Assembly: GCA_050331415.1 (NCBI GenBank)
Contig: JBHJGW010000106.1
Location: 1-47,840 of the forward strand
Source: Opitutales bacterium
Lineage (GTDB): Bacteria; Verrucomicrobiota; Verrucomicrobiia; Opitutales; Cerasicoccaceae
Direction of reading: 5' to 3'
Length of the DNA: 47,840 bases
The position numbers and the translations under genes were made by a program. Position 1 is the first letter of the stretch. Each line of letters opens with the position of its first letter. This document shows, one piece after another, positions 1 to 47,840 of the stretch. A model generated the notes under the pieces. The model was given only the letters and a program-made list of their open reading frames with translations, had not been told where the DNA came from and did not search any database.

Positions 1-102
1 GTATACTCTATGGCCATCGCGTGAGCGCAAAGCCCAACGGGGATGAGACATGCTCCAAAACGAATGTCTTTCATTACCTCGATTAAATGCAGATGAATTG
101 CG

Positions 103-1716
103 TTATTCCAAGCCAAATCGGACAAAGCTGATCTCCGCGCCGGTTACAGGAAGCACCAATTTCCGGCGCATGACCCGTCCAAGGGCATTCCCCTGGTCCG
201 CTCCGAGCTCATTCAGCTGCAGCGGATTCCCCTCTTCCCGAGCGGTGCCTTTCTGGAATGTACCCAATTCTGTCCCGAGGAACGCGCTAAGCTCCAGTGC
301 CGTGGCAAAGTCGTCCTTGTAAGTATCTCGCAAATACGCAAGCTCCCACTGGCCATTAGAGTCTTGTTCCGGCCGGGGGAGACGCCAGGCATCTCGCACG
401 CCAGGGTCGAAGCCGTGCCAAAAAAGCTGATACTCGACGCCATTGGGGACGCCGTCATTGTCGCCGTCGGCCATCGGGTCGCTCAGATGGTCCTCGACCA
501 AGCCATGAGTCCGCTCAAAACTGCCGGCCCATGCCTCGTACCCGTAGTCAAAGCCCATTCCGACAAGCACCGTCAGGGCAAACGGCTCGCCCTCAATCAA
601 AGCACCATCCTCGATGTCCTCCGCGCTCGGACTGATTTGCACGCGGTAAATTCCGGCCTCATCGAAAGCAAGGAAGGTTACCTCGGCAGTCTCCGCTATG
701 ATATCAACATTCCCCGGCCCGACAATTTCAGCGACCCGCAACACGGGGCGGGTCAACTCAGGAGGAAGTCCGTTTGCCCTCTCTGCACTGTAACCTACCC
801 GCTCAGAGGCGGGTGCCGGACCAGCGGTGGGTTTCAGCCGGACCGCGTGGACATACGATTGGCCGCCCTCGGAGATCGTGCCGGCGGTTACCCCTGCCCG
901 CTCAACGGTGAAAGCGACGCCCGACTCCCCCCAGATAAGGGCAGGCTCGCGGTCGCGCGCGATGCCAGGCGCGACGGTAACCTCGCTGCCAAGGTCAGCG
1001 GGATAGGGAACCACGAAGTGAAACGTGGCTTCACTATCGGTCAGCGTACCTCCCTGGCTCGGCATCAGTTTACTCAGGGCTCTCAGAGTTACACAATACT
1101 CCCCGGGCCGGGTCATACCCCAATTGTAATGCTCGTGCTGGGCTATGGGCACGGGCTCGAGGCGGTTGGTCACCCCGGGCGCCGAGAAGGTTGCGAAGTG
1201 GACCTGCGGCGTGCCAAAAGAGCTGTTGGTCCACATTGCAAACTCGCCTCCAGCGTCGGGGCCAGAGCCAGTCACCGACTCAAGCTCCAGCGCAATGTTT
1301 CCCGGGCTCCCGTCAAACGCGAAAAACGTCCCACCGACTGAAGTCTGAAAAATCCCAGGATCAGCGATGGTGCGCAGGCCCAGCCAAAGCGCTCCGTCCT
1401 TCCGGTTTCGCGGCAATCGCCACAGCGCCCCCGAGGGAAAGCCAGCGTTCCGCAATTCCGAGGTAGCGGTTTCCTGCGTCGGCGGTGTGGCAATCAACCG
1501 TGTGTTGGCTGGATCGAGCCGCGTCAGCCCTTCCCGGTCCACAAAGTCGGAATCCTCATCGTAAGAAATAGAGAATTCCCAGCCCTCATCCGGGTCCTCC
1601 GAGCCCGCGGTGTAATCGATGTGCACCTCGAAATGGCCCAGGAGCAGGTCGAGCGGCTGAGCGCTCGCAACCGAAACAGCCAGAAAACCAAGGCAAAGAC
1701 AGGTCCATGCTTGCAT
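103..1716 (-). CDS. Secreted protein (537 aa) with N-terminal domain resembling the TIGR03769 / choice-of-anchor-M surface domain associated with metal ABC transporters; C-terminal DGDNDG calcium-binding-like motif
   Basis: Long ORF with cleavable signal peptide MQAWTCLCLGFLAVSVASA. From memory only (not searched), these motifs match the actinobacterial TIGR03769 domain: GHFEVHIDY, GPDAGGEFAMWTNSSFGTPQVHF, HEHYNWGMTRPGEYCVTL. Divergent from a TonB-dependent receptor. Confidence 0.7.
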   Translation of the reverse strand: MQAWTCLCLGFLAVSVASAQPLDLLLGHFEVHIDYTAGSEDPDEGWEFSISYDEDSDFVDREGLTRLDPANTRLIATPPTQETATSELRNAGFPSGALWRLPRNRKDGALWLGLRTIADPGIFQTSVGGTFFAFDGSPGNIALELESVTGSGPDAGGEFAMWTNSSFGTPQVHFATFSAPGVTNRLEPVPIAQHEHYNWGMTRPGEYCVTLRALSKLMPSQGGTLTDSEATFHFVVPYPADLGSEVTVAPGIARDREPALIWGESGVAFTVERAGVTAGTISEGGQSYVHAVRLKPTAGPAPASERVGYSAERANGLPPELTRPVLRVAEIVGPGNVDIIAETAEVTFLAFDEAGIYRVQISPSAEDIEDGALIEGEPFALTVLVGMGFDYGYEAWAGSFERTHGLVEDHLSDPMADGDNDGVPNGVEYQLFWHGFDPGVRDAWRLPRPEQDSNGQWELAYLRDTYKDDFATALELSAFLGTELGTFQKGTAREEGNPLQLNELGADQGNALGRVMRRKLVLPVTGAEISFVRFGLE

Positions 1717-1758
1717 CCCGTTCAGCTTTTCTTTTTGCCATCTTTTTGCAATAAAAGA

Positions 1759-3972
1759 ATGCTTGTGCCGTCCCGTTTGAACGCCCTAGCCGCCCTTAGT
1801 GCCACCTTGGCGAGCATCTGTGTTGCCCAGCAGGCACTGCCAAACCTTTCTAATCATAGTGATTCCACACCTCAAGCGACACTTGAAGATGTCGTTATGG
1901 AGGCCGCACCGTTCGCGCTGAGTGATGAGTATGCGATTGTGGCCGTCGACATTGTTAATGAAACCGAACTGCAACGGCTGGCTGCAGCCAGCCTTGGCGA
2001 AACCCTGGGATGGCAGGCGGGGGTCAGCTCCAGTTATTTCGGCCCGGCAGCCAGCCGCCCCGTGATCCGAGGCCTTGAAGGCGTCCGCTTGCGTACGCTG
2101 CAAGATGGCATCGGCACGCTGGACGTGAGCGATGTCAGCCCCGATCACGGCGTGGCGCTCGAGCCGCTGCTCGTGCAAAAGATCGACATTCACCGCGGCC
2201 CGAGCGCCCTGCTTTTCGGTAATGCGGCGATTGGCGGGGCGGTAAACGCCCAATCGCGCCTCTTGCTTGAAGAGCCTCCCAAAGCCGTTTGGACCGGGGA
2301 AATCGAGACCGCCTACGACACGGCGAGCGAGGGCCGTCACCTGGCGGGGTATGGGCACCTGTCTTTGCCACTCGATGTGACCTTGACCTTTGCTGGAGCC
2401 ACACGCGAGAGCGAGGACTACGAAATCCCCGGCCGCGCCCGCACCGAGCTTTACCAGAGGAGTTTCGATGACGAGCTACCGCCTTTGGTCCGCGATCCAG
2501 AAACAAACCAACTTGTGCCGATTCCGAATCCGGAAGGCGAGCTCCCCAACAGTTTTCACCAGGGAAGCACAGCCAGCGGCGCCGTGAACTGGCTGCCGAC
2601 CGACCACCGCTTGCGGGCCGGTTTCGCGTTCACCAGCCATCACTCGACCTACGGCATCCCGTACCAGTACTCCGGCGGCCCCAACGACCCGTTTGGCTTC
2701 GACTCTCTGGAACTCCAACAGACCCGCTATGATACGGAGATGGCTGTCGAACCAGGTGCCCCCTGGTTGCGTGAAATCCGCTTCCGGCTCGGCTACGCTG
2801 ACTACAAACACCAGGAACGTTTCGACGGTCAGGGCCCAAACGCGGATCTGGACTTTTCTAACACCGAGTTCGAACAGCTCGCCCTCGAAGCGCGGGTGGA
2901 TCTCTACCACGAACCTTTTTCCTGGTGGCGGGGCGTGGCGGGAGTCAATGGACGCCGGCGAGACCTCGAAACGAGCCGCTTGGTTTTCCCGCCCAACGAG
3001 AGTACGCGGGTTTTCGCACCGTTCGCCACGAAGAACCTCGGCTTCTATATCGTGGAGACGCTGACCGTTGGCGGCTTCACCCTGCAGGGAGGGGCTCGCT
3101 ATGAGACACAGACCATCCTCAATGAAGCGATCGAGGAGCCAGCTTCGTACCAAAACACCGGCGGTGAGAGCTACAGCGCCGCCGCCAGTCTCACCTGGCG
3201 CCGCTATGCGGTTGGCCCATTGGATGAGCTGGCGGTCACACCGGCGATTTCCTACTCCGAGCGCCTGCCCACGGCGATCGAGCGTTTCGCATTCTGGCCA
3301 AACGCCGCCATTCAACGCTTCCTCATCGGCGGGGATTTTGTTGAAGATCCCGCTGACCGCCTGACAAATGAAAGCGCCGTTGGCCTCGAGATCGGGATCG
3401 AAGCACGGCGCAACCCTCTGGCACTGCGGATCAACGGCTTCCGATACGACTACGACAACTTCATATTCATTCAGGATCTGCGCGGCATCGGCAACCTCGC
3501 TCAATTCGTCGGGCGGGAGGCCTCCTTTTACGGATTCGAGGGAGAGCTCAGCTGGCTGCTGCAGCCGACGGGCGGCAGCACACTGACCTTAACTGCAATG
3601 AGCGATTTCGTGCGCGGAAACAACGATACCTCCGACCAGCCCTTGCCCCGAATCCCGCCGCTGCGGGCGGGAGTGCGCGCGGAATACGCCCAGGGCCCGC
3701 TCAGTTTTGGACTCGAGCTGCGCCACGCCTTCGCTCAGGACCGGTTACAACCCGGCGACGCTGTCGTTCGGCAGGAATTGCCGACCGACAGCTACACTGA
3801 AATCAATTTCGATGCCAGCTACGACTTTGCCTTAGGCCCCACTTCTCTGACAGCTTTTGTGCAGGCAAAAAACCTCCTCGACGCCGAACGGCGCATCCAT
3901 ACCTCGTTTCTGAAGGATGTCGCTCCCCTGCCCGGCCGCAGCTTTGACCTTGGCTTGCGCTGGTCGTTCTAA
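1759..3972 (+). CDS. TonB-dependent outer membrane receptor (possibly a ZnuD-like metal receptor)
   Basis: Start reassigned from the track (1621) to the ATG at 1759, which gives signal peptide MLVPSRLNALAALSATLASICVAQQ. Plug and barrel motifs present. Terminal aromatic ...LGLRWSF typical of TBDRs. The metal-receptor guess rests on the adjacent Fur-family regulator. Confidence 0.9.
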   Translation: MLVPSRLNALAALSATLASICVAQQALPNLSNHSDSTPQATLEDVVMEAAPFALSDEYAIVAVDIVNETELQRLAAASLGETLGWQAGVSSSYFGPAASRPVIRGLEGVRLRTLQDGIGTLDVSDVSPDHGVALEPLLVQKIDIHRGPSALLFGNAAIGGAVNAQSRLLLEEPPKAVWTGEIETAYDTASEGRHLAGYGHLSLPLDVTLTFAGATRESEDYEIPGRARTELYQRSFDDELPPLVRDPETNQLVPIPNPEGELPNSFHQGSTASGAVNWLPTDHRLRAGFAFTSHHSTYGIPYQYSGGPNDPFGFDSLELQQTRYDTEMAVEPGAPWLREIRFRLGYADYKHQERFDGQGPNADLDFSNTEFEQLALEARVDLYHEPFSWWRGVAGVNGRRRDLETSRLVFPPNESTRVFAPFATKNLGFYIVETLTVGGFTLQGGARYETQTILNEAIEEPASYQNTGGESYSAAASLTWRRYAVGPLDELAVTPAISYSERLPTAIERFAFWPNAAIQRFLIGGDFVEDPADRLTNESAVGLEIGIEARRNPLALRINGFRYDYDNFIFIQDLRGIGNLAQFVGREASFYGFEGELSWLLQPTGGSTLTLTAMSDFVRGNNDTSDQPLPRIPPLRAGVRAEYAQGPLSFGLELRHAFAQDRLQPGDAVVRQELPTDSYTEINFDASYDFALGPTSLTAFVQAKNLLDAERRIHTSFLKDVAPLPGRSFDLGLRWSF

Positions 3973-4008
3973 CCCTGGCGTCGAGCCGAATGGCCCTCGA
4001 TTTCCAGG

Positions 4009-4428
4009 TCAATTTTCCGCTCCGGCACAGTCGGCGCACAGGCCAAAGACCTCGATGGTGTGGCTGAGCTGAGTAAAGCCGAGGCTGCGGGCGTATTTCT
4101 CGAGTTCGGCGCCAAAGCACAGGTCGAGCCGCACGACGCCGTGGCAGCTGCGACAAATGATATGGTGATGGTGGTCGTTCTCGCTTTCCTGCAATTCGAA
4201 GAGCTGCTTGCCGGTTTCGAGCTGGATCGTCTGGATTAGCCCGAGCTCACCGAAGATCGCCAGATTCCGGTAGACCGTCACCAAATCAATCGCGGAGGTG
4301 CCGGCAGCTGCCAGAATTTCCTCAGCCGACAGTGGACGTTCAGCCCCCTGAAGGATTTTCATTAATTGGCGCCGCGGCTGCGTCATCCGGTACCCGGCAT
4401 CGCGCAGGCGTTCGGGCAGAGTTTCCAT
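4009..4428 (-). CDS. Fur-family metalloregulator (Fur or Zur)
   Basis: 139 aa. N-terminal winged helix (MTQPRRQLMKIL). HHHHIIC metal-site motif. Two CxxC pairs (CRSC...CADC) forming the structural Zn site. Convergent with the TBDR. Confidence 0.85.
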   Translation of the reverse strand: METLPERLRDAGYRMTQPRRQLMKILQGAERPLSAEEILAAAGTSAIDLVTVYRNLAIFGELGLIQTIQLETGKQLFELQESENDHHHHIICRSCHGVVRLDLCFGAELEKYARSLGFTQLSHTIEVFGLCADCAGAEN

Positions 4429-4567
4429 GGGCTGCGGATTGTCGGGTTTCTGCCACCAAAGGGGAAGCCAAAAGCTTGCGAAAAAACAGCGCCGATCAAG
4501 GAAGCGTTAAAACCTTCCATCGACGCCGCTATCCCTGCCAGCGCAATCGGCCCGTATGTCGGGCGTG

Positions 4568-5377
4568 CTACCGGTCTTCGACGCGCACGTTGTAGGCCTC
4601 TTCGGCGAGCTCACCGGTTCGAATGTCCAATTCCTTCTCGTTGGAAGGGCCTACAGCGAGGTAGGCAAAGTCGCCTTTGATTAGGAACCAGCTGAACTGT
4701 TGCGCTTGGGCCATCGTGACCGCTGCGACGGGCGGGCTCCAATAGCCGTCGATGTTGCCCCACCAGGTGACCTCCGGGCCGGAGGTCCCGCAGGCGCTCA
4801 TTGGCGTAGACGGCTCACCGCCGACATCCAGGCCGTTGAAGGCGCGGGCGTCATCGCCTCCATGCGCCCAGACCCATGGCAGTCGAATGCCGAGGCCGTG
4901 GTAATTGATCTTGCGCCCATCAGGGATCGGCAGGCTCCACTCACTTTTTACGAGCCGGTGCTCGCGGAGGCTCTCGCGGTGCGTACGCCATTGCCAGACG
5001 AAGGCAGTGCCGTCGCACACGCAGGTGATTTCGCGCTGCTCGCGGTAAGTGTGGAGGCCACCGCCCTCCTCGCGCCAGAGCAATTCCTGCCGGATGCCAC
5101 CGTCGACAGCGTCGGTTCGGATAACCTCCTGCACGCCGCAGCCACCACTGCCCGGGCCTTCTTCCCACCAGTTGACGTCGGCCGCCCGCAGCCCGTACAT
5201 CAGGCCTTTGTGGTGCCGGTGGTCGCCCGGGCTCACCACAGTTACGCTGTGCCCCGCCGGGGTGTTCAGTTGCCGGAGGTATGGCTTGAAGGGATCGTCG
5301 AGCACGTACTCGCCAGCAAAAACCGCCCCGGAGAGGAAGCGCACGCAGCTTCGGTCGATTTTTACTTGTACCTTCAT
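4568..5377 (-). CDS. Hypothetical protein, possibly a PmoA-like (DUF6807-type) family member
   Basis: ORF with codon-biased composition. Start set at MKVQVKIDRS (ATG at 5377) rather than the upstream extension. Family assignment is a recollection, not verified. Confidence 0.55.
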   Translation of the reverse strand: MKVQVKIDRSCVRFLSGAVFAGEYVLDDPFKPYLRQLNTPAGHSVTVVSPGDHRHHKGLMYGLRAADVNWWEEGPGSGGCGVQEVIRTDAVDGGIRQELLWREEGGGLHTYREQREITCVCDGTAFVWQWRTHRESLREHRLVKSEWSLPIPDGRKINYHGLGIRLPWVWAHGGDDARAFNGLDVGGEPSTPMSACGTSGPEVTWWGNIDGYWSPPVAAVTMAQAQQFSWFLIKGDFAYLAVGPSNEKELDIRTGELAEEAYNVRVEDR

Positions 5378-5390
5378 GATGACTCGAAGC

Positions 5391-6074
5391 TTACGGCGCT
5401 GGAATCCGCAGGCTTTCGCCATTCTGCTTGCGGCTGAGCCCCAGCAGGAAGGGGGCCGCACGGCTGGCCCACTGCTCTGGAGTCTGCTGCTCGCCAGCAT
5501 CTTCCCAAATCGTCTGGAGCATGGGGGTGTTGATGACGCCCGGCGCGAGCGGGATCGCGGCCAGCGGGTCCGGAAGCTCTTCGGCGAGTGATTTGGCGAG
5601 GCCTTCGATGGCCCATTTCGAGGCGCAGTAGCCGCACATTCCGAGGATGCCCCGGCGCCCTGCCCCCGAGCTCATCAGGACGATCACTCCGCGCCCCGCG
5701 GCCGTCATCCGCGGCACGAAGGCTCGGGCAACATCGAAAGCCCCGTTGACGTTGACACGAATCGTGGCCTCCAATTCCTCTCTGCCGATTTCCGCTAGCG
5801 GCGCTTTTCGGTGGATTACGGCGGCGTTGTGCACCAGAAAATCGACCGGCGCCAAAGCGATGCATTCGTCGGCCCAAGCGGACATCGCCTCGGCATCGAG
5901 GATGTCGGCCTGCCGAAAACGATACCGCTCATTCGAGGCTTCGCCAGCGAGGGGATCCCCGCGACGGGCACAGCCCGATACCCGATGGCCGAGCCCGAGA
6001 AGTTCGCGGGTCAGTGCGAGCCCCAAGCCGCTGGAAATTCCAGTAATAGCAAAATGTTTCGATGAATCGCTCAT
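5391..6074 (-). CDS. Short-chain dehydrogenase/reductase (SDR) family oxidoreductase
   Basis: N-terminal Rossmann motif ITGISSGLGLAL. Catalytic S..YCASK signature (MSSGAGRRGILGMCGYCASK). Start at MSDSSKHF (6074). Confidence 0.8.
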   Translation of the reverse strand: MSDSSKHFAITGISSGLGLALTRELLGLGHRVSGCARRGDPLAGEASNERYRFRQADILDAEAMSAWADECIALAPVDFLVHNAAVIHRKAPLAEIGREELEATIRVNVNGAFDVARAFVPRMTAAGRGVIVLMSSGAGRRGILGMCGYCASKWAIEGLAKSLAEELPDPLAAIPLAPGVINTPMLQTIWEDAGEQQTPEQWASRAAPFLLGLSRKQNGESLRIPAP

Positions 6075-6197
6075 GAGCCAGACCTTTGCTTCCGCCGGAG
6101 CGCGATGCAAGTGCGGGCCGCTTCCGGCGACGCGGCCAGCCGCGCAGGTTAGGCTTTGCGCCGCGCCAATTGCTGTTATTGTTTCCAATTCGGCCCG

Positions 6198-7298
6198 ATG
6201 ACTCCCGCTTCCCCAACGTCCGATGCCCGTATCCTACCCGCTCCTGTCGTTTCGGGGCAGGCTCCGTCGGCGCTGGCGCCAATGCAGGATGTGACGACGC
6301 TGCCATTTATGCGGCTGATCGCCCGCTACGGGCCTCCGGACTGGTTTTTTACCGAATACTTTCGCGTGCACGTGCACTCTCGGCTGGAGCCGCACATCCT
6401 GGCCTCGATTACCGAGAACCCTTCCGACCGACCTGTTTTCGCGCAGTTGATCGGGGAAGATCTGCACCATTTACGGCGTACCGTGGATGAGTTGCAGGCT
6501 TTTCCCATCGCCGGGATTGACCTCAATCTCGGTTGTCCAGCACCCAAGGTTTACAAGAAAAACGTCGGCGGTGGCCTGCTGCGCGACCCCGACCGCATCG
6601 ACGCAATCCTCGGGATGCTGCGCACCGCCGTCCGCGGCCGACTGACGGTGAAAATGCGGGTGGGCTTCGACGGATGGGAGCACCTCGACCGGCTCGTCGA
6701 AGTCGTCAACGCGCACGACGTGCAGCTGCTGAGCCTGCACGGGCGTACCGTCAAGGAGATGTATCGGGCGCCGGTGCATTACGATTTGATCGCCCGCACC
6801 GTCTCGCGTTGTCACTGTCCGGTGTTGGCCAACGGTGAGATCTCCAGCGTCGAAAAGGCCCAGTGGGTGCTTGAGAAGACAGGCGCACACGGGGTCATGA
6901 TGGGCCGTCACGCCATCCGCAACCCTTGGCTTTTCCGCCAGTGGCGAGAGTTCCAGAACGGCAAAACGGTCTTTGAACCTACCCTTGGCGACGTGCGCCA
7001 GTATATCGACGACCTTTGGGGCACTCTGCTCGATCCGGTGAAACCGAAAAAATACCAACTCGGATATCTGAAGAAATTCCTCAATTTCGTTGGCCAGAGC
7101 GTTGACCCTGACGGCGGCTTTCTGAAGGCCATGCGCCACAGCCGGGAGCCCGATGACCTTTGGCGCGTCGCCGATGCCTGGTTGGTCGAGGAAGGTCGCG
7201 CCGAGCAGCCCTTCCCGAGCGAACCCTATGTAGGCGTCATCGCCCGCCCCTCTCGCGAAGCCCCGGTTCCAGAAACCTGCTCGGAGGTCTGCGCCTGA
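6198..7298 (+). CDS. tRNA-dihydrouridine synthase (Dus family)
   Basis: TIM-barrel Dus motifs: LAPMQDVTTLPFM, GIDLNLGCPAPKV (catalytic Cys), MRVGFD, LSLHGRT. Start taken at MTPASP (6198). Confidence 0.8.
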   Translation: MTPASPTSDARILPAPVVSGQAPSALAPMQDVTTLPFMRLIARYGPPDWFFTEYFRVHVHSRLEPHILASITENPSDRPVFAQLIGEDLHHLRRTVDELQAFPIAGIDLNLGCPAPKVYKKNVGGGLLRDPDRIDAILGMLRTAVRGRLTVKMRVGFDGWEHLDRLVEVVNAHDVQLLSLHGRTVKEMYRAPVHYDLIARTVSRCHCPVLANGEISSVEKAQWVLEKTGAHGVMMGRHAIRNPWLFRQWREFQNGKTVFEPTLGDVRQYIDDLWGTLLDPVKPKKYQLGYLKKFLNFVGQSVDPDGGFLKAMRHSREPDDLWRVADAWLVEEGRAEQPFPSEPYVGVIARPSREAPVPETCSEVCA

Positions 7299-7919
7299 AC
7301 GTCCTCGGGGCTACGTGTCGCTCCCACGCAATGACGGACTTCAAGTTGCCGTGGGCCCGGTAGCTTATGCCAGTCCGCTCGGATGGATAACGAATTCGTC
7401 GGCTTGAGCGAAGGGTAAGCGCAATACTGATGGCGCGGCACCCGTTCGTTTTCGGGACTCTTTGGTGCTTCGTATCGCGTGCTATACGCGCCCCCGCACG
7501 CCGCCAGCGGACCTGATCGTCGTTCCAGAGAGGACATGAAGGGCTCTTTCAATGCCGCTCCAGGAGCGGAGCAAGAGCCGATTCCAGTGCTTGGACAGCC
7601 AATTTCCTCTCGCCCGCATATTGGTCAATACAGATCAATTACGGGAATTCTATTAGCCCGTAGGGGCGCCCACCTGAGTGTCCCCATGCGATTCCCGCAA
7701 TGCCGCAACTCTTTACATTCAAAATTTCTCTTTCATTTCGTTCCCCTTGACGGCCAATTACGCGCGACTATGGCCTTCGATAAGCCCTGGACTTTTCTCC
7801 ACTTCGGCACCCATCGACCTAAAAGATCCAACTATCGCACGGCCATGACTGACATCGACTCTCGACGAACCCGCACTAAAGCCTCAGACAACTCGGCCTT
7901 GCGCCCGCCTTACCGGGCT

Positions 7920-8864
7920 ATGGCCACCGCACCCATAGGAAACCGGTTTCGGCAACGCGATAAAGCAGGGGCTAGATCCTCTGTAAGGACTTCTCCACGA
8001 CAGCGTCCGCGACTCTGGTTTTCCGCCCCGGTGGGTTATGCCGACTTCTTTATTGGCGTTATTTTGCCGTTCGCCTTACTCGGGTGCGCAACGCTGTTGG
8101 TTTGGAAGAATCGCGATGCGCTTGCCTCGCTACTGAATGCTTCTCATCCCCCACCGGCAACGGCCAGCGTCGCGCCGACTACGGGCTTTGTCGCTGTTGC
8201 GGAGGGGCAACGCCAATCACGTCTTCAGGAGATCCGCCAGCAGTTCCTCGATCAGAACGGCGGATTCGCAGCCTTGAGCAGCCTCACGTTCTCGCGGATT
8301 GAAGGCCGCGTAAAAAGTGAGGAACTCGACGCCACCTTCGTCCTCGAACGCAGCCGGGACGGACGATTCAAAATGAGGCTCCACGAGGGAATGGCGGTCA
8401 CGACCCTGCAGCACGACGGCGAACGCTACCTGTTGCGGACCGAGACGGACTACACGTACCAGGCTCGTGAGGTCACTGCAGCGCAGGTCCCGTCCTTTCT
8501 GCCGGAAGGCTTTCTTCTAAACCCCGCTGCAGATTACCTGGCCCTGGCCGACCCGGAGAATATCGAAGTTCTTTACGAAAAAACCGACGGCACGTTAAAG
8601 CTGGTGGCCGGTCGCGGCGACTACCGCCAAACTTTCCTCGTTGAAGCTGCCGAAGGTATCACACAAGCCTACTCAATGGTAGCTCCGGGCGAACCGAGAA
8701 TTGACGTTTCCTATCATGACTACACACGTACGGGATCCCTTCACGTGCCGGAAACGATTCGAAAGTTCGAGGACGGCAAGCTCGTATGCGAAATCACTTT
8801 AAGGACCATCGCATTCGCCTCGGAGGTACCCGATTCCGAAAAGCGCTTTTTCGCAATGCACTAA
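7920..8864 (+). CDS. Hypothetical membrane-anchored protein (one TM segment, then a large soluble domain); start uncertain
   Basis: Track ORF 7479-8864. The only hydrophobic segment (FFIGVILPFALLGCATLLVW) is preceded by MATAPIG (ATG 7920). The upstream 440 bp of the ORF looks non-coding. Confidence 0.5.
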   Translation: MATAPIGNRFRQRDKAGARSSVRTSPRQRPRLWFSAPVGYADFFIGVILPFALLGCATLLVWKNRDALASLLNASHPPPATASVAPTTGFVAVAEGQRQSRLQEIRQQFLDQNGGFAALSSLTFSRIEGRVKSEELDATFVLERSRDGRFKMRLHEGMAVTTLQHDGERYLLRTETDYTYQAREVTAAQVPSFLPEGFLLNPAADYLALADPENIEVLYEKTDGTLKLVAGRGDYRQTFLVEAAEGITQAYSMVAPGEPRIDVSYHDYTRTGSLHVPETIRKFEDGKLVCEITLRTIAFASEVPDSEKRFFAMH

Positions 8865-9136
8865 CTGAAGCCCCTGCCCGTGAGCAATCAGACAGGGTTA
8901 AGCAGCTATTCTGTGCTTGTATGACCCGCCAATATCCCTCAGGCCAAGGAAGCCCGTACAGTTCCAACAGCACCTTATGTTTGGGCGCCTCAAAGCTTAG
9001 CGAGTCGTTGAGGGCCTTTGGGGCTGATGCGTTCCAGGCGGCTACGTTCATCCAGCGCGCGTGTTTCAGAGCGTCGGAAACCTATCCGCCTAGCCTGAAA
9101 TGGAGCTATTTTCTAGGATAGAATCTGCTGGGGCCA

Positions 9137-10879
9137 TTAGAGCTTTTCGATATACGCGTAGAAGCTTCCACAGAGCGGCTGACCTTCAGCGTCGCGGAAA
9201 ATCCCGTGGAGCCGGTGCGCCCCCTGGCCGAGGTCCGCGATAACGGTAATGGCTGTCGGATCATCTTCGACAGAAGCCGTGAAACGCTGGTGATCGATGT
9301 CAAGCGTCGCATGGTCAATCGGCAGGGCGCGGCCGGCAGGTAGGGGCTTTCCGGAAAGGCGAGTCTCGAAAGGTGGGCAGCCAGCATCGAGCGCTAAGCC
9401 ACTCTCGACGGGCCAGCGTCGTAGCGTGATGCGGTATTCGCCAGCCGTATGCGCGAGAACTTTCCACGGAGCACCCTCCGGCGGAGTCCGGCGGTCGGTG
9501 GCCTCGCGGACATTCTGCTGACCATCACCTCGCGGACCCCCTACCCAGTTACTGCCGTCGAGCACCACGACCGGTTGATGCGGGCTGCCTATGATTTCGC
9601 CCGGAGGCGTGGAAGCGGTTTCCCGATGCTCGTAGTAGTAGCTTTTATAGTCACTCCAAAGGTCCACAAACACGTCCGGGTGTTCCCGCTCGACCTTGTT
9701 CTGCTGCGCGAGATCGGCTTCGATGTTGTACAAGGTATCCGCCCAGAGAATGCGCCACGGCCCGTGCATCACCGCGGCCATCTGCGGGTCGAGATTATGC
9801 TGCTGAATCTGCATCACGAGCGTCCGCGTCGGGATGTCCCCCTCCCCAAGCATCGCCGGAACGAGATTTTCTCCGGTCAGATTGGCCGTCTTAGGCGCGT
9901 CGACGCCGGTCAATGCAAGCAGGGTCGGAAAAAGGTCGGTAACGTCCGCCAAACCTTCCACAACGCGCCCATCGGTGAGGCCACCCGCCGGGTACCGGAT
10001 AAACAGCGGCACGCGGTGCCCGCCTTCCCAGGGCGTCGCCTTGCCACCAGTCATGCCGGCATTGAAGGTTGATTTTCCGCCAACAGGCCCATTGTCGCTG
10101 AGAAACATGACAATCGTATCCTCAGCCAGCTCCCGCTCCTCCAGAAAAGCGAGCAGGCGTCCGAGATTATCGTCGAGGTTCTTCAGCATTGCGAAGAACT
10201 CGGGATTGTCGGTGTCTCTAAACGGCTCCGTCCATGCCTCCGGTGCCCAAAAAGGAAAGTGCGGCGCATTGGTCGAGATGTACGCAAAGAAAGGCTCGGG
10301 CGCCTTCGCGCGCTCGTCGATCCACGTCATAGCAGCATCGAAAATCGCGTCCGTACAGAAGCCAGGGGCCTGCATCTCGACGCCGTTGTGCTCGACCCAC
10401 GTTTCCACATAATCATTATTCCAGCGGCTGCTGATGCCGGTGGTGCCAAAGCCGTACAGGACAAAGTTCTCGTCGAAACCACGATCGACGGGCCGGTTCG
10501 GCCAGTTGCGCCCCAAGTGCCATTTTCCGAAGATCCCCGTAGTGTAGCCTCCCGCTTGCAAGGCTTCTGGCAGTGTCGGAAACCCCTCTCTGAGCGTGTG
10601 CAGACCCTGACAGGTTGAAATGACCCCGTTTTCGAGCGAGCTGCGTCCCGTCAGCAAGGCCGCCCGCGTCGGCGAGCACATCGCGGTGACATGGAATTGC
10701 TCGAAGCGAACGCCTTCCTGCGCGAGACGGTCCATGTGGACGGTCTCGATGACCGGATTCCCGTGCAAAGAGACATCGCCGTAACCCTGGTCATCCGTGA
10801 GAATAAGGATCACGTTGGGAGCATTGGCGGGGGTTTGAACGGCGGTCATAGCAAAAACGAGAAGCGCGATTGCGGGCAT
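9137..10879 (-). CDS. Sulfatase (arylsulfatase family, formylglycine-dependent)
   Basis: Signal peptide MPAIALLVFAMTAVQTPANA. Sulfatase signature LILTDDQGYGD and FGly motif CSPTRAALLTGR. Start set at ATG 10879; the track start at 11086 is a GTG. Confidence 0.9.
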   Translation of the reverse strand: MPAIALLVFAMTAVQTPANAPNVILILTDDQGYGDVSLHGNPVIETVHMDRLAQEGVRFEQFHVTAMCSPTRAALLTGRSSLENGVISTCQGLHTLREGFPTLPEALQAGGYTTGIFGKWHLGRNWPNRPVDRGFDENFVLYGFGTTGISSRWNNDYVETWVEHNGVEMQAPGFCTDAIFDAAMTWIDERAKAPEPFFAYISTNAPHFPFWAPEAWTEPFRDTDNPEFFAMLKNLDDNLGRLLAFLEERELAEDTIVMFLSDNGPVGGKSTFNAGMTGGKATPWEGGHRVPLFIRYPAGGLTDGRVVEGLADVTDLFPTLLALTGVDAPKTANLTGENLVPAMLGEGDIPTRTLVMQIQQHNLDPQMAAVMHGPWRILWADTLYNIEADLAQQNKVEREHPDVFVDLWSDYKSYYYEHRETASTPPGEIIGSPHQPVVVLDGSNWVGGPRGDGQQNVREATDRRTPPEGAPWKVLAHTAGEYRITLRRWPVESGLALDAGCPPFETRLSGKPLPAGRALPIDHATLDIDHQRFTASVEDDPTAITVIADLGQGAHRLHGIFRDAEGQPLCGSFYAYIEKL

Positions 10880-11002
10880 CCACAGCCCGGCGGAGAAGAT
10901 TCGGTAACAGCGGCAAATGGGTGTTTTCCTTTGGTGCATGGCGTTAGCCCGCACTTTCTCAGGATTGACATTCGGCATGCAAGCTCGCGACGGTGCAAGC
11001 AC

Positions 11003-11947
11003 ATGCACACACGCGTCACCCTGTCTGCAGTCGCCACCGCTGCGGGCGTTTCTGCAGCGACCGCCTCGCGCGCCTTGTCCAACCACCCACGGATTTCTGC
11101 GGACACGCGAAAACGAGTCCGCAGGGCGGCTGCGGACTTGGGCTACCGCCCCGACCCCGCGCTTTCAGCACTGGCCCGGACACGATGGCGCGGCGATAGC
11201 CGGCACGACGGCGTGCTGCTGGCCCTTGTGCTCTGGACTGAGCGCCACCGGTCATCCTTCCCGCAATGCGAGGCTTTCATTGAGCAGGCAGAGGCACTCG
11301 GCTACGGGACCGCCGTCCTTGAAAAACGAACTTACGCCAGTGACGAAACGCTTCAACGCGTTCTCGGGGCAAGGGCAGCGGCCGGCGTTGCGCTGGTCGT
11401 GGATTACCATGTGCAACGCCCACCCGAACTCGACTGGAGCTCGGTAGCCGTCCTACAAATGGGCTTGGACCCGGTTGAACGGCCCCTGTTCGACGCGTGT
11501 GCGGTCGACCATTTTTCGGAGCACCTCCGTGCGATGCGGGAGACACTAGCCGGGGGTTTCCAACGACCCGCGGTGGTTCTGTACGAGCCGCGTTTTCTGC
11601 CTTACGAACATCGGCGGCTTGGCGCACTCGAAAGCGCCTGGCGCGAGGCCGGCGGCTCCCGGCGGCTTCCACTGCTCTGGCTCAACCCCGTGGCCGCAGG
11701 CGCTCACGGCAAACTACGGGCTTGGATCGAAAAATGCCGGCCCGACGTCCTTCTTGCCCAAACCAGTTGGCCGCGACACGCCCTCGACAACCTCCGAATG
11801 GCAGCGCCCCAGCGCCCGGCCGTCGTCGACCTTTCGGCCTACCGCAATCTCCCGGAGCAAGGCCGCGCCTCTGCTCGGCTGCTCGCCGGCAAAGTCCAAC
11901 ATCGGGACTATGGCAGGCCCGCGCATCCAGTCTTGTCGCTCGTGTAG
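11003..11947 (+). CDS. LacI-family transcriptional regulator
   Basis: N-terminal HTH (VTLSAVATAAGVSAATASRALSNHPRISADTRKRVRRAAADLGY) followed by a periplasmic-binding-protein-like domain. Divergent from the sulfatase gene (123-bp spacer). Confidence 0.8.
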   Translation: MHTRVTLSAVATAAGVSAATASRALSNHPRISADTRKRVRRAAADLGYRPDPALSALARTRWRGDSRHDGVLLALVLWTERHRSSFPQCEAFIEQAEALGYGTAVLEKRTYASDETLQRVLGARAAAGVALVVDYHVQRPPELDWSSVAVLQMGLDPVERPLFDACAVDHFSEHLRAMRETLAGGFQRPAVVLYEPRFLPYEHRRLGALESAWREAGGSRRLPLLWLNPVAAGAHGKLRAWIEKCRPDVLLAQTSWPRHALDNLRMAAPQRPAVVDLSAYRNLPEQGRASARLLAGKVQHRDYGRPAHPVLSLV

Positions 11948-12127
11948 ACCGCTGTACCGTTTTCAGACCGTTGGGCAGCCCGGCTTCCGAACGATTATCT
12001 TAACGATGACCGGAGTCGCGCCTGTGCACAAGAGTCCGCTCGGTAAGCAGCAGCACGCCGCTCGGTCGGAAAGGCCGAATAAACCCTTGAAAACCCGGCA
12101 TGAGCGGCTTCTGTTTGCGCTACCCTT

Positions 12128-12916
12128 ATGAGAATCATCCGTTTCGAAGACCCCTCGGGCAACATCCATTACGGCTCCGAAGCCGCGGTTGGCGAGGACG
12201 CTGAAATCCTTGGTGGCGAGTTGCTTAGCGGCCTGAACCCGACTGGTGACAAGGCCCGCGTCGCCAAGCTGCTCTATCCCTATTCGCCCACAGCCATCCA
12301 TGGCATTGGAGCCAATTTTAAGGCGATCTTTGAGGATGCGGGCAAGCCTTTGCCCGAATATCCGGTGGTTTTCTTCAAATACCACAATGCTCTCCAACAC
12401 CCGAGCGAACCGATTATTTTGCCGCGGAAGATGATCCGCGCCGAACAGGTAAAGTTCGAAGGGGAACTGGGCATCGTTGTGGGTAAGACGGCCAAGAACG
12501 TGCCAGTCGAGGAGGCAATGGACTACGTTTTCGGCTATACCATCGCCAACGATGTTTCCGCCAGTGACTGGCAACGCGAACGCGTGGGCAACCAATGGTG
12601 CAAGGGGAAGGGCTTCGACACCTTTTTGCCATTCGGCCCTGTCATTGTTACCAAGGACGAGATCACCGAACCCGGCGGTTTGCGCATTGTCACCAAAGTC
12701 GATGGAAAGGTGGAACAAGACGACGTCGTTGCCAACATGTGTTTCGACGTCGCGCAGATCATAGCCTTTCTGTCGGCAGGGCTGACGGTGCCAGCGGGAA
12801 CCCTGATCATTCCAGGCACGCCTACCGGTGCACGCTTTATGGTATCCGGGGAAACCGTTGAGATCACCATCGAACCGATCGGTACGCTGACGAATCAGGC
12901 AATCGAGGAAGTGTAG
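12128..12916 (+). CDS. Fumarylacetoacetate hydrolase (FAH) family protein (2-keto-4-pentenoate hydratase / HpcE-like)
   Basis: FAH-fold motifs: VVFFK, GELGIVVGK, GYTIANDVSA, KGKGFDTFLPFGP, PGTPTG. Confidence 0.8.
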   Translation: MRIIRFEDPSGNIHYGSEAAVGEDAEILGGELLSGLNPTGDKARVAKLLYPYSPTAIHGIGANFKAIFEDAGKPLPEYPVVFFKYHNALQHPSEPIILPRKMIRAEQVKFEGELGIVVGKTAKNVPVEEAMDYVFGYTIANDVSASDWQRERVGNQWCKGKGFDTFLPFGPVIVTKDEITEPGGLRIVTKVDGKVEQDDVVANMCFDVAQIIAFLSAGLTVPAGTLIIPGTPTGARFMVSGETVEITIEPIGTLTNQAIEEV

Positions 12917-13002
12917 CGTTTCCGTGACATCGGCCGCAGGACGAAGATTTGAGCGAAATTTGGCCTTGCGGAACCTGGCTAGGAACGGGATCAGTTGGGC
13001 AT

Positions 13003-13398
13003 ATGAATTGGGCCTTTCTCCCGTTTCGCAAATACGCTGTTTTCCATGGCCGCGCGCGCCGCAAGGAATACTGGCTGTTCACGCTCTTCATCGTCCTCGT
13101 TTCGATTGCCCTGACGGGCCTGATCGCCGGCCTGGCCGGTTTCGAAGCTTTTGCTGCGGGTGAATTAACCGGTCCCGCTCTGGCTGGCCAGGGAGTGTAC
13201 TATGTGTTTCAGCTGGCCATCTTGCTGCCGTCGCTCGCTGTGACGGTCCGACGGCTTCACGATATCGGGAAAAGCGGTTGGTGGCTGCTCATCGTGCTTG
13301 TGCCTCTCGTGGGCGCACTCGTGCTGCTCTTTTTTACCATTCAGGACAGCCAGGACCGCCGTAATCGGCACGGCCCTAATCCGAAAGCCGACGAATAA
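13003..13398 (+). CDS. DUF805-family inner membrane protein
   Basis: FRKYAVFHGRARRKEYW motif followed by three hydrophobic helices. Start at MNWAFLPF (13003). Confidence 0.7.
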   Translation: MNWAFLPFRKYAVFHGRARRKEYWLFTLFIVLVSIALTGLIAGLAGFEAFAAGELTGPALAGQGVYYVFQLAILLPSLAVTVRRLHDIGKSGWWLLIVLVPLVGALVLLFFTIQDSQDRRNRHGPNPKADE

Positions 13399-13424
13399 AC
13401 GGGCGCCGACTTCCTCCTTAAGTT

Positions 13425-15092
13425 TTGCAAAACTCACCTGCACCAGAATCCACGACAGACTGGCAAGCGGCTTCGCGGGAAGCTCACGCAACGCTCGAAA
13501 ACTGGCTCGCCGACCGCGCCACGCGGCAGGCGGCGCAGCGCGAGCGTCTCCAAGAAGCCTTTTCGTTCGTCCAGCGTCTTCGCGAAGAGGGCGAACCGAC
13601 CGAGTTTACCCACAACCTTGACCAGCCGCCCGAACCCGAGCCGGCGAAAGCTCACGTCAAGGAAGTCGAGCCTTTCGATCCGCAGAAACTTGGCGACTAC
13701 CAGCGCCCCGGCACCGGTTTCCTTCGGGCGGCCGGTGACGCTTCGCCGGGGCTGTCAGCAGAGCAATTGGAGGGGCTCCGCGAGCGTCTTCAGCGGGCAC
13801 TGGACAATTTTGCCATCGACGCACTCGTGGCCGACGCTTCGGTGGGGCCGCGAGTTACGCAGTTTCGCGTCAAACCTGGCTACGGCACGAAAGTCGAGGC
13901 GATTGCCAACCTCGATAAAAACTTTGCGCTCGCATTGGCCTCCGGAGCCGTGCGGATTCAGGCGCCGATTCCTGGCGAGCCTTTCGTGGGCATCGAGGTA
14001 CCCAACCCCACCTCCCGACTGGTCGACCTGCGCGGCGTCTTCGAGGGTGTCGATTGGGCCAACACCGACGGTGACTTGCCTCTGGTGCTCGGCGTCGACA
14101 TTACCGGCCGTTGCCAATTTATCGATCTCGCCAAGGCGCCTCACTTGCTCATCGCTGGCGCGACGGGCTCAGGGAAGTCCGTGTGCATTAACAACCTGAT
14201 CCTTTCCCTGCTCTACCGCTTCCGGCCCGACGAGCTCGAGCTCGTGCTCGTGGATCCGAAAAAGGTCGAATTCGCGATGTACCAGAAGCTGCCGCACCTG
14301 ATCCATCCGGTCGTGGACAAGCCCTCGCAGGCTGTGCAGGCGCTGAAGTGGCTCGTGCGTGAAATGGAAACCCGCTACGAACTCCTGGCGGAAAAGCGCG
14401 TTCGCAATCTCGCCGGCTACAATTCTGCGTCCCGGCGCGACGGATTCGCCCCCCTGCCCTACATTGTCTTGATCGTCGATGAGCTTGCCGACCTGATGAT
14501 GACGTCAAAAGAAGATGTGGAAATGCCGATCGCCCGATTGGCGCAGATGTCGCGCGCGGTAGGCATCCACACGGTACTCGCGACGCAGCGCCCAAGCGTC
14601 AACGTCATCACCGGCGTCATCAAAGCCAACTACCCGGCGCGGGTGGCGTTCAAGGTTTCGAGTCAGGTCGACAGCCGCACCATTCTCGACGCCAAAGGTG
14701 CGGAATCCCTTCAGGGCAAGGGCGACATGCTTTACAACCCGCCGGGTCTTGGCGGCCTGGTGCGCCTGCAGAGCCCGTTTGTCGATGATGACGAAATCAA
14801 CGGCGTCACTGACTTCCTCCGTTCGCAGCTCGAGCCACGCTATCGCGTCGAACTCCACGACGAAGACGACGACGGAACCGGCAGCGCCGGGGCGAACGAG
14901 GACGACCCGCTTATCAAGCAGGCCATCGACGTCATCGCCACCAGCCAGCGCGCCAGCACGAGTTTTCTTCAGCGACGCCTCAAAATCGGTTACAACCGAG
15001 CGGCCAACCTCATCGAAGAACTCGAGAAACGGGGTTACCTTGGCCCGCAAATCGAAAACCAGCCGCGCGAGATTTTCATCCCGCAGCGGTAG
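13425..15092 (+). CDS. FtsK/SpoIIIE-family DNA translocase, soluble (SftA-like, no N-terminal transmembrane domain), TTG start
   Basis: Walker A LLIAGATGSGKSVCINNLI; Walker B LIVDELADLMM. Winged-helix gamma domain (DPLIKQAIDVIATSQRASTSFLQRRLKIGYNRAANLIEELEKRGYLGP). No ATG exists before the ATPase core. The ORF opens at a TTG at 13425. Confidence 0.85.
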   Translation: MQNSPAPESTTDWQAASREAHATLENWLADRATRQAAQRERLQEAFSFVQRLREEGEPTEFTHNLDQPPEPEPAKAHVKEVEPFDPQKLGDYQRPGTGFLRAAGDASPGLSAEQLEGLRERLQRALDNFAIDALVADASVGPRVTQFRVKPGYGTKVEAIANLDKNFALALASGAVRIQAPIPGEPFVGIEVPNPTSRLVDLRGVFEGVDWANTDGDLPLVLGVDITGRCQFIDLAKAPHLLIAGATGSGKSVCINNLILSLLYRFRPDELELVLVDPKKVEFAMYQKLPHLIHPVVDKPSQAVQALKWLVREMETRYELLAEKRVRNLAGYNSASRRDGFAPLPYIVLIVDELADLMMTSKEDVEMPIARLAQMSRAVGIHTVLATQRPSVNVITGVIKANYPARVAFKVSSQVDSRTILDAKGAESLQGKGDMLYNPPGLGGLVRLQSPFVDDDEINGVTDFLRSQLEPRYRVELHDEDDDGTGSAGANEDDPLIKQAIDVIATSQRASTSFLQRRLKIGYNRAANLIEELEKRGYLGPQIENQPREIFIPQR

Positions 15093-15152
15093 TGACAAGC
15101 TGCCGCGGCCAGACGTTTTTCGATCGGCGCGTACCGGATCAAGAGTCCGTCC

Positions 15153-15626
15153 CTACAGTTGGCTCGTTGCGGAACCGCGGAGCGCATCGAAGTCGCCCCG
15201 CTCGCAGGCCGAAACGAAACCTTCGCAGAAGCCTTTGAGCGTCTCCCACCGCTGGCGGATCGAGGCGGCCTCGTCGTCGGTGATACGCTCGTCGATGCCC
15301 GCTTCGGCGACCTCTGAAATCAGGGTCGCGAACTGCTGAATCAACTCGTTGGTGGCGGGGCTCAGTTCGTAGCGCTTTCTGCCGGCTTCTGGGTTTTCCA
15401 AAAAAAAGCCGCCGCACCGATGGCAGAGCCACTTGATGACGGCGTGGTCCGGGCAGGCATCGTTGAGTTGCGCGGCGCGGTCGAGCGGATTTGGCGATCC
15501 GCTGCCAAAATCACCGGTGGGTTCAGCCCACTTGTATAAAAGCGATGAAGAAATCCCAATCTCCGCCGCGATTTCCTTTGGCGACTTATACGCGAAACAG
15601 GCACGGACGATCTCGTGGGAATCCAC
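15153..15626 (-). CDS. Hypothetical HTH-containing protein
   Basis: 157-aa ORF with HTH-like stretch SPKEIAAEIGISSSLLYKW. Divergent from the yqiJ-like gene. Not antisense to another coding region. Confidence 0.5.
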   Translation of the reverse strand: MDSHEIVRACFAYKSPKEIAAEIGISSSLLYKWAEPTGDFGSGSPNPLDRAAQLNDACPDHAVIKWLCHRCGGFFLENPEAGRKRYELSPATNELIQQFATLISEVAEAGIDERITDDEAASIRQRWETLKGFCEGFVSACERGDFDALRGSATSQL

Positions 15627-15700
15627 GGGTTTTTAGCCTGGGGAGCCGGAGCCGGAAAAGCAAGGCGGTTTGCAAATTCGTTACAAAGCTTGAGATCGAT

Positions 15701-15706
15701 TATAAT
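15701..15706 (+). promoter_or_regulatory. Candidate -10 element (TATAAT) with weak -35 (GTTACA at 15680-15685, 15-nt spacer) upstream of the NfeD-flotillin operon
   Basis: Perfect TATAAT hexamer in an AT-rich island, 48 bp upstream of the yqiJ-like start. Confidence 0.35.
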
Positions 15707-15754
15707 TTTCATGGTCCGGGTGATAGGGTAAAACGTTACGTGTTGCCTGAAGCC

Positions 15755-16426
15755 ATGCTCGAACTGCTGCAAGAGGCCGTTAAGCCCTACAACCTCCCTT
15801 GGACCATCCTGTTGGGGCTCGTCCTGCTCTACTGGCTGGTTCAGATCGTCACGGGCCTCGATTTCGAGGGTGATCTCAACTTCGAAGCCGAGGTTGACAT
15901 GGCCAATCCCGATGGCTTTCTCGACGGCCTGACGCGCTTCCTCCATGTGGGGCAAGTGCCGCTGATGTTCGTCATAGGGGCTTTGGCCCTCGTGGCGTGG
16001 ACCTTTTCGATCGTCGGAAATCTCTTTCTCAACCCCGACCAGGTAGTGTGGCTCGGTTGGCTGCTTGCGGTGCTGGCGCTTATTCCCGCCGTGCTGCTGG
16101 CGCGCTTGCTTCTGGCTCCCGTGGCCGCCTTTTACAAACAACTGGAAACCAAGGAAGCCGGCAACCGCTCGATGGTCGGGCAGACCTGCACGGTCATTAC
16201 CGAGCGCGTCGACGACGTCTACGGCCAGGGCGAGATTCACACCAAAGACGGCACCTTCACCGTCAGCATTCGCCCAGCTGAAAACTGCGAGCAGCTGGAA
16301 CGCGGTGACACGGCCCTGATTATTGACCGCTTTGACGACAAGCTCGTTTACGCGGTGCGGAAGGTTTCCTCGGACCAGCTCGCCATCGCCGACCATCGCT
16401 CGGCGCAGCCCGAATCTTCAGACTAG
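15755..16426 (+). CDS. yqiJ: NfeD/YqiJ-like membrane protein (membrane N-terminus, C-terminal OB-fold)
   Basis: Three TM helices, then a soluble beta-rich C-terminus (TCTVITERVDDVYGQGEIHTKDGTFTVSIRPAEN). Immediately upstream of an SPFH/flotillin gene, as in E. coli yqiJK. Confidence 0.7.
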   Translation: MLELLQEAVKPYNLPWTILLGLVLLYWLVQIVTGLDFEGDLNFEAEVDMANPDGFLDGLTRFLHVGQVPLMFVIGALALVAWTFSIVGNLFLNPDQVVWLGWLLAVLALIPAVLLARLLLAPVAAFYKQLETKEAGNRSMVGQTCTVITERVDDVYGQGEIHTKDGTFTVSIRPAENCEQLERGDTALIIDRFDDKLVYAVRKVSSDQLAIADHRSAQPESSD

Positions 16427-16511
16427 CGATCTGTGCCGGACCTGGGCCACTCTGCCCGCTCGACTTAGTTTTTCTTCTCAAACGTTTCTCAACGCTCAAT
16501 CGTCTCCGCAT

Positions 16512-18602
16512 ATGCACGCACTCGTTCTTGCACAAGCCGAAGCAGTGATCTTTGGCCTCTCATGGGTATGGCTCATCATTATCGGAACCGCTCTGTTTGC
16601 CTTGATCGGTTTTATCCTCAGCGTCTTTCACAAGGCGCAGCAGGGTTATGCCTTTGTGCGCACCGGCTTTGGCGGGACACGGGTTTTCCTGGCTGGCTGT
16701 ATCAGCATACCGGTCCTTCACCGGCTGGAAATCATGGACCTCCGGGTACAGACGCTGCAGCTCGACCGGCGTGGTAAGGACGGCCTCATCTGCAAAGACA
16801 ACGTACGGGCGGATATAACTGTCGGCTTTTATGTACGCGTCAACCCGACAGAGGAAAGCGTCCGCGAAGTCGCCCGCCGCGTGGGCTGCCAGCGTGCCTC
16901 GGACATCGACAAGTTGCGCGAACTCTTTGACGCGAAGTTCTCCGAGGCCCTCAAGACAGCGGGCAAGCAATTCGACTTCGAAGAGCTGTACACCAAGCGC
17001 CTCGAGTTCCGCGAAAAGATCAAGGAGGTCATCGAGAGCGATCTGGAGGCCTACGCCCTGACGGACGTCGCGATCGACTACCTCGAACAGACGGGCGTCG
17101 ATTCCCTCAACCCGAACAACATCCTGGACTCCGAGGGGATCAAGAAGATCACGGATCTGACGGCCAAGCAGATGATCCTCGAAAACGAGATCAACAACAA
17201 CCGCATCCGTACGATCAAGCAAAACGACGTGGAGCGCATCGAGGCAGTCCTCGAACTCGAAAAACAACAGGCCGAGGCGGAAGAAAAGCAGAAGCGCGAG
17301 ATCGCCGTCATCAGTGCACGCGAGGACGCCGAGTCCAAACGCGTGCAAGAAGAACAGCGCCAACGCGCCGAGCAGGCCCGCATCGCTGCCGAGGAGGAAA
17401 TTCAGATCGCCAACCAGAACATGGAGCGGCAGGTGATCGTCGCCGAGAAGAACAAGCAAAAGACCGAGGCGATTGAGACGGAACGGGTCGAGCGCGACCG
17501 CCAGCTCGAAATCGTGGAGCGCGACAAAGTCACCTCCCTCGCCGAAATCGAGAAGACCAAGGCCCTCGAAATCGAAAAGCGCAATATTCAGGACGTCATC
17601 AAGGAGCGCGTGATGGTCGAGAAGACCGTCGTGATTGAGCAGGAGAAGATCAAGGATACCGAGGCCTTCGCCACCGCCGACCGCCAGAAGCGCGTGACCC
17701 TGACCGCCGCCGAAGAAGAAGCCGAGGAAAAGAAGATCAAGCAGCTGAAGGCCGCCGAAGCCAGCAAAGAAGCCGAACAGATGAAGGCCGATGAGGACTT
17801 CTACCGGCAGACCCGCAAGGCCGAAGCCGGAAAGCGCGCCACCGAACTCGCCGCCGAAGAAATGGTTATCAGTGCCGAGGCGGAAGAAACCAGCTCGACC
17901 CGCACAGCCAACGCCAAGAAGACGCTCGCCGAAGCCACCGCCGCTGAAACCGCCGCCACCGGTTTGGGTGAGGCTCAAGTGATGGAAGCGAAAGCCGCCG
18001 CCAAACAGAAGGAAGGCGAGGCCGATGCCCATGTCATGGAACTGAAAGCCGCCGCCGACGCCAAGGGCATCCACCAGAAGGCCGAAGCGATGAAGCTCTT
18101 CAACGAAGCTGGCAAGGAACACGAAGAGTTCAAGCTGCGCCTCGAAAAGGAAAAGACCGTCGAGCTCGAAGCCATCCGCGTCAACGAGCAGATTGCCGAA
18201 TACCAGGCGAAGGTCCTCGGCGAGTCCCTCAAGAACACCAAGGTCGACATTGTGGGTGGCAGCGCGGACTTCTACAGCGAGATCGTTGGTGCCGTTACCC
18301 GCGGCAAGTCGTTCGAGCGCATGCTTGGGGCCAGCCCGGCCCTGGCCGACGTCAAGGAAACCTTCTTCAATGGCGATCCGGAGTACTTCAAGAGCCAGCT
18401 TTCGTCATGGCTGCGCGAATACGGGGTGAATGTCGACACGGTGAAAGACCTCTCCATCGCCGCCCTGCTGATGAAACTCGCCGGTCAGACTGACGACCCG
18501 GCGAAGCTGCAAAAGATTACAAGCCTGCAAGGCCTCGCCGAAAAATTTGGTCTCGCCATGCAACCGGTGGGCAAACTGCTGACGACTGCCGGAAAGAACT
18601 GA
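16512..18602 (+). CDS. yqiK: Flotillin-like SPFH/band-7 protein (YqiK family) with a very long E/K/A-rich coiled coil
   Basis: N-terminal TM helix (VWLIIIGTALFALIGFILSVF). SPFH domain (RTGFGGTRVFLAG...ICKDNVRADITVGFYVRVNP). About 450 aa of EA/KA-rich heptads. Start at ATG 16512. Confidence 0.9.
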   Translation: MHALVLAQAEAVIFGLSWVWLIIIGTALFALIGFILSVFHKAQQGYAFVRTGFGGTRVFLAGCISIPVLHRLEIMDLRVQTLQLDRRGKDGLICKDNVRADITVGFYVRVNPTEESVREVARRVGCQRASDIDKLRELFDAKFSEALKTAGKQFDFEELYTKRLEFREKIKEVIESDLEAYALTDVAIDYLEQTGVDSLNPNNILDSEGIKKITDLTAKQMILENEINNNRIRTIKQNDVERIEAVLELEKQQAEAEEKQKREIAVISAREDAESKRVQEEQRQRAEQARIAAEEEIQIANQNMERQVIVAEKNKQKTEAIETERVERDRQLEIVERDKVTSLAEIEKTKALEIEKRNIQDVIKERVMVEKTVVIEQEKIKDTEAFATADRQKRVTLTAAEEEAEEKKIKQLKAAEASKEAEQMKADEDFYRQTRKAEAGKRATELAAEEMVISAEAEETSSTRTANAKKTLAEATAAETAATGLGEAQVMEAKAAAKQKEGEADAHVMELKAAADAKGIHQKAEAMKLFNEAGKEHEEFKLRLEKEKTVELEAIRVNEQIAEYQAKVLGESLKNTKVDIVGGSADFYSEIVGAVTRGKSFERMLGASPALADVKETFFNGDPEYFKSQLSSWLREYGVNVDTVKDLSIAALLMKLAGQTDDPAKLQKITSLQGLAEKFGLAMQPVGKLLTTAGKN

Positions 18603-18613
18603 TGAGCTCACAC

Positions 18614-18645
18614 GCAGGCTGCTTCACGCTTATGAAGCAGCCCGC
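18614..18645 (+). terminator. Intergenic stem-loop (13-bp stem with 1 mismatch, 6-nt loop) between the flotillin and SHOCT genes; possible attenuator or partial terminator
   Basis: GCAGGCTGCTTCA-cgctta-TGAAGCAGCCCGC, 12 nt after the flotillin stop. No U-tract follows. Confidence 0.35.
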
Positions 18646-18662
18646 CCTGACCCAAGAGTCCC

Positions 18663-19067
18663 ATGCCTGATCTGACCACTGAACTCACGAAGCTCGCAGA
18701 GCTGCACAAAAACGGCGTGTTGACCAACGAAGAGTTTGCCCAGGCCAAGGCAAAGCTGCTCTCCGACGAACCTGACACTCCAGCTGACGCCGAAAGTGCT
18801 GCACGCAATATCCGACCGGAGTTAGCGCGCCCTCCGAGTCGTCACCATCGCCAATACCCGCATCCACCCGTGATCCATCACCAGATTGGGTTCAACGAAG
18901 ATCGCGAAAACTCCTTCGGTAAAGCCGCCAACCGCTTCGTCACGGTTAAGCTGATCCTGGGCATCCTCGGGTTCGTTCTCTTTGCCTGTTTTGCCGGACC
19001 CATCGCCTGTTCGATGCAAGATCGCATGAACTCCGGACCGTCCTTCCGCGGCCCTGGGTTTCCTTAA
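18663..19067 (+). CDS. SHOCT-domain membrane protein (N-terminal SHOCT, C-terminal TM helix)
   Basis: LTKLAELHKNGVLTNEEFAQAKAKLL matches the SHOCT consensus. Hydrophobic helix LILGILGFVLFACFAGPIA. 12 bp upstream of the giant ORF. Confidence 0.7.
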   Translation: MPDLTTELTKLAELHKNGVLTNEEFAQAKAKLLSDEPDTPADAESAARNIRPELARPPSRHHRQYPHPPVIHHQIGFNEDRENSFGKAANRFVTVKLILGILGFVLFACFAGPIACSMQDRMNSGPSFRGPGFP

Positions 19068-19078
19068 TTTCGCAACCC

Positions 19079-22000
19079 ATGACTCAGGGAAAATTAGAGG
19101 GGGGCGCCTATGAGGTCATTCGCAATCGCCTCAATCAGCAGGGGAAAGACTTGCTGGGGCGCCTGCAGGCACTCGATGCCAACCGCAAGGCAGTTTTTGG
19201 CGCGGTCGAGCCCCGGCTACTGACAACCGAGCGCATCCAGACTGCCAATAACTGTATTCCCCGCGGCATGACCGCCCTGCCCGGGGATCGCTTCATCTTC
19301 GGCTACAACGTCCACATTGGCCTCAAAAGCCAGGTCGAGGTCAGTGATGTTTTTTCCCTTTTCCAGTACCATCAGGACGAGCACCACTTCACGCAGGATG
19401 ATCTTTCATTTCTGACCTCCAGCCAGGAATTCGTCCAGGATTTCCAATATCTTTACAAATACTACAAAAAGACGACTTTCGCGAAGTTTATGCGGATGGG
19501 CCCGAACCTGTACATGGCCTTCCGCATCAGTGAGGACATTCGTGACATCAAAGTCTTCAAGTGGCTGCTCAAGGACGACGGGACATTCCAATACCTCGGC
19601 AACCGATTCGACCACGAGTACCAGTTTCCGGAGCAGCACGGCTTCAAGTGGACCCGTGCACACCGCGATATGCAACGCAGCGGTACCCACCCACACATCT
19701 CGATCGAAGACCGGCTTTTTGTGGAGACCGTTGGCGGCGACCTCACGATCAAGATTGAAGACAATACCGATTCTGGCGAAGGGATTTATAGCGAGCCGGT
19801 TAGCTATGCTGACCAGACCCTCGACGACGCCGATATCTACTACGCGGTCGTCGGCAGTCTAATTTTCCTGAAGATCAAGCCTTATCAGGAAAAGCAGACC
19901 CGCTATTTCATCTACAACGAAAAGGTGAAAGATGTGAAGCGCGTCGATTCCATCGAGCACAGCTGCGTCCTGCTTCCGGAAGAGCACGGCGTCATCTTCG
20001 CCGACGGCTTTTACCTGCACAACGGAGACTACAAGCGCTTCGACCCGCGCGAAGAGGCGATGCTCTATGAGCGCACCATCCGCGCGCCGAACGGCGAAGA
20101 CTATCTTTACGTCTTCTATCAGCGTGACCAGGGGGTGTATCAGCTGATGCCCTACAACCTGATCGCTCAGAAGGTCGAGAACCCCATCGAAGCAAATGGC
20201 TATGCACTCTTTGAAAATGGCTCCCTCGCGTACTTCAAAGCACACGACGAAGCCCAAAAGCACCACACCGTCCAAGTTTGGCAGACGCCATTCTCCGCAC
20301 GTGAGATACCAGTTGAAGGGCAGAAGGACAGCTACCTTTTTAAAGTCGGCAACTCGGACATCGTGCGCTGTATGGCCGAGTGCTATGAGATTTACAACCT
20401 GCTGCAACGTGAAGATGCCTACGAGGGCCTGTACCTCGACCTCACCCGCATCGCCACGCGGGTGATCGACAGCTACTTCTGGATCGAGAACGAGGCTGCC
20501 GCCAATCTCAAGGAAGTTCTGTCACAGATTTTGGGCACCGGCCAGGCGGCCATCGACGAGTTCGAAAAGGTCCAGCGCATCCGCAAGGCCACACTTGACC
20601 AGACTCGCCAAGTCCAAACTACCGCCCGCAAGCTCTTTACCGAACTCGACGGAACTCAGCCCGACGACGTTCGCGGCTACGTCGACCGCCTTGCGCGCTT
20701 GCGACGCCTCCGGGGGGAAGTCATTGGACTGAGGGAGCTGCGCTATGTCGACACGAGCCTTTGCGATGAGCTGGAAACGCAGATCGCCGAGCGCTCCGAC
20801 GGGGTCGCCCGGCATACGGTCGAGTTCCTCCTGCAGCCGGAGGCCCTGCAACCCTACCGAGACGCCATCGCTGCGCAGCGCGGCGAAATCGACAGCGCCA
20901 AGACCGCCCAGGAGGCAAAGCAAATTCTGGAGGAACTCGATCAGATCGGTGAGCAGCTCGAGATGCTCATCGAGACTATCTCGAACCTCAAAATCGAAGA
21001 TGCCACCCAGACCACGCGCATCATCGACAGCGTTTCCGAGCTTTTCACCGAACTCAATCAGCTCAAGGGCGCCGCCCGCAATAAGCGGCTCGACCTGATG
21101 CGGGCTGAGGGCGCGGCGCAGTTCCACGCCCAGTTGAAGCTGCTGGAGCAGTCGGTTGCCAACTATCTCGATATCGCCGACACTCCGGAGGCCGTCGACG
21201 AATACCTCACCAAAATGATGGTGCAGCTCGAAGAGCTCGAAGGCACTTACGCCGAGTTCGACGAGTTTATCGAAACCCTCTCGAACAAGCGGGCCGAACT
21301 GTACGACGCCTTCGAAACCAAGAAAGCCGCATTGATGGAAGCGCGGAACCGCCGCGCAACCAAGTTGGTTTCCTCCGCCGAGCGCATTTTAAAGGGCATC
21401 GAAAACCGCGCCCGTTCGATGACGGAGATTGCGGAGATCAACGGTTACTTCGCTGCCGACCTGATGGTCGATAAAACGCGCGACCTTGTCAGCCAGCTCA
21501 AGGAGATCGGAGAGGCGATCAAAGGCGATGATCTCCTGACGCGCCTCAAAACCATTCAGGGTGACGCCATCCGCCAGCTCAAAGATCGACAGGAGCTGTT
21601 CGTCGATGGCGAAAACGTCATTAAATTCGGCAAGCACCGCTTCACCGTCAACACGCAGCCATTGGAGCTGACGACTGTGTTGCGCGAGGGCGAGCTGTTC
21701 TATCACCTATCGGGAACGCAATTTTTCGAGCGCGTCGTCGACGACAGACTGGAGGCGACCCGCGAGGTCTGGGAAATGCAAAGCCCGGCCGAAAATGCGC
21801 AGGTGTATCGCGCCGAATTCCTCGCCTATCAAATGCTCAAGGCCCTCGAAGGCGGGCTCGAGCCGGGGCTGGCCGGTTTCGTGCAGCTCGATGGGGAAGC
21901 GCGCCTGGAGGCCGTCCGCCGTTTCATGGCTCCCCGCTATGCCGATGGGTATACCAAGGGCGTGCACGACGCCGATGCTGAGCGGCTGCTCACCGCGCTG

Positions 22001-25000
22001 GCCAAGATCCATCAGTCCGTCGGCCTCTTGCGCTATTCCCCCGACGCACGCGCCTGCGCCCTCGCCTTTTGGGTCAGCAGTTCCGGAGACAACGGCCTAG
22101 CTGCGCACCTGCGCGAACGCCTCGAAGCCTTTGGCGCGATGCTGCGGGCGTATCCAGAACACAAGACGCAGCGTGTCTACATCAACGAACTGCGCTCCGC
22201 TATCACACGTTTCAATGACGCGCACGGGCTCTTCCCCAACAACCTAGCGAACGAAGCCGCCGAATACCTTTTCTATGAGATCGTCGAGGACGAGCATTTT
22301 TACATCACCCGCGAGAGCGCCAAACTTGCCGACGACTTCAAACACGAGCTTCTCGAACGCCGCTTTCTGGAAAAATTTGATGCCGCTCGGGAGCGGGTGA
22401 AGGGTGACGCCGTCAGCGAATTTCGCATCATCCGCGATTGGCTCGAGGGCCACGCCGCCCACCACAAGCTTCCCCAGGAGCAGCACGAGTTTATTGCCGA
22501 AGCTGCGGCGCACATCCTTCGCGGCGGCGTCGAGCGGCGGCGGATCATCGATGTTCCGATCCAGGTCGACCTCGAAGACTTGCGCGGCGACCACGACAAC
22601 ATCGCCGAAGGCGGCAAGTACCACATGAACTACCTGCACTTTATGGACCGCCTTCGCGCCTTCGAGGCCGGTCCGTTTACGCTTTACCACCAGTTTCAAG
22701 AGCGTAAGCAGGAACTTGTTGAGCAGTTCGCCGAAGAGCTGCGCCTCGGAGAGTTCAAACCGCGCGTGCTCAGTGCATTTGTGCGCAACAAGCTTCTGGA
22801 CACCGTCTATCTGCCGCTGATTGGCGACAACCTCGCCAAGCAGATTGGTGCCGCCGGAGCAGATGCCCGCACCGACCGCATGGGCTTGCTGCTACTGATT
22901 TCGCCGCCAGGCTACGGAAAGACGACGCTAATGGAGTACGTGGCCAATCGCCTCGGCATAACCTTCATGAATGTCAACGGCCCCTCGCTCGGGCACGACG
23001 TCACCTCGCTGGACCCCGGCCAGTGCGCCAACATGGCAGCGCGGCAGGAAGTCGAGAAGATCAACCTCGCTTTCGAGATGGGCGATAACGTGCTCATCTA
23101 CCTCGACGATATCCAGCATACCAACCCGGAGCTGCTCCAGAAGTTTATTTCACTGTGTGACGGCACGCGTCGCATCGAGGGAGTCTACAAAGGCAAGTCC
23201 AAGACCTACGACCTGCGCGGGCGCAAGGTGGCTGTCGTCATGGCGGGTAACCCCTACACGGAAACCGGCGGCAAGTTCCAGATCCCGGATATGCTCGCCA
23301 ACCGCGCCGATACCTACAACCTCGGCGACATTATCGGCGAGAATTCAGACGCCTTCGAGGCCAGCTACATCGAAAACTCGCTCACCTCCAACAGCGTCCT
23401 GTCACGCCTATCGAGCCGTTCCCGCAAGGACGTTTATGCGATCATGCAGATCGCGCGAACGGGCCAGCGAGAGGGCGTCGAATTCGATTCGTCTTTCTCG
23501 ATGGAAGAAGTCAACGAAATGGTCAGCGTCATGAAAAAGCTGATGCGCGTTCGGGACACCATCCTTCGGGTCAACCTGATGTATGTGCGCAGCGCCGCCC
23601 AGGCCGACGACTATCGCACCGAGCCGCCCTTCAAGCTCCAGGGCTCCTACCGCAATATGAACCGGCTCGCCGAGAAGGTGCTGCCGATCATGACCGACCG
23701 GGAAATCGAACAGCTCATTGATGACCATTATGCTGGTGAGTCGCAGACCCTGACTGACGGCGCCGAAGCCAACTTGCTGAAGTTCAAGGAACTCGAAGGC
23801 AAACTGACGCCTGACGAGACCGAACGGTGGGAAGAAATCAAAAAGCGCTTCAAGCGGCAAAAGGCGCTCGGAGGCGCGGGTGATACCGACCCCGTCAACC
23901 GCGTTGTTGCGCAACTCGCCGACTTCAATAATGGCCTTGCCGAACTTGGCGATACCCTAAATGAGGGCACCAAAACTTACGGGGCCACCATGGCAGAAGC
24001 CCTTGCTGGCTTACGCGAGGCGCTTATGGAGGGCTCCCGGAGCCAGCAGCATACCTTGGCCGAAGCACTCGATTCCCTCAGCGGTTCCCTGATGGCCGGC
24101 TCGCAGCGGACGGGCGAAAGCCTCGCCGGGCTTGTCGAAAGCCTGCGCGAAACGATGGCGGCCGAAGCCGCGCGAGGGCGCGAAGGTCAGGCCGAACTGT
24201 CCGCCCGACTCGACGTCATCGCCGAGCGATGGCTGCAACATTCCACAGAAACCGCTTCCGCCCAAAACCTCGCCAGCGAGCGTAACCTTTCGGCTATTAC
24301 GCCGATCCTCTCGCAAATGGCAGAAGGGCTTGCGGCCACCAGCCAGGCACATCGCGAATCGTCGGTACAGACCGCCGAGGCGATTACGCCCCTGCTCAAC
24401 CGCTTGGTCGACAAGCTCGATGCCGCAAGCGATGCCCAGCGCGAAGCGGCGGCGCAAACGGTCGAAGCGCTGGTCCCTTTACTCGGGCGCGTTGCCGACA
24501 ACCTTTCGACGTCGAGCGAGGCACAGCGAGAGGGCGCGCAAGCAAGTGCGGAACGCGCAGGAAAGTTTCTTAGTACGATCGCCGATTCCATTCGCGAAGG
24601 CCAGCTCGCTGCAGCCGAGCAGACCAGCGGCGTCCTGGGAATGATGACACCGCTCCTCGGCAACATCTCAAACCAGCTCGCCCGCATTGCGGAAACCGGA
24701 GCCGCAGGGGGCCGGCAGTCAGAGACCATGGAGCAAATTCTGGCAACCCTTGCACGCGCCGAAACCGAGCAAACGAAAGCGGTTCAAGCTTGGGCGGAAG
24801 ACATGGCCCAGCGCGACAGCGCTCCAGAAGCCCGAACGGCTCCCCTTCCCATGCCGGCGCAGGAAGCCACAGCAGCCCACGCAAGTGGTGGCGCATTGAA
24901 GCTCGACACTCGCACTGAAGCTCTACTGCAGAGCATCCTGATCGCCTTCCACCACCTGTTTCGCAAAACGGGGATCGAGCGACCGCAAGTTTTTACCAGC

Positions 25001-25015
25001 GACGAAACGGAATAG
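19079..25015 (+). CDS. Giant multidomain protein (1978 aa): N-terminal beta-rich domain, extended coiled coils, central AAA+ ATPase (AAA_5/MoxR/dynein-like), C-terminal ~29-aa tandem repeats and an acidic tail
   Basis: Single uninterrupted ORF of 5937 nt. Walker A LLLISPPGYGKTTL (22901-22927). Walker B VLIYLDDIQH (23090-23119). Sensor-1 VVMAGNPY. Antisense ORFs inside are low-complexity. Confidence 0.85.
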   Translation: MTQGKLEGGAYEVIRNRLNQQGKDLLGRLQALDANRKAVFGAVEPRLLTTERIQTANNCIPRGMTALPGDRFIFGYNVHIGLKSQVEVSDVFSLFQYHQDEHHFTQDDLSFLTSSQEFVQDFQYLYKYYKKTTFAKFMRMGPNLYMAFRISEDIRDIKVFKWLLKDDGTFQYLGNRFDHEYQFPEQHGFKWTRAHRDMQRSGTHPHISIEDRLFVETVGGDLTIKIEDNTDSGEGIYSEPVSYADQTLDDADIYYAVVGSLIFLKIKPYQEKQTRYFIYNEKVKDVKRVDSIEHSCVLLPEEHGVIFADGFYLHNGDYKRFDPREEAMLYERTIRAPNGEDYLYVFYQRDQGVYQLMPYNLIAQKVENPIEANGYALFENGSLAYFKAHDEAQKHHTVQVWQTPFSAREIPVEGQKDSYLFKVGNSDIVRCMAECYEIYNLLQREDAYEGLYLDLTRIATRVIDSYFWIENEAAANLKEVLSQILGTGQAAIDEFEKVQRIRKATLDQTRQVQTTARKLFTELDGTQPDDVRGYVDRLARLRRLRGEVIGLRELRYVDTSLCDELETQIAERSDGVARHTVEFLLQPEALQPYRDAIAAQRGEIDSAKTAQEAKQILEELDQIGEQLEMLIETISNLKIEDATQTTRIIDSVSELFTELNQLKGAARNKRLDLMRAEGAAQFHAQLKLLEQSVANYLDIADTPEAVDEYLTKMMVQLEELEGTYAEFDEFIETLSNKRAELYDAFETKKAALMEARNRRATKLVSSAERILKGIENRARSMTEIAEINGYFAADLMVDKTRDLVSQLKEIGEAIKGDDLLTRLKTIQGDAIRQLKDRQELFVDGENVIKFGKHRFTVNTQPLELTTVLREGELFYHLSGTQFFERVVDDRLEATREVWEMQSPAENAQVYRAEFLAYQMLKALEGGLEPGLAGFVQLDGEARLEAVRRFMAPRYADGYTKGVHDADAERLLTALAKIHQSVGLLRYSPDARACALAFWVSSSGDNGLAAHLRERLEAFGAMLRAYPEHKTQRVYINELRSAITRFNDAHGLFPNNLANEAAEYLFYEIVEDEHFYITRESAKLADDFKHELLERRFLEKFDAARERVKGDAVSEFRIIRDWLEGHAAHHKLPQEQHEFIAEAAAHILRGGVERRRIIDVPIQVDLEDLRGDHDNIAEGGKYHMNYLHFMDRLRAFEAGPFTLYHQFQERKQELVEQFAEELRLGEFKPRVLSAFVRNKLLDTVYLPLIGDNLAKQIGAAGADARTDRMGLLLLISPPGYGKTTLMEYVANRLGITFMNVNGPSLGHDVTSLDPGQCANMAARQEVEKINLAFEMGDNVLIYLDDIQHTNPELLQKFISLCDGTRRIEGVYKGKSKTYDLRGRKVAVVMAGNPYTETGGKFQIPDMLANRADTYNLGDIIGENSDAFEASYIENSLTSNSVLSRLSSRSRKDVYAIMQIARTGQREGVEFDSSFSMEEVNEMVSVMKKLMRVRDTILRVNLMYVRSAAQADDYRTEPPFKLQGSYRNMNRLAEKVLPIMTDREIEQLIDDHYAGESQTLTDGAEANLLKFKELEGKLTPDETERWEEIKKRFKRQKALGGAGDTDPVNRVVAQLADFNNGLAELGDTLNEGTKTYGATMAEALAGLREALMEGSRSQQHTLAEALDSLSGSLMAGSQRTGESLAGLVESLRETMAAEAARGREGQAELSARLDVIAERWLQHSTETASAQNLASERNLSAITPILSQMAEGLAATSQAHRESSVQTAEAITPLLNRLVDKLDAASDAQREAAAQTVEALVPLLGRVADNLSTSSEAQREGAQASAERAGKFLSTIADSIREGQLAAAEQTSGVLGMMTPLLGNISNQLARIAETGAAGGRQSETMEQILATLARAETEQTKAVQAWAEDMAQRDSAPEARTAPLPMPAQEATAAHASGGALKLDTRTEALLQSILIAFHHLFRKTGIERPQVFTSDETE

Positions 25016-25103
25016 CCGTTCCGCCGCAAGACCGGTTTACGACCCATTCGTCGAAGTCGCGCGCAGCTCTTCACTTACCGGCGATTTCGCCGAATGGGTC
25101 CTA

Positions 25104-25664
25104 CTATTCGCTTTTGCGGTAAATGCCGGACGCATTGACGACCAGGTTCTCCGGAGTCGAAATCGTGTCAACAGTTCCGGTTACTACGACGTGGTCGAGT
25201 TCCTGAAGGCCGCCAACTCCGCGCAGCGACCCTTGCAGTGGCAACCCTTCGGCGTCGACGAGCTGCACGCTGGCACGGCCCTTAGTGACCTTCTCCGGAT
25301 CCTCGCAACAGGCGTCCCAAGGCGTTGCGCAATGGTCATCGTCGCCCATCTCGTTGCAGAACATAATGCTTTCATCCGCCAGGACCAGGGTGGCGAAGTT
25401 TTCACCGAAGGGATTCATCGTTGCGCCGATTTGCCCTGACACGACGATGAGCTCGCCGGGTTCGGCGCTGGCGCGCGCAGCTTCCACATTGACTGCGCCC
25501 TCGGGCTCGCTTTCCAGCAGGTACATGCTGACCGGGCTTTCCGAAGTCTCGGGGGAGACGTCGCTGGCGGTCCCTTTCGAAGCTGCATTATCGCCGCAAC
25601 CCGCAAGAAATACGGCCAGCGCCGAGACAGCAGCCGTGGTGGTTTGATGGATACATTTATTCAT
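25104..25664 (-). CDS. Cys-rich lipoprotein (186 aa), last gene of the ABC exporter operon
   Basis: Lipobox LAGC after a signal peptide. Cys/His cluster CNEMGDDDHCATPWDACCEDPE. Confidence 0.65.
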   Translation of the reverse strand: MNKCIHQTTTAAVSALAVFLAGCGDNAASKGTASDVSPETSESPVSMYLLESEPEGAVNVEAARASAEPGELIVVSGQIGATMNPFGENFATLVLADESIMFCNEMGDDDHCATPWDACCEDPEKVTKGRASVQLVDAEGLPLQGSLRGVGGLQELDHVVVTGTVDTISTPENLVVNASGIYRKSE

Positions 25665-25704
25665 AACAGGCTATTGTTTTGAGACATTTTGGGGAGGTAA
25701 AAGT

Positions 25705-26856
25705 TCAGGCAGAGCGCAGCGCAACCGGCAGTGGCGCCCGCAAGCATCGCAGAGCGGGAGGAATGGCACCGATGACGCCGAGCCCAAAACCGGTTACCAG
25801 GCCTAGGGTGATCGTATCCGGCGTCAGCAACAGGCGAAAAGTTCCCATGGAGAAATTGACGGTCGTGCCTTCGAGCAAGAACACCGCGAGTGAGGCGGCA
25901 GCCAGCGTGCCCGCCAGCGTTGCCAGCAGACTCTCCTGCAGCAGAGAAAGAAAAATCGCGCCGCGCGAGAAACCCACGGCCTGCAGCGTAGCGATTTCGC
26001 GGATACGGGAAGCAAACGCCGCGTAAAGCAGATTCATGCCGCCGAAGGCCGCGCCAATTCCGACAAGGATCGCGGTCAGCCATGTCATTCCGCGAATCGG
26101 GCCGTAGAAATGCGCCAGCTTTGCGTAGTAATCGGACTCCCGCAGCGCAACGAGCTCGAGGTCGAGCCGCTGACTGGCAAACAGCTCGGCATGCGCAAAT
26201 CCCGATTCGTCTCCCATTCGAAGGACAACTGCGGACAAATTTTCGCGCTGCGTCAGGGTCATCAGGTCGCTGCGCGTGAACCAGACTTCAGACTCCATGA
26301 CAGTGCCAGGGGCGTCGAACACACCCGCGACGGTTAGCGTCTGACCTTCGAAGGCAAGCTCGCTGCCCGGAGTCAAAGCGGAGGCTGGTCTGCCCAGCGA
26401 GCGGTGCGCAAGCCGTCCGACAAGCACCTCGCCCGGGCCGGGATACCCGCCCTCGATAATGCGCACCTCGCGGTGCACTTCGAACGCCGCGGGCGTTACG
26501 CCCCGCAACAGTGCTTGAGAATCGCTGTCGTCGGGAAAGGTCAACGCGCCCATGTATTGAATTTCTCCTGACACCGCGGGCACCCCGGCCCGGCGCTCGA
26601 TACCCCGAATCCCCGCAGTGGCCAGGGTCTCGGTCTGCACAGGGATCTCGCTGCGCTCGACACTCTCCTCGGAGCCTGCCCCTAGGAGGATGACGTTTCG
26701 CGGTGAGCCGGTGGCCTGCAACACGCGCTCCATGCCGTCATTGAACGCCGAAGCAGCAAAGACGAGAAAGACCACCAGAGCGGCACCACCGATCTTTTGG
26801 ATCAGCTGCCCCGGCGCTCGAACCAGGTTGCGAGTTGCGTAGGAAAACGGCAGCAT
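25705..26856 (-). CDS. ABC transporter permease, FtsX/MacB-like
   Basis: FtsX-type topology with a large periplasmic loop. C-terminal helices LATLQAVGFSRGAIFLSLLQE. Confidence 0.8.
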   Translation of the reverse strand: MLPFSYATRNLVRAPGQLIQKIGGAALVVFLVFAASAFNDGMERVLQATGSPRNVILLGAGSEESVERSEIPVQTETLATAGIRGIERRAGVPAVSGEIQYMGALTFPDDSDSQALLRGVTPAAFEVHREVRIIEGGYPGPGEVLVGRLAHRSLGRPASALTPGSELAFEGQTLTVAGVFDAPGTVMESEVWFTRSDLMTLTQRENLSAVVLRMGDESGFAHAELFASQRLDLELVALRESDYYAKLAHFYGPIRGMTWLTAILVGIGAAFGGMNLLYAAFASRIREIATLQAVGFSRGAIFLSLLQESLLATLAGTLAAASLAVFLLEGTTVNFSMGTFRLLLTPDTITLGLVTGFGLGVIGAIPPALRCLRAPLPVALRSA

Positions 26857-26860
26857 GACA

Positions 26861-28015
26861 CTAAGCCCCGCGCAGGGAGCTAACAATGGGTTTGCGGGCG
26901 GCGATCAGGGCGGGCCAGATGGAGGCGACGACCCCCAGTGCAAGCGCCACCAGCAAGCCGTAGGCGACAACCGTCCAGCTTGGCGAGAGCGCTAGCGTCA
27001 GGCCTTCGTTGCCCAAGGTGAAGCGCTTGAGGTGGAAGAAAAGCCCGGCGGAAAGACAGCCGATCAGGCCGCCGGCGAGACCGAGCAGCGCGCCTTCCAA
27101 AATCATCAACCAGCCGATGGACCAGCGGGAAAAACCGATTGTCTGGTAAACCGCGCTTTCTTTGATCCGCGAGCGCGCCGCCAGCAGGAGCGCGTTGGCG
27201 ACCAGCCCCAGCACCGCAAGTACCGCCCCGAGCCCGAGCCAACGGGTGAAGCCGACCAGCTCGATCATTTCACTCGCAGTCTGGGCGAAGAAGGCCTTCT
27301 CGGGGCGGGTGTTTGTCGGAGCCTGATCTGCGGCGAAAAGGTCATCTATGCGCTCGGCCACGGGTTCGAGATCGTCAGGGCTCTCCACTCGAACATTGAA
27401 CTGCGTGACGACCCCGAGACCGACGCGGGAGGCCTGCTGCAGAAACGGAAGGTGCACGTATGCGACATTGTTGTCCTGGGGATTTGGCGACGTAATGATC
27501 CCCGCAACCCACACCCTGACGCCGACAGCCTCAAATTGATCGCCCGGCTCCAAACCCCGCCGCTGCGCAAAATGCTTACCGACGAGCGCCGCATCGCTGC
27601 GGGATTGCCATGACTCGTAAGAGCCTGTCACTACTTCAAGCTCGGGGTTGTACGAGCGAAGGGCGCCAGTTGGGACGCCCCGGAAGGTGATGACGTCAAG
27701 GCTCGCCCCGCAGTTGTTCACCGTGATCTGAATCGGCAGTGCCTCGACGACGCCGTCGATCCGCTCGATCTCACCGAGGTAGTGCTCCGGCAGCCGTGAG
27801 GTCATCGGGCAAAATCGGTTTTCGCGGTAAACGACCAGGGTGTTGTCCTGCGCGCTTGTCTCGGTGACCGTTTTCAGGGACCGCTGCATCGTTTCCACCG
27901 AGGCATAAAGGAACATGCCGACGGCAACGCCGATCACGGTCAGGAGGCTGCGGACGCGGTGCCGCGTCAACTGCTTGAGGGCCAAGCCACCGAGGTGTGC
28001 AAATGGTCGCATCAT
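26861..28015 (-). CDS. ABC transporter permease, FtsX/MacB-like (second copy)
   Basis: Paralogue of the adjacent permease (AVYQTIGFSRWSIGWLMILE). 4-bp overlap with the ATPase gene. Confidence 0.8.
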   Translation of the reverse strand: MMRPFAHLGGLALKQLTRHRVRSLLTVIGVAVGMFLYASVETMQRSLKTVTETSAQDNTLVVYRENRFCPMTSRLPEHYLGEIERIDGVVEALPIQITVNNCGASLDVITFRGVPTGALRSYNPELEVVTGSYESWQSRSDAALVGKHFAQRRGLEPGDQFEAVGVRVWVAGIITSPNPQDNNVAYVHLPFLQQASRVGLGVVTQFNVRVESPDDLEPVAERIDDLFAADQAPTNTRPEKAFFAQTASEMIELVGFTRWLGLGAVLAVLGLVANALLLAARSRIKESAVYQTIGFSRWSIGWLMILEGALLGLAGGLIGCLSAGLFFHLKRFTLGNEGLTLALSPSWTVVAYGLLVALALGVVASIWPALIAARKPIVSSLRGA

Positions 28016-28722
28016 GCCACGACCTCCTCTTTGGTGCCGCTCTCGACCAGTTGTCCCTTTTCGAGGTGCAGGGTCCGGGCAGCGGCCGACGCGGCAAGTG
28101 CGTCGTGAGTCACCATGACGATCGTTTTGCCGTAATCCGTAGCCAAGGCCTTGAGGAGGTTCAAAATCGCCGTACCGGACTCCCGGTCGAGGTCGCCGGT
28201 CGGCTCGTCAGCAACCAGCAACCCAGGGTTGGCAACGATCGCCCGCGCAATCGCCACACGCTGCTCCTGGCCACCAGAAAGCTCGGTCGGCCGGTGCTCG
28301 GAGCGGTCCGCGAGACCGACAAGCTCGAGGGCCTCCGTCACGCGCCGACGGCGTTCGCGACGGGTTAGAGATTTGTCCAGCAGGAGCGGCAGCTCCACAT
28401 TCTCGAAGGCCGTCAGAATCGGCACAAGGTGGTACAGCTGGAAGATGTAGCCGCAGTGCCGGGAACGCCAGCGAGTCAGTTCCGCCCGCGACAGCCTGGC
28501 GAGGTCGTGCCCGTCCACGTGTAGCTCACCGGCGGTAGGTTGGTCGATGCCCGCGATCAAGTTGAGCAGCGTGGTCTTGCCCGAACCCGAGGGGCCCATC
28601 AGCGCAAGGAATTCGCCGCGGGGGACATCGAGATCGAGCTGTTCGAGGGGCGTAACGGTCGTGCGCCCTTTTTGATAGGATTTGGTCAGTCCGCGGCAGC
28701 GGATAAAGCTTTCGGTTTCCAT
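28012..28722 (-). CDS. ABC transporter ATP-binding protein (MacB/LolD-type)
   Basis: Walker [13 protein letters not shown]. Signature [14 protein letters not shown]. Walker [14 protein letters not shown]-loop VMVTHD. Confidence 0.9.
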
Positions 28723-28740
28723 TCCGGTTGCAGCAGAAGT

Positions 28741-30198
28741 TCAGGTCTCCGGCATCGAGCGAGCTTCGACACGCTCGCCGCTTTCCAGGCCGGCAGGTGG
28801 GTTTACGACGACTCGCTCGCCGGGCTTCAGCCCTTCGGCAACCCGCGTATAGCCTTCCCGAGACTCGGGGGCCAAGGTGATCGCCTTTCGGCGAACGCGC
28901 TCGCCGTCCTGGCCGATTACCCAAACCTCGGCGGACGTACCGGAGCGGCCCAGGAGCGCACTTTCAGGGACGTACAGGCGCACCCGGGTCATCGCCGCGG
29001 GACGCTCCGCTGCGCGGTCGCCGCCACCCGCGGCCAGGAATTCCGCTCGGCAGAGCATCTCCGGGCGCAGACGGTCGTCGGGGTCGAGCAGCTCGACCTT
29101 GGCCTGCAGGGTGTTGCGCTGCAGGTCGGCCTCGCCGGTGATACGGGTTACGCGACCCTGCAGCTCGACGTCGGGAAGAAAATTGGTTCGCAGCCTTACG
29201 GCCTGCCCGAGCCGCAACTGCGCAGCCTCGGCCAGCGGCACATCGATCCGGGCTTGCAGGCTCTCCGGGTCATAAAGATAGGCAATGGCTGCGGAATCGT
29301 GATTGTCCGGACCTAACATGCGCTGCTGGCCAGGTAAGGCGAAAAGCCGCATTACGCGACCCTCAATCGGCGAGGTGATCCGGTGCCGCCGGAGAGCAAG
29401 CTCCCGACGTGCCACCTCGGTTTCCGCGAGGGCGACCCCCGCCTCCGCTTCAGCATAGCGGCTCTGGAGCTGCTGAATCTGGGCCTCCGTCTCCGCCACC
29501 TCCGACTGCAACGCAGCAACCTCGGCCTCCTGGGTGACAGCGGCCTGACGGCTCTGGTCGATATCAATCTGTGGAACGGCCTCGCGCCCTGCCCCTGCGA
29601 GGCGGTCGGCGGCGTCGCGCCGGTAATCGCGCATTGCCGATGCCCCTCGAATCCGTTCGGCAAGGGTCGTCAGTTTAGCGCGCGCAGCGGCAACGGCCGC
29701 CTCGTTGGCATTGACCGTCGCCCTCGCTGCCTGAAGTGATGCGCGGGCTGTCTGGAGATCCAGCCGGGCGTCGTCGTCGATCAGGGTCGCCAGAACCACG
29801 CCTTTTTCAACGGTTTCGCCTTCGAGGACAAAAACCTCGTCGACGACACCGGAAACCAGTGTCGAGACCTTGGTCGGCAGGGGGTCGGGTTCGATCCACC
29901 CGGTTGCCTGAAATAAAACCGGGGCCTGGAAAGGGTCGGAAGCGCCGACCGAGGCGCCTTCCCGCAGATCGATAGGCTCGGCGCCCGGGTCCTCGGGCAA
30001 GGTGACTACATTGGCTATCTGGACCGGCCGCGCAGGGAGCAGGCGCTCGCCAAACAGCAGCGCCATGAGCAAGGTAAAGCCAAGGATCAGGCCTACCGGG
30101 ATACTGAGGGAAAGTAATCGTCCGCGGTTGCGTTGCGGCGGAGGACTACCGGAAGGGCCAGGGTTGCCCAGAAGGGAATTCAACTGTTCTGAAGCCAT
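28741..30198 (-). CDS. HlyD-family membrane fusion protein (periplasmic adaptor)
   Basis: N-terminal TM anchor, long coiled-coil hairpin (AALQSEVAETEAQIQQLQSRYAEAEAGVALAE), beta-barrel C-terminus. First gene of the exporter operon. Confidence 0.8.
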   Translation of the reverse strand: MASEQLNSLLGNPGPSGSPPPQRNRGRLLSLSIPVGLILGFTLLMALLFGERLLPARPVQIANVVTLPEDPGAEPIDLREGASVGASDPFQAPVLFQATGWIEPDPLPTKVSTLVSGVVDEVFVLEGETVEKGVVLATLIDDDARLDLQTARASLQAARATVNANEAAVAAARAKLTTLAERIRGASAMRDYRRDAADRLAGAGREAVPQIDIDQSRQAAVTQEAEVAALQSEVAETEAQIQQLQSRYAEAEAGVALAETEVARRELALRRHRITSPIEGRVMRLFALPGQQRMLGPDNHDSAAIAYLYDPESLQARIDVPLAEAAQLRLGQAVRLRTNFLPDVELQGRVTRITGEADLQRNTLQAKVELLDPDDRLRPEMLCRAEFLAAGGGDRAAERPAAMTRVRLYVPESALLGRSGTSAEVWVIGQDGERVRRKAITLAPESREGYTRVAEGLKPGERVVVNPPAGLESGERVEARSMPET

Positions 30199-30320
30199 GC
30201 ACAATTCAAGCTAGATGGTCGGGAATCCATGTAACGGTCGCACTGCGACAGTACACGGGAACGGCCGCGAAACGCCGCGACCTCATGAGGCCTCACACGC
30301 GAGGCCGTCAAACCACCAGC

Positions 30321-30716
30321 TCAGTTGAGCCGCTTCTGAAGCAACGCGAGGCGTTGCGTGACCGGCAAGACCGGGGGGTCGTGCCCACGGGGAACCCGCT
30401 GCCGCATTTGGTCGGCCAGCGAGAAGGTCTCCGGACGAGAAGCTGCGACCGCGGAAACCGGAAGCGCAATCGCGTCAACGCCCGTCCGCGACATAACGCC
30501 CAAAACCTCTGGAGACTTTTCCGCCTGTTCGCAAAGGCACGTCGGCGCCGAATTACTACCTTCTTCCGATTGGCAGCAGTTATCCCGCGCGCTCACTTGG
30601 GTCGTGCAGCAGTCATCCATCGACCCCCGAGCCAACTGAGCCGCTGCGCAAACGCGAAACGGGCCACTGAGTGACAAAAGGAAGATGATGACCAGTGAGC
30701 GGAGCATCGACATCAA
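30321..30716 (-). CDS. Small Cys-rich exported protein (131 aa) upstream of the exporter operon
   Basis: Signal peptide MLRSLVIIFLLSLSGPFRVCAAA. Cys cluster DDCCTTQVSARDNCCQSEEGSNSAPTCLCEQ. Shares the motif D-x-C-C-[EQ]-[DS]-x-E with the lipoprotein at 25104-25664. Overlapped by two plus-strand ORFs, so coding status is moderate. Confidence 0.4.
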   Translation of the reverse strand: MMSMLRSLVIIFLLSLSGPFRVCAAAQLARGSMDDCCTTQVSARDNCCQSEEGSNSAPTCLCEQAEKSPEVLGVMSRTGVDAIALPVSAVAASRPETFSLADQMRQRVPRGHDPPVLPVTQRLALLQKRLN

Positions 30717-30781
30717 GTAGAACGGGAACGAGCCCCGGCGTCAACCCTGCGGGACACCGAGGCCGAAACCAACCTTACTGT

Positions 30782-31045
30782 TTAGTAAATCGTGCACGCC
30801 GAGAGTTCCCTCACCACGACGGGTTCAATCGCGATAGACTCTCCGCCAATCCAAAAGGGAGCACCAGAGGTTCGCTTACCGGGTTTGCCCATTTCGACAT
30901 TGGCGCGATTGGATTCCGATACTACCAACCGACCCTCCTCATCGAGACCCCTCTTCGAAGGGACCCATTTTTCAGCTGACGTAGGAACCTCTGGTCGAAA
31001 AATTCCGACCCCGCCAGCGGCGTTTGAGCCGGAAATGATTTTCAC
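30782..31045 (-). pseudogene. metH: Degenerate remnant of the MetH pterin-binding domain, in frame directly after the stop of the Hcy-domain ORF
   Basis: Translation immediately downstream of the stop (…VGIFRPEVPTSAEKW…PFWIGGESIAIEPVVV…) weakly matches E. coli MetH residues about 360-440 (…VGERTNVTGSAKF…LIAGEPDIARVPIMID…). The ORF then ends; the remaining ~900 codons of metH are absent. Confidence 0.4.
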
Positions 31046-32134
31046 CTACCCAAGGACCAGTGGCTCGAGGCCCGAAAGCCGCAAACGCGAGGGTTCATCG
31101 GCATATTTGCGCGCCGGGTATTGGCTGAGCACCTCGCGGATTTTCTGAATATGGCCCGGTGTCGTCCCGCAGCAGCCACCAACCACATTCAAAAGCCCGT
31201 CAGAAGCGAAGCCTTCGAGTGCTTTCGCGGTGTCAGGCGGGCCTTCGGGAAAGCCGGTTGGCGAGAGCGGGTCAGGCAGGCCTGCATTCGGATAGCAGGA
31301 AACCGCGCAAGGGCACAGCCGGGCAAGCTCCTCGATATAGGGGCGCATCAGGTCGGCGCCGAGTGCGCAGTTCATACCGACTGAGAGCGGTTTGGCGTGG
31401 CGTACGCTATTCCAGAAAGCCTCGGTGGTCTGCCCGCTGAGGGTGCGACCAGACTGGTCCGTAATCGTGCCGCTGATCATCACGGGCAGACGCTCGTCGC
31501 GTCCTTCGAAAAACTCTTCCACTGCAAAGATCGCAGCTTTCGCGTTCAGGGTATCGAAAATCGTCTCAATGAGGATCACGTCCACTCCACCCTGAACGAG
31601 GCTGCGCACCTGCTGCAGATACGCGTTCTTGACCTGATCAAAGGTGACTTCGCGCTTACCGGGGTCATTGACATCCCGGCTCATCGACAGCGTCCGATTG
31701 AGCGGCCCGATGGCTCCAGCCACCCACTTTTCGCCCAAACCGTCTGCCTCGGCATCATCGGCCTTCTGGCGAGCCAGCTTGGCAGCTTCGACGTTGAGCT
31801 CGTCGACGATTTCTTCGAGCCCGTAGTCAGCCTGGGAGATGGTCGTCGAGTTGAAGGTGTCCGTCTCGATCAGGTCGCTTCCGGCCTCCAGAAACGCGCG
31901 GTGGATTTCAGCGATGACATCTGGCTTGGTCAGCACCAGCAGGTCGTTGTTGCCTTTGAGGTCCGCCTTGTCCCAATCCTTAAACCGGTCGCCGCGATAA
32001 TCGGCTTCGGTGAGCTTTTTCTGCTGCACCATCGTGCCCATGGCACCATCGAGGTAAACAATGCGTTCGCCGAGCAGCTTGCGCAAGCGCTCGCCCTTTG
32101 CGGTGTACGGCTTTTTTCCGGAATGCGATGACAT
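31046..32134 (-). CDS. metH: Homocysteine S-methyltransferase (Hcy-binding) domain protein; the N-terminal domain of cobalamin-dependent methionine synthase MetH, truncated at the domain boundary
   Basis: Near-collinear with E. coli MetH residues 1-353: LDGAMGT, LNAKAAIFAV, MISGTITDQSGRTLSGQTTEAFWNS, GMNCALG, YPNAGLP, GGCCGTTP, RLSGLEPL. Stop six codons after RLSGLEPL. Confidence 0.8.
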   Translation of the reverse strand: MSSHSGKKPYTAKGERLRKLLGERIVYLDGAMGTMVQQKKLTEADYRGDRFKDWDKADLKGNNDLLVLTKPDVIAEIHRAFLEAGSDLIETDTFNSTTISQADYGLEEIVDELNVEAAKLARQKADDAEADGLGEKWVAGAIGPLNRTLSMSRDVNDPGKREVTFDQVKNAYLQQVRSLVQGGVDVILIETIFDTLNAKAAIFAVEEFFEGRDERLPVMISGTITDQSGRTLSGQTTEAFWNSVRHAKPLSVGMNCALGADLMRPYIEELARLCPCAVSCYPNAGLPDPLSPTGFPEGPPDTAKALEGFASDGLLNVVGGCCGTTPGHIQKIREVLSQYPARKYADEPSRLRLSGLEPLVLG

Positions 32135-32252
32135 ACCTATCAACATATCCGGATGAGTTGTTCTGTCGACAAAAATCTTTCGAACGCTGTTCGCCGCTTC
32201 TTTTCCTGCCGTGTCGGCTTTGAGGGGCGGTTCTACGCGCTGTTGGCATCTA

Positions 32253-32283
32253 CGAAAAACGGCGCCCTAGGAGGACGCCGTGC
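32253..32283 (-). terminator. Intrinsic terminator downstream of the RRM gene
   Basis: On the minus-sense transcript, hairpin ACGGCGTCC-uccua-GGGCGCCGU followed by UUUUU. Confidence 0.5.
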
Positions 32284-32355
32284 GTGGCAAGCCCTAAAGC
32301 GCCCGGCCGAGAATGGGCGGGCACACGGGCGCTGCATCAAAGGCGGCAAAACCGA

Positions 32356-32850
32356 CTAATCGTCGTCGCGGCGCATGGGGCTGCGACGGTCCCGACCGGT
32401 CTGACCACGCTTCGGGCCCTGTTGTCGGGGACGGGAAATGTCACCTTCGCCGAAATCACGAGGCGGGGGGCGATCACCAAAATCCCGGCGCGGCGGGCCA
32501 CCGGGGCCGTCGCGGCGCGGCGGGCGGTCACCAAAGTCGCGACGAGGCGGCCGGTCGCCGAAATCACGGCGTGGCGGGCGATCGCCAAAGCTTTTGCGGG
32601 GTTTGAATTCGCGCTCTCTGGCCGCATTGACCTTGAGCGGGCGACCGCCGAAATCGGCGCCGTTCAGGTTTTCAATCGCGTTTTCCGCTTCGCCGTCGTC
32701 GGGCATGGTTACAAAACCAAAGCCCTTGCTGCGACCGGTCTCGCGGTCCATGATGATGGTGGCTTTCGTGACGCTTCCAAATTCAGCGAAAACATCCGCC
32801 AATTCATTGTCTTCCGTCTCGTAAGGCAGATTGCCAACGTAGATGTCCAT
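32356..32850 (-). CDS. RRM-type RNA-binding protein with C-terminal DFGDRPPRR tandem repeats
   Basis: RNP2 IYVGNL and RNP1 KGFGFVTM. Four to five repeats of FGDRPPRRD, encoded by roughly 27-bp DNA repeats. Confidence 0.9.
   Translation of the reverse strand: MDIYVGNLPYETEDNELADVFAEFGSVTKATIIMDRETGRSKGFGFVTMPDDGEAENAIENLNGADFGGRPLKVNAAREREFKPRKSFGDRPPRRDFGDRPPRRDFGDRPPRRDGPGGPPRRDFGDRPPPRDFGEGDISRPRQQGPKRGQTGRDRRSPMRRDDD
32437..32604. repeat. Tandem ~27-bp coding repeats (DFGDRPPRR units) inside the RRM gene
   Basis: Repeated gtcacc/gtcgcc-aaa(g/a)tc-(a/g)cg-(a/g)cg-(a/g)ggcgg units. Multiple spurious overlapping ORFs arise here. Confidence 0.8.
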
Positions 32851-33057
32851 TTAACGTGTCTTGTCCTAATCTATGAATCAATGATGCCGGTGGTCGTATT
32901 CAGTGCAGAGGGGTCGGCATCGAGTCGCACGCTGCGCTGTCCCCGGTTGACCGGTGCCTGTAAAGACACACGGCCCAGGATACAGTTTGTAGCATGCTCG
33001 GAGATTTTACCGATGGCAAGGCGATTGCGCTCGCCAAAGCAAAGAATTTTCCTAACT

Positions 33058-33087
33058 CAAAAAGCGCGGAATCCAGTGGATGCGCTG
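33058..33087 (-). terminator. Possible intrinsic terminator downstream of pheS
   Basis: Minus-sense AGCGC-AUCC-acu-GGAU-ucc-GCGCU followed by UUUUU. Weak, interrupted stem. Confidence 0.3.
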
Positions 33088-33153
33088 TACTGCCAAAATG
33101 GCCGTCAACGTACTCGGTTTTATGCTCGCTGTTACCGCCGGTGACGGTGCAGG

Positions 33154-34194
33154 TCACGCAAATTGCGCGAGGAACCGTACGTCATTAGTGTAAAAGTGGC
33201 GGATGTCGTCGATGCCGTGGCGAAGCATGCAGAGGCGCTCGATGCCCATGCCGAACGCGAAGCCGCTCCATTGTGCGGGATCGAGTTCACAAGCTATGAG
33301 GACCTCTGGGTCGACAAGCCCGCAGCCGCCAAGCTCGATCCACTGGTTGGAAAGACGGCCAAAGTCCGGCGCGCGCATGTCGATCTCAAACGATGGCTCG
33401 GTAAACGGGAAAAACGACGGGCGGAACCGCGTTTCTGCGCCTTCGCCGAAGAGTTCCTTGATGAGGTAGTCGAGAGTGCCCTTGAGATCGAGCAAGGTCA
33501 CCCGGCTATCGATGTAAAGCCCTTCGCACTGGTGAAAATTCGCACTGTGGGTGGCATCCACCGTATCGCGGCGGAACACGCGCCCAGGCGAAATGATCCG
33601 CAGCGGCGGTGGCTCGACCAGCATGGTGCGGATCTGTACCGTCGAGGTGTGCGAGCGGAGGATATAGCGCTCGCCGCCGTGTTTCGTGACGTTGCCCACG
33701 CGGGCATTGTCGGCCAGGAAGAGCGTATCCTGCTCGTCGCGGGCCGGGTGGTCCTCCGGCGTATTGAGCGCGTCGAAGCAGAACCACTCCGTCTCAATTT
33801 CGGGACCCTCAGCCACACTGAAGCCGATACGTCCAAGCGCACTTTCGATTTCCCGGCGAGTTTGAGTCAACGGATGAAGAGGTACGGGCCGCGGGTGGAC
33901 CGACGGCAGCGTCGGGTCTACGGGAGGCCCGAGGCGCGCCGCTGTTTCCGCTGCCTCGATCCGCTCGAGCGTTTCCGCATAGGCGGCTTCCACCTCGTTT
34001 TTTGCCTCGTTAATCAGTTTGCCAAAGGCCGGGCGTTCCTCTTTGGGCACGTCCTTCATGCCTTTCATCGCCGCGGTCAACTTGCCGTTCGGCCCGCTGA
34101 TAGTCGCTTTGAACTGCTCGAACTCCGGGCGCGTGCGGATTGCCGGCACGGCTGCTTTAACTTCGTCGACGATGGCTTGGAGCTGGTCTTTCAT
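33154..34194 (-). CDS. pheS: Phenylalanine--tRNA ligase alpha subunit
   Basis: Class II aaRS motifs: FHQCEGLYID, FRPSFFPFTEPSFEIDM, GCGLVDPEVL, GFAFGMGIERLCMLRHGIDDIR. Confidence 0.9.
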   Translation of the reverse strand: MKDQLQAIVDEVKAAVPAIRTRPEFEQFKATISGPNGKLTAAMKGMKDVPKEERPAFGKLINEAKNEVEAAYAETLERIEAAETAARLGPPVDPTLPSVHPRPVPLHPLTQTRREIESALGRIGFSVAEGPEIETEWFCFDALNTPEDHPARDEQDTLFLADNARVGNVTKHGGERYILRSHTSTVQIRTMLVEPPPLRIISPGRVFRRDTVDATHSANFHQCEGLYIDSRVTLLDLKGTLDYLIKELFGEGAETRFRPSFFPFTEPSFEIDMRAPDFGRLSNQWIELGGCGLVDPEVLIACELDPAQWSGFAFGMGIERLCMLRHGIDDIRHFYTNDVRFLAQFA

Positions 34195-34798
34195 GGGCGT
34201 TGCCTAGTCCTTAGTCAGCTCGCCATCGGTCCGTCTAGTTAATTCAGGGTTTGCCGGTTGATGAGACACTTTTCTCAGGTTCCGCACGTTAGACGATCCG
34301 CCGCGCCTCGCGAATGACTGCCCCGCAGCTGGCATGCAGAGAGCGGGGATGGCTGGGCGAAAACAATCGCAACTTTTTCCATTGCGTCGACTCTTGCCGT
34401 ATGCGATACGTTTAGACTTGGCCGGGTCCCGTGCAACGGACACCCGCGAACTCCCCCAGGGCAGGAATGCAGCAAGGGTAGCGAGGATGTGCGTGTGCCG
34501 CGGGGTGCCTGGCCTTTTTTGCGCCCATCCGACAGGCGCTGCGCATCGTAAGATCGGCGTAAGCCATTGCCATTGAACGAAATGGAGCTTGGGTTTTGGA
34601 AAGCGCTCGTCGCTTGCCGCCATTTCCAAAGCGCCCACTATTTGGCAAATTTGGGTCTCTTGGCATTTTTTTCTGGGCTGCCGATGCCCCCTGCGTGGGA
34701 TCTGCTGTGCCGGAAGGCAGATGCACACTTGAAAACGTGAGGCACTCTGCACAAGCTTCCCTGTCGCAACGCCCTGCACCCGTGCAGCGAAACACCTG

Positions 34799-36466
34799 AT
34801 GGAACGCCAATACTTCGCCCGCCGCCCCGCCCTTTTCACGCCGCTCCGCTCGATTTGCGGAGTCATTTCCGTGCTTTTGCTGGCCCTGCTGACCGGCTGC
34901 GGTGGCGGACTTCCCAATGTCGAGGAAGCCGCTGACCAGGACATCCTTCTGGTGGGCAACGGGACGGAGCCGCCGTCACTGGATCCCCATCTTTCTACGG
35001 ATGTCAGCTCCGGGCAGGTCATCAGCGCGCTCCTCGAAGGTCTCGTCAACCACCATCCGAGCGACTCGGAGCAGGTCATTCCGGGTGTCGCGGAGAGCTG
35101 GTCGCACGAAGGCAATTTCCAAGTCTGGACGTTCAATCTGCGCCCGGATGCCAAATGGAGCAACGGGGACCCGGTTACCGCTCAGGATTTCGCCTACGCC
35201 TACGAACGGATCCTCACCCCCGACCTGGCCTCGCAGTATGCGCAGATGCTCTACTTTCTGAAAGGTGCCGAAGCCTTCAACAAAGGCGAAACGAACGACT
35301 TCAGCGAGGTCGGCGTCGAAGTGATCGACGATCATACCTTGCGTCTGAGTCTGATTGGTTCGACGCCGTATTTCCTCACGGTGCTGACGCATACCTCGTG
35401 GTTTCCGGTGCATCCCCCGAGTATCGAGGCGCAACCCGGCGGCATGACCAACCTCAGCGGGGCCTGGACCAAGGGAGATTACGTCGGCAACGGGCCCTTT
35501 GTCCTTACCGAATGGAAACCGGAGCAGCACATTTACGTCACCCAGAACCTGCAATATTGGGACCGGCCCAACGTCAGGCTGCAGGGCATCTATTTCTTCC
35601 CGATTACCGACTACGAAGCCGAGTGGCGGATGTTCCAGGGCGGGCAGTTGCACGTCACCCAGATTGTACCGACCAGCCGCATCCCGGGCCTCGCGGCGGA
35701 CGCGCCGCCGGAATTCCACGCGGATCCCTACCTGGGCACCTACTATTTTCGTTTCAACACCACGGTCGCGCCGTTCGACGATGTCCGCGTCCGGCGTGCC
35801 CTGGCGATGGCGATAGACCGTGAAGAAGTGATTCGCCTCGGGACCAAAGGCGGGCAGCAACCGGCCTACACCTTCGTTCCGCCCATGTTCGACAACTACG
35901 AAGGGCCCGATGGCATCAAGTACGATGTCGAAGGCGCAAAGGCTTTGCTGGCGGATGCGGGATTCCCGAATGGTGAGGGGTTCCCGGAAGTGACGCTGAG
36001 CTTTAACACGTCCGAAGCCCACCGGGCAGTCGCGGAGGTGGTCCAGCGGGACTGGGAGCGTGACCTGGGAATCGATGTGACTTTGGAGAACGCGGAATGG
36101 GGCGTCTTTCTGGACCGCATCAACCAGCTCGATTACCAGGTGGCGCGTTCCGGCTGGATTGGGGACTTCATGGACCCATACACCTTCCTCGAACTGATGC
36201 GCAGCGGGAACGGCAACAACCGCACCGGCTGGAGTAACGAACGCTACGACCAGCTCATGCACGAGGCCATCACCGCCAAAACGCGAGAGGGGCACTACGC
36301 GAAGCTTCGCGAAGGCGAACAGATTCTGATGGAAGAGATGCCGGTGGCTCCCATTTATACTTATGTCAACCACTACATGCTCGATCCGCGGGTGCAGAAC
36401 TGGAATCCAAAACTGCGCGATAAACGACCGTGGAAGTTGATTGGCGTCGAAGGGATTGAGGACTGA
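34799..36466 (+). CDS. ABC transporter substrate-binding lipoprotein, peptide/nickel family 5 (OppA/DppA-like)
   Basis: Lipobox LLTGCGG. Family-5 SBP features: LVGNGTEPPSLDP, tryptophan-rich central region. Confidence 0.85.
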   Translation: MERQYFARRPALFTPLRSICGVISVLLLALLTGCGGGLPNVEEAADQDILLVGNGTEPPSLDPHLSTDVSSGQVISALLEGLVNHHPSDSEQVIPGVAESWSHEGNFQVWTFNLRPDAKWSNGDPVTAQDFAYAYERILTPDLASQYAQMLYFLKGAEAFNKGETNDFSEVGVEVIDDHTLRLSLIGSTPYFLTVLTHTSWFPVHPPSIEAQPGGMTNLSGAWTKGDYVGNGPFVLTEWKPEQHIYVTQNLQYWDRPNVRLQGIYFFPITDYEAEWRMFQGGQLHVTQIVPTSRIPGLAADAPPEFHADPYLGTYYFRFNTTVAPFDDVRVRRALAMAIDREEVIRLGTKGGQQPAYTFVPPMFDNYEGPDGIKYDVEGAKALLADAGFPNGEGFPEVTLSFNTSEAHRAVAEVVQRDWERDLGIDVTLENAEWGVFLDRINQLDYQVARSGWIGDFMDPYTFLELMRSGNGNNRTGWSNERYDQLMHEAITAKTREGHYAKLREGEQILMEEMPVAPIYTYVNHYMLDPRVQNWNPKLRDKRPWKLIGVEGIED

Positions 36467-36515
36467 GGAACGCCTCTGACGCAGCCCACTCCCACCGGCC
36501 TGACCTTTCCTGAGC

Positions 36516-37550
36516 ATGGGTGACCCCTGGCAACGCATCGCGCCCTACGTCGATCGTCTGCGGCCCTATACACGCCGCCTCGCCCCACTTGGTCGGGCCT
36601 GGTCTGCGGGGCGGCGGTTTTACCGCAATTCGCCGCTCACGCGCTACCTGCTGCGGCGTTTCGGGCAATCACTGATCGTGCTTTGGGTCGCGGTCACGCT
36701 GACTTTCGTGCTGGTAAAATCGTCGCCTGGCGACCCTTTTGCCGGCGAGCGCAACGTGCCGGAACACGTCCGCGAGCGGCTCGAGGAAGCTTACGGCCTG
36801 GACCGCCCTCCGCTCGAGCAGTACTTTCACTACCTCGGCAATCTGCTGCAGGGCGACCTCGGTCCGTCGTACCGGGAGACGCGCACGGTCAACGAAATCT
36901 TGGCCGACCACCTGCCGGTTTCTTTGGAACTCGGGGCGTGGTCACTGCTGGTGGCGGTCTGCCTGGGAGTACCGGCGGGCACGCTTGCCGCCCTGCGCTC
37001 GAACAGCCCTACGGACTACGCGACGATGGGAGCGGCGATGGTCGGACTCTGCTTGCCCACGTTCGTCATTGGCCCCTCTCTGGCGTTGATCTTCGGCGTC
37101 TGGCTAGGCTGGCTGCCGGTGACCGGTTGGTTCGAACCGGCCTCGCGCATCCTGCCCGCGATCAGCCTCGGACTGGTCTACGCGGCTATCCTGGCGCGCG
37201 TCACACGCGGCGGCATGCTCGAAGTTTTAAGGCAAAACTACCTGACTACCGCCCGCGCCAAGGGCCTGCCCCCCTGGACGATTTTGTGGAAACACACCCT
37301 TCGCGGCGGCCTGTTGCCGACGGTTTCTGTTCTCGGCCCCGTGCTCGCCGGTATTTTGAGCGGCTCCTTTGTCATCGAAACCGTTTTTCAGATCCCGGGC
37401 ATGGGGCGCTATTTTGTCCAAAGCGTGTTCAACCGTGATTACCTGCTAATCCTCGGGACCGTGATCCTGTACTCAAGCCTCATCACGGCAGCAAACCTGA
37501 CTGTTGATATCGTCATCGGCCTGCTCGACCCTCGGGTCCGGACCAAGTAG
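36516..37550 (+). CDS. ABC transporter permease (OppB/DppB-like)
   Basis: Conserved N-terminal helix LIVLWVAVTLTFVLVKSSPGDPF. EAA-like loop ARAKGLP. Confidence 0.8.
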   Translation: MGDPWQRIAPYVDRLRPYTRRLAPLGRAWSAGRRFYRNSPLTRYLLRRFGQSLIVLWVAVTLTFVLVKSSPGDPFAGERNVPEHVRERLEEAYGLDRPPLEQYFHYLGNLLQGDLGPSYRETRTVNEILADHLPVSLELGAWSLLVAVCLGVPAGTLAALRSNSPTDYATMGAAMVGLCLPTFVIGPSLALIFGVWLGWLPVTGWFEPASRILPAISLGLVYAAILARVTRGGMLEVLRQNYLTTARAKGLPPWTILWKHTLRGGLLPTVSVLGPVLAGILSGSFVIETVFQIPGMGRYFVQSVFNRDYLLILGTVILYSSLITAANLTVDIVIGLLDPRVRTK

Positions 37551-37607
37551 TTCGTTTCCGGAACTCCGAACCTCCGCCCAGCGCCTTTTCCACCTCGCCT
37601 TTCAACC

Positions 37608-38507
37608 ATGTCCTCACCCGCCCAAAAGGAAGCCACGGCTCCCTCCGATCCAAGCCTCGAAGTCGGCACTTCGCTGTGGCAGGAGGCCCTACGGCGCTTG
37701 CGGCAAAACCGTGCGGCGGTAGTGAGCTTCTGGATTCTGGTCGGCATCGTCGCTTTTTGCCTGATCGCACCTGTACTAAGCCCGTACGACACGGTGGAAG
37801 CGGCGGGCGGCATCGCCGAGGGCCCGAGTTGGAGCAACTGGTTCGGAACCGACGATCAGGAGCGCGACCTTCTGACCCGCGTAGCTGTGGGCGGGCGCAT
37901 CTCATTGGCGGTTGGCCTCGTAGCGACCCTTGTGGCTCTGTTCATCGGCGTCACCTACGGCGCTCTGGCGGGCTACCTGGGTGGTGCGACGAGCTCGGTA
38001 ATGATGCGCATCGTCGATGTCCTCTACGCCCTGCCCTTCACCATTCTGGTAATCCTGCTGATGACGATGTTCGAGCGGAATTTTCTGCTCCTGTTTGCCG
38101 CGATCGGGGCCGTGGAATGGCTGACCATGGCGCGGATCGTCTACGGGCAGGTGCGTTCGCTGAAACAGCAGGAGTTTGTCGAAGCAGCGGTCGCCCTCGG
38201 GCTGCCACTGCACCTGATCGTCTGGCGGCATTTGCTGCCGAATGTGCTCGGGGTAGTCGTTGTTTACGCAACACTGACCGTCCCGGCGGTGATGCTGCTA
38301 GAGAGCTTCCTGAGCTTCCTCGGGCTGGGTGTGCCGCCTCCTATGCCCTCTTGGGGTGACCTTATCAAAAACGGAGCGGAAAATATGACCCTGTACCCGC
38401 ATCTCCTCGTTATCCCGGCACTGTTTTTCTCGGTTACGCTGTTTTGTCTGAATTTTCTCGGAGATGGCCTGCGCGATGCGCTCGACCCGAAAGCCGGACG
38501 CGACTGA
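37608..38507 (+). CDS. ABC transporter permease (OppC/DppC-like)
   Basis: Six TM helices. ALGLPLHLIVWRHLLPN motif. C-terminal FLGDGLRDALDPK. Confidence 0.85.
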   Translation: MSSPAQKEATAPSDPSLEVGTSLWQEALRRLRQNRAAVVSFWILVGIVAFCLIAPVLSPYDTVEAAGGIAEGPSWSNWFGTDDQERDLLTRVAVGGRISLAVGLVATLVALFIGVTYGALAGYLGGATSSVMMRIVDVLYALPFTILVILLMTMFERNFLLLFAAIGAVEWLTMARIVYGQVRSLKQQEFVEAAVALGLPLHLIVWRHLLPNVLGVVVVYATLTVPAVMLLESFLSFLGLGVPPPMPSWGDLIKNGAENMTLYPHLLVIPALFFSVTLFCLNFLGDGLRDALDPKAGRD

Positions 38508-38566
38508 CGCCAAGCCGGAGAGTTCCGCTTGCGGTGCCAGCTTTCGATCGTCACCGTGACAGAGCT

Positions 38567-39043
38567 ATGAACCACTCCGAAGACTCGCCAGCTCAAGATT
38601 CGGCAAGCCCTGAAAGCGACGCAACCACCTCGCAAATTTCCTCAACGGAGGCGAATGCCTCAAGGGAAGAATCCCCCGGCGAACAGCGATCGCCGGAAAG
38701 GCCAGCGAAGGCGGATAACGTGGGACGCACATACGCGATTGCCGGTACCGTCGGCTTTTTCGGTTTTCTGATCGTCCTGATTGGCGGCTCCTACGCTAAC
38801 CACGACCTGGAGGCGGTACCAGAGTGGCTGGCTCTCGTGGCGCTGGCGCAGTTTGTCTGCCTAATCCTGATGGCATTTGCGCTGGTCGGGCACAAGGTAC
38901 GCTCCACCTGGTTTTTTTGGTCCTGTACCGCCGCTTCGGCCGTTTGCCTGGTGTTTGGACTGCGCGCACCCCTGTGGTTCATTGCCAGCCTTTGCGGGAT
39001 TGCGTATCTGATGCGTTACCGGCGGGAATTTTTTGGCACCTAA
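38567..39043 (+). CDS. Hypothetical polytopic membrane protein
   Basis: Start at MNHSEDSP. Acidic/Ser-rich N-terminus, then four hydrophobic helices. Follows the permease genes where Opp ATPase genes would normally be. Confidence 0.45.
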   Translation: MNHSEDSPAQDSASPESDATTSQISSTEANASREESPGEQRSPERPAKADNVGRTYAIAGTVGFFGFLIVLIGGSYANHDLEAVPEWLALVALAQFVCLILMAFALVGHKVRSTWFFWSCTAASAVCLVFGLRAPLWFIASLCGIAYLMRYRREFFGT

Positions 39044-39071
39044 AAAGCGGCGCCCCTGAAAGGGACGCCGC
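39041..39071 (-). terminator. Intrinsic terminator for the fasciclin gene (hairpin plus U-tract in minus sense); overlaps the stop of the plus-strand membrane protein gene
   Basis: GCGGCGCCCC-tgaaa-GGGaCGCCGC stem, followed in minus sense by UUUUUA. Confidence 0.5.
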
Positions 39072-39079
39072 TGCAAAAT

Positions 39080-39119
39080 CGTTGAGTCTGTTTACTCGGC
39101 GTTGAGTCTGTTTACTCGG
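39080..39119. repeat. Perfect 20-bp tandem duplication (CGTTGAGTCTGTTTACTCGG x2) spanning the fasciclin gene stop codon
   Basis: Read directly: 39080-39099 equals 39100-39119. Confidence 0.9.
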
Positions 39120-39642
39120 AGTCCGGCAAGATCACCGCGTTAATGACGTGGATGACGCCATTACTTGCCATAATGTCGGTTTTTACTACCTTAGCATTGT
39201 CGACTTTTACGGTCCCGTAGCTCGTGGTGATGTCGATCGAGTCACCTTCAAGGGTTGGTGCTTCACCCGGACTAACGTCCGCCGCCATGACTTTCGCCGG
39301 GACGACGTGGTACTTGAGGATAGCTTGGAGCTGCTCTTTGTTTTCCGGCTTCAGGAGCATATCAAGCGTTCCCTCGGGGAGTGCAGCAAATGCTTCGTCG
39401 GTCGGCGCGAAGACAGTGAACGGACCTTCGCCCTTTAGAGCCTCGACCAGTCCGGCAGCCTTTACGGCAGCGACGAGCGTGCTAAAGCCTTCGGTCTCCA
39501 TCGCTACGTCAACGATGTCCCCCTTTTTCGACATCTTGTCGTGATCGTGGCTTCCTTCGTGGTGAGCTGCCTGAACGGCGAGCGGGCTTGTCAGCAGAGC
39601 AAGGCTTGCAAGAACAGTGGAGATAATGGGTAGGTTTTTCAT
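39112..39642 (-). CDS. Fasciclin (FAS1) domain exported protein with a His-rich N-terminal segment
   Basis: Signal peptide. [14 protein letters not shown]1 motifs: [27 protein letters not shown]. Confidence 0.85.
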
Positions 39643-39758
39643 GAATATGGATGGTTGAGGTTACGACTTCAGGATATCGTATTTTTCAGATTTCCAAAAT
39701 GATTTTGGCATTTTGCCCGCGAGCCCGCTCTGACAACGTCTTGCAGCAGCCAAAAAAA

Positions 39759-41468
39759 TCAGTCCCATGCCCCAAGCAGGCACCAGTTCCCGGTCTCCTG
39801 CCGCAGGCGGAAGCAGCCTTGGGCGGGCAGTTCGACATCCCATTCGGTGGCGTGCCATGGGTCGCCCGTCCACCAGTCACCCGAAGTTTCAAAAGGACCC
39901 CGCGCGGCAATCACCCGACCGGTAGCCGCCAGCGACTCAACCTGTTCGGGCACCGGCGGCGCTGCCTCGGTGAAATTGCGGGCGCTCGAGGCCAGCCCCG
40001 GCAACAGCGGTTGCTCCGTCACCGGGCGGCTCAGGCGCACGCGTGCCTCCAGCGGTGGTCGAAACCGTCGCAAAGTTGGCCCGGCAACCACCATCGGTGG
40101 CCCTGCCCGCTCAATGCCCGTGACGGCCGCCGCCGGGCCGCCCCGCCGAAATTGCGCTGGCGGTTCTGCCGGCAACTCCGCCAAGCCCGAAGCATTGTGC
40201 GGCAACGGCTCGCCAGTACCGGTATCCCCAAGTTTCAGTTGCTGGGAAAAGGTTTCCTGATCCGGTGGTTCGGCGTCGAATTGGTCGGTCACGGGCGTCA
40301 GCTCCTCCGGCAGCGCTTCAAGGCGAAAGACATCATCGCGATGAGTGTCACCGACGACCGGACGCCCAAGATTCTCCGGGCCAACAAGGCCGGCGAGTTC
40401 GTCGAGGGTTTCCGCGAGCCGCCAGGGGTTACGGATTTGAGTGTCGAAGAGCCCTGCCTGTCGTGCCGCCGGATCGATGGGGTCGAGCCGCAGCCACACA
40501 CGCGCGATCGGTCCGCCAACGTGCACGCTGTCGAGGTGATGCTGCAACAGCCGGTGCAGCAACTCGGCGTCGGCGGTGGGCTCGGGTAAACGGATGGTGC
40601 GGCGGTAGTCGTCGGCCTCGACGACACGCAACTCCAGCGTGACCGAACGCGCCACTCGAATCGCGCCCTGAAGCTGAGCCGCCAGGCTTTCCAAGGCGCG
40701 CTTAAGCCAGAAAACGAGTGCCTGCAGGTTCTCCAGCGGCTCCTCCGGCTCGTAGGTTTCGGTGAAATCCGGCTGCCACTCCGCGATCTGCAGGGGGCGA
40801 CAGAAGCGACCGTTGAGCTCATCCCAGACGCGCAGTCCATCAGCACCGAGCCGCTCCCCGAGCGCCTGCCGCGGCAGTTTCGCCACCTCCCCCAGGGTCC
40901 GTACACCCCAGCCTTCGAAGATGGGTAGCCAGCGAGGCGGCAGGTCTCCCAAGGCCAGCGGCAATGCCTCGAGCAGCGCCTGGCGGCGTTCGGGTTCGGG
41001 GATGTACTTAACGCGCGCCACCTCTGCCGCCCGGGCCGCGAGCAGCGCCAGTGCCGGCGTCTCCGCAATGCCTGAGCGTGTCGGCAGCCCCTTTGCCTGC
41101 AGCTCCGGGAGCAGCTCCATCAGCGCTTGCGCCGCCTGCTCGACTTGCGCGGGGTGCAGCCTCAGTGTCAGCAGGCCCGGCGCGGTGGGCTCGATCTGCG
41201 GCGTCAACTGCCAGGCGGTAGCCCACAGCAGGCGCGCGGCCTGCCGCTCAGCCGCCGCAGACGGTTGCAACACCCGCAAAGCCGCGCAACGCCCCAGCGC
41301 CTTGGGCAAGGCCATCCCGCCGGCTACTCCCGCCCGCTGTGCAGCAAGGTTCAGCTCGGCAACCTTGTGGTAATCTCCCGCCAGCACCACCGGCGACCCG
41401 AGCGCCTCGGGCGTCAACCGCAGGGCAGCCCGCAGGGAGAAATCGGGCGTCCAAAGCGAAGCGAACAT
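39759..41468 (-). CDS. imuB: ImuB, Y-family-polymerase-like protein of the imuA-imuB(-dnaE2) mutagenesis cassette
   Basis: Starts MFASLWTPDF, like ImuB proteins. Y-family fold without catalytic acidic residues. Long Pro/Ala-rich C-terminal extension. Immediately downstream of an ImuA-like gene. Confidence 0.75.
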   Translation of the reverse strand: MFASLWTPDFSLRAALRLTPEALGSPVVLAGDYHKVAELNLAAQRAGVAGGMALPKALGRCAALRVLQPSAAAERQAARLLWATAWQLTPQIEPTAPGLLTLRLHPAQVEQAAQALMELLPELQAKGLPTRSGIAETPALALLAARAAEVARVKYIPEPERRQALLEALPLALGDLPPRWLPIFEGWGVRTLGEVAKLPRQALGERLGADGLRVWDELNGRFCRPLQIAEWQPDFTETYEPEEPLENLQALVFWLKRALESLAAQLQGAIRVARSVTLELRVVEADDYRRTIRLPEPTADAELLHRLLQHHLDSVHVGGPIARVWLRLDPIDPAARQAGLFDTQIRNPWRLAETLDELAGLVGPENLGRPVVGDTHRDDVFRLEALPEELTPVTDQFDAEPPDQETFSQQLKLGDTGTGEPLPHNASGLAELPAEPPAQFRRGGPAAAVTGIERAGPPMVVAGPTLRRFRPPLEARVRLSRPVTEQPLLPGLASSARNFTEAAPPVPEQVESLAATGRVIAARGPFETSGDWWTGDPWHATEWDVELPAQGCFRLRQETGNWCLLGAWD

Positions 41469-41511
41469 AGAATAGGCAGCGGAGGGAAGACGTCAGGGTG
41501 CCAGCCATGAT

Positions 41512-42201
41512 TTAGCTCGCGGCGTAAGCGACTGTGCGCTCTTCGCCTTGGTTTCCGCCTTCAGCAGTTGCCGCAAAACGCTGGGCAGCTTTGCGGTGCA
41601 GCGCCTGGCGGGGCAACTCGAGCTCGGCAAGGGTCCAGCGAGTGTGGATTTCGTGGCGGGCATCCGCACTCGGCGCGAAGGGGCGGTCCGCAAGGCTCAG
41701 GAACGTGCCACTGCGCTGATGAACGAGCCGCTGCAGGCGGTACCAACTCGTGGCGGCGACGCCTTTGGCGGCCACACCCCGGAAATCCGCCGCAACGAGG
41801 CCGAAGTTGGGGTCGCGCAGCAAGATGTCGAGCGCACGCAGCGCCCGGTGCAGATCCGGACAACGCACCCACAGCAGCGCCTCGGCGGCCCCCGGACTCA
41901 AGGTAGCGGGCTCGAACGTGCGGGCAGGGTCGACCAGCGCGCTGAAGCGCCCTTCCACTCGAGCGCGGCGCAAAAGGCCGTCGAGAAAGGTACTTGCGCC
42001 GGTACTGTTACCGCGCGCGATCCACTCCACCCAGCGTTTGGGTGGCAGCGCAAGTTCGCCCCGGGCAGGAGGTGGCGTCGCCTCGGCCTCAACAAGCAAA
42101 TCCTGCGCGCTGCGCAAAACCGGAACCGGTGCGCGCCCACGGGGCACCGTCACCTCACCGCCCCAAGGCATGCTAATCACCGTTTCGCCCGCTTGCGCCA
42201 T
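41512..42201 (-). CDS. imuA: ImuA (SulA/RecA-fold, inactive) of the mutagenesis cassette
   Basis: 229-aa Ala/Arg-rich protein positioned as the first gene of the cassette. Palindromic operator 40 bp upstream. Assignment by context and size. Confidence 0.65.
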   Translation of the reverse strand: MAQAGETVISMPWGGEVTVPRGRAPVPVLRSAQDLLVEAEATPPPARGELALPPKRWVEWIARGNSTGASTFLDGLLRRARVEGRFSALVDPARTFEPATLSPGAAEALLWVRCPDLHRALRALDILLRDPNFGLVAADFRGVAAKGVAATSWYRLQRLVHQRSGTFLSLADRPFAPSADARHEIHTRWTLAELELPRQALHRKAAQRFAATAEGGNQGEERTVAYAAS

Positions 42202-42240
42202 AACGTGTCAGCCTAGCGAACTTCAGCCGAAACGCAAGAC

Positions 42241-42264
42241 TTAAGTGAAATATTGTTCACTTAA
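42241..42264. promoter_or_regulatory. Perfect 9-6-9 inverted repeat TTAAGTGAA-atattg-TTCACTTAA; candidate LexA (SOS) operator upstream of imuA
   Basis: Exact palindrome read from the sequence, 40-63 bp upstream of the imuA start. Its core GAAA-TATT-GTTC resembles a GAAC-N4-GTTC LexA box. Confidence 0.55.
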
Positions 42265-42333
42265 AAGGGCAGAGATTCCGCCTTTTACGCAGGGTACTCA
42301 CATTACAGACACCGGTTCAGGTGATAGCTGACG

Positions 42334-44322
42334 TTGATGACTTTGCGTTTGCTTTTCCTCGCCGCCTTGGCGCTGCTGACGACGGCCTCCATCGCCCAAA
42401 GCGAAGACGATGCCGATTTTAGCCTGTACGCCCTCGGTAACAGCCTGACCGACGAACTGCGCTACGATGACTTCGTCAAGATGGTCGAAAGTGGCGGTAA
42501 GACGATTCGCCTGGCGCGGCAGACAGTCCCCGGTGCGCCGATTGGCTGGCTTTGGGAAAACAATCTCGAGGGAGGCGGCTTCACCACGCGCCCTTACGGT
42601 CCGCCAAAAAACGCTTTCGAGAACTGGCAGTGGGACGCCATTTCGCTGCAGCCTTTCCAATGGAACTACGATCGCAACATCGTCCACGCGCCCAATTACG
42701 CACGACTGATTTGGGAAACGAGCCCTGAGGCTACCGTCTATATCTACGCGCAGTGGCCCCACAACGCAGGAGGAGACTGGATCGAAAAATGGCGCAGTCC
42801 GCGCACAGAGGAGATCATGTCGCGGGAAGAATATGAAGACCTGACGGCCTACATGCGCGATAACCTCAGCGAAGAGCAGGTGCGCCTGATCCCCGCCGGC
42901 CACGTGATGTACGTGCTGGAGCAGAAGGCGCGCGCCGGGCTCGTCCCAGGCATCGAGTCGATGTGGCAGGCCTACGATGATGGCGTACATGTCAACAACC
43001 TTGGCAACCTCATCGTCACCGCCACTTATTACGCCACAATTTTCGGCGAAGACCCCACGGGCCTGGATTACAGCATGTTTAACGGCGAGCAGGACAAAAT
43101 CGCCATCACGCCGGAGCTTGCCCGCGTGGTGCGCGAGAGTGCCTGGGAGGTCGTCGCCACACACCCGTGGACCGGCGTCAGCAGTGACGCGCCGGTTAAG
43201 GTCGTCACTCCGGCGGTCGATCCGGCCGTCGTGGGCAGTGATTACTCCTGGGAGCTGCTCAGCGCTTTCGGCAAAGCGCCGCATACCTGGCGCCGGGTCA
43301 ACGGCAGCCTGCCCGAGGGCATGGAACTGACTCCCGAAGGCGAGCTTCGCGGAGCAGCTGCCGCCAGCGGAGAATACGCCTTCACCGCAGAGGTTCGTGG
43401 CGCGGACGGCTCGACGGCTCAGCAGCTGTTTACGCTGAAAGTGGTGGAAGATACCGGACCGAAAATCACCTCCCCCGCAGTAATCACGCTGGAGCAAGGC
43501 GCTTTCATCACAGGACAGCTTACAGCAGAATCCACCAATCCGCCCCTGCGGTGGCGCGTCGTCGAGGGTAGCCTTCCGGCGAGCCTCGAGCTCTCCGAAG
43601 CCGGACTGATCAGCGGCGCACCCGGAAAAATTGGCGAGTTCAGGTTCCGTGTGGCTGTCGACGACGGCGACACGACCGATCCGGAGCGAGATTCCCGGGA
43701 GATGACGCTGCAAATCGTGGAGCCTTCGGCGCCAATTTCTTACGCGCGGGCGCTCGTGGGCGAGCCGACTATTGACGGCAGCCTCGAGGGCGACCCGTGG
43801 CAATTTCCGGAAACCCTCGGCAAGACACTTGCCGGACAGCCGGACAACGCCGTGCGGCTCGACTTCGGCTGGCACGGTCAAAACCTTTACATTGCTGTTG
43901 CCGTGCAGGATGACAACGTCATCGCCAACGGTCCCCCCGAGCAGCAGGACCGGGTGAAAATCTATCTCGATGGCCTCAACAACCGGGAGGCCACGTACAA
44001 CTGGGACGATGTTGAGCTGATCTCCTCCGCCGGAGGCCGCACTGAAGGCCGGCGCTTCGGGATCGGCGGTACGGTCGGAAAGATCGATGGCGGCTACCTC
44101 GTCGAAGCTAAGATCGGTTTACGACCCCTCGGACATCAATTCGGTCGCCGCAACGAACCACCTATCGACTGGCGCAGCATCGGCATCGACATCGTAGTCG
44201 AAGACACAGATGCTCCCGGAGCCAGCAAACCCGAAAGCATTCTTGCCTGGCACGGCAGCTTGACGAACAGCGAGGACCCCAGCCAGTTCCGAACAGTCAT
44301 CTTCACTCCGGCTCAAGAGTAG
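42334..44322 (+). CDS. Secreted SGNH/GDSL-type hydrolase with two Ig-like (putative-Ig/dystroglycan-type) domains and a C-terminal CBM9/DOMON-like carbohydrate-binding domain
   Basis: Signal peptide. GNSLTD block-I motif. Two ~90-aa repeats (YSWELLSAFGKAPHTWRRVNGSLPEGMEL… and PPLRWRVVEGSLPASLEL…). C-terminal DGSLEGDPWQ…NLYIAVAVQDDNV. Confidence 0.75.
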   Translation: MMTLRLLFLAALALLTTASIAQSEDDADFSLYALGNSLTDELRYDDFVKMVESGGKTIRLARQTVPGAPIGWLWENNLEGGGFTTRPYGPPKNAFENWQWDAISLQPFQWNYDRNIVHAPNYARLIWETSPEATVYIYAQWPHNAGGDWIEKWRSPRTEEIMSREEYEDLTAYMRDNLSEEQVRLIPAGHVMYVLEQKARAGLVPGIESMWQAYDDGVHVNNLGNLIVTATYYATIFGEDPTGLDYSMFNGEQDKIAITPELARVVRESAWEVVATHPWTGVSSDAPVKVVTPAVDPAVVGSDYSWELLSAFGKAPHTWRRVNGSLPEGMELTPEGELRGAAAASGEYAFTAEVRGADGSTAQQLFTLKVVEDTGPKITSPAVITLEQGAFITGQLTAESTNPPLRWRVVEGSLPASLELSEAGLISGAPGKIGEFRFRVAVDDGDTTDPERDSREMTLQIVEPSAPISYARALVGEPTIDGSLEGDPWQFPETLGKTLAGQPDNAVRLDFGWHGQNLYIAVAVQDDNVIANGPPEQQDRVKIYLDGLNNREATYNWDDVELISSAGGRTEGRRFGIGGTVGKIDGGYLVEAKIGLRPLGHQFGRRNEPPIDWRSIGIDIVVEDTDAPGASKPESILAWHGSLTNSEDPSQFRTVIFTPAQE

Positions 44323-44331
44323 CGGAGGAGT

Positions 44332-44820
44332 TTGATCGCCAGCAACCCGGCCAGTATTGCCGAGAGCGCCCGATTACCCTTCAGCCTCGACCAACATTGC
44401 GAAGGGGATATCCGGTTTTCGCTAACGGTATCAAAAAAAACATGGTTCCATGACGAGGACGACATCGTCGGGCAACAACTCGACATCTTCGCCCCCAGTC
44501 GAAAGGAGCTTCTCGAGCTCCACTTCGACGACCTGAATGCTTCCGTCCGCACAAGATCGCCGGAGATGGATCCGCGGTCGACTTCCTTCGGAATTGACCT
44601 CAAAAACGTCCCCTGGAGCGACCAGCCGCCACCGATCGCAGGAACACGCCCGCCCTTCTCTTGCGACGCCTGTAAGGCCGAGATCGAGCACAAAGCGACA
44701 AGCACCAAAAGCAGTTCGGGAGGCTTTTTTTTCATTTGGTCAAAGTTGTTGCCGGTTTTTCTGCCGACCTTTCAAAACGGGAAAGGTGCCATCTCAGACG
44801 CCGTTGCCCCCCATTTGTAG
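44332..44820 (+). CDS. Hypothetical protein (uncertain; mutually exclusive with the minus-strand ORF 44313-44735)
   Basis: The plus frame has GAC/GAG/CTC/TTC-biased codons (DEDDIVGQQLDIFAPSRKELLELHFDDLN). The opposite-strand ORF has a signal-peptide-like start MKKKPPELLLVLVALCSISALQA but a Ser-rich low-complexity body. Confidence 0.25.
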   Translation: MIASNPASIAESARLPFSLDQHCEGDIRFSLTVSKKTWFHDEDDIVGQQLDIFAPSRKELLELHFDDLNASVRTRSPEMDPRSTSFGIDLKNVPWSDQPPPIAGTRPPFSCDACKAEIEHKATSTKSSSGGFFFIWSKLLPVFLPTFQNGKGAISDAVAPHL

Positions 44821-44851
44821 TGTTGTCAGCCGTCTCCAATGACGCTACTTC

Positions 44852-45343
44852 TTGGCGATGATTTCTAAGAATGGCTTCGTTTGCTGGCTGCTGTGGGCCG
44901 TGGCCCTGCTACCGCTGACCGCCAGCGCGCAGGTACCGGCGGAGCTACGAGCCCTCGAAGAGGCTCTCGGCTGGTTGACACTGGTCGATACCGGCCAATA
45001 CGGCGAATCGCACACGCAGATGTCCCCGCTTTTTCGCAACAGCGTCAAACGCAGTGACTGGATTGCCTCGATGAAGGGGCTGCGCAGGGGCACTGGAGAG
45101 CTGCAGAACCGCGAGGTGCAGGATAGTTTCATCACGCAGGAACTGCCCGATCACCCCCCCGGCACCTATTGCCTCGTCAAGTTTCAGAGCGACTGGGGAG
45201 GAATCGACTACCTTCTGGCGGAGATCGTTATCCTCGAGCTCACGCCGGAGGGATGGCGGACGCTCGGCTACTACGTCAACCCGGCGAACTCCTCACCGGA
45301 AGCGGGTGCCGCTGGCGCCCCGAAGGCGCCTTCGGCACCGTAA
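44852..45343 (+). CDS. Hypothetical secreted protein
   Basis: Signal peptide MISKNGFVCWLLWAVALLPLTASAQ. 163 aa. Globular composition. Confidence 0.55.
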   Translation: MAMISKNGFVCWLLWAVALLPLTASAQVPAELRALEEALGWLTLVDTGQYGESHTQMSPLFRNSVKRSDWIASMKGLRRGTGELQNREVQDSFITQELPDHPPGTYCLVKFQSDWGGIDYLLAEIVILELTPEGWRTLGYYVNPANSSPEAGAAGAPKAPSAP

Positions 45344-45417
45344 ACCGGTTTCCCCCATCGGCAGAAATAGGGGTTGTCTCCCCACGCCTCTCATTGCAAA
45401 CTACTTGCATTAACCTC

Positions 45418-46314
45418 ATGCATCGACCTTTCCTTTTCTTCATCGCCTGCCTTTCCCTTGCCGGCACTCTGTCCGCAAACGAGCCCATCAGCTTCGTCGT
45501 CTCGATCCCGCCCCTGAAGTGGTTTGTCGAGCAAATGATCCCGGAGGCGGATGTCGCCGTGCTGCTCGACGAAGGCGCCGACCCGCACACCTTTGCCCCC
45601 AGCCCCTCGCAAGTGCGAGCGCTGCACCGTGCAGATGTTTGGGTGACAGCGGGCCTGCCGTTCGAGCGTGCATTGCAGCGGGCGCTCCACGACACGAAAG
45701 GCCCTCTGATCGTCGCTCCAGACGCCATTGCTGAACATGATCACGAGTCCCATGAGGCGCATGAAGAACATGAGGAGCATCAGCACGAAGATCCGCACTG
45801 GTGGCTCGGGTTTCACTCCCACTTGCCGGTCGACCTTGCCCTTGCGCACCGTCGTTTCGTCAACGTCCCCGAAAACCACGGAGGCAACGTGGCGCCCGGA
45901 GCGGTTGAGCGGACGCGCGAGCTGCTACAGCTCGAGGCGGCTCTGCGAAACGAACTGGTATCACTCCTGGCCCCTCACGAAGGCCGTGCGTTTTTCGTCC
46001 TGCACCCGGCCTTTGGGCACTTCGCAGAAGCTTTCGGCCTTCGGCAGATGGCGGTCGAGGTCGAAGGGCGGGCACCGTCGCCACGTCAGTTGCGCAACAT
46101 CCTCGAACAGATGCGTTCCGAGGGGGCGACCACGCTCTTCGTCCAGCCACAAGGCAACCGGGCCGCGGCGGAGGCCATTGCCCGCGCTGCTGACGTCGAA
46201 CTCGTCGAAATCAACCCCTTGCGGGAAAATTGGCCGGTGATGATGCGCGAAATCGGGGAAGCGCTGGCGCGTTCGTTTGAACGCTCATCCAAAATAACGC
46301 GTCAAGCGCGTTGA
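45418..46314 (+). CDS. znuA: Zinc ABC transporter substrate-binding protein (ZnuA-like) with a His-rich loop
   Basis: Signal peptide MHRPFLFFIACLSLAGTLSA. Cluster-9 SBP fold. Loop HDHESHEAHEEHEEHQHEDPH. Start at ATG 45418. Confidence 0.85.
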   Translation: MHRPFLFFIACLSLAGTLSANEPISFVVSIPPLKWFVEQMIPEADVAVLLDEGADPHTFAPSPSQVRALHRADVWVTAGLPFERALQRALHDTKGPLIVAPDAIAEHDHESHEAHEEHEEHQHEDPHWWLGFHSHLPVDLALAHRRFVNVPENHGGNVAPGAVERTRELLQLEAALRNELVSLLAPHEGRAFFVLHPAFGHFAEAFGLRQMAVEVEGRAPSPRQLRNILEQMRSEGATTLFVQPQGNRAAAEAIARAADVELVEINPLRENWPVMMREIGEALARSFERSSKITRQAR

Positions 46315-46355
46315 ACTCATCGCGTGCTTTTCCGCGCGCGCATCTGTCGTTGCCC

Positions 46356-47066
46356 ATGCCTGAAACGGTCCTGAGATTCCATGACGTCAGCTTCCGCTAC
46401 GCTGGTGGAATTGAAGCGCTGCACGGAGTTTCGTTCGAACTTTTTGCCGGGCAACGCGTCAGCATTGTAGGTCCCAACGGCGGCGGTAAATCGACCCTTT
46501 TGAAGCTCGCGCTGGGCCTGCTTCAGCCAAGCCGTGGCGACATCGAAACCTGCGGTCACCCCCCGCACGTCGGTTGCACGTTGATCGGTTACCTGCCCCA
46601 GCACACGGTCTCGCCCTCGATGCCGGCGCGCGTGGCCGACGTCGTCCGCATGGGCCTGCTGAAGGTGAACAAAGCCCCTCGCGAAGCGGTCCATCGCGCC
46701 CTCGAAAGCGTCAACGCTGCCGACCTTTCCCACCGCCCTTTCGCAGCTCTCTCAGGTGGGCAGCGCCAACGCGTGCTGCTTGCCCGGGCGCTGGTGGACA
46801 GCCCTCGTGTACTCTTCCTCGACGAGCCAGTGGCGCACCTCGACCCCGAGGCGGCCAACCACTTCCGCGAATTGATGCGCGGCCTCGACCGGGAATTAAC
46901 GGTGGTCACCGTGACCCACGACCTGACGTTCGTCGAGGCCGATACCGAGCTCGCACTCTGCGTAAACCGCACCGTCCATCTCCACCCGACCGAGCAACTG
47001 GGCGCCGGCATCGCCCACGTTTTCGAGTCGCCCGTGGCGCGCGTCCGACATGATGAAGAACTCTGA
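46356..47066 (+). CDS. znuC: Zinc ABC transporter ATP-binding protein (ZnuC-like)
   Basis: Walker A GPNGGGKSTLLK. Signature LSGGQRQRVLLARA. Walker B LFLDEP. VTHD. Confidence 0.85.
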   Translation: MPETVLRFHDVSFRYAGGIEALHGVSFELFAGQRVSIVGPNGGGKSTLLKLALGLLQPSRGDIETCGHPPHVGCTLIGYLPQHTVSPSMPARVADVVRMGLLKVNKAPREAVHRALESVNAADLSHRPFAALSGGQRQRVLLARALVDSPRVLFLDEPVAHLDPEAANHFRELMRGLDRELTVVTVTHDLTFVEADTELALCVNRTVHLHPTEQLGAGIAHVFESPVARVRHDEEL

Positions 47067-47164
47067 CCCGGCACGTGTTTGGACGCCCTTGGTCATTCAT
47101 CGTTTGACTCAAGCTCTGATGCCAGCTTTCTCACCCCTTCTGCCTCACCTCTCGTCTCTCTTAA

Positions 47165-47461
47165 ATGAAGCCTTCCGTTACAATTGACTATTGTCCCGGG
47201 TGCCGCTGGTTGCTGCGAGCGGCGTGGACGGCTCAGGAACTGCTGACTACATTCGAAACGGAGCTTAGTTCTGTTGCGCTGAGACCCTCGGAAGTCGGCG
47301 GTCAGTTTACCGTCTCGCTCGACGAGACATGCGTTTGGGACCGGAAAAACGAAGGGCGTTTCCCGGAGATGAAGGAGCTCAAACAGCTCATCCGTGATCG
47401 CGTCGCGCCCGACCGTCACCTCGGCCACAGTGACCGGGACGAGGCAAATCGCGAAGGGTGA
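47165..47461 (+). CDS. SelW/SelT/Rdx-family thioredoxin-fold protein (Cys variant, CPGC)
   Basis: VTIDYCPGCRWLLRAAW…GQFTVSLDETCVWDRKNEGRFPEMKELKQLIRDRV matches the Rdx family core (CxxC/U …GRFPE). Confidence 0.75.
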   Translation: MKPSVTIDYCPGCRWLLRAAWTAQELLTTFETELSSVALRPSEVGGQFTVSLDETCVWDRKNEGRFPEMKELKQLIRDRVAPDRHLGHSDRDEANREG

Positions 47462-47508
47462 GTATCGTGACGCGTGTAGCGAGTGTTGAGAACTACGGTT
47501 TTAACTGA

Positions 47509-47840
47509 ATGGGAGTCTTTCTTGAGGACCTTCTTGCGGCGGACTTTCCGTTTTTGCGGTACGCCTTGCTGATGGCGCTTCTGGCAAGCGTCAGCGTCGG
47601 CGCAACCGGCGCGATGGCCTCGGCGCAACGCGTCGGGTACCTCGTCGCGGCGATAGCCCATGCATCTTTGGCCGGCATTGCTGCCGTGCTCTGGCTTCAG
47701 GAGACAGCGGACTGGTCTGCACTCGACCCTGCGGCCGGCGCGCTTTTCGCGGCCCTCGGGGCCGCCGCCATTTTCGCCTGGATGCGCCGAAAGCGACCCG
47801 AAAACGCCGACGCGCTGATCGGCGCTGTGTGGTCGACGGG
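47509..47840 (+). CDS. znuB: Zinc ABC transporter permease (ZnuB-like), 5' partial (runs off the window)
   Basis: MGVFLEDLLAADFPFLRYALLMALLASVSVGATGA, then hydrophobic helices typical of ABC-3 permeases. Confidence 0.7.
   Translation, partial: MGVFLEDLLAADFPFLRYALLMALLASVSVGATGAMASAQRVGYLVAAIAHASLAGIAAVLWLQETADWSALDPAAGALFAALGAAAIFAWMRRKRPENADALIGAVWST

Follow-up and report, generated by a model that had tools for sequence, protein, structure and literature searches.

We analyzed a 47,840-nt stretch of DNA (hereafter, the window) from an Opitutales bacterium (phylum Verrucomicrobiota; contig JBHJGW010000106.1), in which positions 15755–25015 of the + strand are occupied by 4 co-directional genes encoding a YqiJ/NfeD-like protein with 3 transmembrane (TM) segments, a flotillin of the YqiK type, a protein combining a SHOCT domain with a TM segment, and an ATPase of 1978 aa (Table 1). 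The initial annotation of this DNA had recognized the same 4 genes, with gaps of 12 to 85 bp; the intergenic distances, in gene order, are 85, 60, and 11 nt. FtsK is also encoded upstream within the window.

Table 1. Features of the flotillin–ATPase locus, in window positions.
Feature	Position	Strand	Remarks
CII-like Phage_CP76 regulator, 157 aa	15153..15626	-	Pfam PF06892; transcribed divergently from the operon
Conserved element that could be promoter- or operator-like	15681..15706	+	Alignment of five verrucomicrobial loci
YqiJ/YuaF-type short NfeD-like inner-membrane protein, 223 aa	15755..16426	+	3 TM, C-terminal soluble domain
YqiK-type flotillin, 696 aa	16512..18602	+	N-terminal TM, SPFH/Band-7, E/A/K-rich ~300 aa, conserved C-terminal ~130 aa
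SHOCT-domain protein with C-terminal TM, 134 aa	18663..19067	+	Lineage-specific insertion
Giant soluble ATPase, 1978 aa	19079..25015	+	DUF3686, DUF7902, AAA (Pfam); database name "DNA repair ATPase"
DUF3686 domain, aa 24–467	19148..20479	+	N-terminal helix, then beta-propeller-like beta-rich domain
DUF7902, aa 588–670	20840..21088	+	PF25472; within helical coiled-coil-like linker, aa ~470–840
AAA+ module, aa ~1238–1460	22790..23458	+	Walker A, Walker B, sensor-1, Arg finger
Variable A/L/E/S/T-rich C-terminal tail, aa 1620–1978	23936..25012	+	Lineage-specific extension, few ~29-aa "TPLL" repeats

The open reading frame (ORF) of the YqiJ-like protein spans positions 15491–16426, with a likely start at the ATG at 15755. 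Its 3 TM segments are predicted, its score against the Pfam model YqiJ_N lies under the gathering score (E = 0.0019), and the same model is matched by 14 of 27 orthologues; the orthologue profile aligned with Escherichia coli YqiJ at an hhalign probability of 97.2% (E = 4e-11). The flotillin, whose start is likewise the likely one, shares 31% identity over 420 aa with E. coli YqiK (E = 4e-50). At full length it has no match in Pfam, probably because of its E/A/K-rich middle, and the Pfam "Flot" model does not match it; scanned alone, the N-terminal 253 aa match Band_7 (E = 1.5e-15), as do all orthologues (30/30). The SPFH_C matches obtained in 70 loci correspond to a conserved C-terminal region shared by the flotillins linked to the ATPase.

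The divergently encoded CII-like protein matches PF06892 with 32.6 bits against a cut-off of 26 (E = 8.9e-8), and its orthologues are adjacent and divergent in loci L001, L008, L009, and L086. Judging from this position, the protein might regulate transcription of the operon in Verrucomicrobiota. When the CP76–yqiJ intergenic regions of five verrucomicrobial loci were aligned, the invariant columns fell exactly in 2 blocks, TTACAAA and, after 13 to 14 nt, ATTATAAT, which delimit the conserved element and take in the hexamer TATAAT at 15701–15706. The hexamer had been put forward initially as the single candidate promoter of the operon; it is indeed present and conserved in the five loci together with the upstream TTACAAA, but a sigma-70 consensus scan called no promoter there, the spacer being too short. 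As TTACAA and TTGTAA are reverse complements of each other, the element could equally be an operator.

The product of the fourth gene is predicted to have no TM segment, and Pfam detects DUF3686, DUF7902 (E = 1.1e-24), and AAA domains in it. It has more than 4680 relatives at E < 1e-10, the best 120 of which are at least 49% identical; between phyla, identity amounts to 45% to 55% over 1600 aa, with few clusters at the 50% level. Homologues are mostly 1650 to 1750 aa long, and conservation in the alignment stops near aa 1620. The remaining C-terminal 360 aa, A/L/E-rich and carrying the TPLL repeats at aa 1765–1828, are not conserved in homologues, and no DNA tandem repeat was found in the region encoding them. 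In structure comparisons of the model, the DUF3686 domain is propeller-like at modest Z, and the beta-propeller is a typical protein-binding module. Residues 470–1230 are mostly helical and include a small beta domain (aa 847–885) and a globular all-alpha domain (aa 911–1148), as seen in a model of the helical region that leaves out aa 480–830; the L/E/A/R-rich composition of the linker at aa 470–840 suggests a coiled coil. The domains recognized initially (a beta-rich N-domain, an AAA+ core, and a repeat tail) were thus largely right, but the coiled coil of about 800 aa was an overstatement.

The AAA+ module contains a Walker A motif (SPPGYGKTT, aa 1275–1283), a Walker B motif (YLDDIQH, with D1343 and D1344), a sensor-1 residue (N1391), an arginine finger (R1409), and a beta-hairpin (aa 1365–1378) preceding the sensor-1 strand. 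SPPGYGKTT, LDDIQH, N1391, and R1409 are invariant across homologues, which argues for an active ATPase, and the giant protein is probably an active AAA+ enzyme. In every member, the Walker B motif carries DD rather than the usual DE, with D in place of the catalytic E, so that the rate of hydrolysis could be unusual; furthermore, a canonical aromatic pore loop cannot be recognized from the sequence, and a threading or unfolding mechanism is accordingly not assured. Structure comparison confirmed the AAA+ fold, with the best matches apparently among MoxR, dynein, and midasin units and the closest structural relatives being CbbQ and NorQ.

To assess the conservation of the neighborhood, we compared 60 species-representative loci with at least 3.6 kb of upstream DNA. 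Of the 60 loci, 57 have a co-directional flotillin/SPFH gene upstream of the ATPase gene, in the form of orthologues placed directly before the giant gene (E = 1e-160 to 1e-220), and flotillin is accompanied by a YqiJ-like gene in 54; the ATPase has neither partner within 10 kb in 3 loci. The linkage spans at least ten phyla, being seen in Verrucomicrobiota, Planctomycetota, Bacteroidota, Desulfobacterota, Acidobacteriota, Clostridia, Kiritimatiellota, and Omnitrophota, and the same module is found in Proteus, Streptomyces, and the Pseudomonas plasmid pQBR103. The YqiJ-like and SPFH genes are the only conserved neighbors of the ATPase, and the NfeD–SPFH pair named in the initial annotation is hence part of a conserved module with the ATPase. 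The objection raised in advance by that annotation, a lack of such neighbors beside the ATPase homologues of other genomes, does not hold for these two genes. Tractable carriers of the module include Proteus mirabilis, P. fluorescens SBW25 pQBR103, and isolates of Hymenobacter, Leeuwenhoekiella, and Tenacibaculum.

In 16 Bacteroidota loci, as well as on pQBR103, PspA belongs to the same operon, which bears out the suggested tie to PspA and envelope-stress biology. A CesT/YjfI-like gene accompanies PspA in Bacteroidota and on the plasmid, and the regulator encoded divergently from the Bacteroidota operons is of the LexA-like HTH-S24 (HTH-protease) type. A tblastn search revealed no PspA-like ORF in the 47.8-kb window, so that the PspA link is indirect here, in line with the published "abbreviated" form of the operon (see below). 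A LexA-like regulator would suit a protein acting on DNA, as would the Pfam description of DUF3686, the NCBI product name, weak RuvB_N matches, and the FtsK gene upstream in the window; the flotillin linkage would then be incidental or reflect membrane-tethered DNA processing. We regard such a role in DNA repair as highly improbable. Similarity to RuvB extends over only ~50 residues surrounding the P-loop, Pfam and NCBIfam detected no domain for DNA binding and none of the nuclease or helicase kind, and the literature searched offered no support for the name. Moreover, the invariant neighbors are membrane-scaffold proteins rather than repair genes, and FtsK is not a conserved neighbor of the ATPase in the comparison across loci.

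The SHOCT gene does not belong to the conserved module. Its product has an N-terminal SHOCT domain (Pfam; E = 4.9e-9) and a single C-terminal TM segment (aa 92–110), but the gene is missing from the 3 closest relatives (L085, L086, and L001) and from all other loci compared. In these relatives, which are 81%, 70%, and 69% identical, flotillin and ATPase genes are separated by 106, 97, and 93 nt, and DNA alignment reveals the SHOCT gene as a clean insertion into this spacer. Among 29 ORFs located at the flotillin–ATPase junction across loci, SHOCT occurs only once; other genomes have unrelated small genes there, including toxin–antitoxin and nuclease-like genes (AbiEii, ParE, PDDEXK_3, and DUF559). 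The SHOCT gene, initially taken for a component of the machine, is therefore a lineage-specific, recently inserted passenger.

The genes gathered at this junction, along with the phage-type CII-like regulator adjoining the operon, would be compatible with an anti-phage or conflict system, an option also raised initially, in which flotillin and YqiJ sense the perturbation of the membrane by a phage and the giant ATPase serves as effector or switch. Certain defense contexts do feature SPFH proteins, SHOCT proteins, and large ATPases. Nevertheless, we consider this improbable, because searches against PADLOC-DB v2 yielded weak matches only, to an IetA P-loop (E = 0.003) and to the ZorA coiled coil (E = 5e-5, the sole match of the C-terminal tail), and none for the YqiJ-like, flotillin, and SHOCT proteins; no copies were present in 50,697 phage records, and Pfam detected no nuclease, protease, or NADase effector domain. 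The extreme conservation of the ATPase across phyla is also unlike that of fast-evolving defense genes, and in Opitutales the module keeps its place on the chromosome, next to genes for ribosomal proteins.

We propose, with a probability of roughly 60%, that this widespread three-gene module uses its ATPase to drive the assembly, disassembly, or remodeling of flotillin and/or PspA scaffolds during envelope stress. By analogy with the solved QmcA–YbbJ, HflK/C, and flotillin-1/2 cages, YqiJ and flotillin would form an SPFH cage or microdomain that is anchored in the membrane and lies on its cytoplasmic face; the soluble ATPase would oligomerize through its single AAA+ module and reach the scaffold by means of its long helical arm and beta-propeller. 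ATP would then be spent on assembling, disassembling, or remodeling flotillin polymers and/or the ESCRT-III-like polymers of PspA, in envelope stress or membrane repair. This proposal draws on the domain identities, the synteny, the PspA linkage, the invariant motifs, the apparent nearness of the AAA+ fold to the MoxR/dynein/midasin remodelers, the propeller N-domain, and the lack of TM segments in the ATPase as opposed to its YqiJ-like and flotillin partners; an independent comparative genomics study arrived at the same reading (PMC11237479). It is weakened by the Walker B DD, the lack of an aromatic pore loop, the 3 partnerless loci among 60, the merely indirect PspA link in this window, and the lack of a VWA partner.

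The apparent structural kinship with CbbQ and NorQ also accommodates another role, in which the ATPase, like a MoxR chaperone, serves the cofactor insertion or maturation of a specific membrane complex corralled by the flotillin cage without remodeling the scaffold, much as HflK/C organizes FtsH substrates or FloA stabilizes unfolded clients. That an AAA+ enzyme can work together with an SPFH cage is known from HflK/C–FtsH (PMC13220708), and flotillin–NfeD is reported to stabilize unfolded membrane proteins (PMC11222466, as summarized in PMC13086221). Still, we hold maturation to be unlikely: neither a VWA partner nor a candidate client gene is conserved nearby, the linkage within operons points to PspA, a remodeler that forms polymers, and MoxR proteins possess nothing comparable to the giant propeller/coiled-coil arm.

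The significance of the module lies in its coupling, across at least ten phyla, of flotillin with an AAA+ enzyme that is very large, extremely conserved, and probably active. Given that PspA is encoded in the same operon in some of these phyla, no candidate for a remodeler of scaffolds powered by ATP is more obvious than this module. Going a step further, the DUF3686 ATPase might be the missing energy source for the dynamics of bacterial membrane scaffolds, a MoxR/dynein-like hexamer whose propeller-tipped arms would grip flotillin cages and/or PspA polymers and disassemble or reshape them as a non-homologous functional counterpart of Vps4. This tentative extension, which we hold to be possible rather than probable, was hinted at in general terms by Ravi et al. 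2024 (PMC11237479). Vps4 works with ESCRT-III in archaea and eukaryotes, and the giant ATPase is a candidate encoded with a member of the ESCRT-III superfamily, PspA, in some phyla; it has neither an MIT domain nor the classical-clade fold as its best match, and a 2025 review notes that a Vps4-like regulator appears absent in bacteria (PMC7619361).

Among the other known systems, the MoxR family (CbbQ, NorQ, and RavA) and dynein/midasin provide what appear to be the best structural matches for the AAA+ module, in which a hairpin precedes sensor 1. In the giant ATPase, the single AAA+ module follows propeller and helical domains that take up ~1230 residues, and Walker B has DD. MoxR-type ATPases normally act with VWA partners, and the neighborhood comparison found no VWA gene conserved near the ATPase. 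SPFH cages with the partner NfeD or with the AAA+ enzyme FtsH are established precedents in favor of the proposed scaffold role, as cited in PMC13086221 and PMC13220708. HflK/C–FtsH resembles the module in functionally coupling an inner-membrane SPFH scaffold to an AAA+ enzyme (PMC13220708), but FtsH is a membrane-anchored protease of the classical AAA clade, whereas the giant ATPase is soluble, apparently MoxR/dynein-like, and devoid of a peptidase domain (Pfam) and of TM segments. In E. coli yqiJ–yqiK and Bacillus subtilis yuaF–floT, homologues of the YqiJ-type and YqiK-type proteins are encoded with the gene order of the window; unlike in the window, no ATPase follows E. coli yqiJ–yqiK, and the flotillin of the window exceeds YqiK by 143 aa and has a conserved C-terminal region that does not align to it.

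The closest counterpart is the YqiJ/YuaF–Band-7/flotillin–propeller/coiled-coil/AAA+ operon described in the PspA neighborhood by Ravi et al. 2024 in mSystems (exemplar ANH61663.1 of Dokdonia donghaensis; PMC11237479), who also reported an "abbreviated" form without PspA. The arrangement is therefore not undescribed, as had been thought initially. The 3 core genes agree in order, strand, and domain architectures, and the full form is reproduced in our Bacteroidota loci down to the divergent HTH-protease regulator. The window differs from that operon in lacking the CesT/Tir–PspA dyad of the full form, in having a divergent CII-like regulator instead of HTH-S24, in the SHOCT-TM gene between flotillin and ATPase, and in the unusually long, repeat-bearing tail of the ATPase. 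The locus is thus another copy of a published operon type, the "abbreviated" form with an inserted SHOCT gene, and by itself adds little beyond a further example; what the present analysis contributes to that description is the quantification of the linkage (57/60 loci), the recognition of SHOCT as a passenger, the correction of the misleading label "DNA repair ATPase", and a tentative positioning of the ATPase, by structure, closer to MoxR/dynein than to Vps4.

Translation and listing of the ORFs on the plus strand between 15.7 and 25.0 kb recovered four co-directional genes separated by gaps of 85, 60, and 11 nt, in agreement with the four-gene operon proposed in the initial annotation.

Features of the operon and its surroundings in the window, with counterparts of the conserved upstream element in homologous loci (L-numbers) of other genomes
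Feature	Coordinates	Strand	Description
FtsK-like ORF	13425-15092	+	555 aa; alpha, motor, and gamma domains
CP76-like regulator	15153-15626	-	Phage_CP76 (CII-like) protein, 157 aa, divergent; same position in four other verrucomicrobial loci
Conserved element	15681-15706		candidate promoter or operator
Element counterpart, L001	~7090-7125
Element counterpart, L086	~5085-5120
Element counterparts, L008 and L009
Gene 1, YqiJ-like	start 15755 (ATG, most likely)	+	223 aa, 3 predicted TM helices
Gene 2, flotillin	16512-18602	+	696 aa, Band_7 in the first 253 residues
Gene 3, SHOCT	18663-19067	+	N-terminal SHOCT domain (E = 4.9e-9), one C-terminal TM
Gene 4, giant ATPase	19079-25015	+	1978 aa; DUF3686, DUF7902, and AAA; no TM
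Convergent set	25104-30204	-	186-aa protein without Pfam match; MacAB-like efflux operon

We scanned one genome per GTDB species for the ATPase; this yielded 567 confirmed relatives, and 80 loci were retrieved with flanks of up to 10 kb. All ORFs of these loci were translated and searched with the window proteins and orthologue profiles, and counts were made on the 60 loci whose upstream sequence reached 3.6 kb or more. The check set in the initial annotation, whether the ATPase is recurrently linked to flotillin and NfeD genes, came out clearly in favour of linkage: directly upstream of the ATPase and on the same strand, 54 of the 60 loci carry both a YqiJ-like gene and a flotillin, 3 carry the flotillin alone (57 of 60 with a flotillin), and 3 carry neither. 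Flotillin E-values among the loci range from 1e-160 to 1e-220, indicating one orthologous subfamily, and unsupervised clustering of the flanking ORFs singled out the YqiJ-like gene, the flotillin, and the ATPase as the only genes conserved across the locus set. The trio also occurs in Sulfidibacter (Acidobacteriota), Coraliomargarita, Puniceicoccaceae, Proteus mirabilis, the Pseudomonas fluorescens megaplasmid pQBR103, and a Streptomyces linear plasmid. Three MAG loci (L022, L031, and L052), from Desulfobacteraceae, Cytophagaceae, and Bacteroidia, have an ATPase without YqiJ-like or flotillin genes in the fetched flanks, which could reflect either real uncoupling or MAG mis-assembly.

Gene 1 equals its Coraliomargarita orthologue in length. 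It matches the Pfam YqiJ_N model weakly (E = 0.0019, under the curated cut-off), but 14 of 27 orthologues do match that model, and its orthologue profile aligns with Escherichia coli YqiJ at 97.2% hhalign probability; PDB sequence searches with the NfeD-like protein and the orthologue profile gave no match. The flotillin shares 31% identity with E. coli YqiK across 420 residues (E = 4e-50). At full length it matched nothing in Pfam or NCBIfam, an artefact of its low-complexity middle that disappeared once the N-terminal part was scanned separately: the first 253 residues alone match Band_7 with E = 1.5e-15, and each of the 30 orthologues tested matches it too. In PDB sequence searches, neither the N-terminal domain as a single sequence nor the orthologue profile found a match. 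Glu, Ala, and Lys make up 50% of the middle 300 residues, which accounts for the AT-skew spike at 17-18 kb. The precomputed Pfam fields of the flotillin orthologues are likewise empty, an annotation pitfall; since the full-length proteins go without a Pfam assignment, domain-based neighbourhood screens will miss this flotillin subfamily.

The SHOCT gene stands apart from the trio. Its three nearest relatives (81%, 70%, and 69% identity) have no gene between flotillin and ATPase, the spacers measuring 106, 97, and 93 nt, and in the DNA alignment the SHOCT gene is a clean insertion; its proposed role as a linked component is therefore not upheld. A phmmer search across 84 loci found no counterpart of the SHOCT protein. 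The spacer is at least 250 nt long (up to 2361 nt) in 26 other loci, and the ORFs found there are mutually unrelated, including PDDEXK_3, DUF559, an IS200-like transposase, a biotin-lipoyl-like protein, DUF3592, AbiEii with DUF6922, ParE, DMP19, and lipoproteins; among the junction ORFs compared, SHOCT is confined to the window. The flotillin/ATPase spacer thus behaves as an insertion hotspot, and the SHOCT gene is a passenger of the module. Counterparts of this junction (window 18603-19078) with varied genes are found in L010, L014, L015, L019, L023, L024, L032, L036, L042, L043, L048, L063, L072, L076, and L077.

The giant ATPase has more than 4680 relatives at E < 1e-10, the best 120 of which are all at least 49% identical to it. 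Pfam assigns DUF3686 to aa 24-467 (E = 2e-179), DUF7902 to aa 588-670, and AAA to aa 1271-1363. DUF3686 is present in just 694 of 1.84 billion 50%-identity clusters, and its full-length carriers are all ~1550-2040 aa long, so DUF3686 occurs in no other architecture. Aligning 12 sequences from different phyla gives ~1600 conserved residues and then a variable tail. The Walker A motif SPPGYGKTT, the Walker B motif LDDIQH, the sensor-1 residue N1391, and R1409 are invariant. In the Walker B motif (window 23105-23110, aa 1343-1344), Asp replaces the usual catalytic Glu, unchanged in 42 homologues from many phyla; the motif may be akin to the "DDIQ" Walker B of the DnaA type. The AF2 model, covering aa 831-1640 (pLDDT 83.1), places in order a small beta domain (aa 847-885), an all-alpha domain (aa 911-1148), a hairpin, a long helix, the AAA+ alpha/beta domain, and a helical C-terminal part, with a hairpin (aa 1365-1378) ahead of the sensor-1 strand. 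When the full family profile was compared with the PDB, the match was restricted to ~37 residues around the P-loop, so that the clade is not classifiable by that search. The database entry for the protein, from an Opitutales MAG, is labelled "DNA repair ATPase"; we consider this label unfounded and a role as a DNA repair enzyme very improbable. The tail (aa 1620-1978) is rich in Ala, Leu, and Glu, with a few ~29-aa repeats, and is unconserved, most homologues stopping ~250-300 residues short of the end of the window protein. Tandem Repeats Finder returned nothing on the tail DNA, and no off-diagonal match emerged when the tail was compared with itself by BLASTP; two clear repeats were revealed by motif search alone.

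Upstream of the operon lie an FAA hydrolase gene, the FtsK gene, and the divergent CP76-like gene, and downstream the MacAB-like set comprises two FtsX/MacB permeases, an ABC ATPase, and an HlyD-type adaptor; none of these flanking genes, nor that of the 186-aa protein, is a conserved neighbour across phyla. The intergenic region between the CP76-like and YqiJ-like genes contains the element TTACAAA-N13/14-ATTATAAT. Its TTACAAA and ATTATAAT/ATTGTAAT blocks, 13-14 nt apart, are invariant in five verrucomicrobial loci. The element could act as promoter or operator. Because TTACAA and TTGTAA are reverse complements, it could serve as an operator for the CII-like protein, instead of or besides a promoter. 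The TATAAT previously read as the single candidate promoter does fall inside this conserved element, but a sigma-70 consensus scan called no promoter; terminator-like matches were at chance level, and no inverted repeats of at least 8 nt were found in the divergent intergenic region. The CP76-like gene is kept beside the module in Opitutales and Verrucomicrobiales, its Bacteroidota equivalent being HTH-S24; both are phage-repressor-type regulators.

In part of the loci the module is also linked to PspA. A PspA/IM30 homologue (250 aa) is encoded in 17 Bacteroidota loci, in 16 of them directly 5' of the YqiJ-like gene and co-directional with it, and is accompanied by a 130-aa CesT-like protein in 15; a divergent HTH-S24 (LexA-like) regulator lies further upstream, also in 15. 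On pQBR103 of P. fluorescens SBW25 (L089, 84437-97641), a ten-gene cluster on a single strand runs through YjfI, PspA, rhomboid, DUF2491, DUF350, DUF1190, and glutathionylspermidine-synthase-like genes and ends in the YqiJ-like, SPFH, and ATPase genes. The window contains no PspA gene. In the Puniceicoccaceae locus L086 (16629-20198), from a close relative, the module is followed after 3.5 kb by an oppositely oriented PspA_IM30 gene, which one unannotated gene separates from a secretin gene; PspA is known to be induced by secretins.

SPFH proteins assemble into closed cages attached to the membrane, QmcA and its NfeD partner YbbJ build such a cage together, and the AAA+ protease FtsH works with HflK/C cages (PMC13086221, PMC12624060, PMC13220708, PMC13000311). 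PspA is an ESCRT-III-superfamily polymer with no known bacterial disassembly factor (PMC7619361). Taken together, this knowledge makes scaffold remodelling the best-supported reading. The soluble giant ATPase would oligomerise via its AAA+ module, its propeller-tipped helical arms would contact the YqiJ/flotillin scaffold, as well as PspA in loci that have it, and it would drive assembly, disassembly, or remodelling of the scaffold under envelope stress. That the ATPase is instead a MoxR-like chaperone for client maturation seems rather unlikely. A defence function of the module is improbable, as PADLOC made no defence assignment and a phage collection search gave no match. An HflK/C-FtsH-like proteolytic analogue was rejected because the module has no protease domain. 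The initial observation is thus confirmed, and its interpretation partly supported.

The literature searches retrieved no paper on DUF3686, PF12458, DUF7902, or IPR020958, nothing specific on pQBR103 with PspA/SPFH, and no experimental study of the operon. The window reveals nothing categorically new, and the locus belongs to a kind already described computationally and experimentally untouched; the system is intriguing and would be important if characterised, for which the cluster on the well-studied megaplasmid pQBR103 could give an experimental entry point. New here are the quantified linkage, the finding that SHOCT is a passenger, the placement of the AAA+ module by structure, the recognition that the "DNA repair" label is unfounded, and the candidate regulatory element. 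The arrangement itself, which the initial annotation took to be undescribed for flotillin operons, had already been reported in combination with CesT/Tir-PspA by Ravi et al. (2024, mSystems, PMC11237479). The pQBR103 cluster joins both PspA operon classes of that study, and the gene context of Dokdonia donghaensis, as given in its supplementary table, is identical to that of the Bacteroidota loci found here.

Follow-up and report, generated by a model that had tools for sequence, protein, structure and literature searches.

The window analysed here, a 47,840-nucleotide stretch of DNA from an Opitutales bacterium (GCA_050331415.1, JBHJGW010000106.1:1-47840), carries on its minus strand six genes that form a self-contained operon kept across the Verrucomicrobiota. 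They run from a small Cys-rich ORF through an adaptor, an ABC ATPase and two FtsX/MacB permeases to a Cys-rich lipoprotein, and a preliminary description of this DNA had placed all six ORFs and their order correctly. The genes and associated features are:

30716 to 30744, minus strand: sigma-70-like promoter, read from the sequence (-35 TTGACG at 30744-30739, 17-nt spacer, -10 TCTACT at 30721-30716)
30321 to 30713, minus strand: small exported Cys-rich protein (synteny, alignment, dN/dS, leave-one-out HMM)
30205 to 30323, minus strand: structured spacer RNA, an outer helix enclosing three hairpins (RNA folding, shuffles, family comparison)
28741 to 30204, minus strand: periplasmic adaptor (HlyD/MacA-type membrane-fusion protein) bearing a membrane anchor at its N terminus and a long coiled-coil hairpin (TIGR01730, PF16576, PF13437)
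28012 to 28722, minus strand: ABC ATPase of the LolD/DevA/MacB-NBD group (PF00005, 2.5e-37)
26861 to 28015, minus strand: type VII (MacB/FtsX) permease 1 (PF12704, 7.2e-14; PF02687, 6.3e-12)
25705 to 26856, minus strand: type VII (MacB/FtsX) permease 2, the heterodimer partner (PF02687, 4.7e-11; PF12704, 5.3e-08)
25104 to 25664, minus strand: OB-fold lipoprotein with an invariant Cys4-Trp loop (C103, C112, P115-W-D-A-C119-C120)

The four middle genes encode a type VII (MacB-family) ABC machine made up of a MacA-like adaptor, a single ATPase and two distinct FtsX/MacB permeases, and Pfam and NCBIfam matches bear out the earlier suggestion of a MacB/Dev-like exporter with an HlyD-type adaptor. 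Both permeases exceed the gathering scores for PF02687 and PF12704, as type VII permeases should, and the two different permease genes imply a heterodimer. The reading frame of permease 2 is open to 26886, although a start at ATG 26856 is more likely, this being the gene call (383 aa) in Logan contig L003. The ATPase belongs with the cognate ATPases of type VII systems, its best NCBIfam matches being LolD (the top match), DevA, FtsE and the MacB NBD. The adaptor, encoded with its transporter as in tripartite pumps, scores 146 bits against TIGR01730 (cut-off 94.9) and matches PF16576 (3e-17) and PF13437 (2.5e-11); its residues 143-285 give weak coiled-coil matches, below cut-off, in the place expected of a duct-docking hairpin. 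Periplasmic Cys69 and Cys102 of permease 1 are present in 100% of 68 sequences and are kept in the distant L088 clade.

Scanning a collection of one genome per species for the motif CxTPWDACC returned 207 relatives. Wherever there was sufficient DNA the pump genes lie directly 5' of the lipoprotein gene; the sole exception is the orphan lipoprotein copy of locus L021. The adaptor gene is kept in all loci with sufficient upstream DNA, the small-ORF module is single copy in all loci but one, and the operon is also present in a relative carrying a tandem-OB variant. Identity is 58-82% for the permeases and 67-80% for the ATPase in nearly all loci, with an ATPase at 62% in one Tepidisphaeraceae contig (L079).

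The preliminary description had doubted the small ORF, allowing that the real gene might be one of the overlapping plus-strand ORFs. Those plus-strand ORFs are without support, and the small ORF proves to be a genuine gene: 56 of 63 related loci have a syntenic small ORF ahead of the adaptor gene, dN/dS values of 0.17-0.32 indicate purifying selection, and a leave-one-out HMM of the family picks out the small ORF as its only match among 666 window ORFs (E=4.5e-12). Among the carriers is the culturable Coraliomargarita akajimensis, with its small ORF at L001:3005-3364. The reading frame originally given (30716-30321) stands, but its TTG start at 30716 does not, as that codon overlaps the -10 hexamer; ATG 30713 or ATG 30707 is the more likely start, giving a protein of 130 or 128 aa, respectively. 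The ORF was not found on either strand in the protein collection searched, and therefore appears to be unannotated.

The small protein is predicted to be Sec-exported, with a mature form of about 100 residues that is largely disordered and acidic and ends in a PPP-plus-amphipathic-helix tail. Its signal peptide, MSMLR-SLVIIFLLSLSG-PFRVCAA, was judged from the sequence to be of the N-terminal, Sec-directing kind, and in the family this peptide is retained across orders, together with the Cys pattern and the tail, including in the distant L088 clade. In the window's protein the disordered acidic segment takes the form DDCC...DNCC...CLC. The corresponding family segment holds about 8 Cys (median 7 in 40 residues), with two CC pairs and 18% acidic residues; the number of Cys (5-11) and their spacing differ among members, and there are no CxxC knuckles in the family. 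His and Met make up 1.9% and 0.9% of the protein. The tail reads DPPVLPVTQRLALLQKRLN in the window; among 54 family members, 48 have PP within the final 28 residues and 50 end in I, L or V. Otherwise the mature protein evolves quickly, at approximately 20% identity compared with 60-80% for the permeases. AF2 predicts an N-terminal helix (3-15) and, with confidence, a C-terminal helix (118-129), and assigns residues 19-91 mostly low confidence (pLDDT<50). No Pfam family matched the 41 family members above cut-off. We set aside membership in a metallothionein-like sponge class, since the one match to PF07846 (1 of 41 members, E=0.049) falls below cut-off and there is no fixed Cys-x-Cys or Cys-x-x-Cys array.

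At the other end of the operon, the lipoprotein has a canonical lipobox (...VFLAGC, conforming to L-[AS]-[GA]-C) whose Cys is invariant in 31 homologues. Its fold class is OB, its family comprises 1371 representatives, and the loop C-x8-C-x-P-W-D-A-C-C is invariant in the family; the conserved residues are the four Cys, Trp and Asp, with no Met/His site. It was rightly noted at the outset that the pump is flanked by two Cys-rich exported proteins whose families are not recognised, and both go with the pump as dedicated extracytoplasmic partners, each uncharacterised. They are not related to each other, however, and the claim that they are paralogues fails: a BLASTP alignment of 19 residues has E=0.17, and hhalign assigns a probability of 3.6% over 25 columns. 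The proposed shared motif D-x-C-C-[EQ]-[DS]-x-E breaks down in the small family, where just the CC is conserved (39-40 of 41) and D occupies position -2 in at most three of 41 sequences, whereas W-D-A-C-C is invariant in the lipoprotein family. With family-level overlap limited to "CC", we rejected the idea of a paralogous pair.

The -10 hexamer of the promoter ends 2 nt ahead of ATG 30713, and the transcript would therefore have almost no leader. In 26 of 56 related loci a TTGACA-like -35 is likewise found with a -10 whose last base lies 4-14 nt, in most cases 4-10, upstream of the start codon. A stricter tool scan did not report this promoter, which was read by eye. Inspection of the upstream regions by eye revealed no conserved operator, and the promoter looks constitutive.

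Between the small ORF and the adaptor gene, the region of the small-ORF stop codon (UGA-GCUGGUGG) pairs with a segment approximately 12-26 nt upstream of the adaptor ATG. This outer helix has 12 pairs in the window, against 3.8 in shuffles. Across the family the spacers fold more stably than controls (mean z=-2.13 vs approximately 0, p=2e-17), and the helix has at least 6 pairs in 36 of 46 loci, although it is individually significant in only seven of the 46. Compensatory pairs occur in two clades, and the spacer RNA has no Rfam match. Because the small-ORF stop codon pairs with the adaptor start region, the helix suggests translational coupling of the small ORF to the adaptor.

MacB-type machines are known as a class, and the six-gene combination with two Cys-rich partners is a variant. 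Like MacAB-TolC, AatPABC/dispersin, CexPABC/CexE, PvdRT-OpmQ and DevBCA, the permeases have an FtsX C-terminal and a MacB core domain; like MacB-type pumps generally, the system has a LolD-like ATPase (separate or fused in such pumps) and a MacA/HlyD-type adaptor, and by analogy is expected to use mechanotransmission to act on substrates in the periplasm. The classical MacB permease is joined to its ATPase and works as a homodimer, whereas two permease genes are present here, as in a LolC/LolE-like heterodimer. Similarity to solved MacB-type members is only distant, the nearest chains for permease 1 being 5xu1, MacB and LolF at E of about 1e-6 or weaker. Unlike MacAB-type pumps, this one has two obligatory accessory genes, from families lacking a Pfam model, and no duct gene in its operon.

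Among more specific comparisons, the operon resembles LolCDE in its heterodimeric FtsX-type permease pair and in an ATPase whose best NCBIfam match is LolD, but LolCDE has no adaptor. Assignment to LolCDE was rejected on this ground and on the scores for LolD (230.1 bits vs a cut-off of 307.75) and LolCE (43.6 vs 362.45), and assignment to the DevBCA glycolipid exporter on those for DevA (214 vs 295.8) and DevC (24.6 vs 290.35). CusF is a small soluble periplasmic OB-fold protein with Met/His ligands and a Trp beside the site, serving the RND-type Cus pump. Our lipoprotein likewise has an OB fold, shares its operon with genes for an efflux pump and adaptor, and has a Trp adjoining its candidate ligands. 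The differences are that its candidates are four Cys residues, that it is a lipoprotein rather than soluble, and that its pump is of the ABC type. CusF is absent among the fold matches listed for the lipoprotein, and with an hhalign probability of 0.2% and no Met/His site we do not class it as a CusF-type metallochaperone.

In PA4063-PA4066 of Pseudomonas aeruginosa, a split MacB ATPase and permease lie between two periplasmic proteins; the system is Zur-regulated, PA4063 is thought to assist PA4064-65, and involvement in cobalt-pyochelin export has been described (PMC11481552, PMC8561739). There too the first gene encodes a small exported protein, metal-binding in that case. The Pseudomonas operon has four genes (ATPase, one permease, two periplasmic proteins) and no adaptor, however, whereas ours has an adaptor and two permeases, and its Zur box and His-rich ferredoxin-like first protein contrast with the disordered Cys-rich first protein and the OB lipoprotein in last place here. 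The last Pseudomonas gene we take to be of the DUF3299 family; no Pfam family, DUF3299 included, matches our lipoprotein at E<=0.1. We rejected a PA4063-PA4066-type operon on the lack of Pfam matches for the accessory proteins, the low His content, the presence of an adaptor and the lack of an operator by eye.

Three functions had been proposed for the small proteins, namely thiol-rich metal-binding chaperones, a redox relay, and a substrate or immunity pair for an exported peptide; of these, an exported substrate fits the anatomy best. We tentatively prefer a reading in which the small protein is a periplasmic client of the pump. Transcription would begin at the near-consensus promoter, with almost no leader, and the small protein would be the first product translated; a ribosome terminating at its stop codon would melt the long-range helix that otherwise covers the adaptor translation start, and pump synthesis would thus be tied to small-protein synthesis. 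The protein would exit via Sec, shed its signal peptide and probably gain disulfides, and as the pump's periplasmic client it might offer its C-terminal helix as a recognition handle. Having docked to a duct encoded elsewhere, the pump would expel the small protein, or position it across the outer membrane, by ATP-driven mechanotransmission, while the OB lipoprotein would be a dedicated periplasmic partner in a vaguer role, holding or receiving the client. Counting for this reading are the conserved pump architecture, the leading place and coding character of the small ORF, its disordered middle with a confident C-terminal helix, its single copy and the spacer helix. There are also precedents: MacB pumps pick up Sec-delivered, disulfide-bonded or approximately 10-kDa periplasmic proteins (PMC5985334). 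MacAB-TolC exports enterotoxin STII, which is Sec-exported and disulfide-bonded, and export of dispersin and CexE has been reported or proposed for the Aat and Cex pumps. Dedicated periplasmic partners accompany type VII ABC systems (PMC12646458).

Several points count against a client. At about 100 residues, the mature protein, though predicted to be disordered, reaches the size limit cited for cargo of MacB. The coupling and gene order suit an accessory subunit just as well, and the Cys4-Trp loop and vicinal Cys pairs equally suit binding of a ligand or metal. Neither the operon nor the DNA next to it in the window has a gene for an outer-membrane duct (TolC/OEP). In E. coli tolC lies apart from its pump genes, and the duct here could likewise be elsewhere. 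In favour of the client, though in just three of about 50 loci, one of the two ORFs closest downstream encodes a PF02321 outer-membrane efflux protein.

It is possible, if rather less than probable, that the operon instead handles a soft or thiophilic metal, the small protein and OB lipoprotein binding the ion in the periplasm and handing it to the pump for expulsion, much as CusF does for CusCBA. The vicinal Cys pairs and Cys-rich acidic segment would suit this, as would the invariant Cys4-Trp loop on a fold of CusF's class, the conserved permease Cys, an adaptor Cys conserved at 98%, and, as a precedent, the Pseudomonas operon, in which two periplasmic proteins, one of them metal-binding, flank the MacB-type genes. 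Against it, approximately 200 flanking ORFs show no enrichment for metal-responsive regulators, P-type ATPases or the like, and the promoter looks constitutive, with no conserved operator by eye. His and Met are scarce in the small protein, Cys number and spacing vary without CxxC knuckles, and the CusF, Pfam and metallothionein comparisons above gave no relationship. A continuous thiol path is lacking, since Thr replaces adaptor Cys385 in the L088 clade and the window has Ala in place of permease-2 Cys219; moreover, Cys in an oxidising periplasm would likely be disulfide-bonded.

DevBCA, MacAB and YbbAP are exporters of lipids or other hydrophobic compounds, and we consider it somewhat unlikely, but worth weighing, that this pump exports an unrelated envelope molecule (a lipid, glycolipid or hydrophobic compound) with both Cys-rich proteins as structural or regulatory subunits, the small protein docking by its C-terminal helix and the lipoprotein tethering or gating the complex. 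The module's wide distribution, constant operon position and well-conserved permeases and ATPase are consistent with this, as are the constitutive-looking promoter, a coupling suited to stoichiometric assembly, the family-21 glycosyltransferase genes among the two nearest downstream ORFs in seven loci, and the periplasmic partners that are common in type VII systems (PMC12646458). On the other hand, the operon has no consistent linkage to biosynthetic genes, no small-molecule substrate is indicated, and a fast-evolving disordered middle would be unusual in a fixed subunit.

It is very improbable that the locus makes a bacteriocin or toxin together with its exporter and a lipoprotein conferring immunity. 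The order of peptide, ABC exporter and lipoprotein recalls lantibiotic and lactococcin-972 loci, and the ATPase reaches 182 bits with the model of lactococcin-972-type exporters and 206 with DarD, each below its cut-off. An immunity pair fits poorly, however, because the module is single copy and holds the same operon position across a phylum-wide genome set rather than being patchy; the flanking genes are housekeeping. Given this distribution, and because neither a maturase nor a leader-cleavage protease is encoded in the operon or next to it, we rejected a RiPP/bacteriocin locus. Least probable of all is a cis-acting upstream or chance ORF whose product has no function, for although the small ORF is missing from the protein collection and the spacer structure could make it purely regulatory, its dN/dS, its leave-one-out HMM match and the conservation of signal peptide, Cys positions and C-terminal motif as far as the L088 clade all argue otherwise.

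Returning to the small protein as a client of the pump, a bolder and more doubtful version is that the operon is a pathway for placing a disordered, disulfide-forming Cys/Pro-rich protein on or beyond the outer membrane, with the lipoprotein as receptor or assembly factor and pump synthesis gated by the RNA helix; the operon is widespread in the Verrucomicrobiota and apparently extends to other PVC lineages. In a variant, the Cys-rich protein would be a sacrificial thiol sponge, loaded in the periplasm and then ejected. If the pathway is real, the small protein would be a new envelope component, and its pump would be gated by a new stop-to-start RNA helix. Comparable in spirit are the Cys-rich YTV wall proteins reported in cell-wall preparations of Planctomycetes (PMC8567305).

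The six minus-strand ORFs set out in the preliminary description were all found at their positions, from the small ORF for a Cys-rich exported protein (30321-30713) through the genes of an adaptor, an ATPase and two permeases to that of a Cys-rich lipoprotein (25104-25664), and the exporter identity proposed for the four middle genes was borne out by Pfam and NCBIfam. The adaptor matches TIGR01730 at 146 bits against a cut-off of 94.9, together with HlyD_D23 and HlyD_3, and each permease has MacB_PCD and FtsX domains; the top matches of the ABC ATPase are LolD, DevA, FtsE and the MacB nucleotide-binding domain, all sub-threshold. The genes are tightly packed, with a 4-nt overlap between the ATPase and permease 1 and remaining intergenic gaps of 4 to 40 nt; the spacer between the small ORF and the adaptor gene measures 117 nt, or 122 nt with the adaptor start at ATG 30198. 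What defines a type VII ABC system is the periplasmic partner it drives: EnvC, LolA, TolC with MacA, or TesA. Two points are secure: the operon core encodes an adaptor and a type VII (MacB-family) ABC pump, and the pump has two obligatory partner proteins of undescribed families. By analogy with MacAB-TolC, the pump should act on a periplasmic substrate (PMC5985334).

Cys69 and Cys102 of permease 1 are invariant, even in the distant clade of locus L088, and probably form a structural disulfide. Cys219 of permease 2 is 96% conserved, yet is Ala in the window, and adaptor Cys385, 98% conserved among Verrucomicrobia, is Thr in L088; on account of these two substitutions, the idea of a continuous thiol-lined path through the pump was dropped.

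The lipoprotein has a canonical lipobox, FLAGC, whose Cys is invariant in the family, as are C103, C112, P115-W116-D117-A118-C119-C120 and Q134. No Pfam domain is present in any of 114 close homologues, and a full HMM search gave 1371 representatives at 50% identity. The AF2 model is confident (pLDDT 85.8) and has an OB fold whose long inserted loop bears the four Cys; a profile search of the PDB, made from the lipoprotein alignment, gave nothing above noise, and neither accessory family had a credible match in Pfam or NCBIfam. There are also tandem-OB variants of about 300-340 residues (homologues P0123, P0124 and P0153), one OB copy having PWDYCC and the other a degenerate motif. The six-gene arrangement is kept around P0123 in L088 (3758-9990) and is noted for L089 and L090 as well; P0153 is the one member with a C-terminal fusion to DUF6370, a domain not mentioned in the literature searched.

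A scan for the lipoprotein signature CxTPWDACC, with each species represented by one genome, gave 207 relatives, nearly all from Verrucomicrobiota (Opitutales, Puniceicoccaceae, Verrucomicrobiales and Akkermansiaceae), along with one Tepidisphaeraceae contig. Co-occurrence of lipoprotein homologues with MacB-type pump genes, which the preliminary description had suggested checking, was seen in all fetched loci with enough upstream DNA except L021, and the order adaptor-ATPase-permease-permease-lipoprotein was kept throughout them. The lipoprotein homologue of L021 (5987-6484) lies on a 10.5-kb contig that has no adaptor, ATPase or permease genes, including in the 6 kb upstream, and looks like an orphan copy.

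Homology search of the protein collection with the small ORF gave zero matches, itself included, and exact look-ups did not find it there with any of three possible starts, the plus-strand ORFs that overlap it being absent as well; the small ORF is therefore apparently unannotated in this MAG. Searching with a profile of 41 syntenic ORFs brought up just 8 database proteins, as the search index relies on shared words, and for this reason the evidence on the small family was drawn from synteny in the fetched loci. Under a simple rule (ORF length 94 to 161 residues, ORF end 68 to 251 nt upstream of the adaptor gene), a same-strand ORF precedes the adaptor gene in 56 of 63 loci; four of the other seven were recovered via HMM or by eye, and three had insufficient upstream sequence. 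Eleven moderately close pairs of small ORFs gave dN/dS values of 0.17 to 0.32. Among 666 stop-to-stop ORFs of the window, the sole match to an HMM made without the window sequence was ORF 30321-30740 (minus strand; E=4.5e-12), with an alignment that runs end to end. Synteny, dN/dS and the HMM agree that the small ORF is real and conserved, which settles the doubt raised about it at the outset.

Two cases deserve separate mention here. Contigs L001 and L002 both carry the identical lipoprotein of Coraliomargarita akajimensis, but between their small ORFs (L001:3005-3364, L002:3006-3359) there is a frameshift that replaces the conserved C-terminal tail in L002 and inflates the dN/dS of the pair to 1.15; either natural variation or faulty assembly may account for it. 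L077 is the only locus with two small-protein ORFs, the second (14293-14742, minus strand; HMM E=4.2e-7) lying about 11 kb from the operon copy.

From the small-family alignment and statistics over 54 loci, the small protein has a four-part plan: a signal peptide, a Cys-rich segment, a poorly conserved linker and a conserved tail. The Cys-rich segment of about 40 residues has a median of 7 Cys, usually with two CC pairs, the second often with a hydrophobic residue after it, and is 18% acidic and 3% basic. In the tail, 48 of 54 sequences have PP among the last 28 residues, 52 have Arg among the last 16, and 50 end in I, L or V. The window protein matches this plan, with DDCC...DNCC...CLC and then DPPVLPVTQRLALLQKRLN, and so does the 156-residue small ORF of L088, with the C-terminal end GPPRSSDIGGRAVLRRQCALII. 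His (1.9%) and Met (0.9%) are scarce. The AF2 model of the small protein has low confidence overall (pLDDT 57.6) and was used for the terminal helices only, these being an N-terminal helix and a confident C-terminal helix at 118-129; residues 19-91 are mostly below pLDDT 50.

The two Cys-rich proteins had been taken for paralogs sharing a motif, D-x-C-C-[EQ]-[DS]-x-E. Paralogy found no support, with a BLASTP E value of 0.17 over 19 residues and a profile-profile probability of 3.6%. Only the CC of the motif holds in the small family (39-40 of 41 sequences), the D at -2 and the [EQ]-[DS]-x-E being peculiarities of the window sequence; the lipoprotein family has an invariant W-D-A-C-C. The resemblance between the two proteins is one of style, "C...C...CC followed by acidic residues", and may come from similar chemistry and not from shared ancestry.

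Three elements of the window bear on expression of the operon:

31017-31005: terminator-like hairpin after the upstream homocysteine methyltransferase gene
30744-30739 and 30721-30716, minus strand: promoter read from the sequence, -35 TTGACG, 17 nt, -10 TCTACT
30205-30323, minus strand: structured spacer RNA, with equivalents in the spacers of the related loci L001-L085

Given the promoter and the upstream hairpin, a separate transcription unit appears to begin with the small ORF. A TTGACA-like -35 is present in 26 of 56 loci, and the -10 that goes with it ends just 4-14 nt, mostly 4-10, from the start codon, so near to it as to imply leaderless or nearly leaderless small-ORF mRNAs. The TTG at 30716 is ruled out as a start in the window, as the -10 spans 30721-30716, which points to ATG 30713, or to ATG 30707 if the mRNA is leaderless.

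The spacers fold with a mean z of -2.13, and 57% of loci are below -2, against a mean z of about 0 in four control windows (Mann-Whitney p=2e-17). In the recurrent layout, an outer helix encloses two or three hairpins; its 5' strand (often UGAUUCG) begins in or beside the small-ORF stop codon, and the 3' one (often CGAAUCA) stops 1-15 nt short of the adaptor start codon. The outer helix has at least 6 pairs in 36 of 46 loci and a mean of 9.3 pairs versus 4.2 in shuffles, while being individually significant in just 7 of the 46. RNAalifold found compensatory changes at 5 of 19 pairs in the Coraliomargarita group and at 8 of 24 in the Verrucomicrobiales alignment, and the window spacer has the same layout with 12 outer pairs. 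Rfam gave no relevant match in the operon and has no family for the spacer RNA. The spacer RNA is a candidate translational-coupling element: a ribosome terminating on the small ORF would open the outer helix and expose the adaptor initiation region. Attenuation at Cys codons was rejected, as the CC pairs are 70-90 codons upstream of the hairpins. A covariance model from nine Coraliomargarita-group spacers proved too clade-specific (11 matches, all but two of them training sequences) and was replaced by the fold statistics over all loci. The operon and spacer RNA of L016, a record labelled Polaribacter sp., group with the Coraliomargarita clade (83 bits, model R1), and the label is probably that of a mis-binned contig; several further records, labelled Akkermansia or Chthoniobacteraceae, are listed beside it.

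As to function, we tentatively favor the small protein as a client, or cargo, of the pump. This reading is preferred because the small ORF is the first and a separately tuned gene of the operon, because synthesis of the pump appears tied to its translation, because only the export signal, the cysteines and the C-terminal handle are conserved, as is usual in secreted or surface proteins, and because MacB-type pumps export Sec-delivered proteins that are disulfide-bonded or of roughly 10 kDa. STII and dispersin are such cargo, and CexE has been proposed (PMC5985334). That both Cys-rich proteins are instead metal chaperones feeding the pump is a rather doubtful alternative; it has good precedent in the PA4063-PA4066 operon (PMC11481552), but neither protein is related to CusF or metallothioneins, and these loci offer it no regulatory or contextual support. 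The operon flanks are variable and mainly housekeeping, and across about 200 flanking ORFs we found no enrichment of metal sensors, metal ATPases, redox enzymes, biosynthetic partners or peptide maturases. Both proteins might also be subunits of a pump for some envelope compound, a reading we consider still more doubtful. A bacteriocin-immunity locus is unlikely in these mainly housekeeping surroundings, as is a non-functional uORF in place of a gene with this conservation.

The transporter core is an already known kind of system. New are its obligatory pairing with the two families, the combination of a heterodimeric permease with an adaptor, and the stop-to-start RNA helix, none of which we found described in Pfam, NCBIfam, Rfam or the literature searched. 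To the known type VII systems the operon adds a widespread module with two partner families described in no database, and both families, with the signatures CxTPWDACC and CC...CC...PPP-helix, can serve as markers for finding and annotating the small gene. If the small protein is cargo, it joins the few protein substrates known for MacB-type pumps and indicates a surface component of Verrucomicrobia not yet described; if both proteins bind metal, the system would be an ABC-driven counterpart of Cus. The RNA helix is a separate, testable case of long-range translational coupling. Since culturable organisms carry the operon (Coraliomargarita akajimensis and Cerasicoccus arenae, for example), what the pump moves is directly testable.

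Some neighbors recur among the loci. A same-strand ORF of about 700 residues lies directly upstream of the small ORF, mainly in Verrucomicrobiales loci (L028, L034, L036, L044, L064, L066, L072, L073 and others), and could be a clade-specific regulator of the operon. In 10 loci, a Ser/Thr kinase is encoded by one of the two ORFs nearest upstream; downstream there is a family-21 glycosyltransferase in 7 loci and an outer-membrane efflux protein in 3. In the window itself, the 3' end of the operon faces a convergent plus-strand gene at 19079-25015, whose 1978-residue product has an AAA domain, DUF7902 and DUF3686 ("ATPase involved in DNA repair"). The 759-residue ORF at 16323-18602 (plus strand), with no Pfam match at E<=1e-4, has a membrane anchor and a long Glu/Lys/Ala-rich coiled-coil-like stretch, and the A-richness of its coding strand is the probable cause of a spike in AT skew (0.48) at 17-18 kb. 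At 32356-32850, on the minus strand, is a gene for an RRM-domain RNA-binding protein with C-terminal repeated FGDRPPRRD units.

Follow-up and report, generated by a model that had tools for sequence, protein, structure and literature searches.

Among the genes of a 47,840-nucleotide stretch of DNA from an Opitutales bacterium (the whole stretch that was analysed, hereafter the window), one open reading frame (ORF) resembles the N-terminus of MetH, the cobalamin-dependent methionine synthase, and stops after the homocysteine S-methyltransferase (Hcy) domain. Is this ORF the stump of a decaying metH, or is it whole? Our analysis indicates that it is very probably a complete, functional gene for the Hcy subunit of split MetH, the form of the cobalamin-dependent enzyme that is encoded in two parts. 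Two-part split MetH as such is known; what is new is just the unlinked gene order in one clade of Opitutales.

Two-part split MetH has been described in Burkholderia (Paraburkholderia) phytofirmans PsJN and in Sphingomonas koreensis (PMC7311316; PMC7857596), and the genetic evidence on both MetH parts comes from organisms other than that of the window (PMC7857596, PMC7311316). In B. phytofirmans, GapMind assigns the S-methyltransferase domain to BPHYT_RS02310 and the pterin, B12 and reactivation domains to BPHYT_RS02305 (PMC7311316). Their recurrence in related genomes was the ground for judging such splits to be genuine, with the caveat that adjacent splits can also be frameshift errors (PMC7311316). 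The two genes usually lie side by side, although GapMind's definition does not demand adjacency.

Domain content and family assignment of the Hcy gene

The positions of the Hcy gene and of the features around it are collected in Table 1. The NCBI annotation gives the protein 362 aa with Met5 as the start, and its database entry (P0001) is named [quoted passage not shown]. PF02574 is the sole Pfam match in the 366-aa protein, covering residues 32-340 (E 1.2e-91). The NCBIfam methionine synthase model PRK09490 aligned over positions 7-354 of 1234 with ORF residues 16-365 (520 bits), and TIGR02082 aligned over positions 3-336 of 1182 (452 bits); neither score reaches the cut-off for full-length MetH, which is 1497 bits for PRK09490 and 1011 bits for TIGR02082. 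Codon-position GC in the gene is 0.64/0.43/0.71, as is usual for genes of the window.

Table 1. Features of the window discussed in the text, in window coordinates.
Feature	Position	Strand	Remarks
Probable Hcy-subunit gene (homocysteine S-methyltransferase, PF02574)	31046..32146	-	Intact; 366 aa counted from the first ATG
Sigma-70-like promoter consensus match	32142..32169	-	Just upstream of the start codon; 9/12 consensus positions
Strong terminator-like hairpin	32281..32259	-	After the RRM-protein gene, upstream of the putative promoter
Open frame, 87 codons	30782..31045	-	Starts right after the stop; read as non-coding spacer, neither MetH relic nor gene
Terminator-like hairpin and UUUUU	31034..30998	-	Hairpin 31034..31003, 13 bp with internal loop; UUUUU 31002..30998
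Exporter block (Cys-rich ORF/HlyD/ABC/FtsX)	25104..30716		

A first description of this locus, made from the letters and their translations (the sequence-only reading), had proposed that the ORF is collinear with the N-terminus of MetH and stops at the boundary between the Hcy and pterin domains. Both points are borne out by the alignments above and by the protein end, which lines up both with the linker of fused MetH and with the C-terminal ends of the Hcy subunits in adjacent split pairs. One detail changes: the stop was placed six codons after RLSGLEPL and lies three codons past it, the C-terminus being ...RLRLSGLEPLVLG-TAG (RLSGLEPLVLG*). The same reading had the pterin, B12 and reactivation parts missing, and we agree. 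None follows the Hcy domain, a deficit of ~870-900 residues against full-length MetH, and no other part of MetH was found in the 47.8-kb window by tblastn with a full-length Opitutales MetH or by Pfam searches of 34 ORFs.

PF02574 also includes homocysteine methyltransferases of the MmuM and BHMT types. The protein scored 102.7 bits against the MmuM model PRK09485 (cut-off 215) and 123.1 bits against the BHMT model PRK07534 (cut-off 338). On these scores it is a MetH-type Hcy domain and not of the MmuM or BHMT type, because 520 bits for MetH stand against 103 and 123 bits, both below the respective cut-offs. The best structure matches were to human MetH (4CCZ and 9SSP), over query residues 20-366 at E 7e-107 (about 1e-106), and among Opitutales the protein shares 65-69% identity with the Hcy domains of MetH, whether fused or split. 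It has both zinc-ligand motifs, NCALG and GGCCG, which align with human MetH (gmnCalga/glnCalga and vggCCgt/vggCCgs). By this alignment the zinc-ligand cysteines are Cys260, Cys325 and Cys326, an intact triad which we take to be equivalent to Cys247, Cys310 and Cys311 of E. coli MetH.

The stop codon and the sequence beyond it

A false stop, a frameshift or a chimeric MAG join could give a normal fused metH this appearance; the window is a MAG contig, and frameshift errors can mimic adjacent splits (PMC7311316). We nevertheless give an assembly or sequencing artefact a negligible chance. Two independent Logan assemblies from other sequencing runs (SRR6462999 and SRR6462997) contain exactly the same protein with the same stop, and the assembly that was aligned to the window at the DNA level, L055 (SRR6462999), is 99.92% identical to it across 3727 bp, flanks included. 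MetH-like sequence after the stop is absent in all frames, and the stop is common to all close relatives.

A scan of species-representative genomes gave 54 loci. About half encode fused MetH of ~1230-1300 aa (frames extended), and in the remaining half the ORF stops within a few codons of the position at which the window gene ends. The nearest 120 database relatives are mostly PF02574-only proteins of 350-370 aa, and dozens of proteins of this kind end at most 2-4 residues from RLSGLEPL, which makes standalone Hcy proteins of the same length widespread among relatives. In nine relatives with 69-84% identity, read as DNA, the gene end is kept. The clade of the window gene comprises L056, L001, L058, L002, L068 and L069, which are 72-84% identical to the window protein; RLSGLEPL is followed by VLAK, VLA or NVTS in some of the C-termini, RLSGLEAL by NLG in another, and so on. 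Within this clade pS is ~0.7 (saturated) and pN is 0.12-0.18. Because dN/dS is 0.07-0.11 in a clade with saturated synonymous sites, the Hcy gene is maintained by selection. Judged by these ratios, it is under strong purifying selection and not decaying, and judged by the ends of its relatives its stop is real and old.

The sequence-only reading had offered a decaying metH as one of two options, and had seen in the next ~88 in-frame codons a weak resemblance to the start of the pterin domain. On this view the ORF would be a recently truncated pseudogene that lost the rest of its coding sequence, conceivably when the exporter block was inserted, and kept a degenerate in-frame remnant. In its favour, the ORF stops where full-length MetH goes on, and an 87-codon open frame lies right after the stop. 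No resemblance of this frame to MetH, or to any other protein searched, was detected. With phmmer it gave noise only against all PDB chains, MetH included (E >= 0.4; TRIM71, PTHrP), and 0 matches at E <= 0.001 against 1.84 billion representative proteins. A six-frame comparison with MetH, which had been suggested as a check, found no similarity past the true ORF: when the six frames of 30650-31100 were aligned, with filters off, to a profile HMM based on 11 MetH proteins of full length, just the tail of the true ORF, RLRLSGLEPLVL, was aligned. The Smith-Waterman score of the frame against the pterin region of Opitutales MetH was 29, versus 29.2 +/- 4.8 for 500 shuffles, and the motif with which the pterin module starts, F-x-x-x-GERTNVTGS, is missing from it.

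The composition of the frame is not coding-like either. Its codon-position GC is 0.57/0.51/0.55, versus about 0.64/0.44/0.73 in real genes of the window, and its codon-usage score is -0.001, versus 0.26-0.46 in ten real genes of the window. Gene callers placed no gene over it in two independent assemblies. We therefore regard a decaying metH as highly improbable: there are no relics, and the same end point is found in relatives with saturated synonymous sites and dN/dS of about 0.1, as well as in distant phyla. Both findings that the sequence-only reading had named as refuting it were made: nothing downstream resembles MetH, and relatives commonly have standalone Hcy proteins of equal length. 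A terminator-like hairpin past the stop and the differing gene neighbourhoods of the relatives (see below) argue in the same direction. As a side observation, open frames of 87 codons are commonplace at ~60% GC, and the ORF list of the window has dozens of equally long spurious entries.

The hairpin begins 12 nt past the Hcy stop codon. Its predicted free energy is -17.4 kcal/mol (z = -2.26 versus shuffles), it makes up 59% of the ensemble, and a simple scan had picked up part of it (31017..31005). To judge from its fold and position, it is probably where the transcription unit naturally ends. The next gene lies 329 bp from the stop, and the fold of the 344-nt spacer has z = -0.85. Taken together, the 264 bases past the stop are best read as an ordinary intergenic spacer that separates the Hcy gene from the exporter operon.

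Genomic neighbourhood and the second half of MetH

In the window the Hcy gene has the gene for an RRM protein upstream and, after the spacer, the exporter operon downstream. Because the putative promoter sits downstream of the terminator-like hairpin of the RRM-protein gene, the arrangement suggests separate transcription of the Hcy gene, the promoter being a consensus match only. Rfam at the gathering threshold reported no SAM or cobalamin riboswitch and no structured RNA other than the SRP RNA at 34420-34517, and a permissive Rfam scan of 30200-32900 around the Hcy gene returned noise only.

In the six clade members with readable contigs, as in the window, the Hcy gene stands alone, and its neighbours are different each time. 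The neighbour is DJ-1/PfpI in L056, a PP2C-type regulator in L001, and RsmG (GidB) in both L002 and L069, the latter with TatD in addition; L058 has glycine-cleavage genes and a sulfatase, and L068 has a GDSL lipase and GH77. No neighbour is shared between the window gene and any relative, so that the ancestral locus is not reconstructable. The gene end predates the present neighbourhood, because the relatives share the end and not the neighbours.

Insertion of the exporter block, a possibility raised by the sequence-only reading, was considered as the event that broke the gene, and it is unsupported. Relatives with the same gene end have wholly different neighbours, no flanking repeats were found around the block, and its GC of 0.62-0.66 versus ~0.60 is only mildly raised.

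Where, then, is the rest of the enzyme? Outside the clade, the same fission is widespread in Verrucomicrobiota, Acidobacteriota and Bacteroidota, mostly as adjacent genes, and it also occurs in an alphaproteobacterium. Adjacent pairs, read by tblastn with a full-length Opitutales MetH (L004) as the query, consist of an Hcy ORF followed 18-130 nt later by an ORF of ~870-900 aa that corresponds to MetH query residues ~354-1261. They were found in Verrucomicrobiia (L003), in Spartobacteria/Chthoniobacter (L006, L007 and L009), at L020, in the alphaproteobacterium (L011), in Bacteroidota (L013) and in more than 10 Acidobacteriaceae. The second halves begin with MxxxAAQQFxxxGERTNVTGS, precisely where fused proteins go on after ...GLEPFNIVGDKASF, and the cut therefore falls cleanly at the inter-domain linker. 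In a neighbor-joining tree of Hcy domains, drawn without bootstrap, fused MetH and split MetH of Opitutales are intermixed.

In the clade of the window gene, the second half, where it was found, is encoded apart from the Hcy gene. GCA_036788355.1 carries the Hcy gene L001, 81% identical to that of the window, on DAIQNO010000068, and a 914-aa second half (P0136) with pterin, B12-cap, B12 and reactivation domains on DAIQNO010000084, where it lies between peroxiredoxin and AIPR genes with no Hcy sequence near it. GCA_964443255.1 has its Hcy gene (P0008, 72%) on CAYUCI010000046 and a 908-aa second half (P0185) on CAYUCI010000150. In both cases the co-residence of two contigs in one MAG rests on binning, which can err. 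Sample SRR28093312 contains both an Hcy protein (P0004, 78%) and an 899-aa second half (P0129), with unrelated flanking genes. The second halves P0136, P0129, P0135 and P0185 form a tight group, with 71-78% mutual identity and 60-69% identity to all other second halves, and this group mirrors the clade of solitary Hcy genes in a tree without support values. The simplest reading of these sequences is one two-gene enzyme whose genes became unlinked in the Opitutales clade.

A free-standing homocysteine methyltransferase, no longer partnered with a MetH C-terminal half, would also account for a solitary gene that has an apparent promoter and terminator of its own and different neighbours in each species. 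Its methyl donor could be S-methylmethionine or AdoMet (MmuM-like), betaine (BHMT-like) or another corrinoid protein (as with MtgE and proteins like MtgC/MtgD). There is a parallel in roseobacters, whose unlinked Hcy subunit uses corrinoid and pterin subunits that have a second role in the demethylation of glycine betaine (PMC12478193), and the partner in the window organism was found neither on the 47.8-kb contig nor by protein database searches. The protein is, however, far nearer to the Hcy domains of MetH (65-69% identity to fused MetH and 520 bits) than to MmuM or BHMT, and Pfam scans found no MtgB- or MtgC-like genes in the window. The two sister MAGs, moreover, keep a canonical second half with all four domains intact, which would serve no purpose if no Hcy module were there, and from neither of these MAGs was a fused MetH seen. 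We consider this alternative unlikely and prefer the two-gene enzyme.

Because the two genes are not adjacent in the Opitutales clade, the partner of the window gene is expected outside the contig; by analogy with the sister genomes, it should lie elsewhere in the genome of the window organism. In the protein database searched, no second half exceeded 76% identity to P0136, and two large protein searches and contig look-ups gave none from samples SRR6462999 and SRR6462997; the MAG of the window organism may be incomplete. The sequence-only reading had kept a retained standalone Hcy domain, or a split MetH elsewhere, as its second option. That option was essentially right, and it can be sharpened to the first part of the documented two-part split.

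Proposed mechanism and comparison with known systems

We propose that the Hcy protein folds as the Hcy barrel of MetH and, as MetH biochemistry would imply, binds zinc via its cysteine triad. The Hcy subunit would activate homocysteine as the thiolate, which would accept the methyl group from methylcob(III)alamin carried by a separate protein of ~900 aa with pterin-binding, B12-cap, B12-binding and AdoMet-reactivation modules. This second protein would then use 5-methyl-tetrahydrofolate to re-methylate its own cob(I)alamin. The Hcy subunit and this partner are predicted to associate non-covalently at the site of the Hcy/pterin linker of the fused enzyme. Goulding, Postigo and Matthews reportedly showed in 1997 that isolated fragments of E. 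coli MetH catalyse the half-reactions.

A further idea, by analogy with the roseobacter system, is that the Hcy subunit is an independent, separately transcribed module that could accept methyl groups from several corrinoid proteins, and not just from the MetH C-terminal half. The unlinked genes would leave room for such other partners, yet we hold this to be quite improbable. Were it true, methionine synthesis would be coupled to the demethylation of other substrates, as with roseobacter MtgE and MtgC/MtgD, and the repeated relocation of the gene would reflect that it no longer has to be co-translated or co-regulated with a single fixed partner.

For the two-part enzyme that we favor, the consequences are mainly ones of annotation. 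It would be wrong to annotate solitary genes of ~360 aa labelled "homocysteine S-methyltransferase family" that end at RLSGLEPL as truncated metH pseudogenes, and B12-dependent methionine synthesis should not be scored as absent before a genome-wide look for the ~900-aa partner. For Opitutales MAGs, this matters whenever methionine auxotrophy or dependence on B12 is predicted. That the two genes are unlinked would also imply that the Hcy and pterin barrels can meet without a covalent linker or operon-level coupling.

Full-length MetH of E. coli and human (TIGR02082/PRK09490) has a collinear and highly similar Hcy domain with the same zinc-ligand motifs, and the window polypeptide differs from it in lacking the ~870-900 residues of the pterin, B12 and reactivation parts. 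MmuM/YagD and BHMT share with it the Pfam family PF02574, a similar size and the same zinc site; they use non-corrinoid methyl donors, however, and the window protein falls below the cut-offs of both models.

A three-part split methionine synthase is known from Phaeobacter inhibens and Ruegeria pomeroyi (PGA1_c13370; MtgE + MtgC + MtgD), and its authors argued that it did not simply separate from classical MetH (PMC5764234, PMC12478193). As is proposed for the window gene, this system has a separate PF02574 Hcy subunit that is not encoded beside all of its partners and that acts in trans on a corrinoid protein. Its pterin and corrinoid modules are also separate, however, and reactivation is carried out by RamA-like and DUF1638 proteins, whereas the partners in relatives of the window organism are classical four-domain C-terminal parts of MetH. 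The closest counterpart is the two-part MetH of B. phytofirmans and S. koreensis, in which the fission point is identical and one protein carries the Hcy domain only and the other the four remaining domains. The genes are adjacent there, whereas the Hcy gene is solitary in the Opitutales clade of the window.

Genes around the Hcy gene

In the window, the gene for the homocysteine-binding subunit of the split MetH (the Hcy gene) is accompanied by the features listed in the table. The RRM protein ends in a C-terminal tail made up of repeated FGDRPPRRD units. The minus-strand exporter block, which the sequence-only reading suspected of being an insertion beside the Hcy gene, is operon-like in its arrangement, and its GC content is a little higher than that of the adjoining DNA. 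Searches of Pfam and NCBIfam returned no match for its Cys-rich protein, and its lipoprotein-like protein was likewise without a family match. The very large protein has a long, repetitive C-terminal region that is rich in Ala, Glu and Gln. Apart from RF00169, no Rfam family was detected at gathering threshold in the window.

Features of the window accompanying the Hcy gene
Feature	Position	Strand	Remarks
Very large protein, 1978 aa	19079-25015	+	DUF3686 ('ATPase involved in DNA repair', E 2e-179), DUF7902, AAA domain
Exporter block	25104-30716	-	
Lipoprotein-like protein, 186 aa	within 25104-30716	-	Last listed in block; carries CATPWDACCEDPEK motif
HlyD-family adaptor, ABC ATPase, two separate MacB/FtsX-type permeases	within 25104-30716	-	After the Cys-rich protein
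Cys-rich signal-peptide protein, 131 aa	30321..30716	-	First in block
Strong terminator-like hairpin	32281..32259		3' of the RRM-protein gene
RRM protein, 164 aa	32356-32850	-	N-terminal RRM domain (PF00076)
Bacterial small SRP RNA	34420-34517	+	Rfam RF00169, 76 bits, E 2e-15

Sequences 3' of the Hcy gene in relatives

In the MAG GCA_964443255.1 (L069:2520-2660; also L070:1080-1220), whose Hcy protein is 72% identical to that of the window, the Hcy stop codon is followed immediately by an imperfect ~57-nt direct repeat. It is a copy of the final ~30 nt of the Hcy gene together with its 3' flank, and reads in frame as ...KLSGLEPLSR* AFLFCWSLVTALSATG RLSGLEPLSC... This repeat could be the footprint of a rearrangement that relocated the Hcy gene, or a small tandem duplication; none of its kind was found in the window.

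In two Logan assemblies of separate runs (DRR227395 and DRR453247; loci L060 and L061), which carry the Hcy gene P0011 (71% identity), the returned loci both end 35 nt past the Hcy stop codon. Their common end may represent an assembly break, possibly at a repeat or variable junction, precisely where the second half of MetH would be expected.

Fused and split MetH in the Hcy-domain tree

In an NJ tree of Hcy domains from Opitutales proteins (P0001-P0031 and P0130-P0215), constructed without support values, fused and split MetH were intermixed within Opitutales/Puniceicoccales. This interleaving gives a hint that MetH was split, or joined again, several times independently, each time at one and the same linker.
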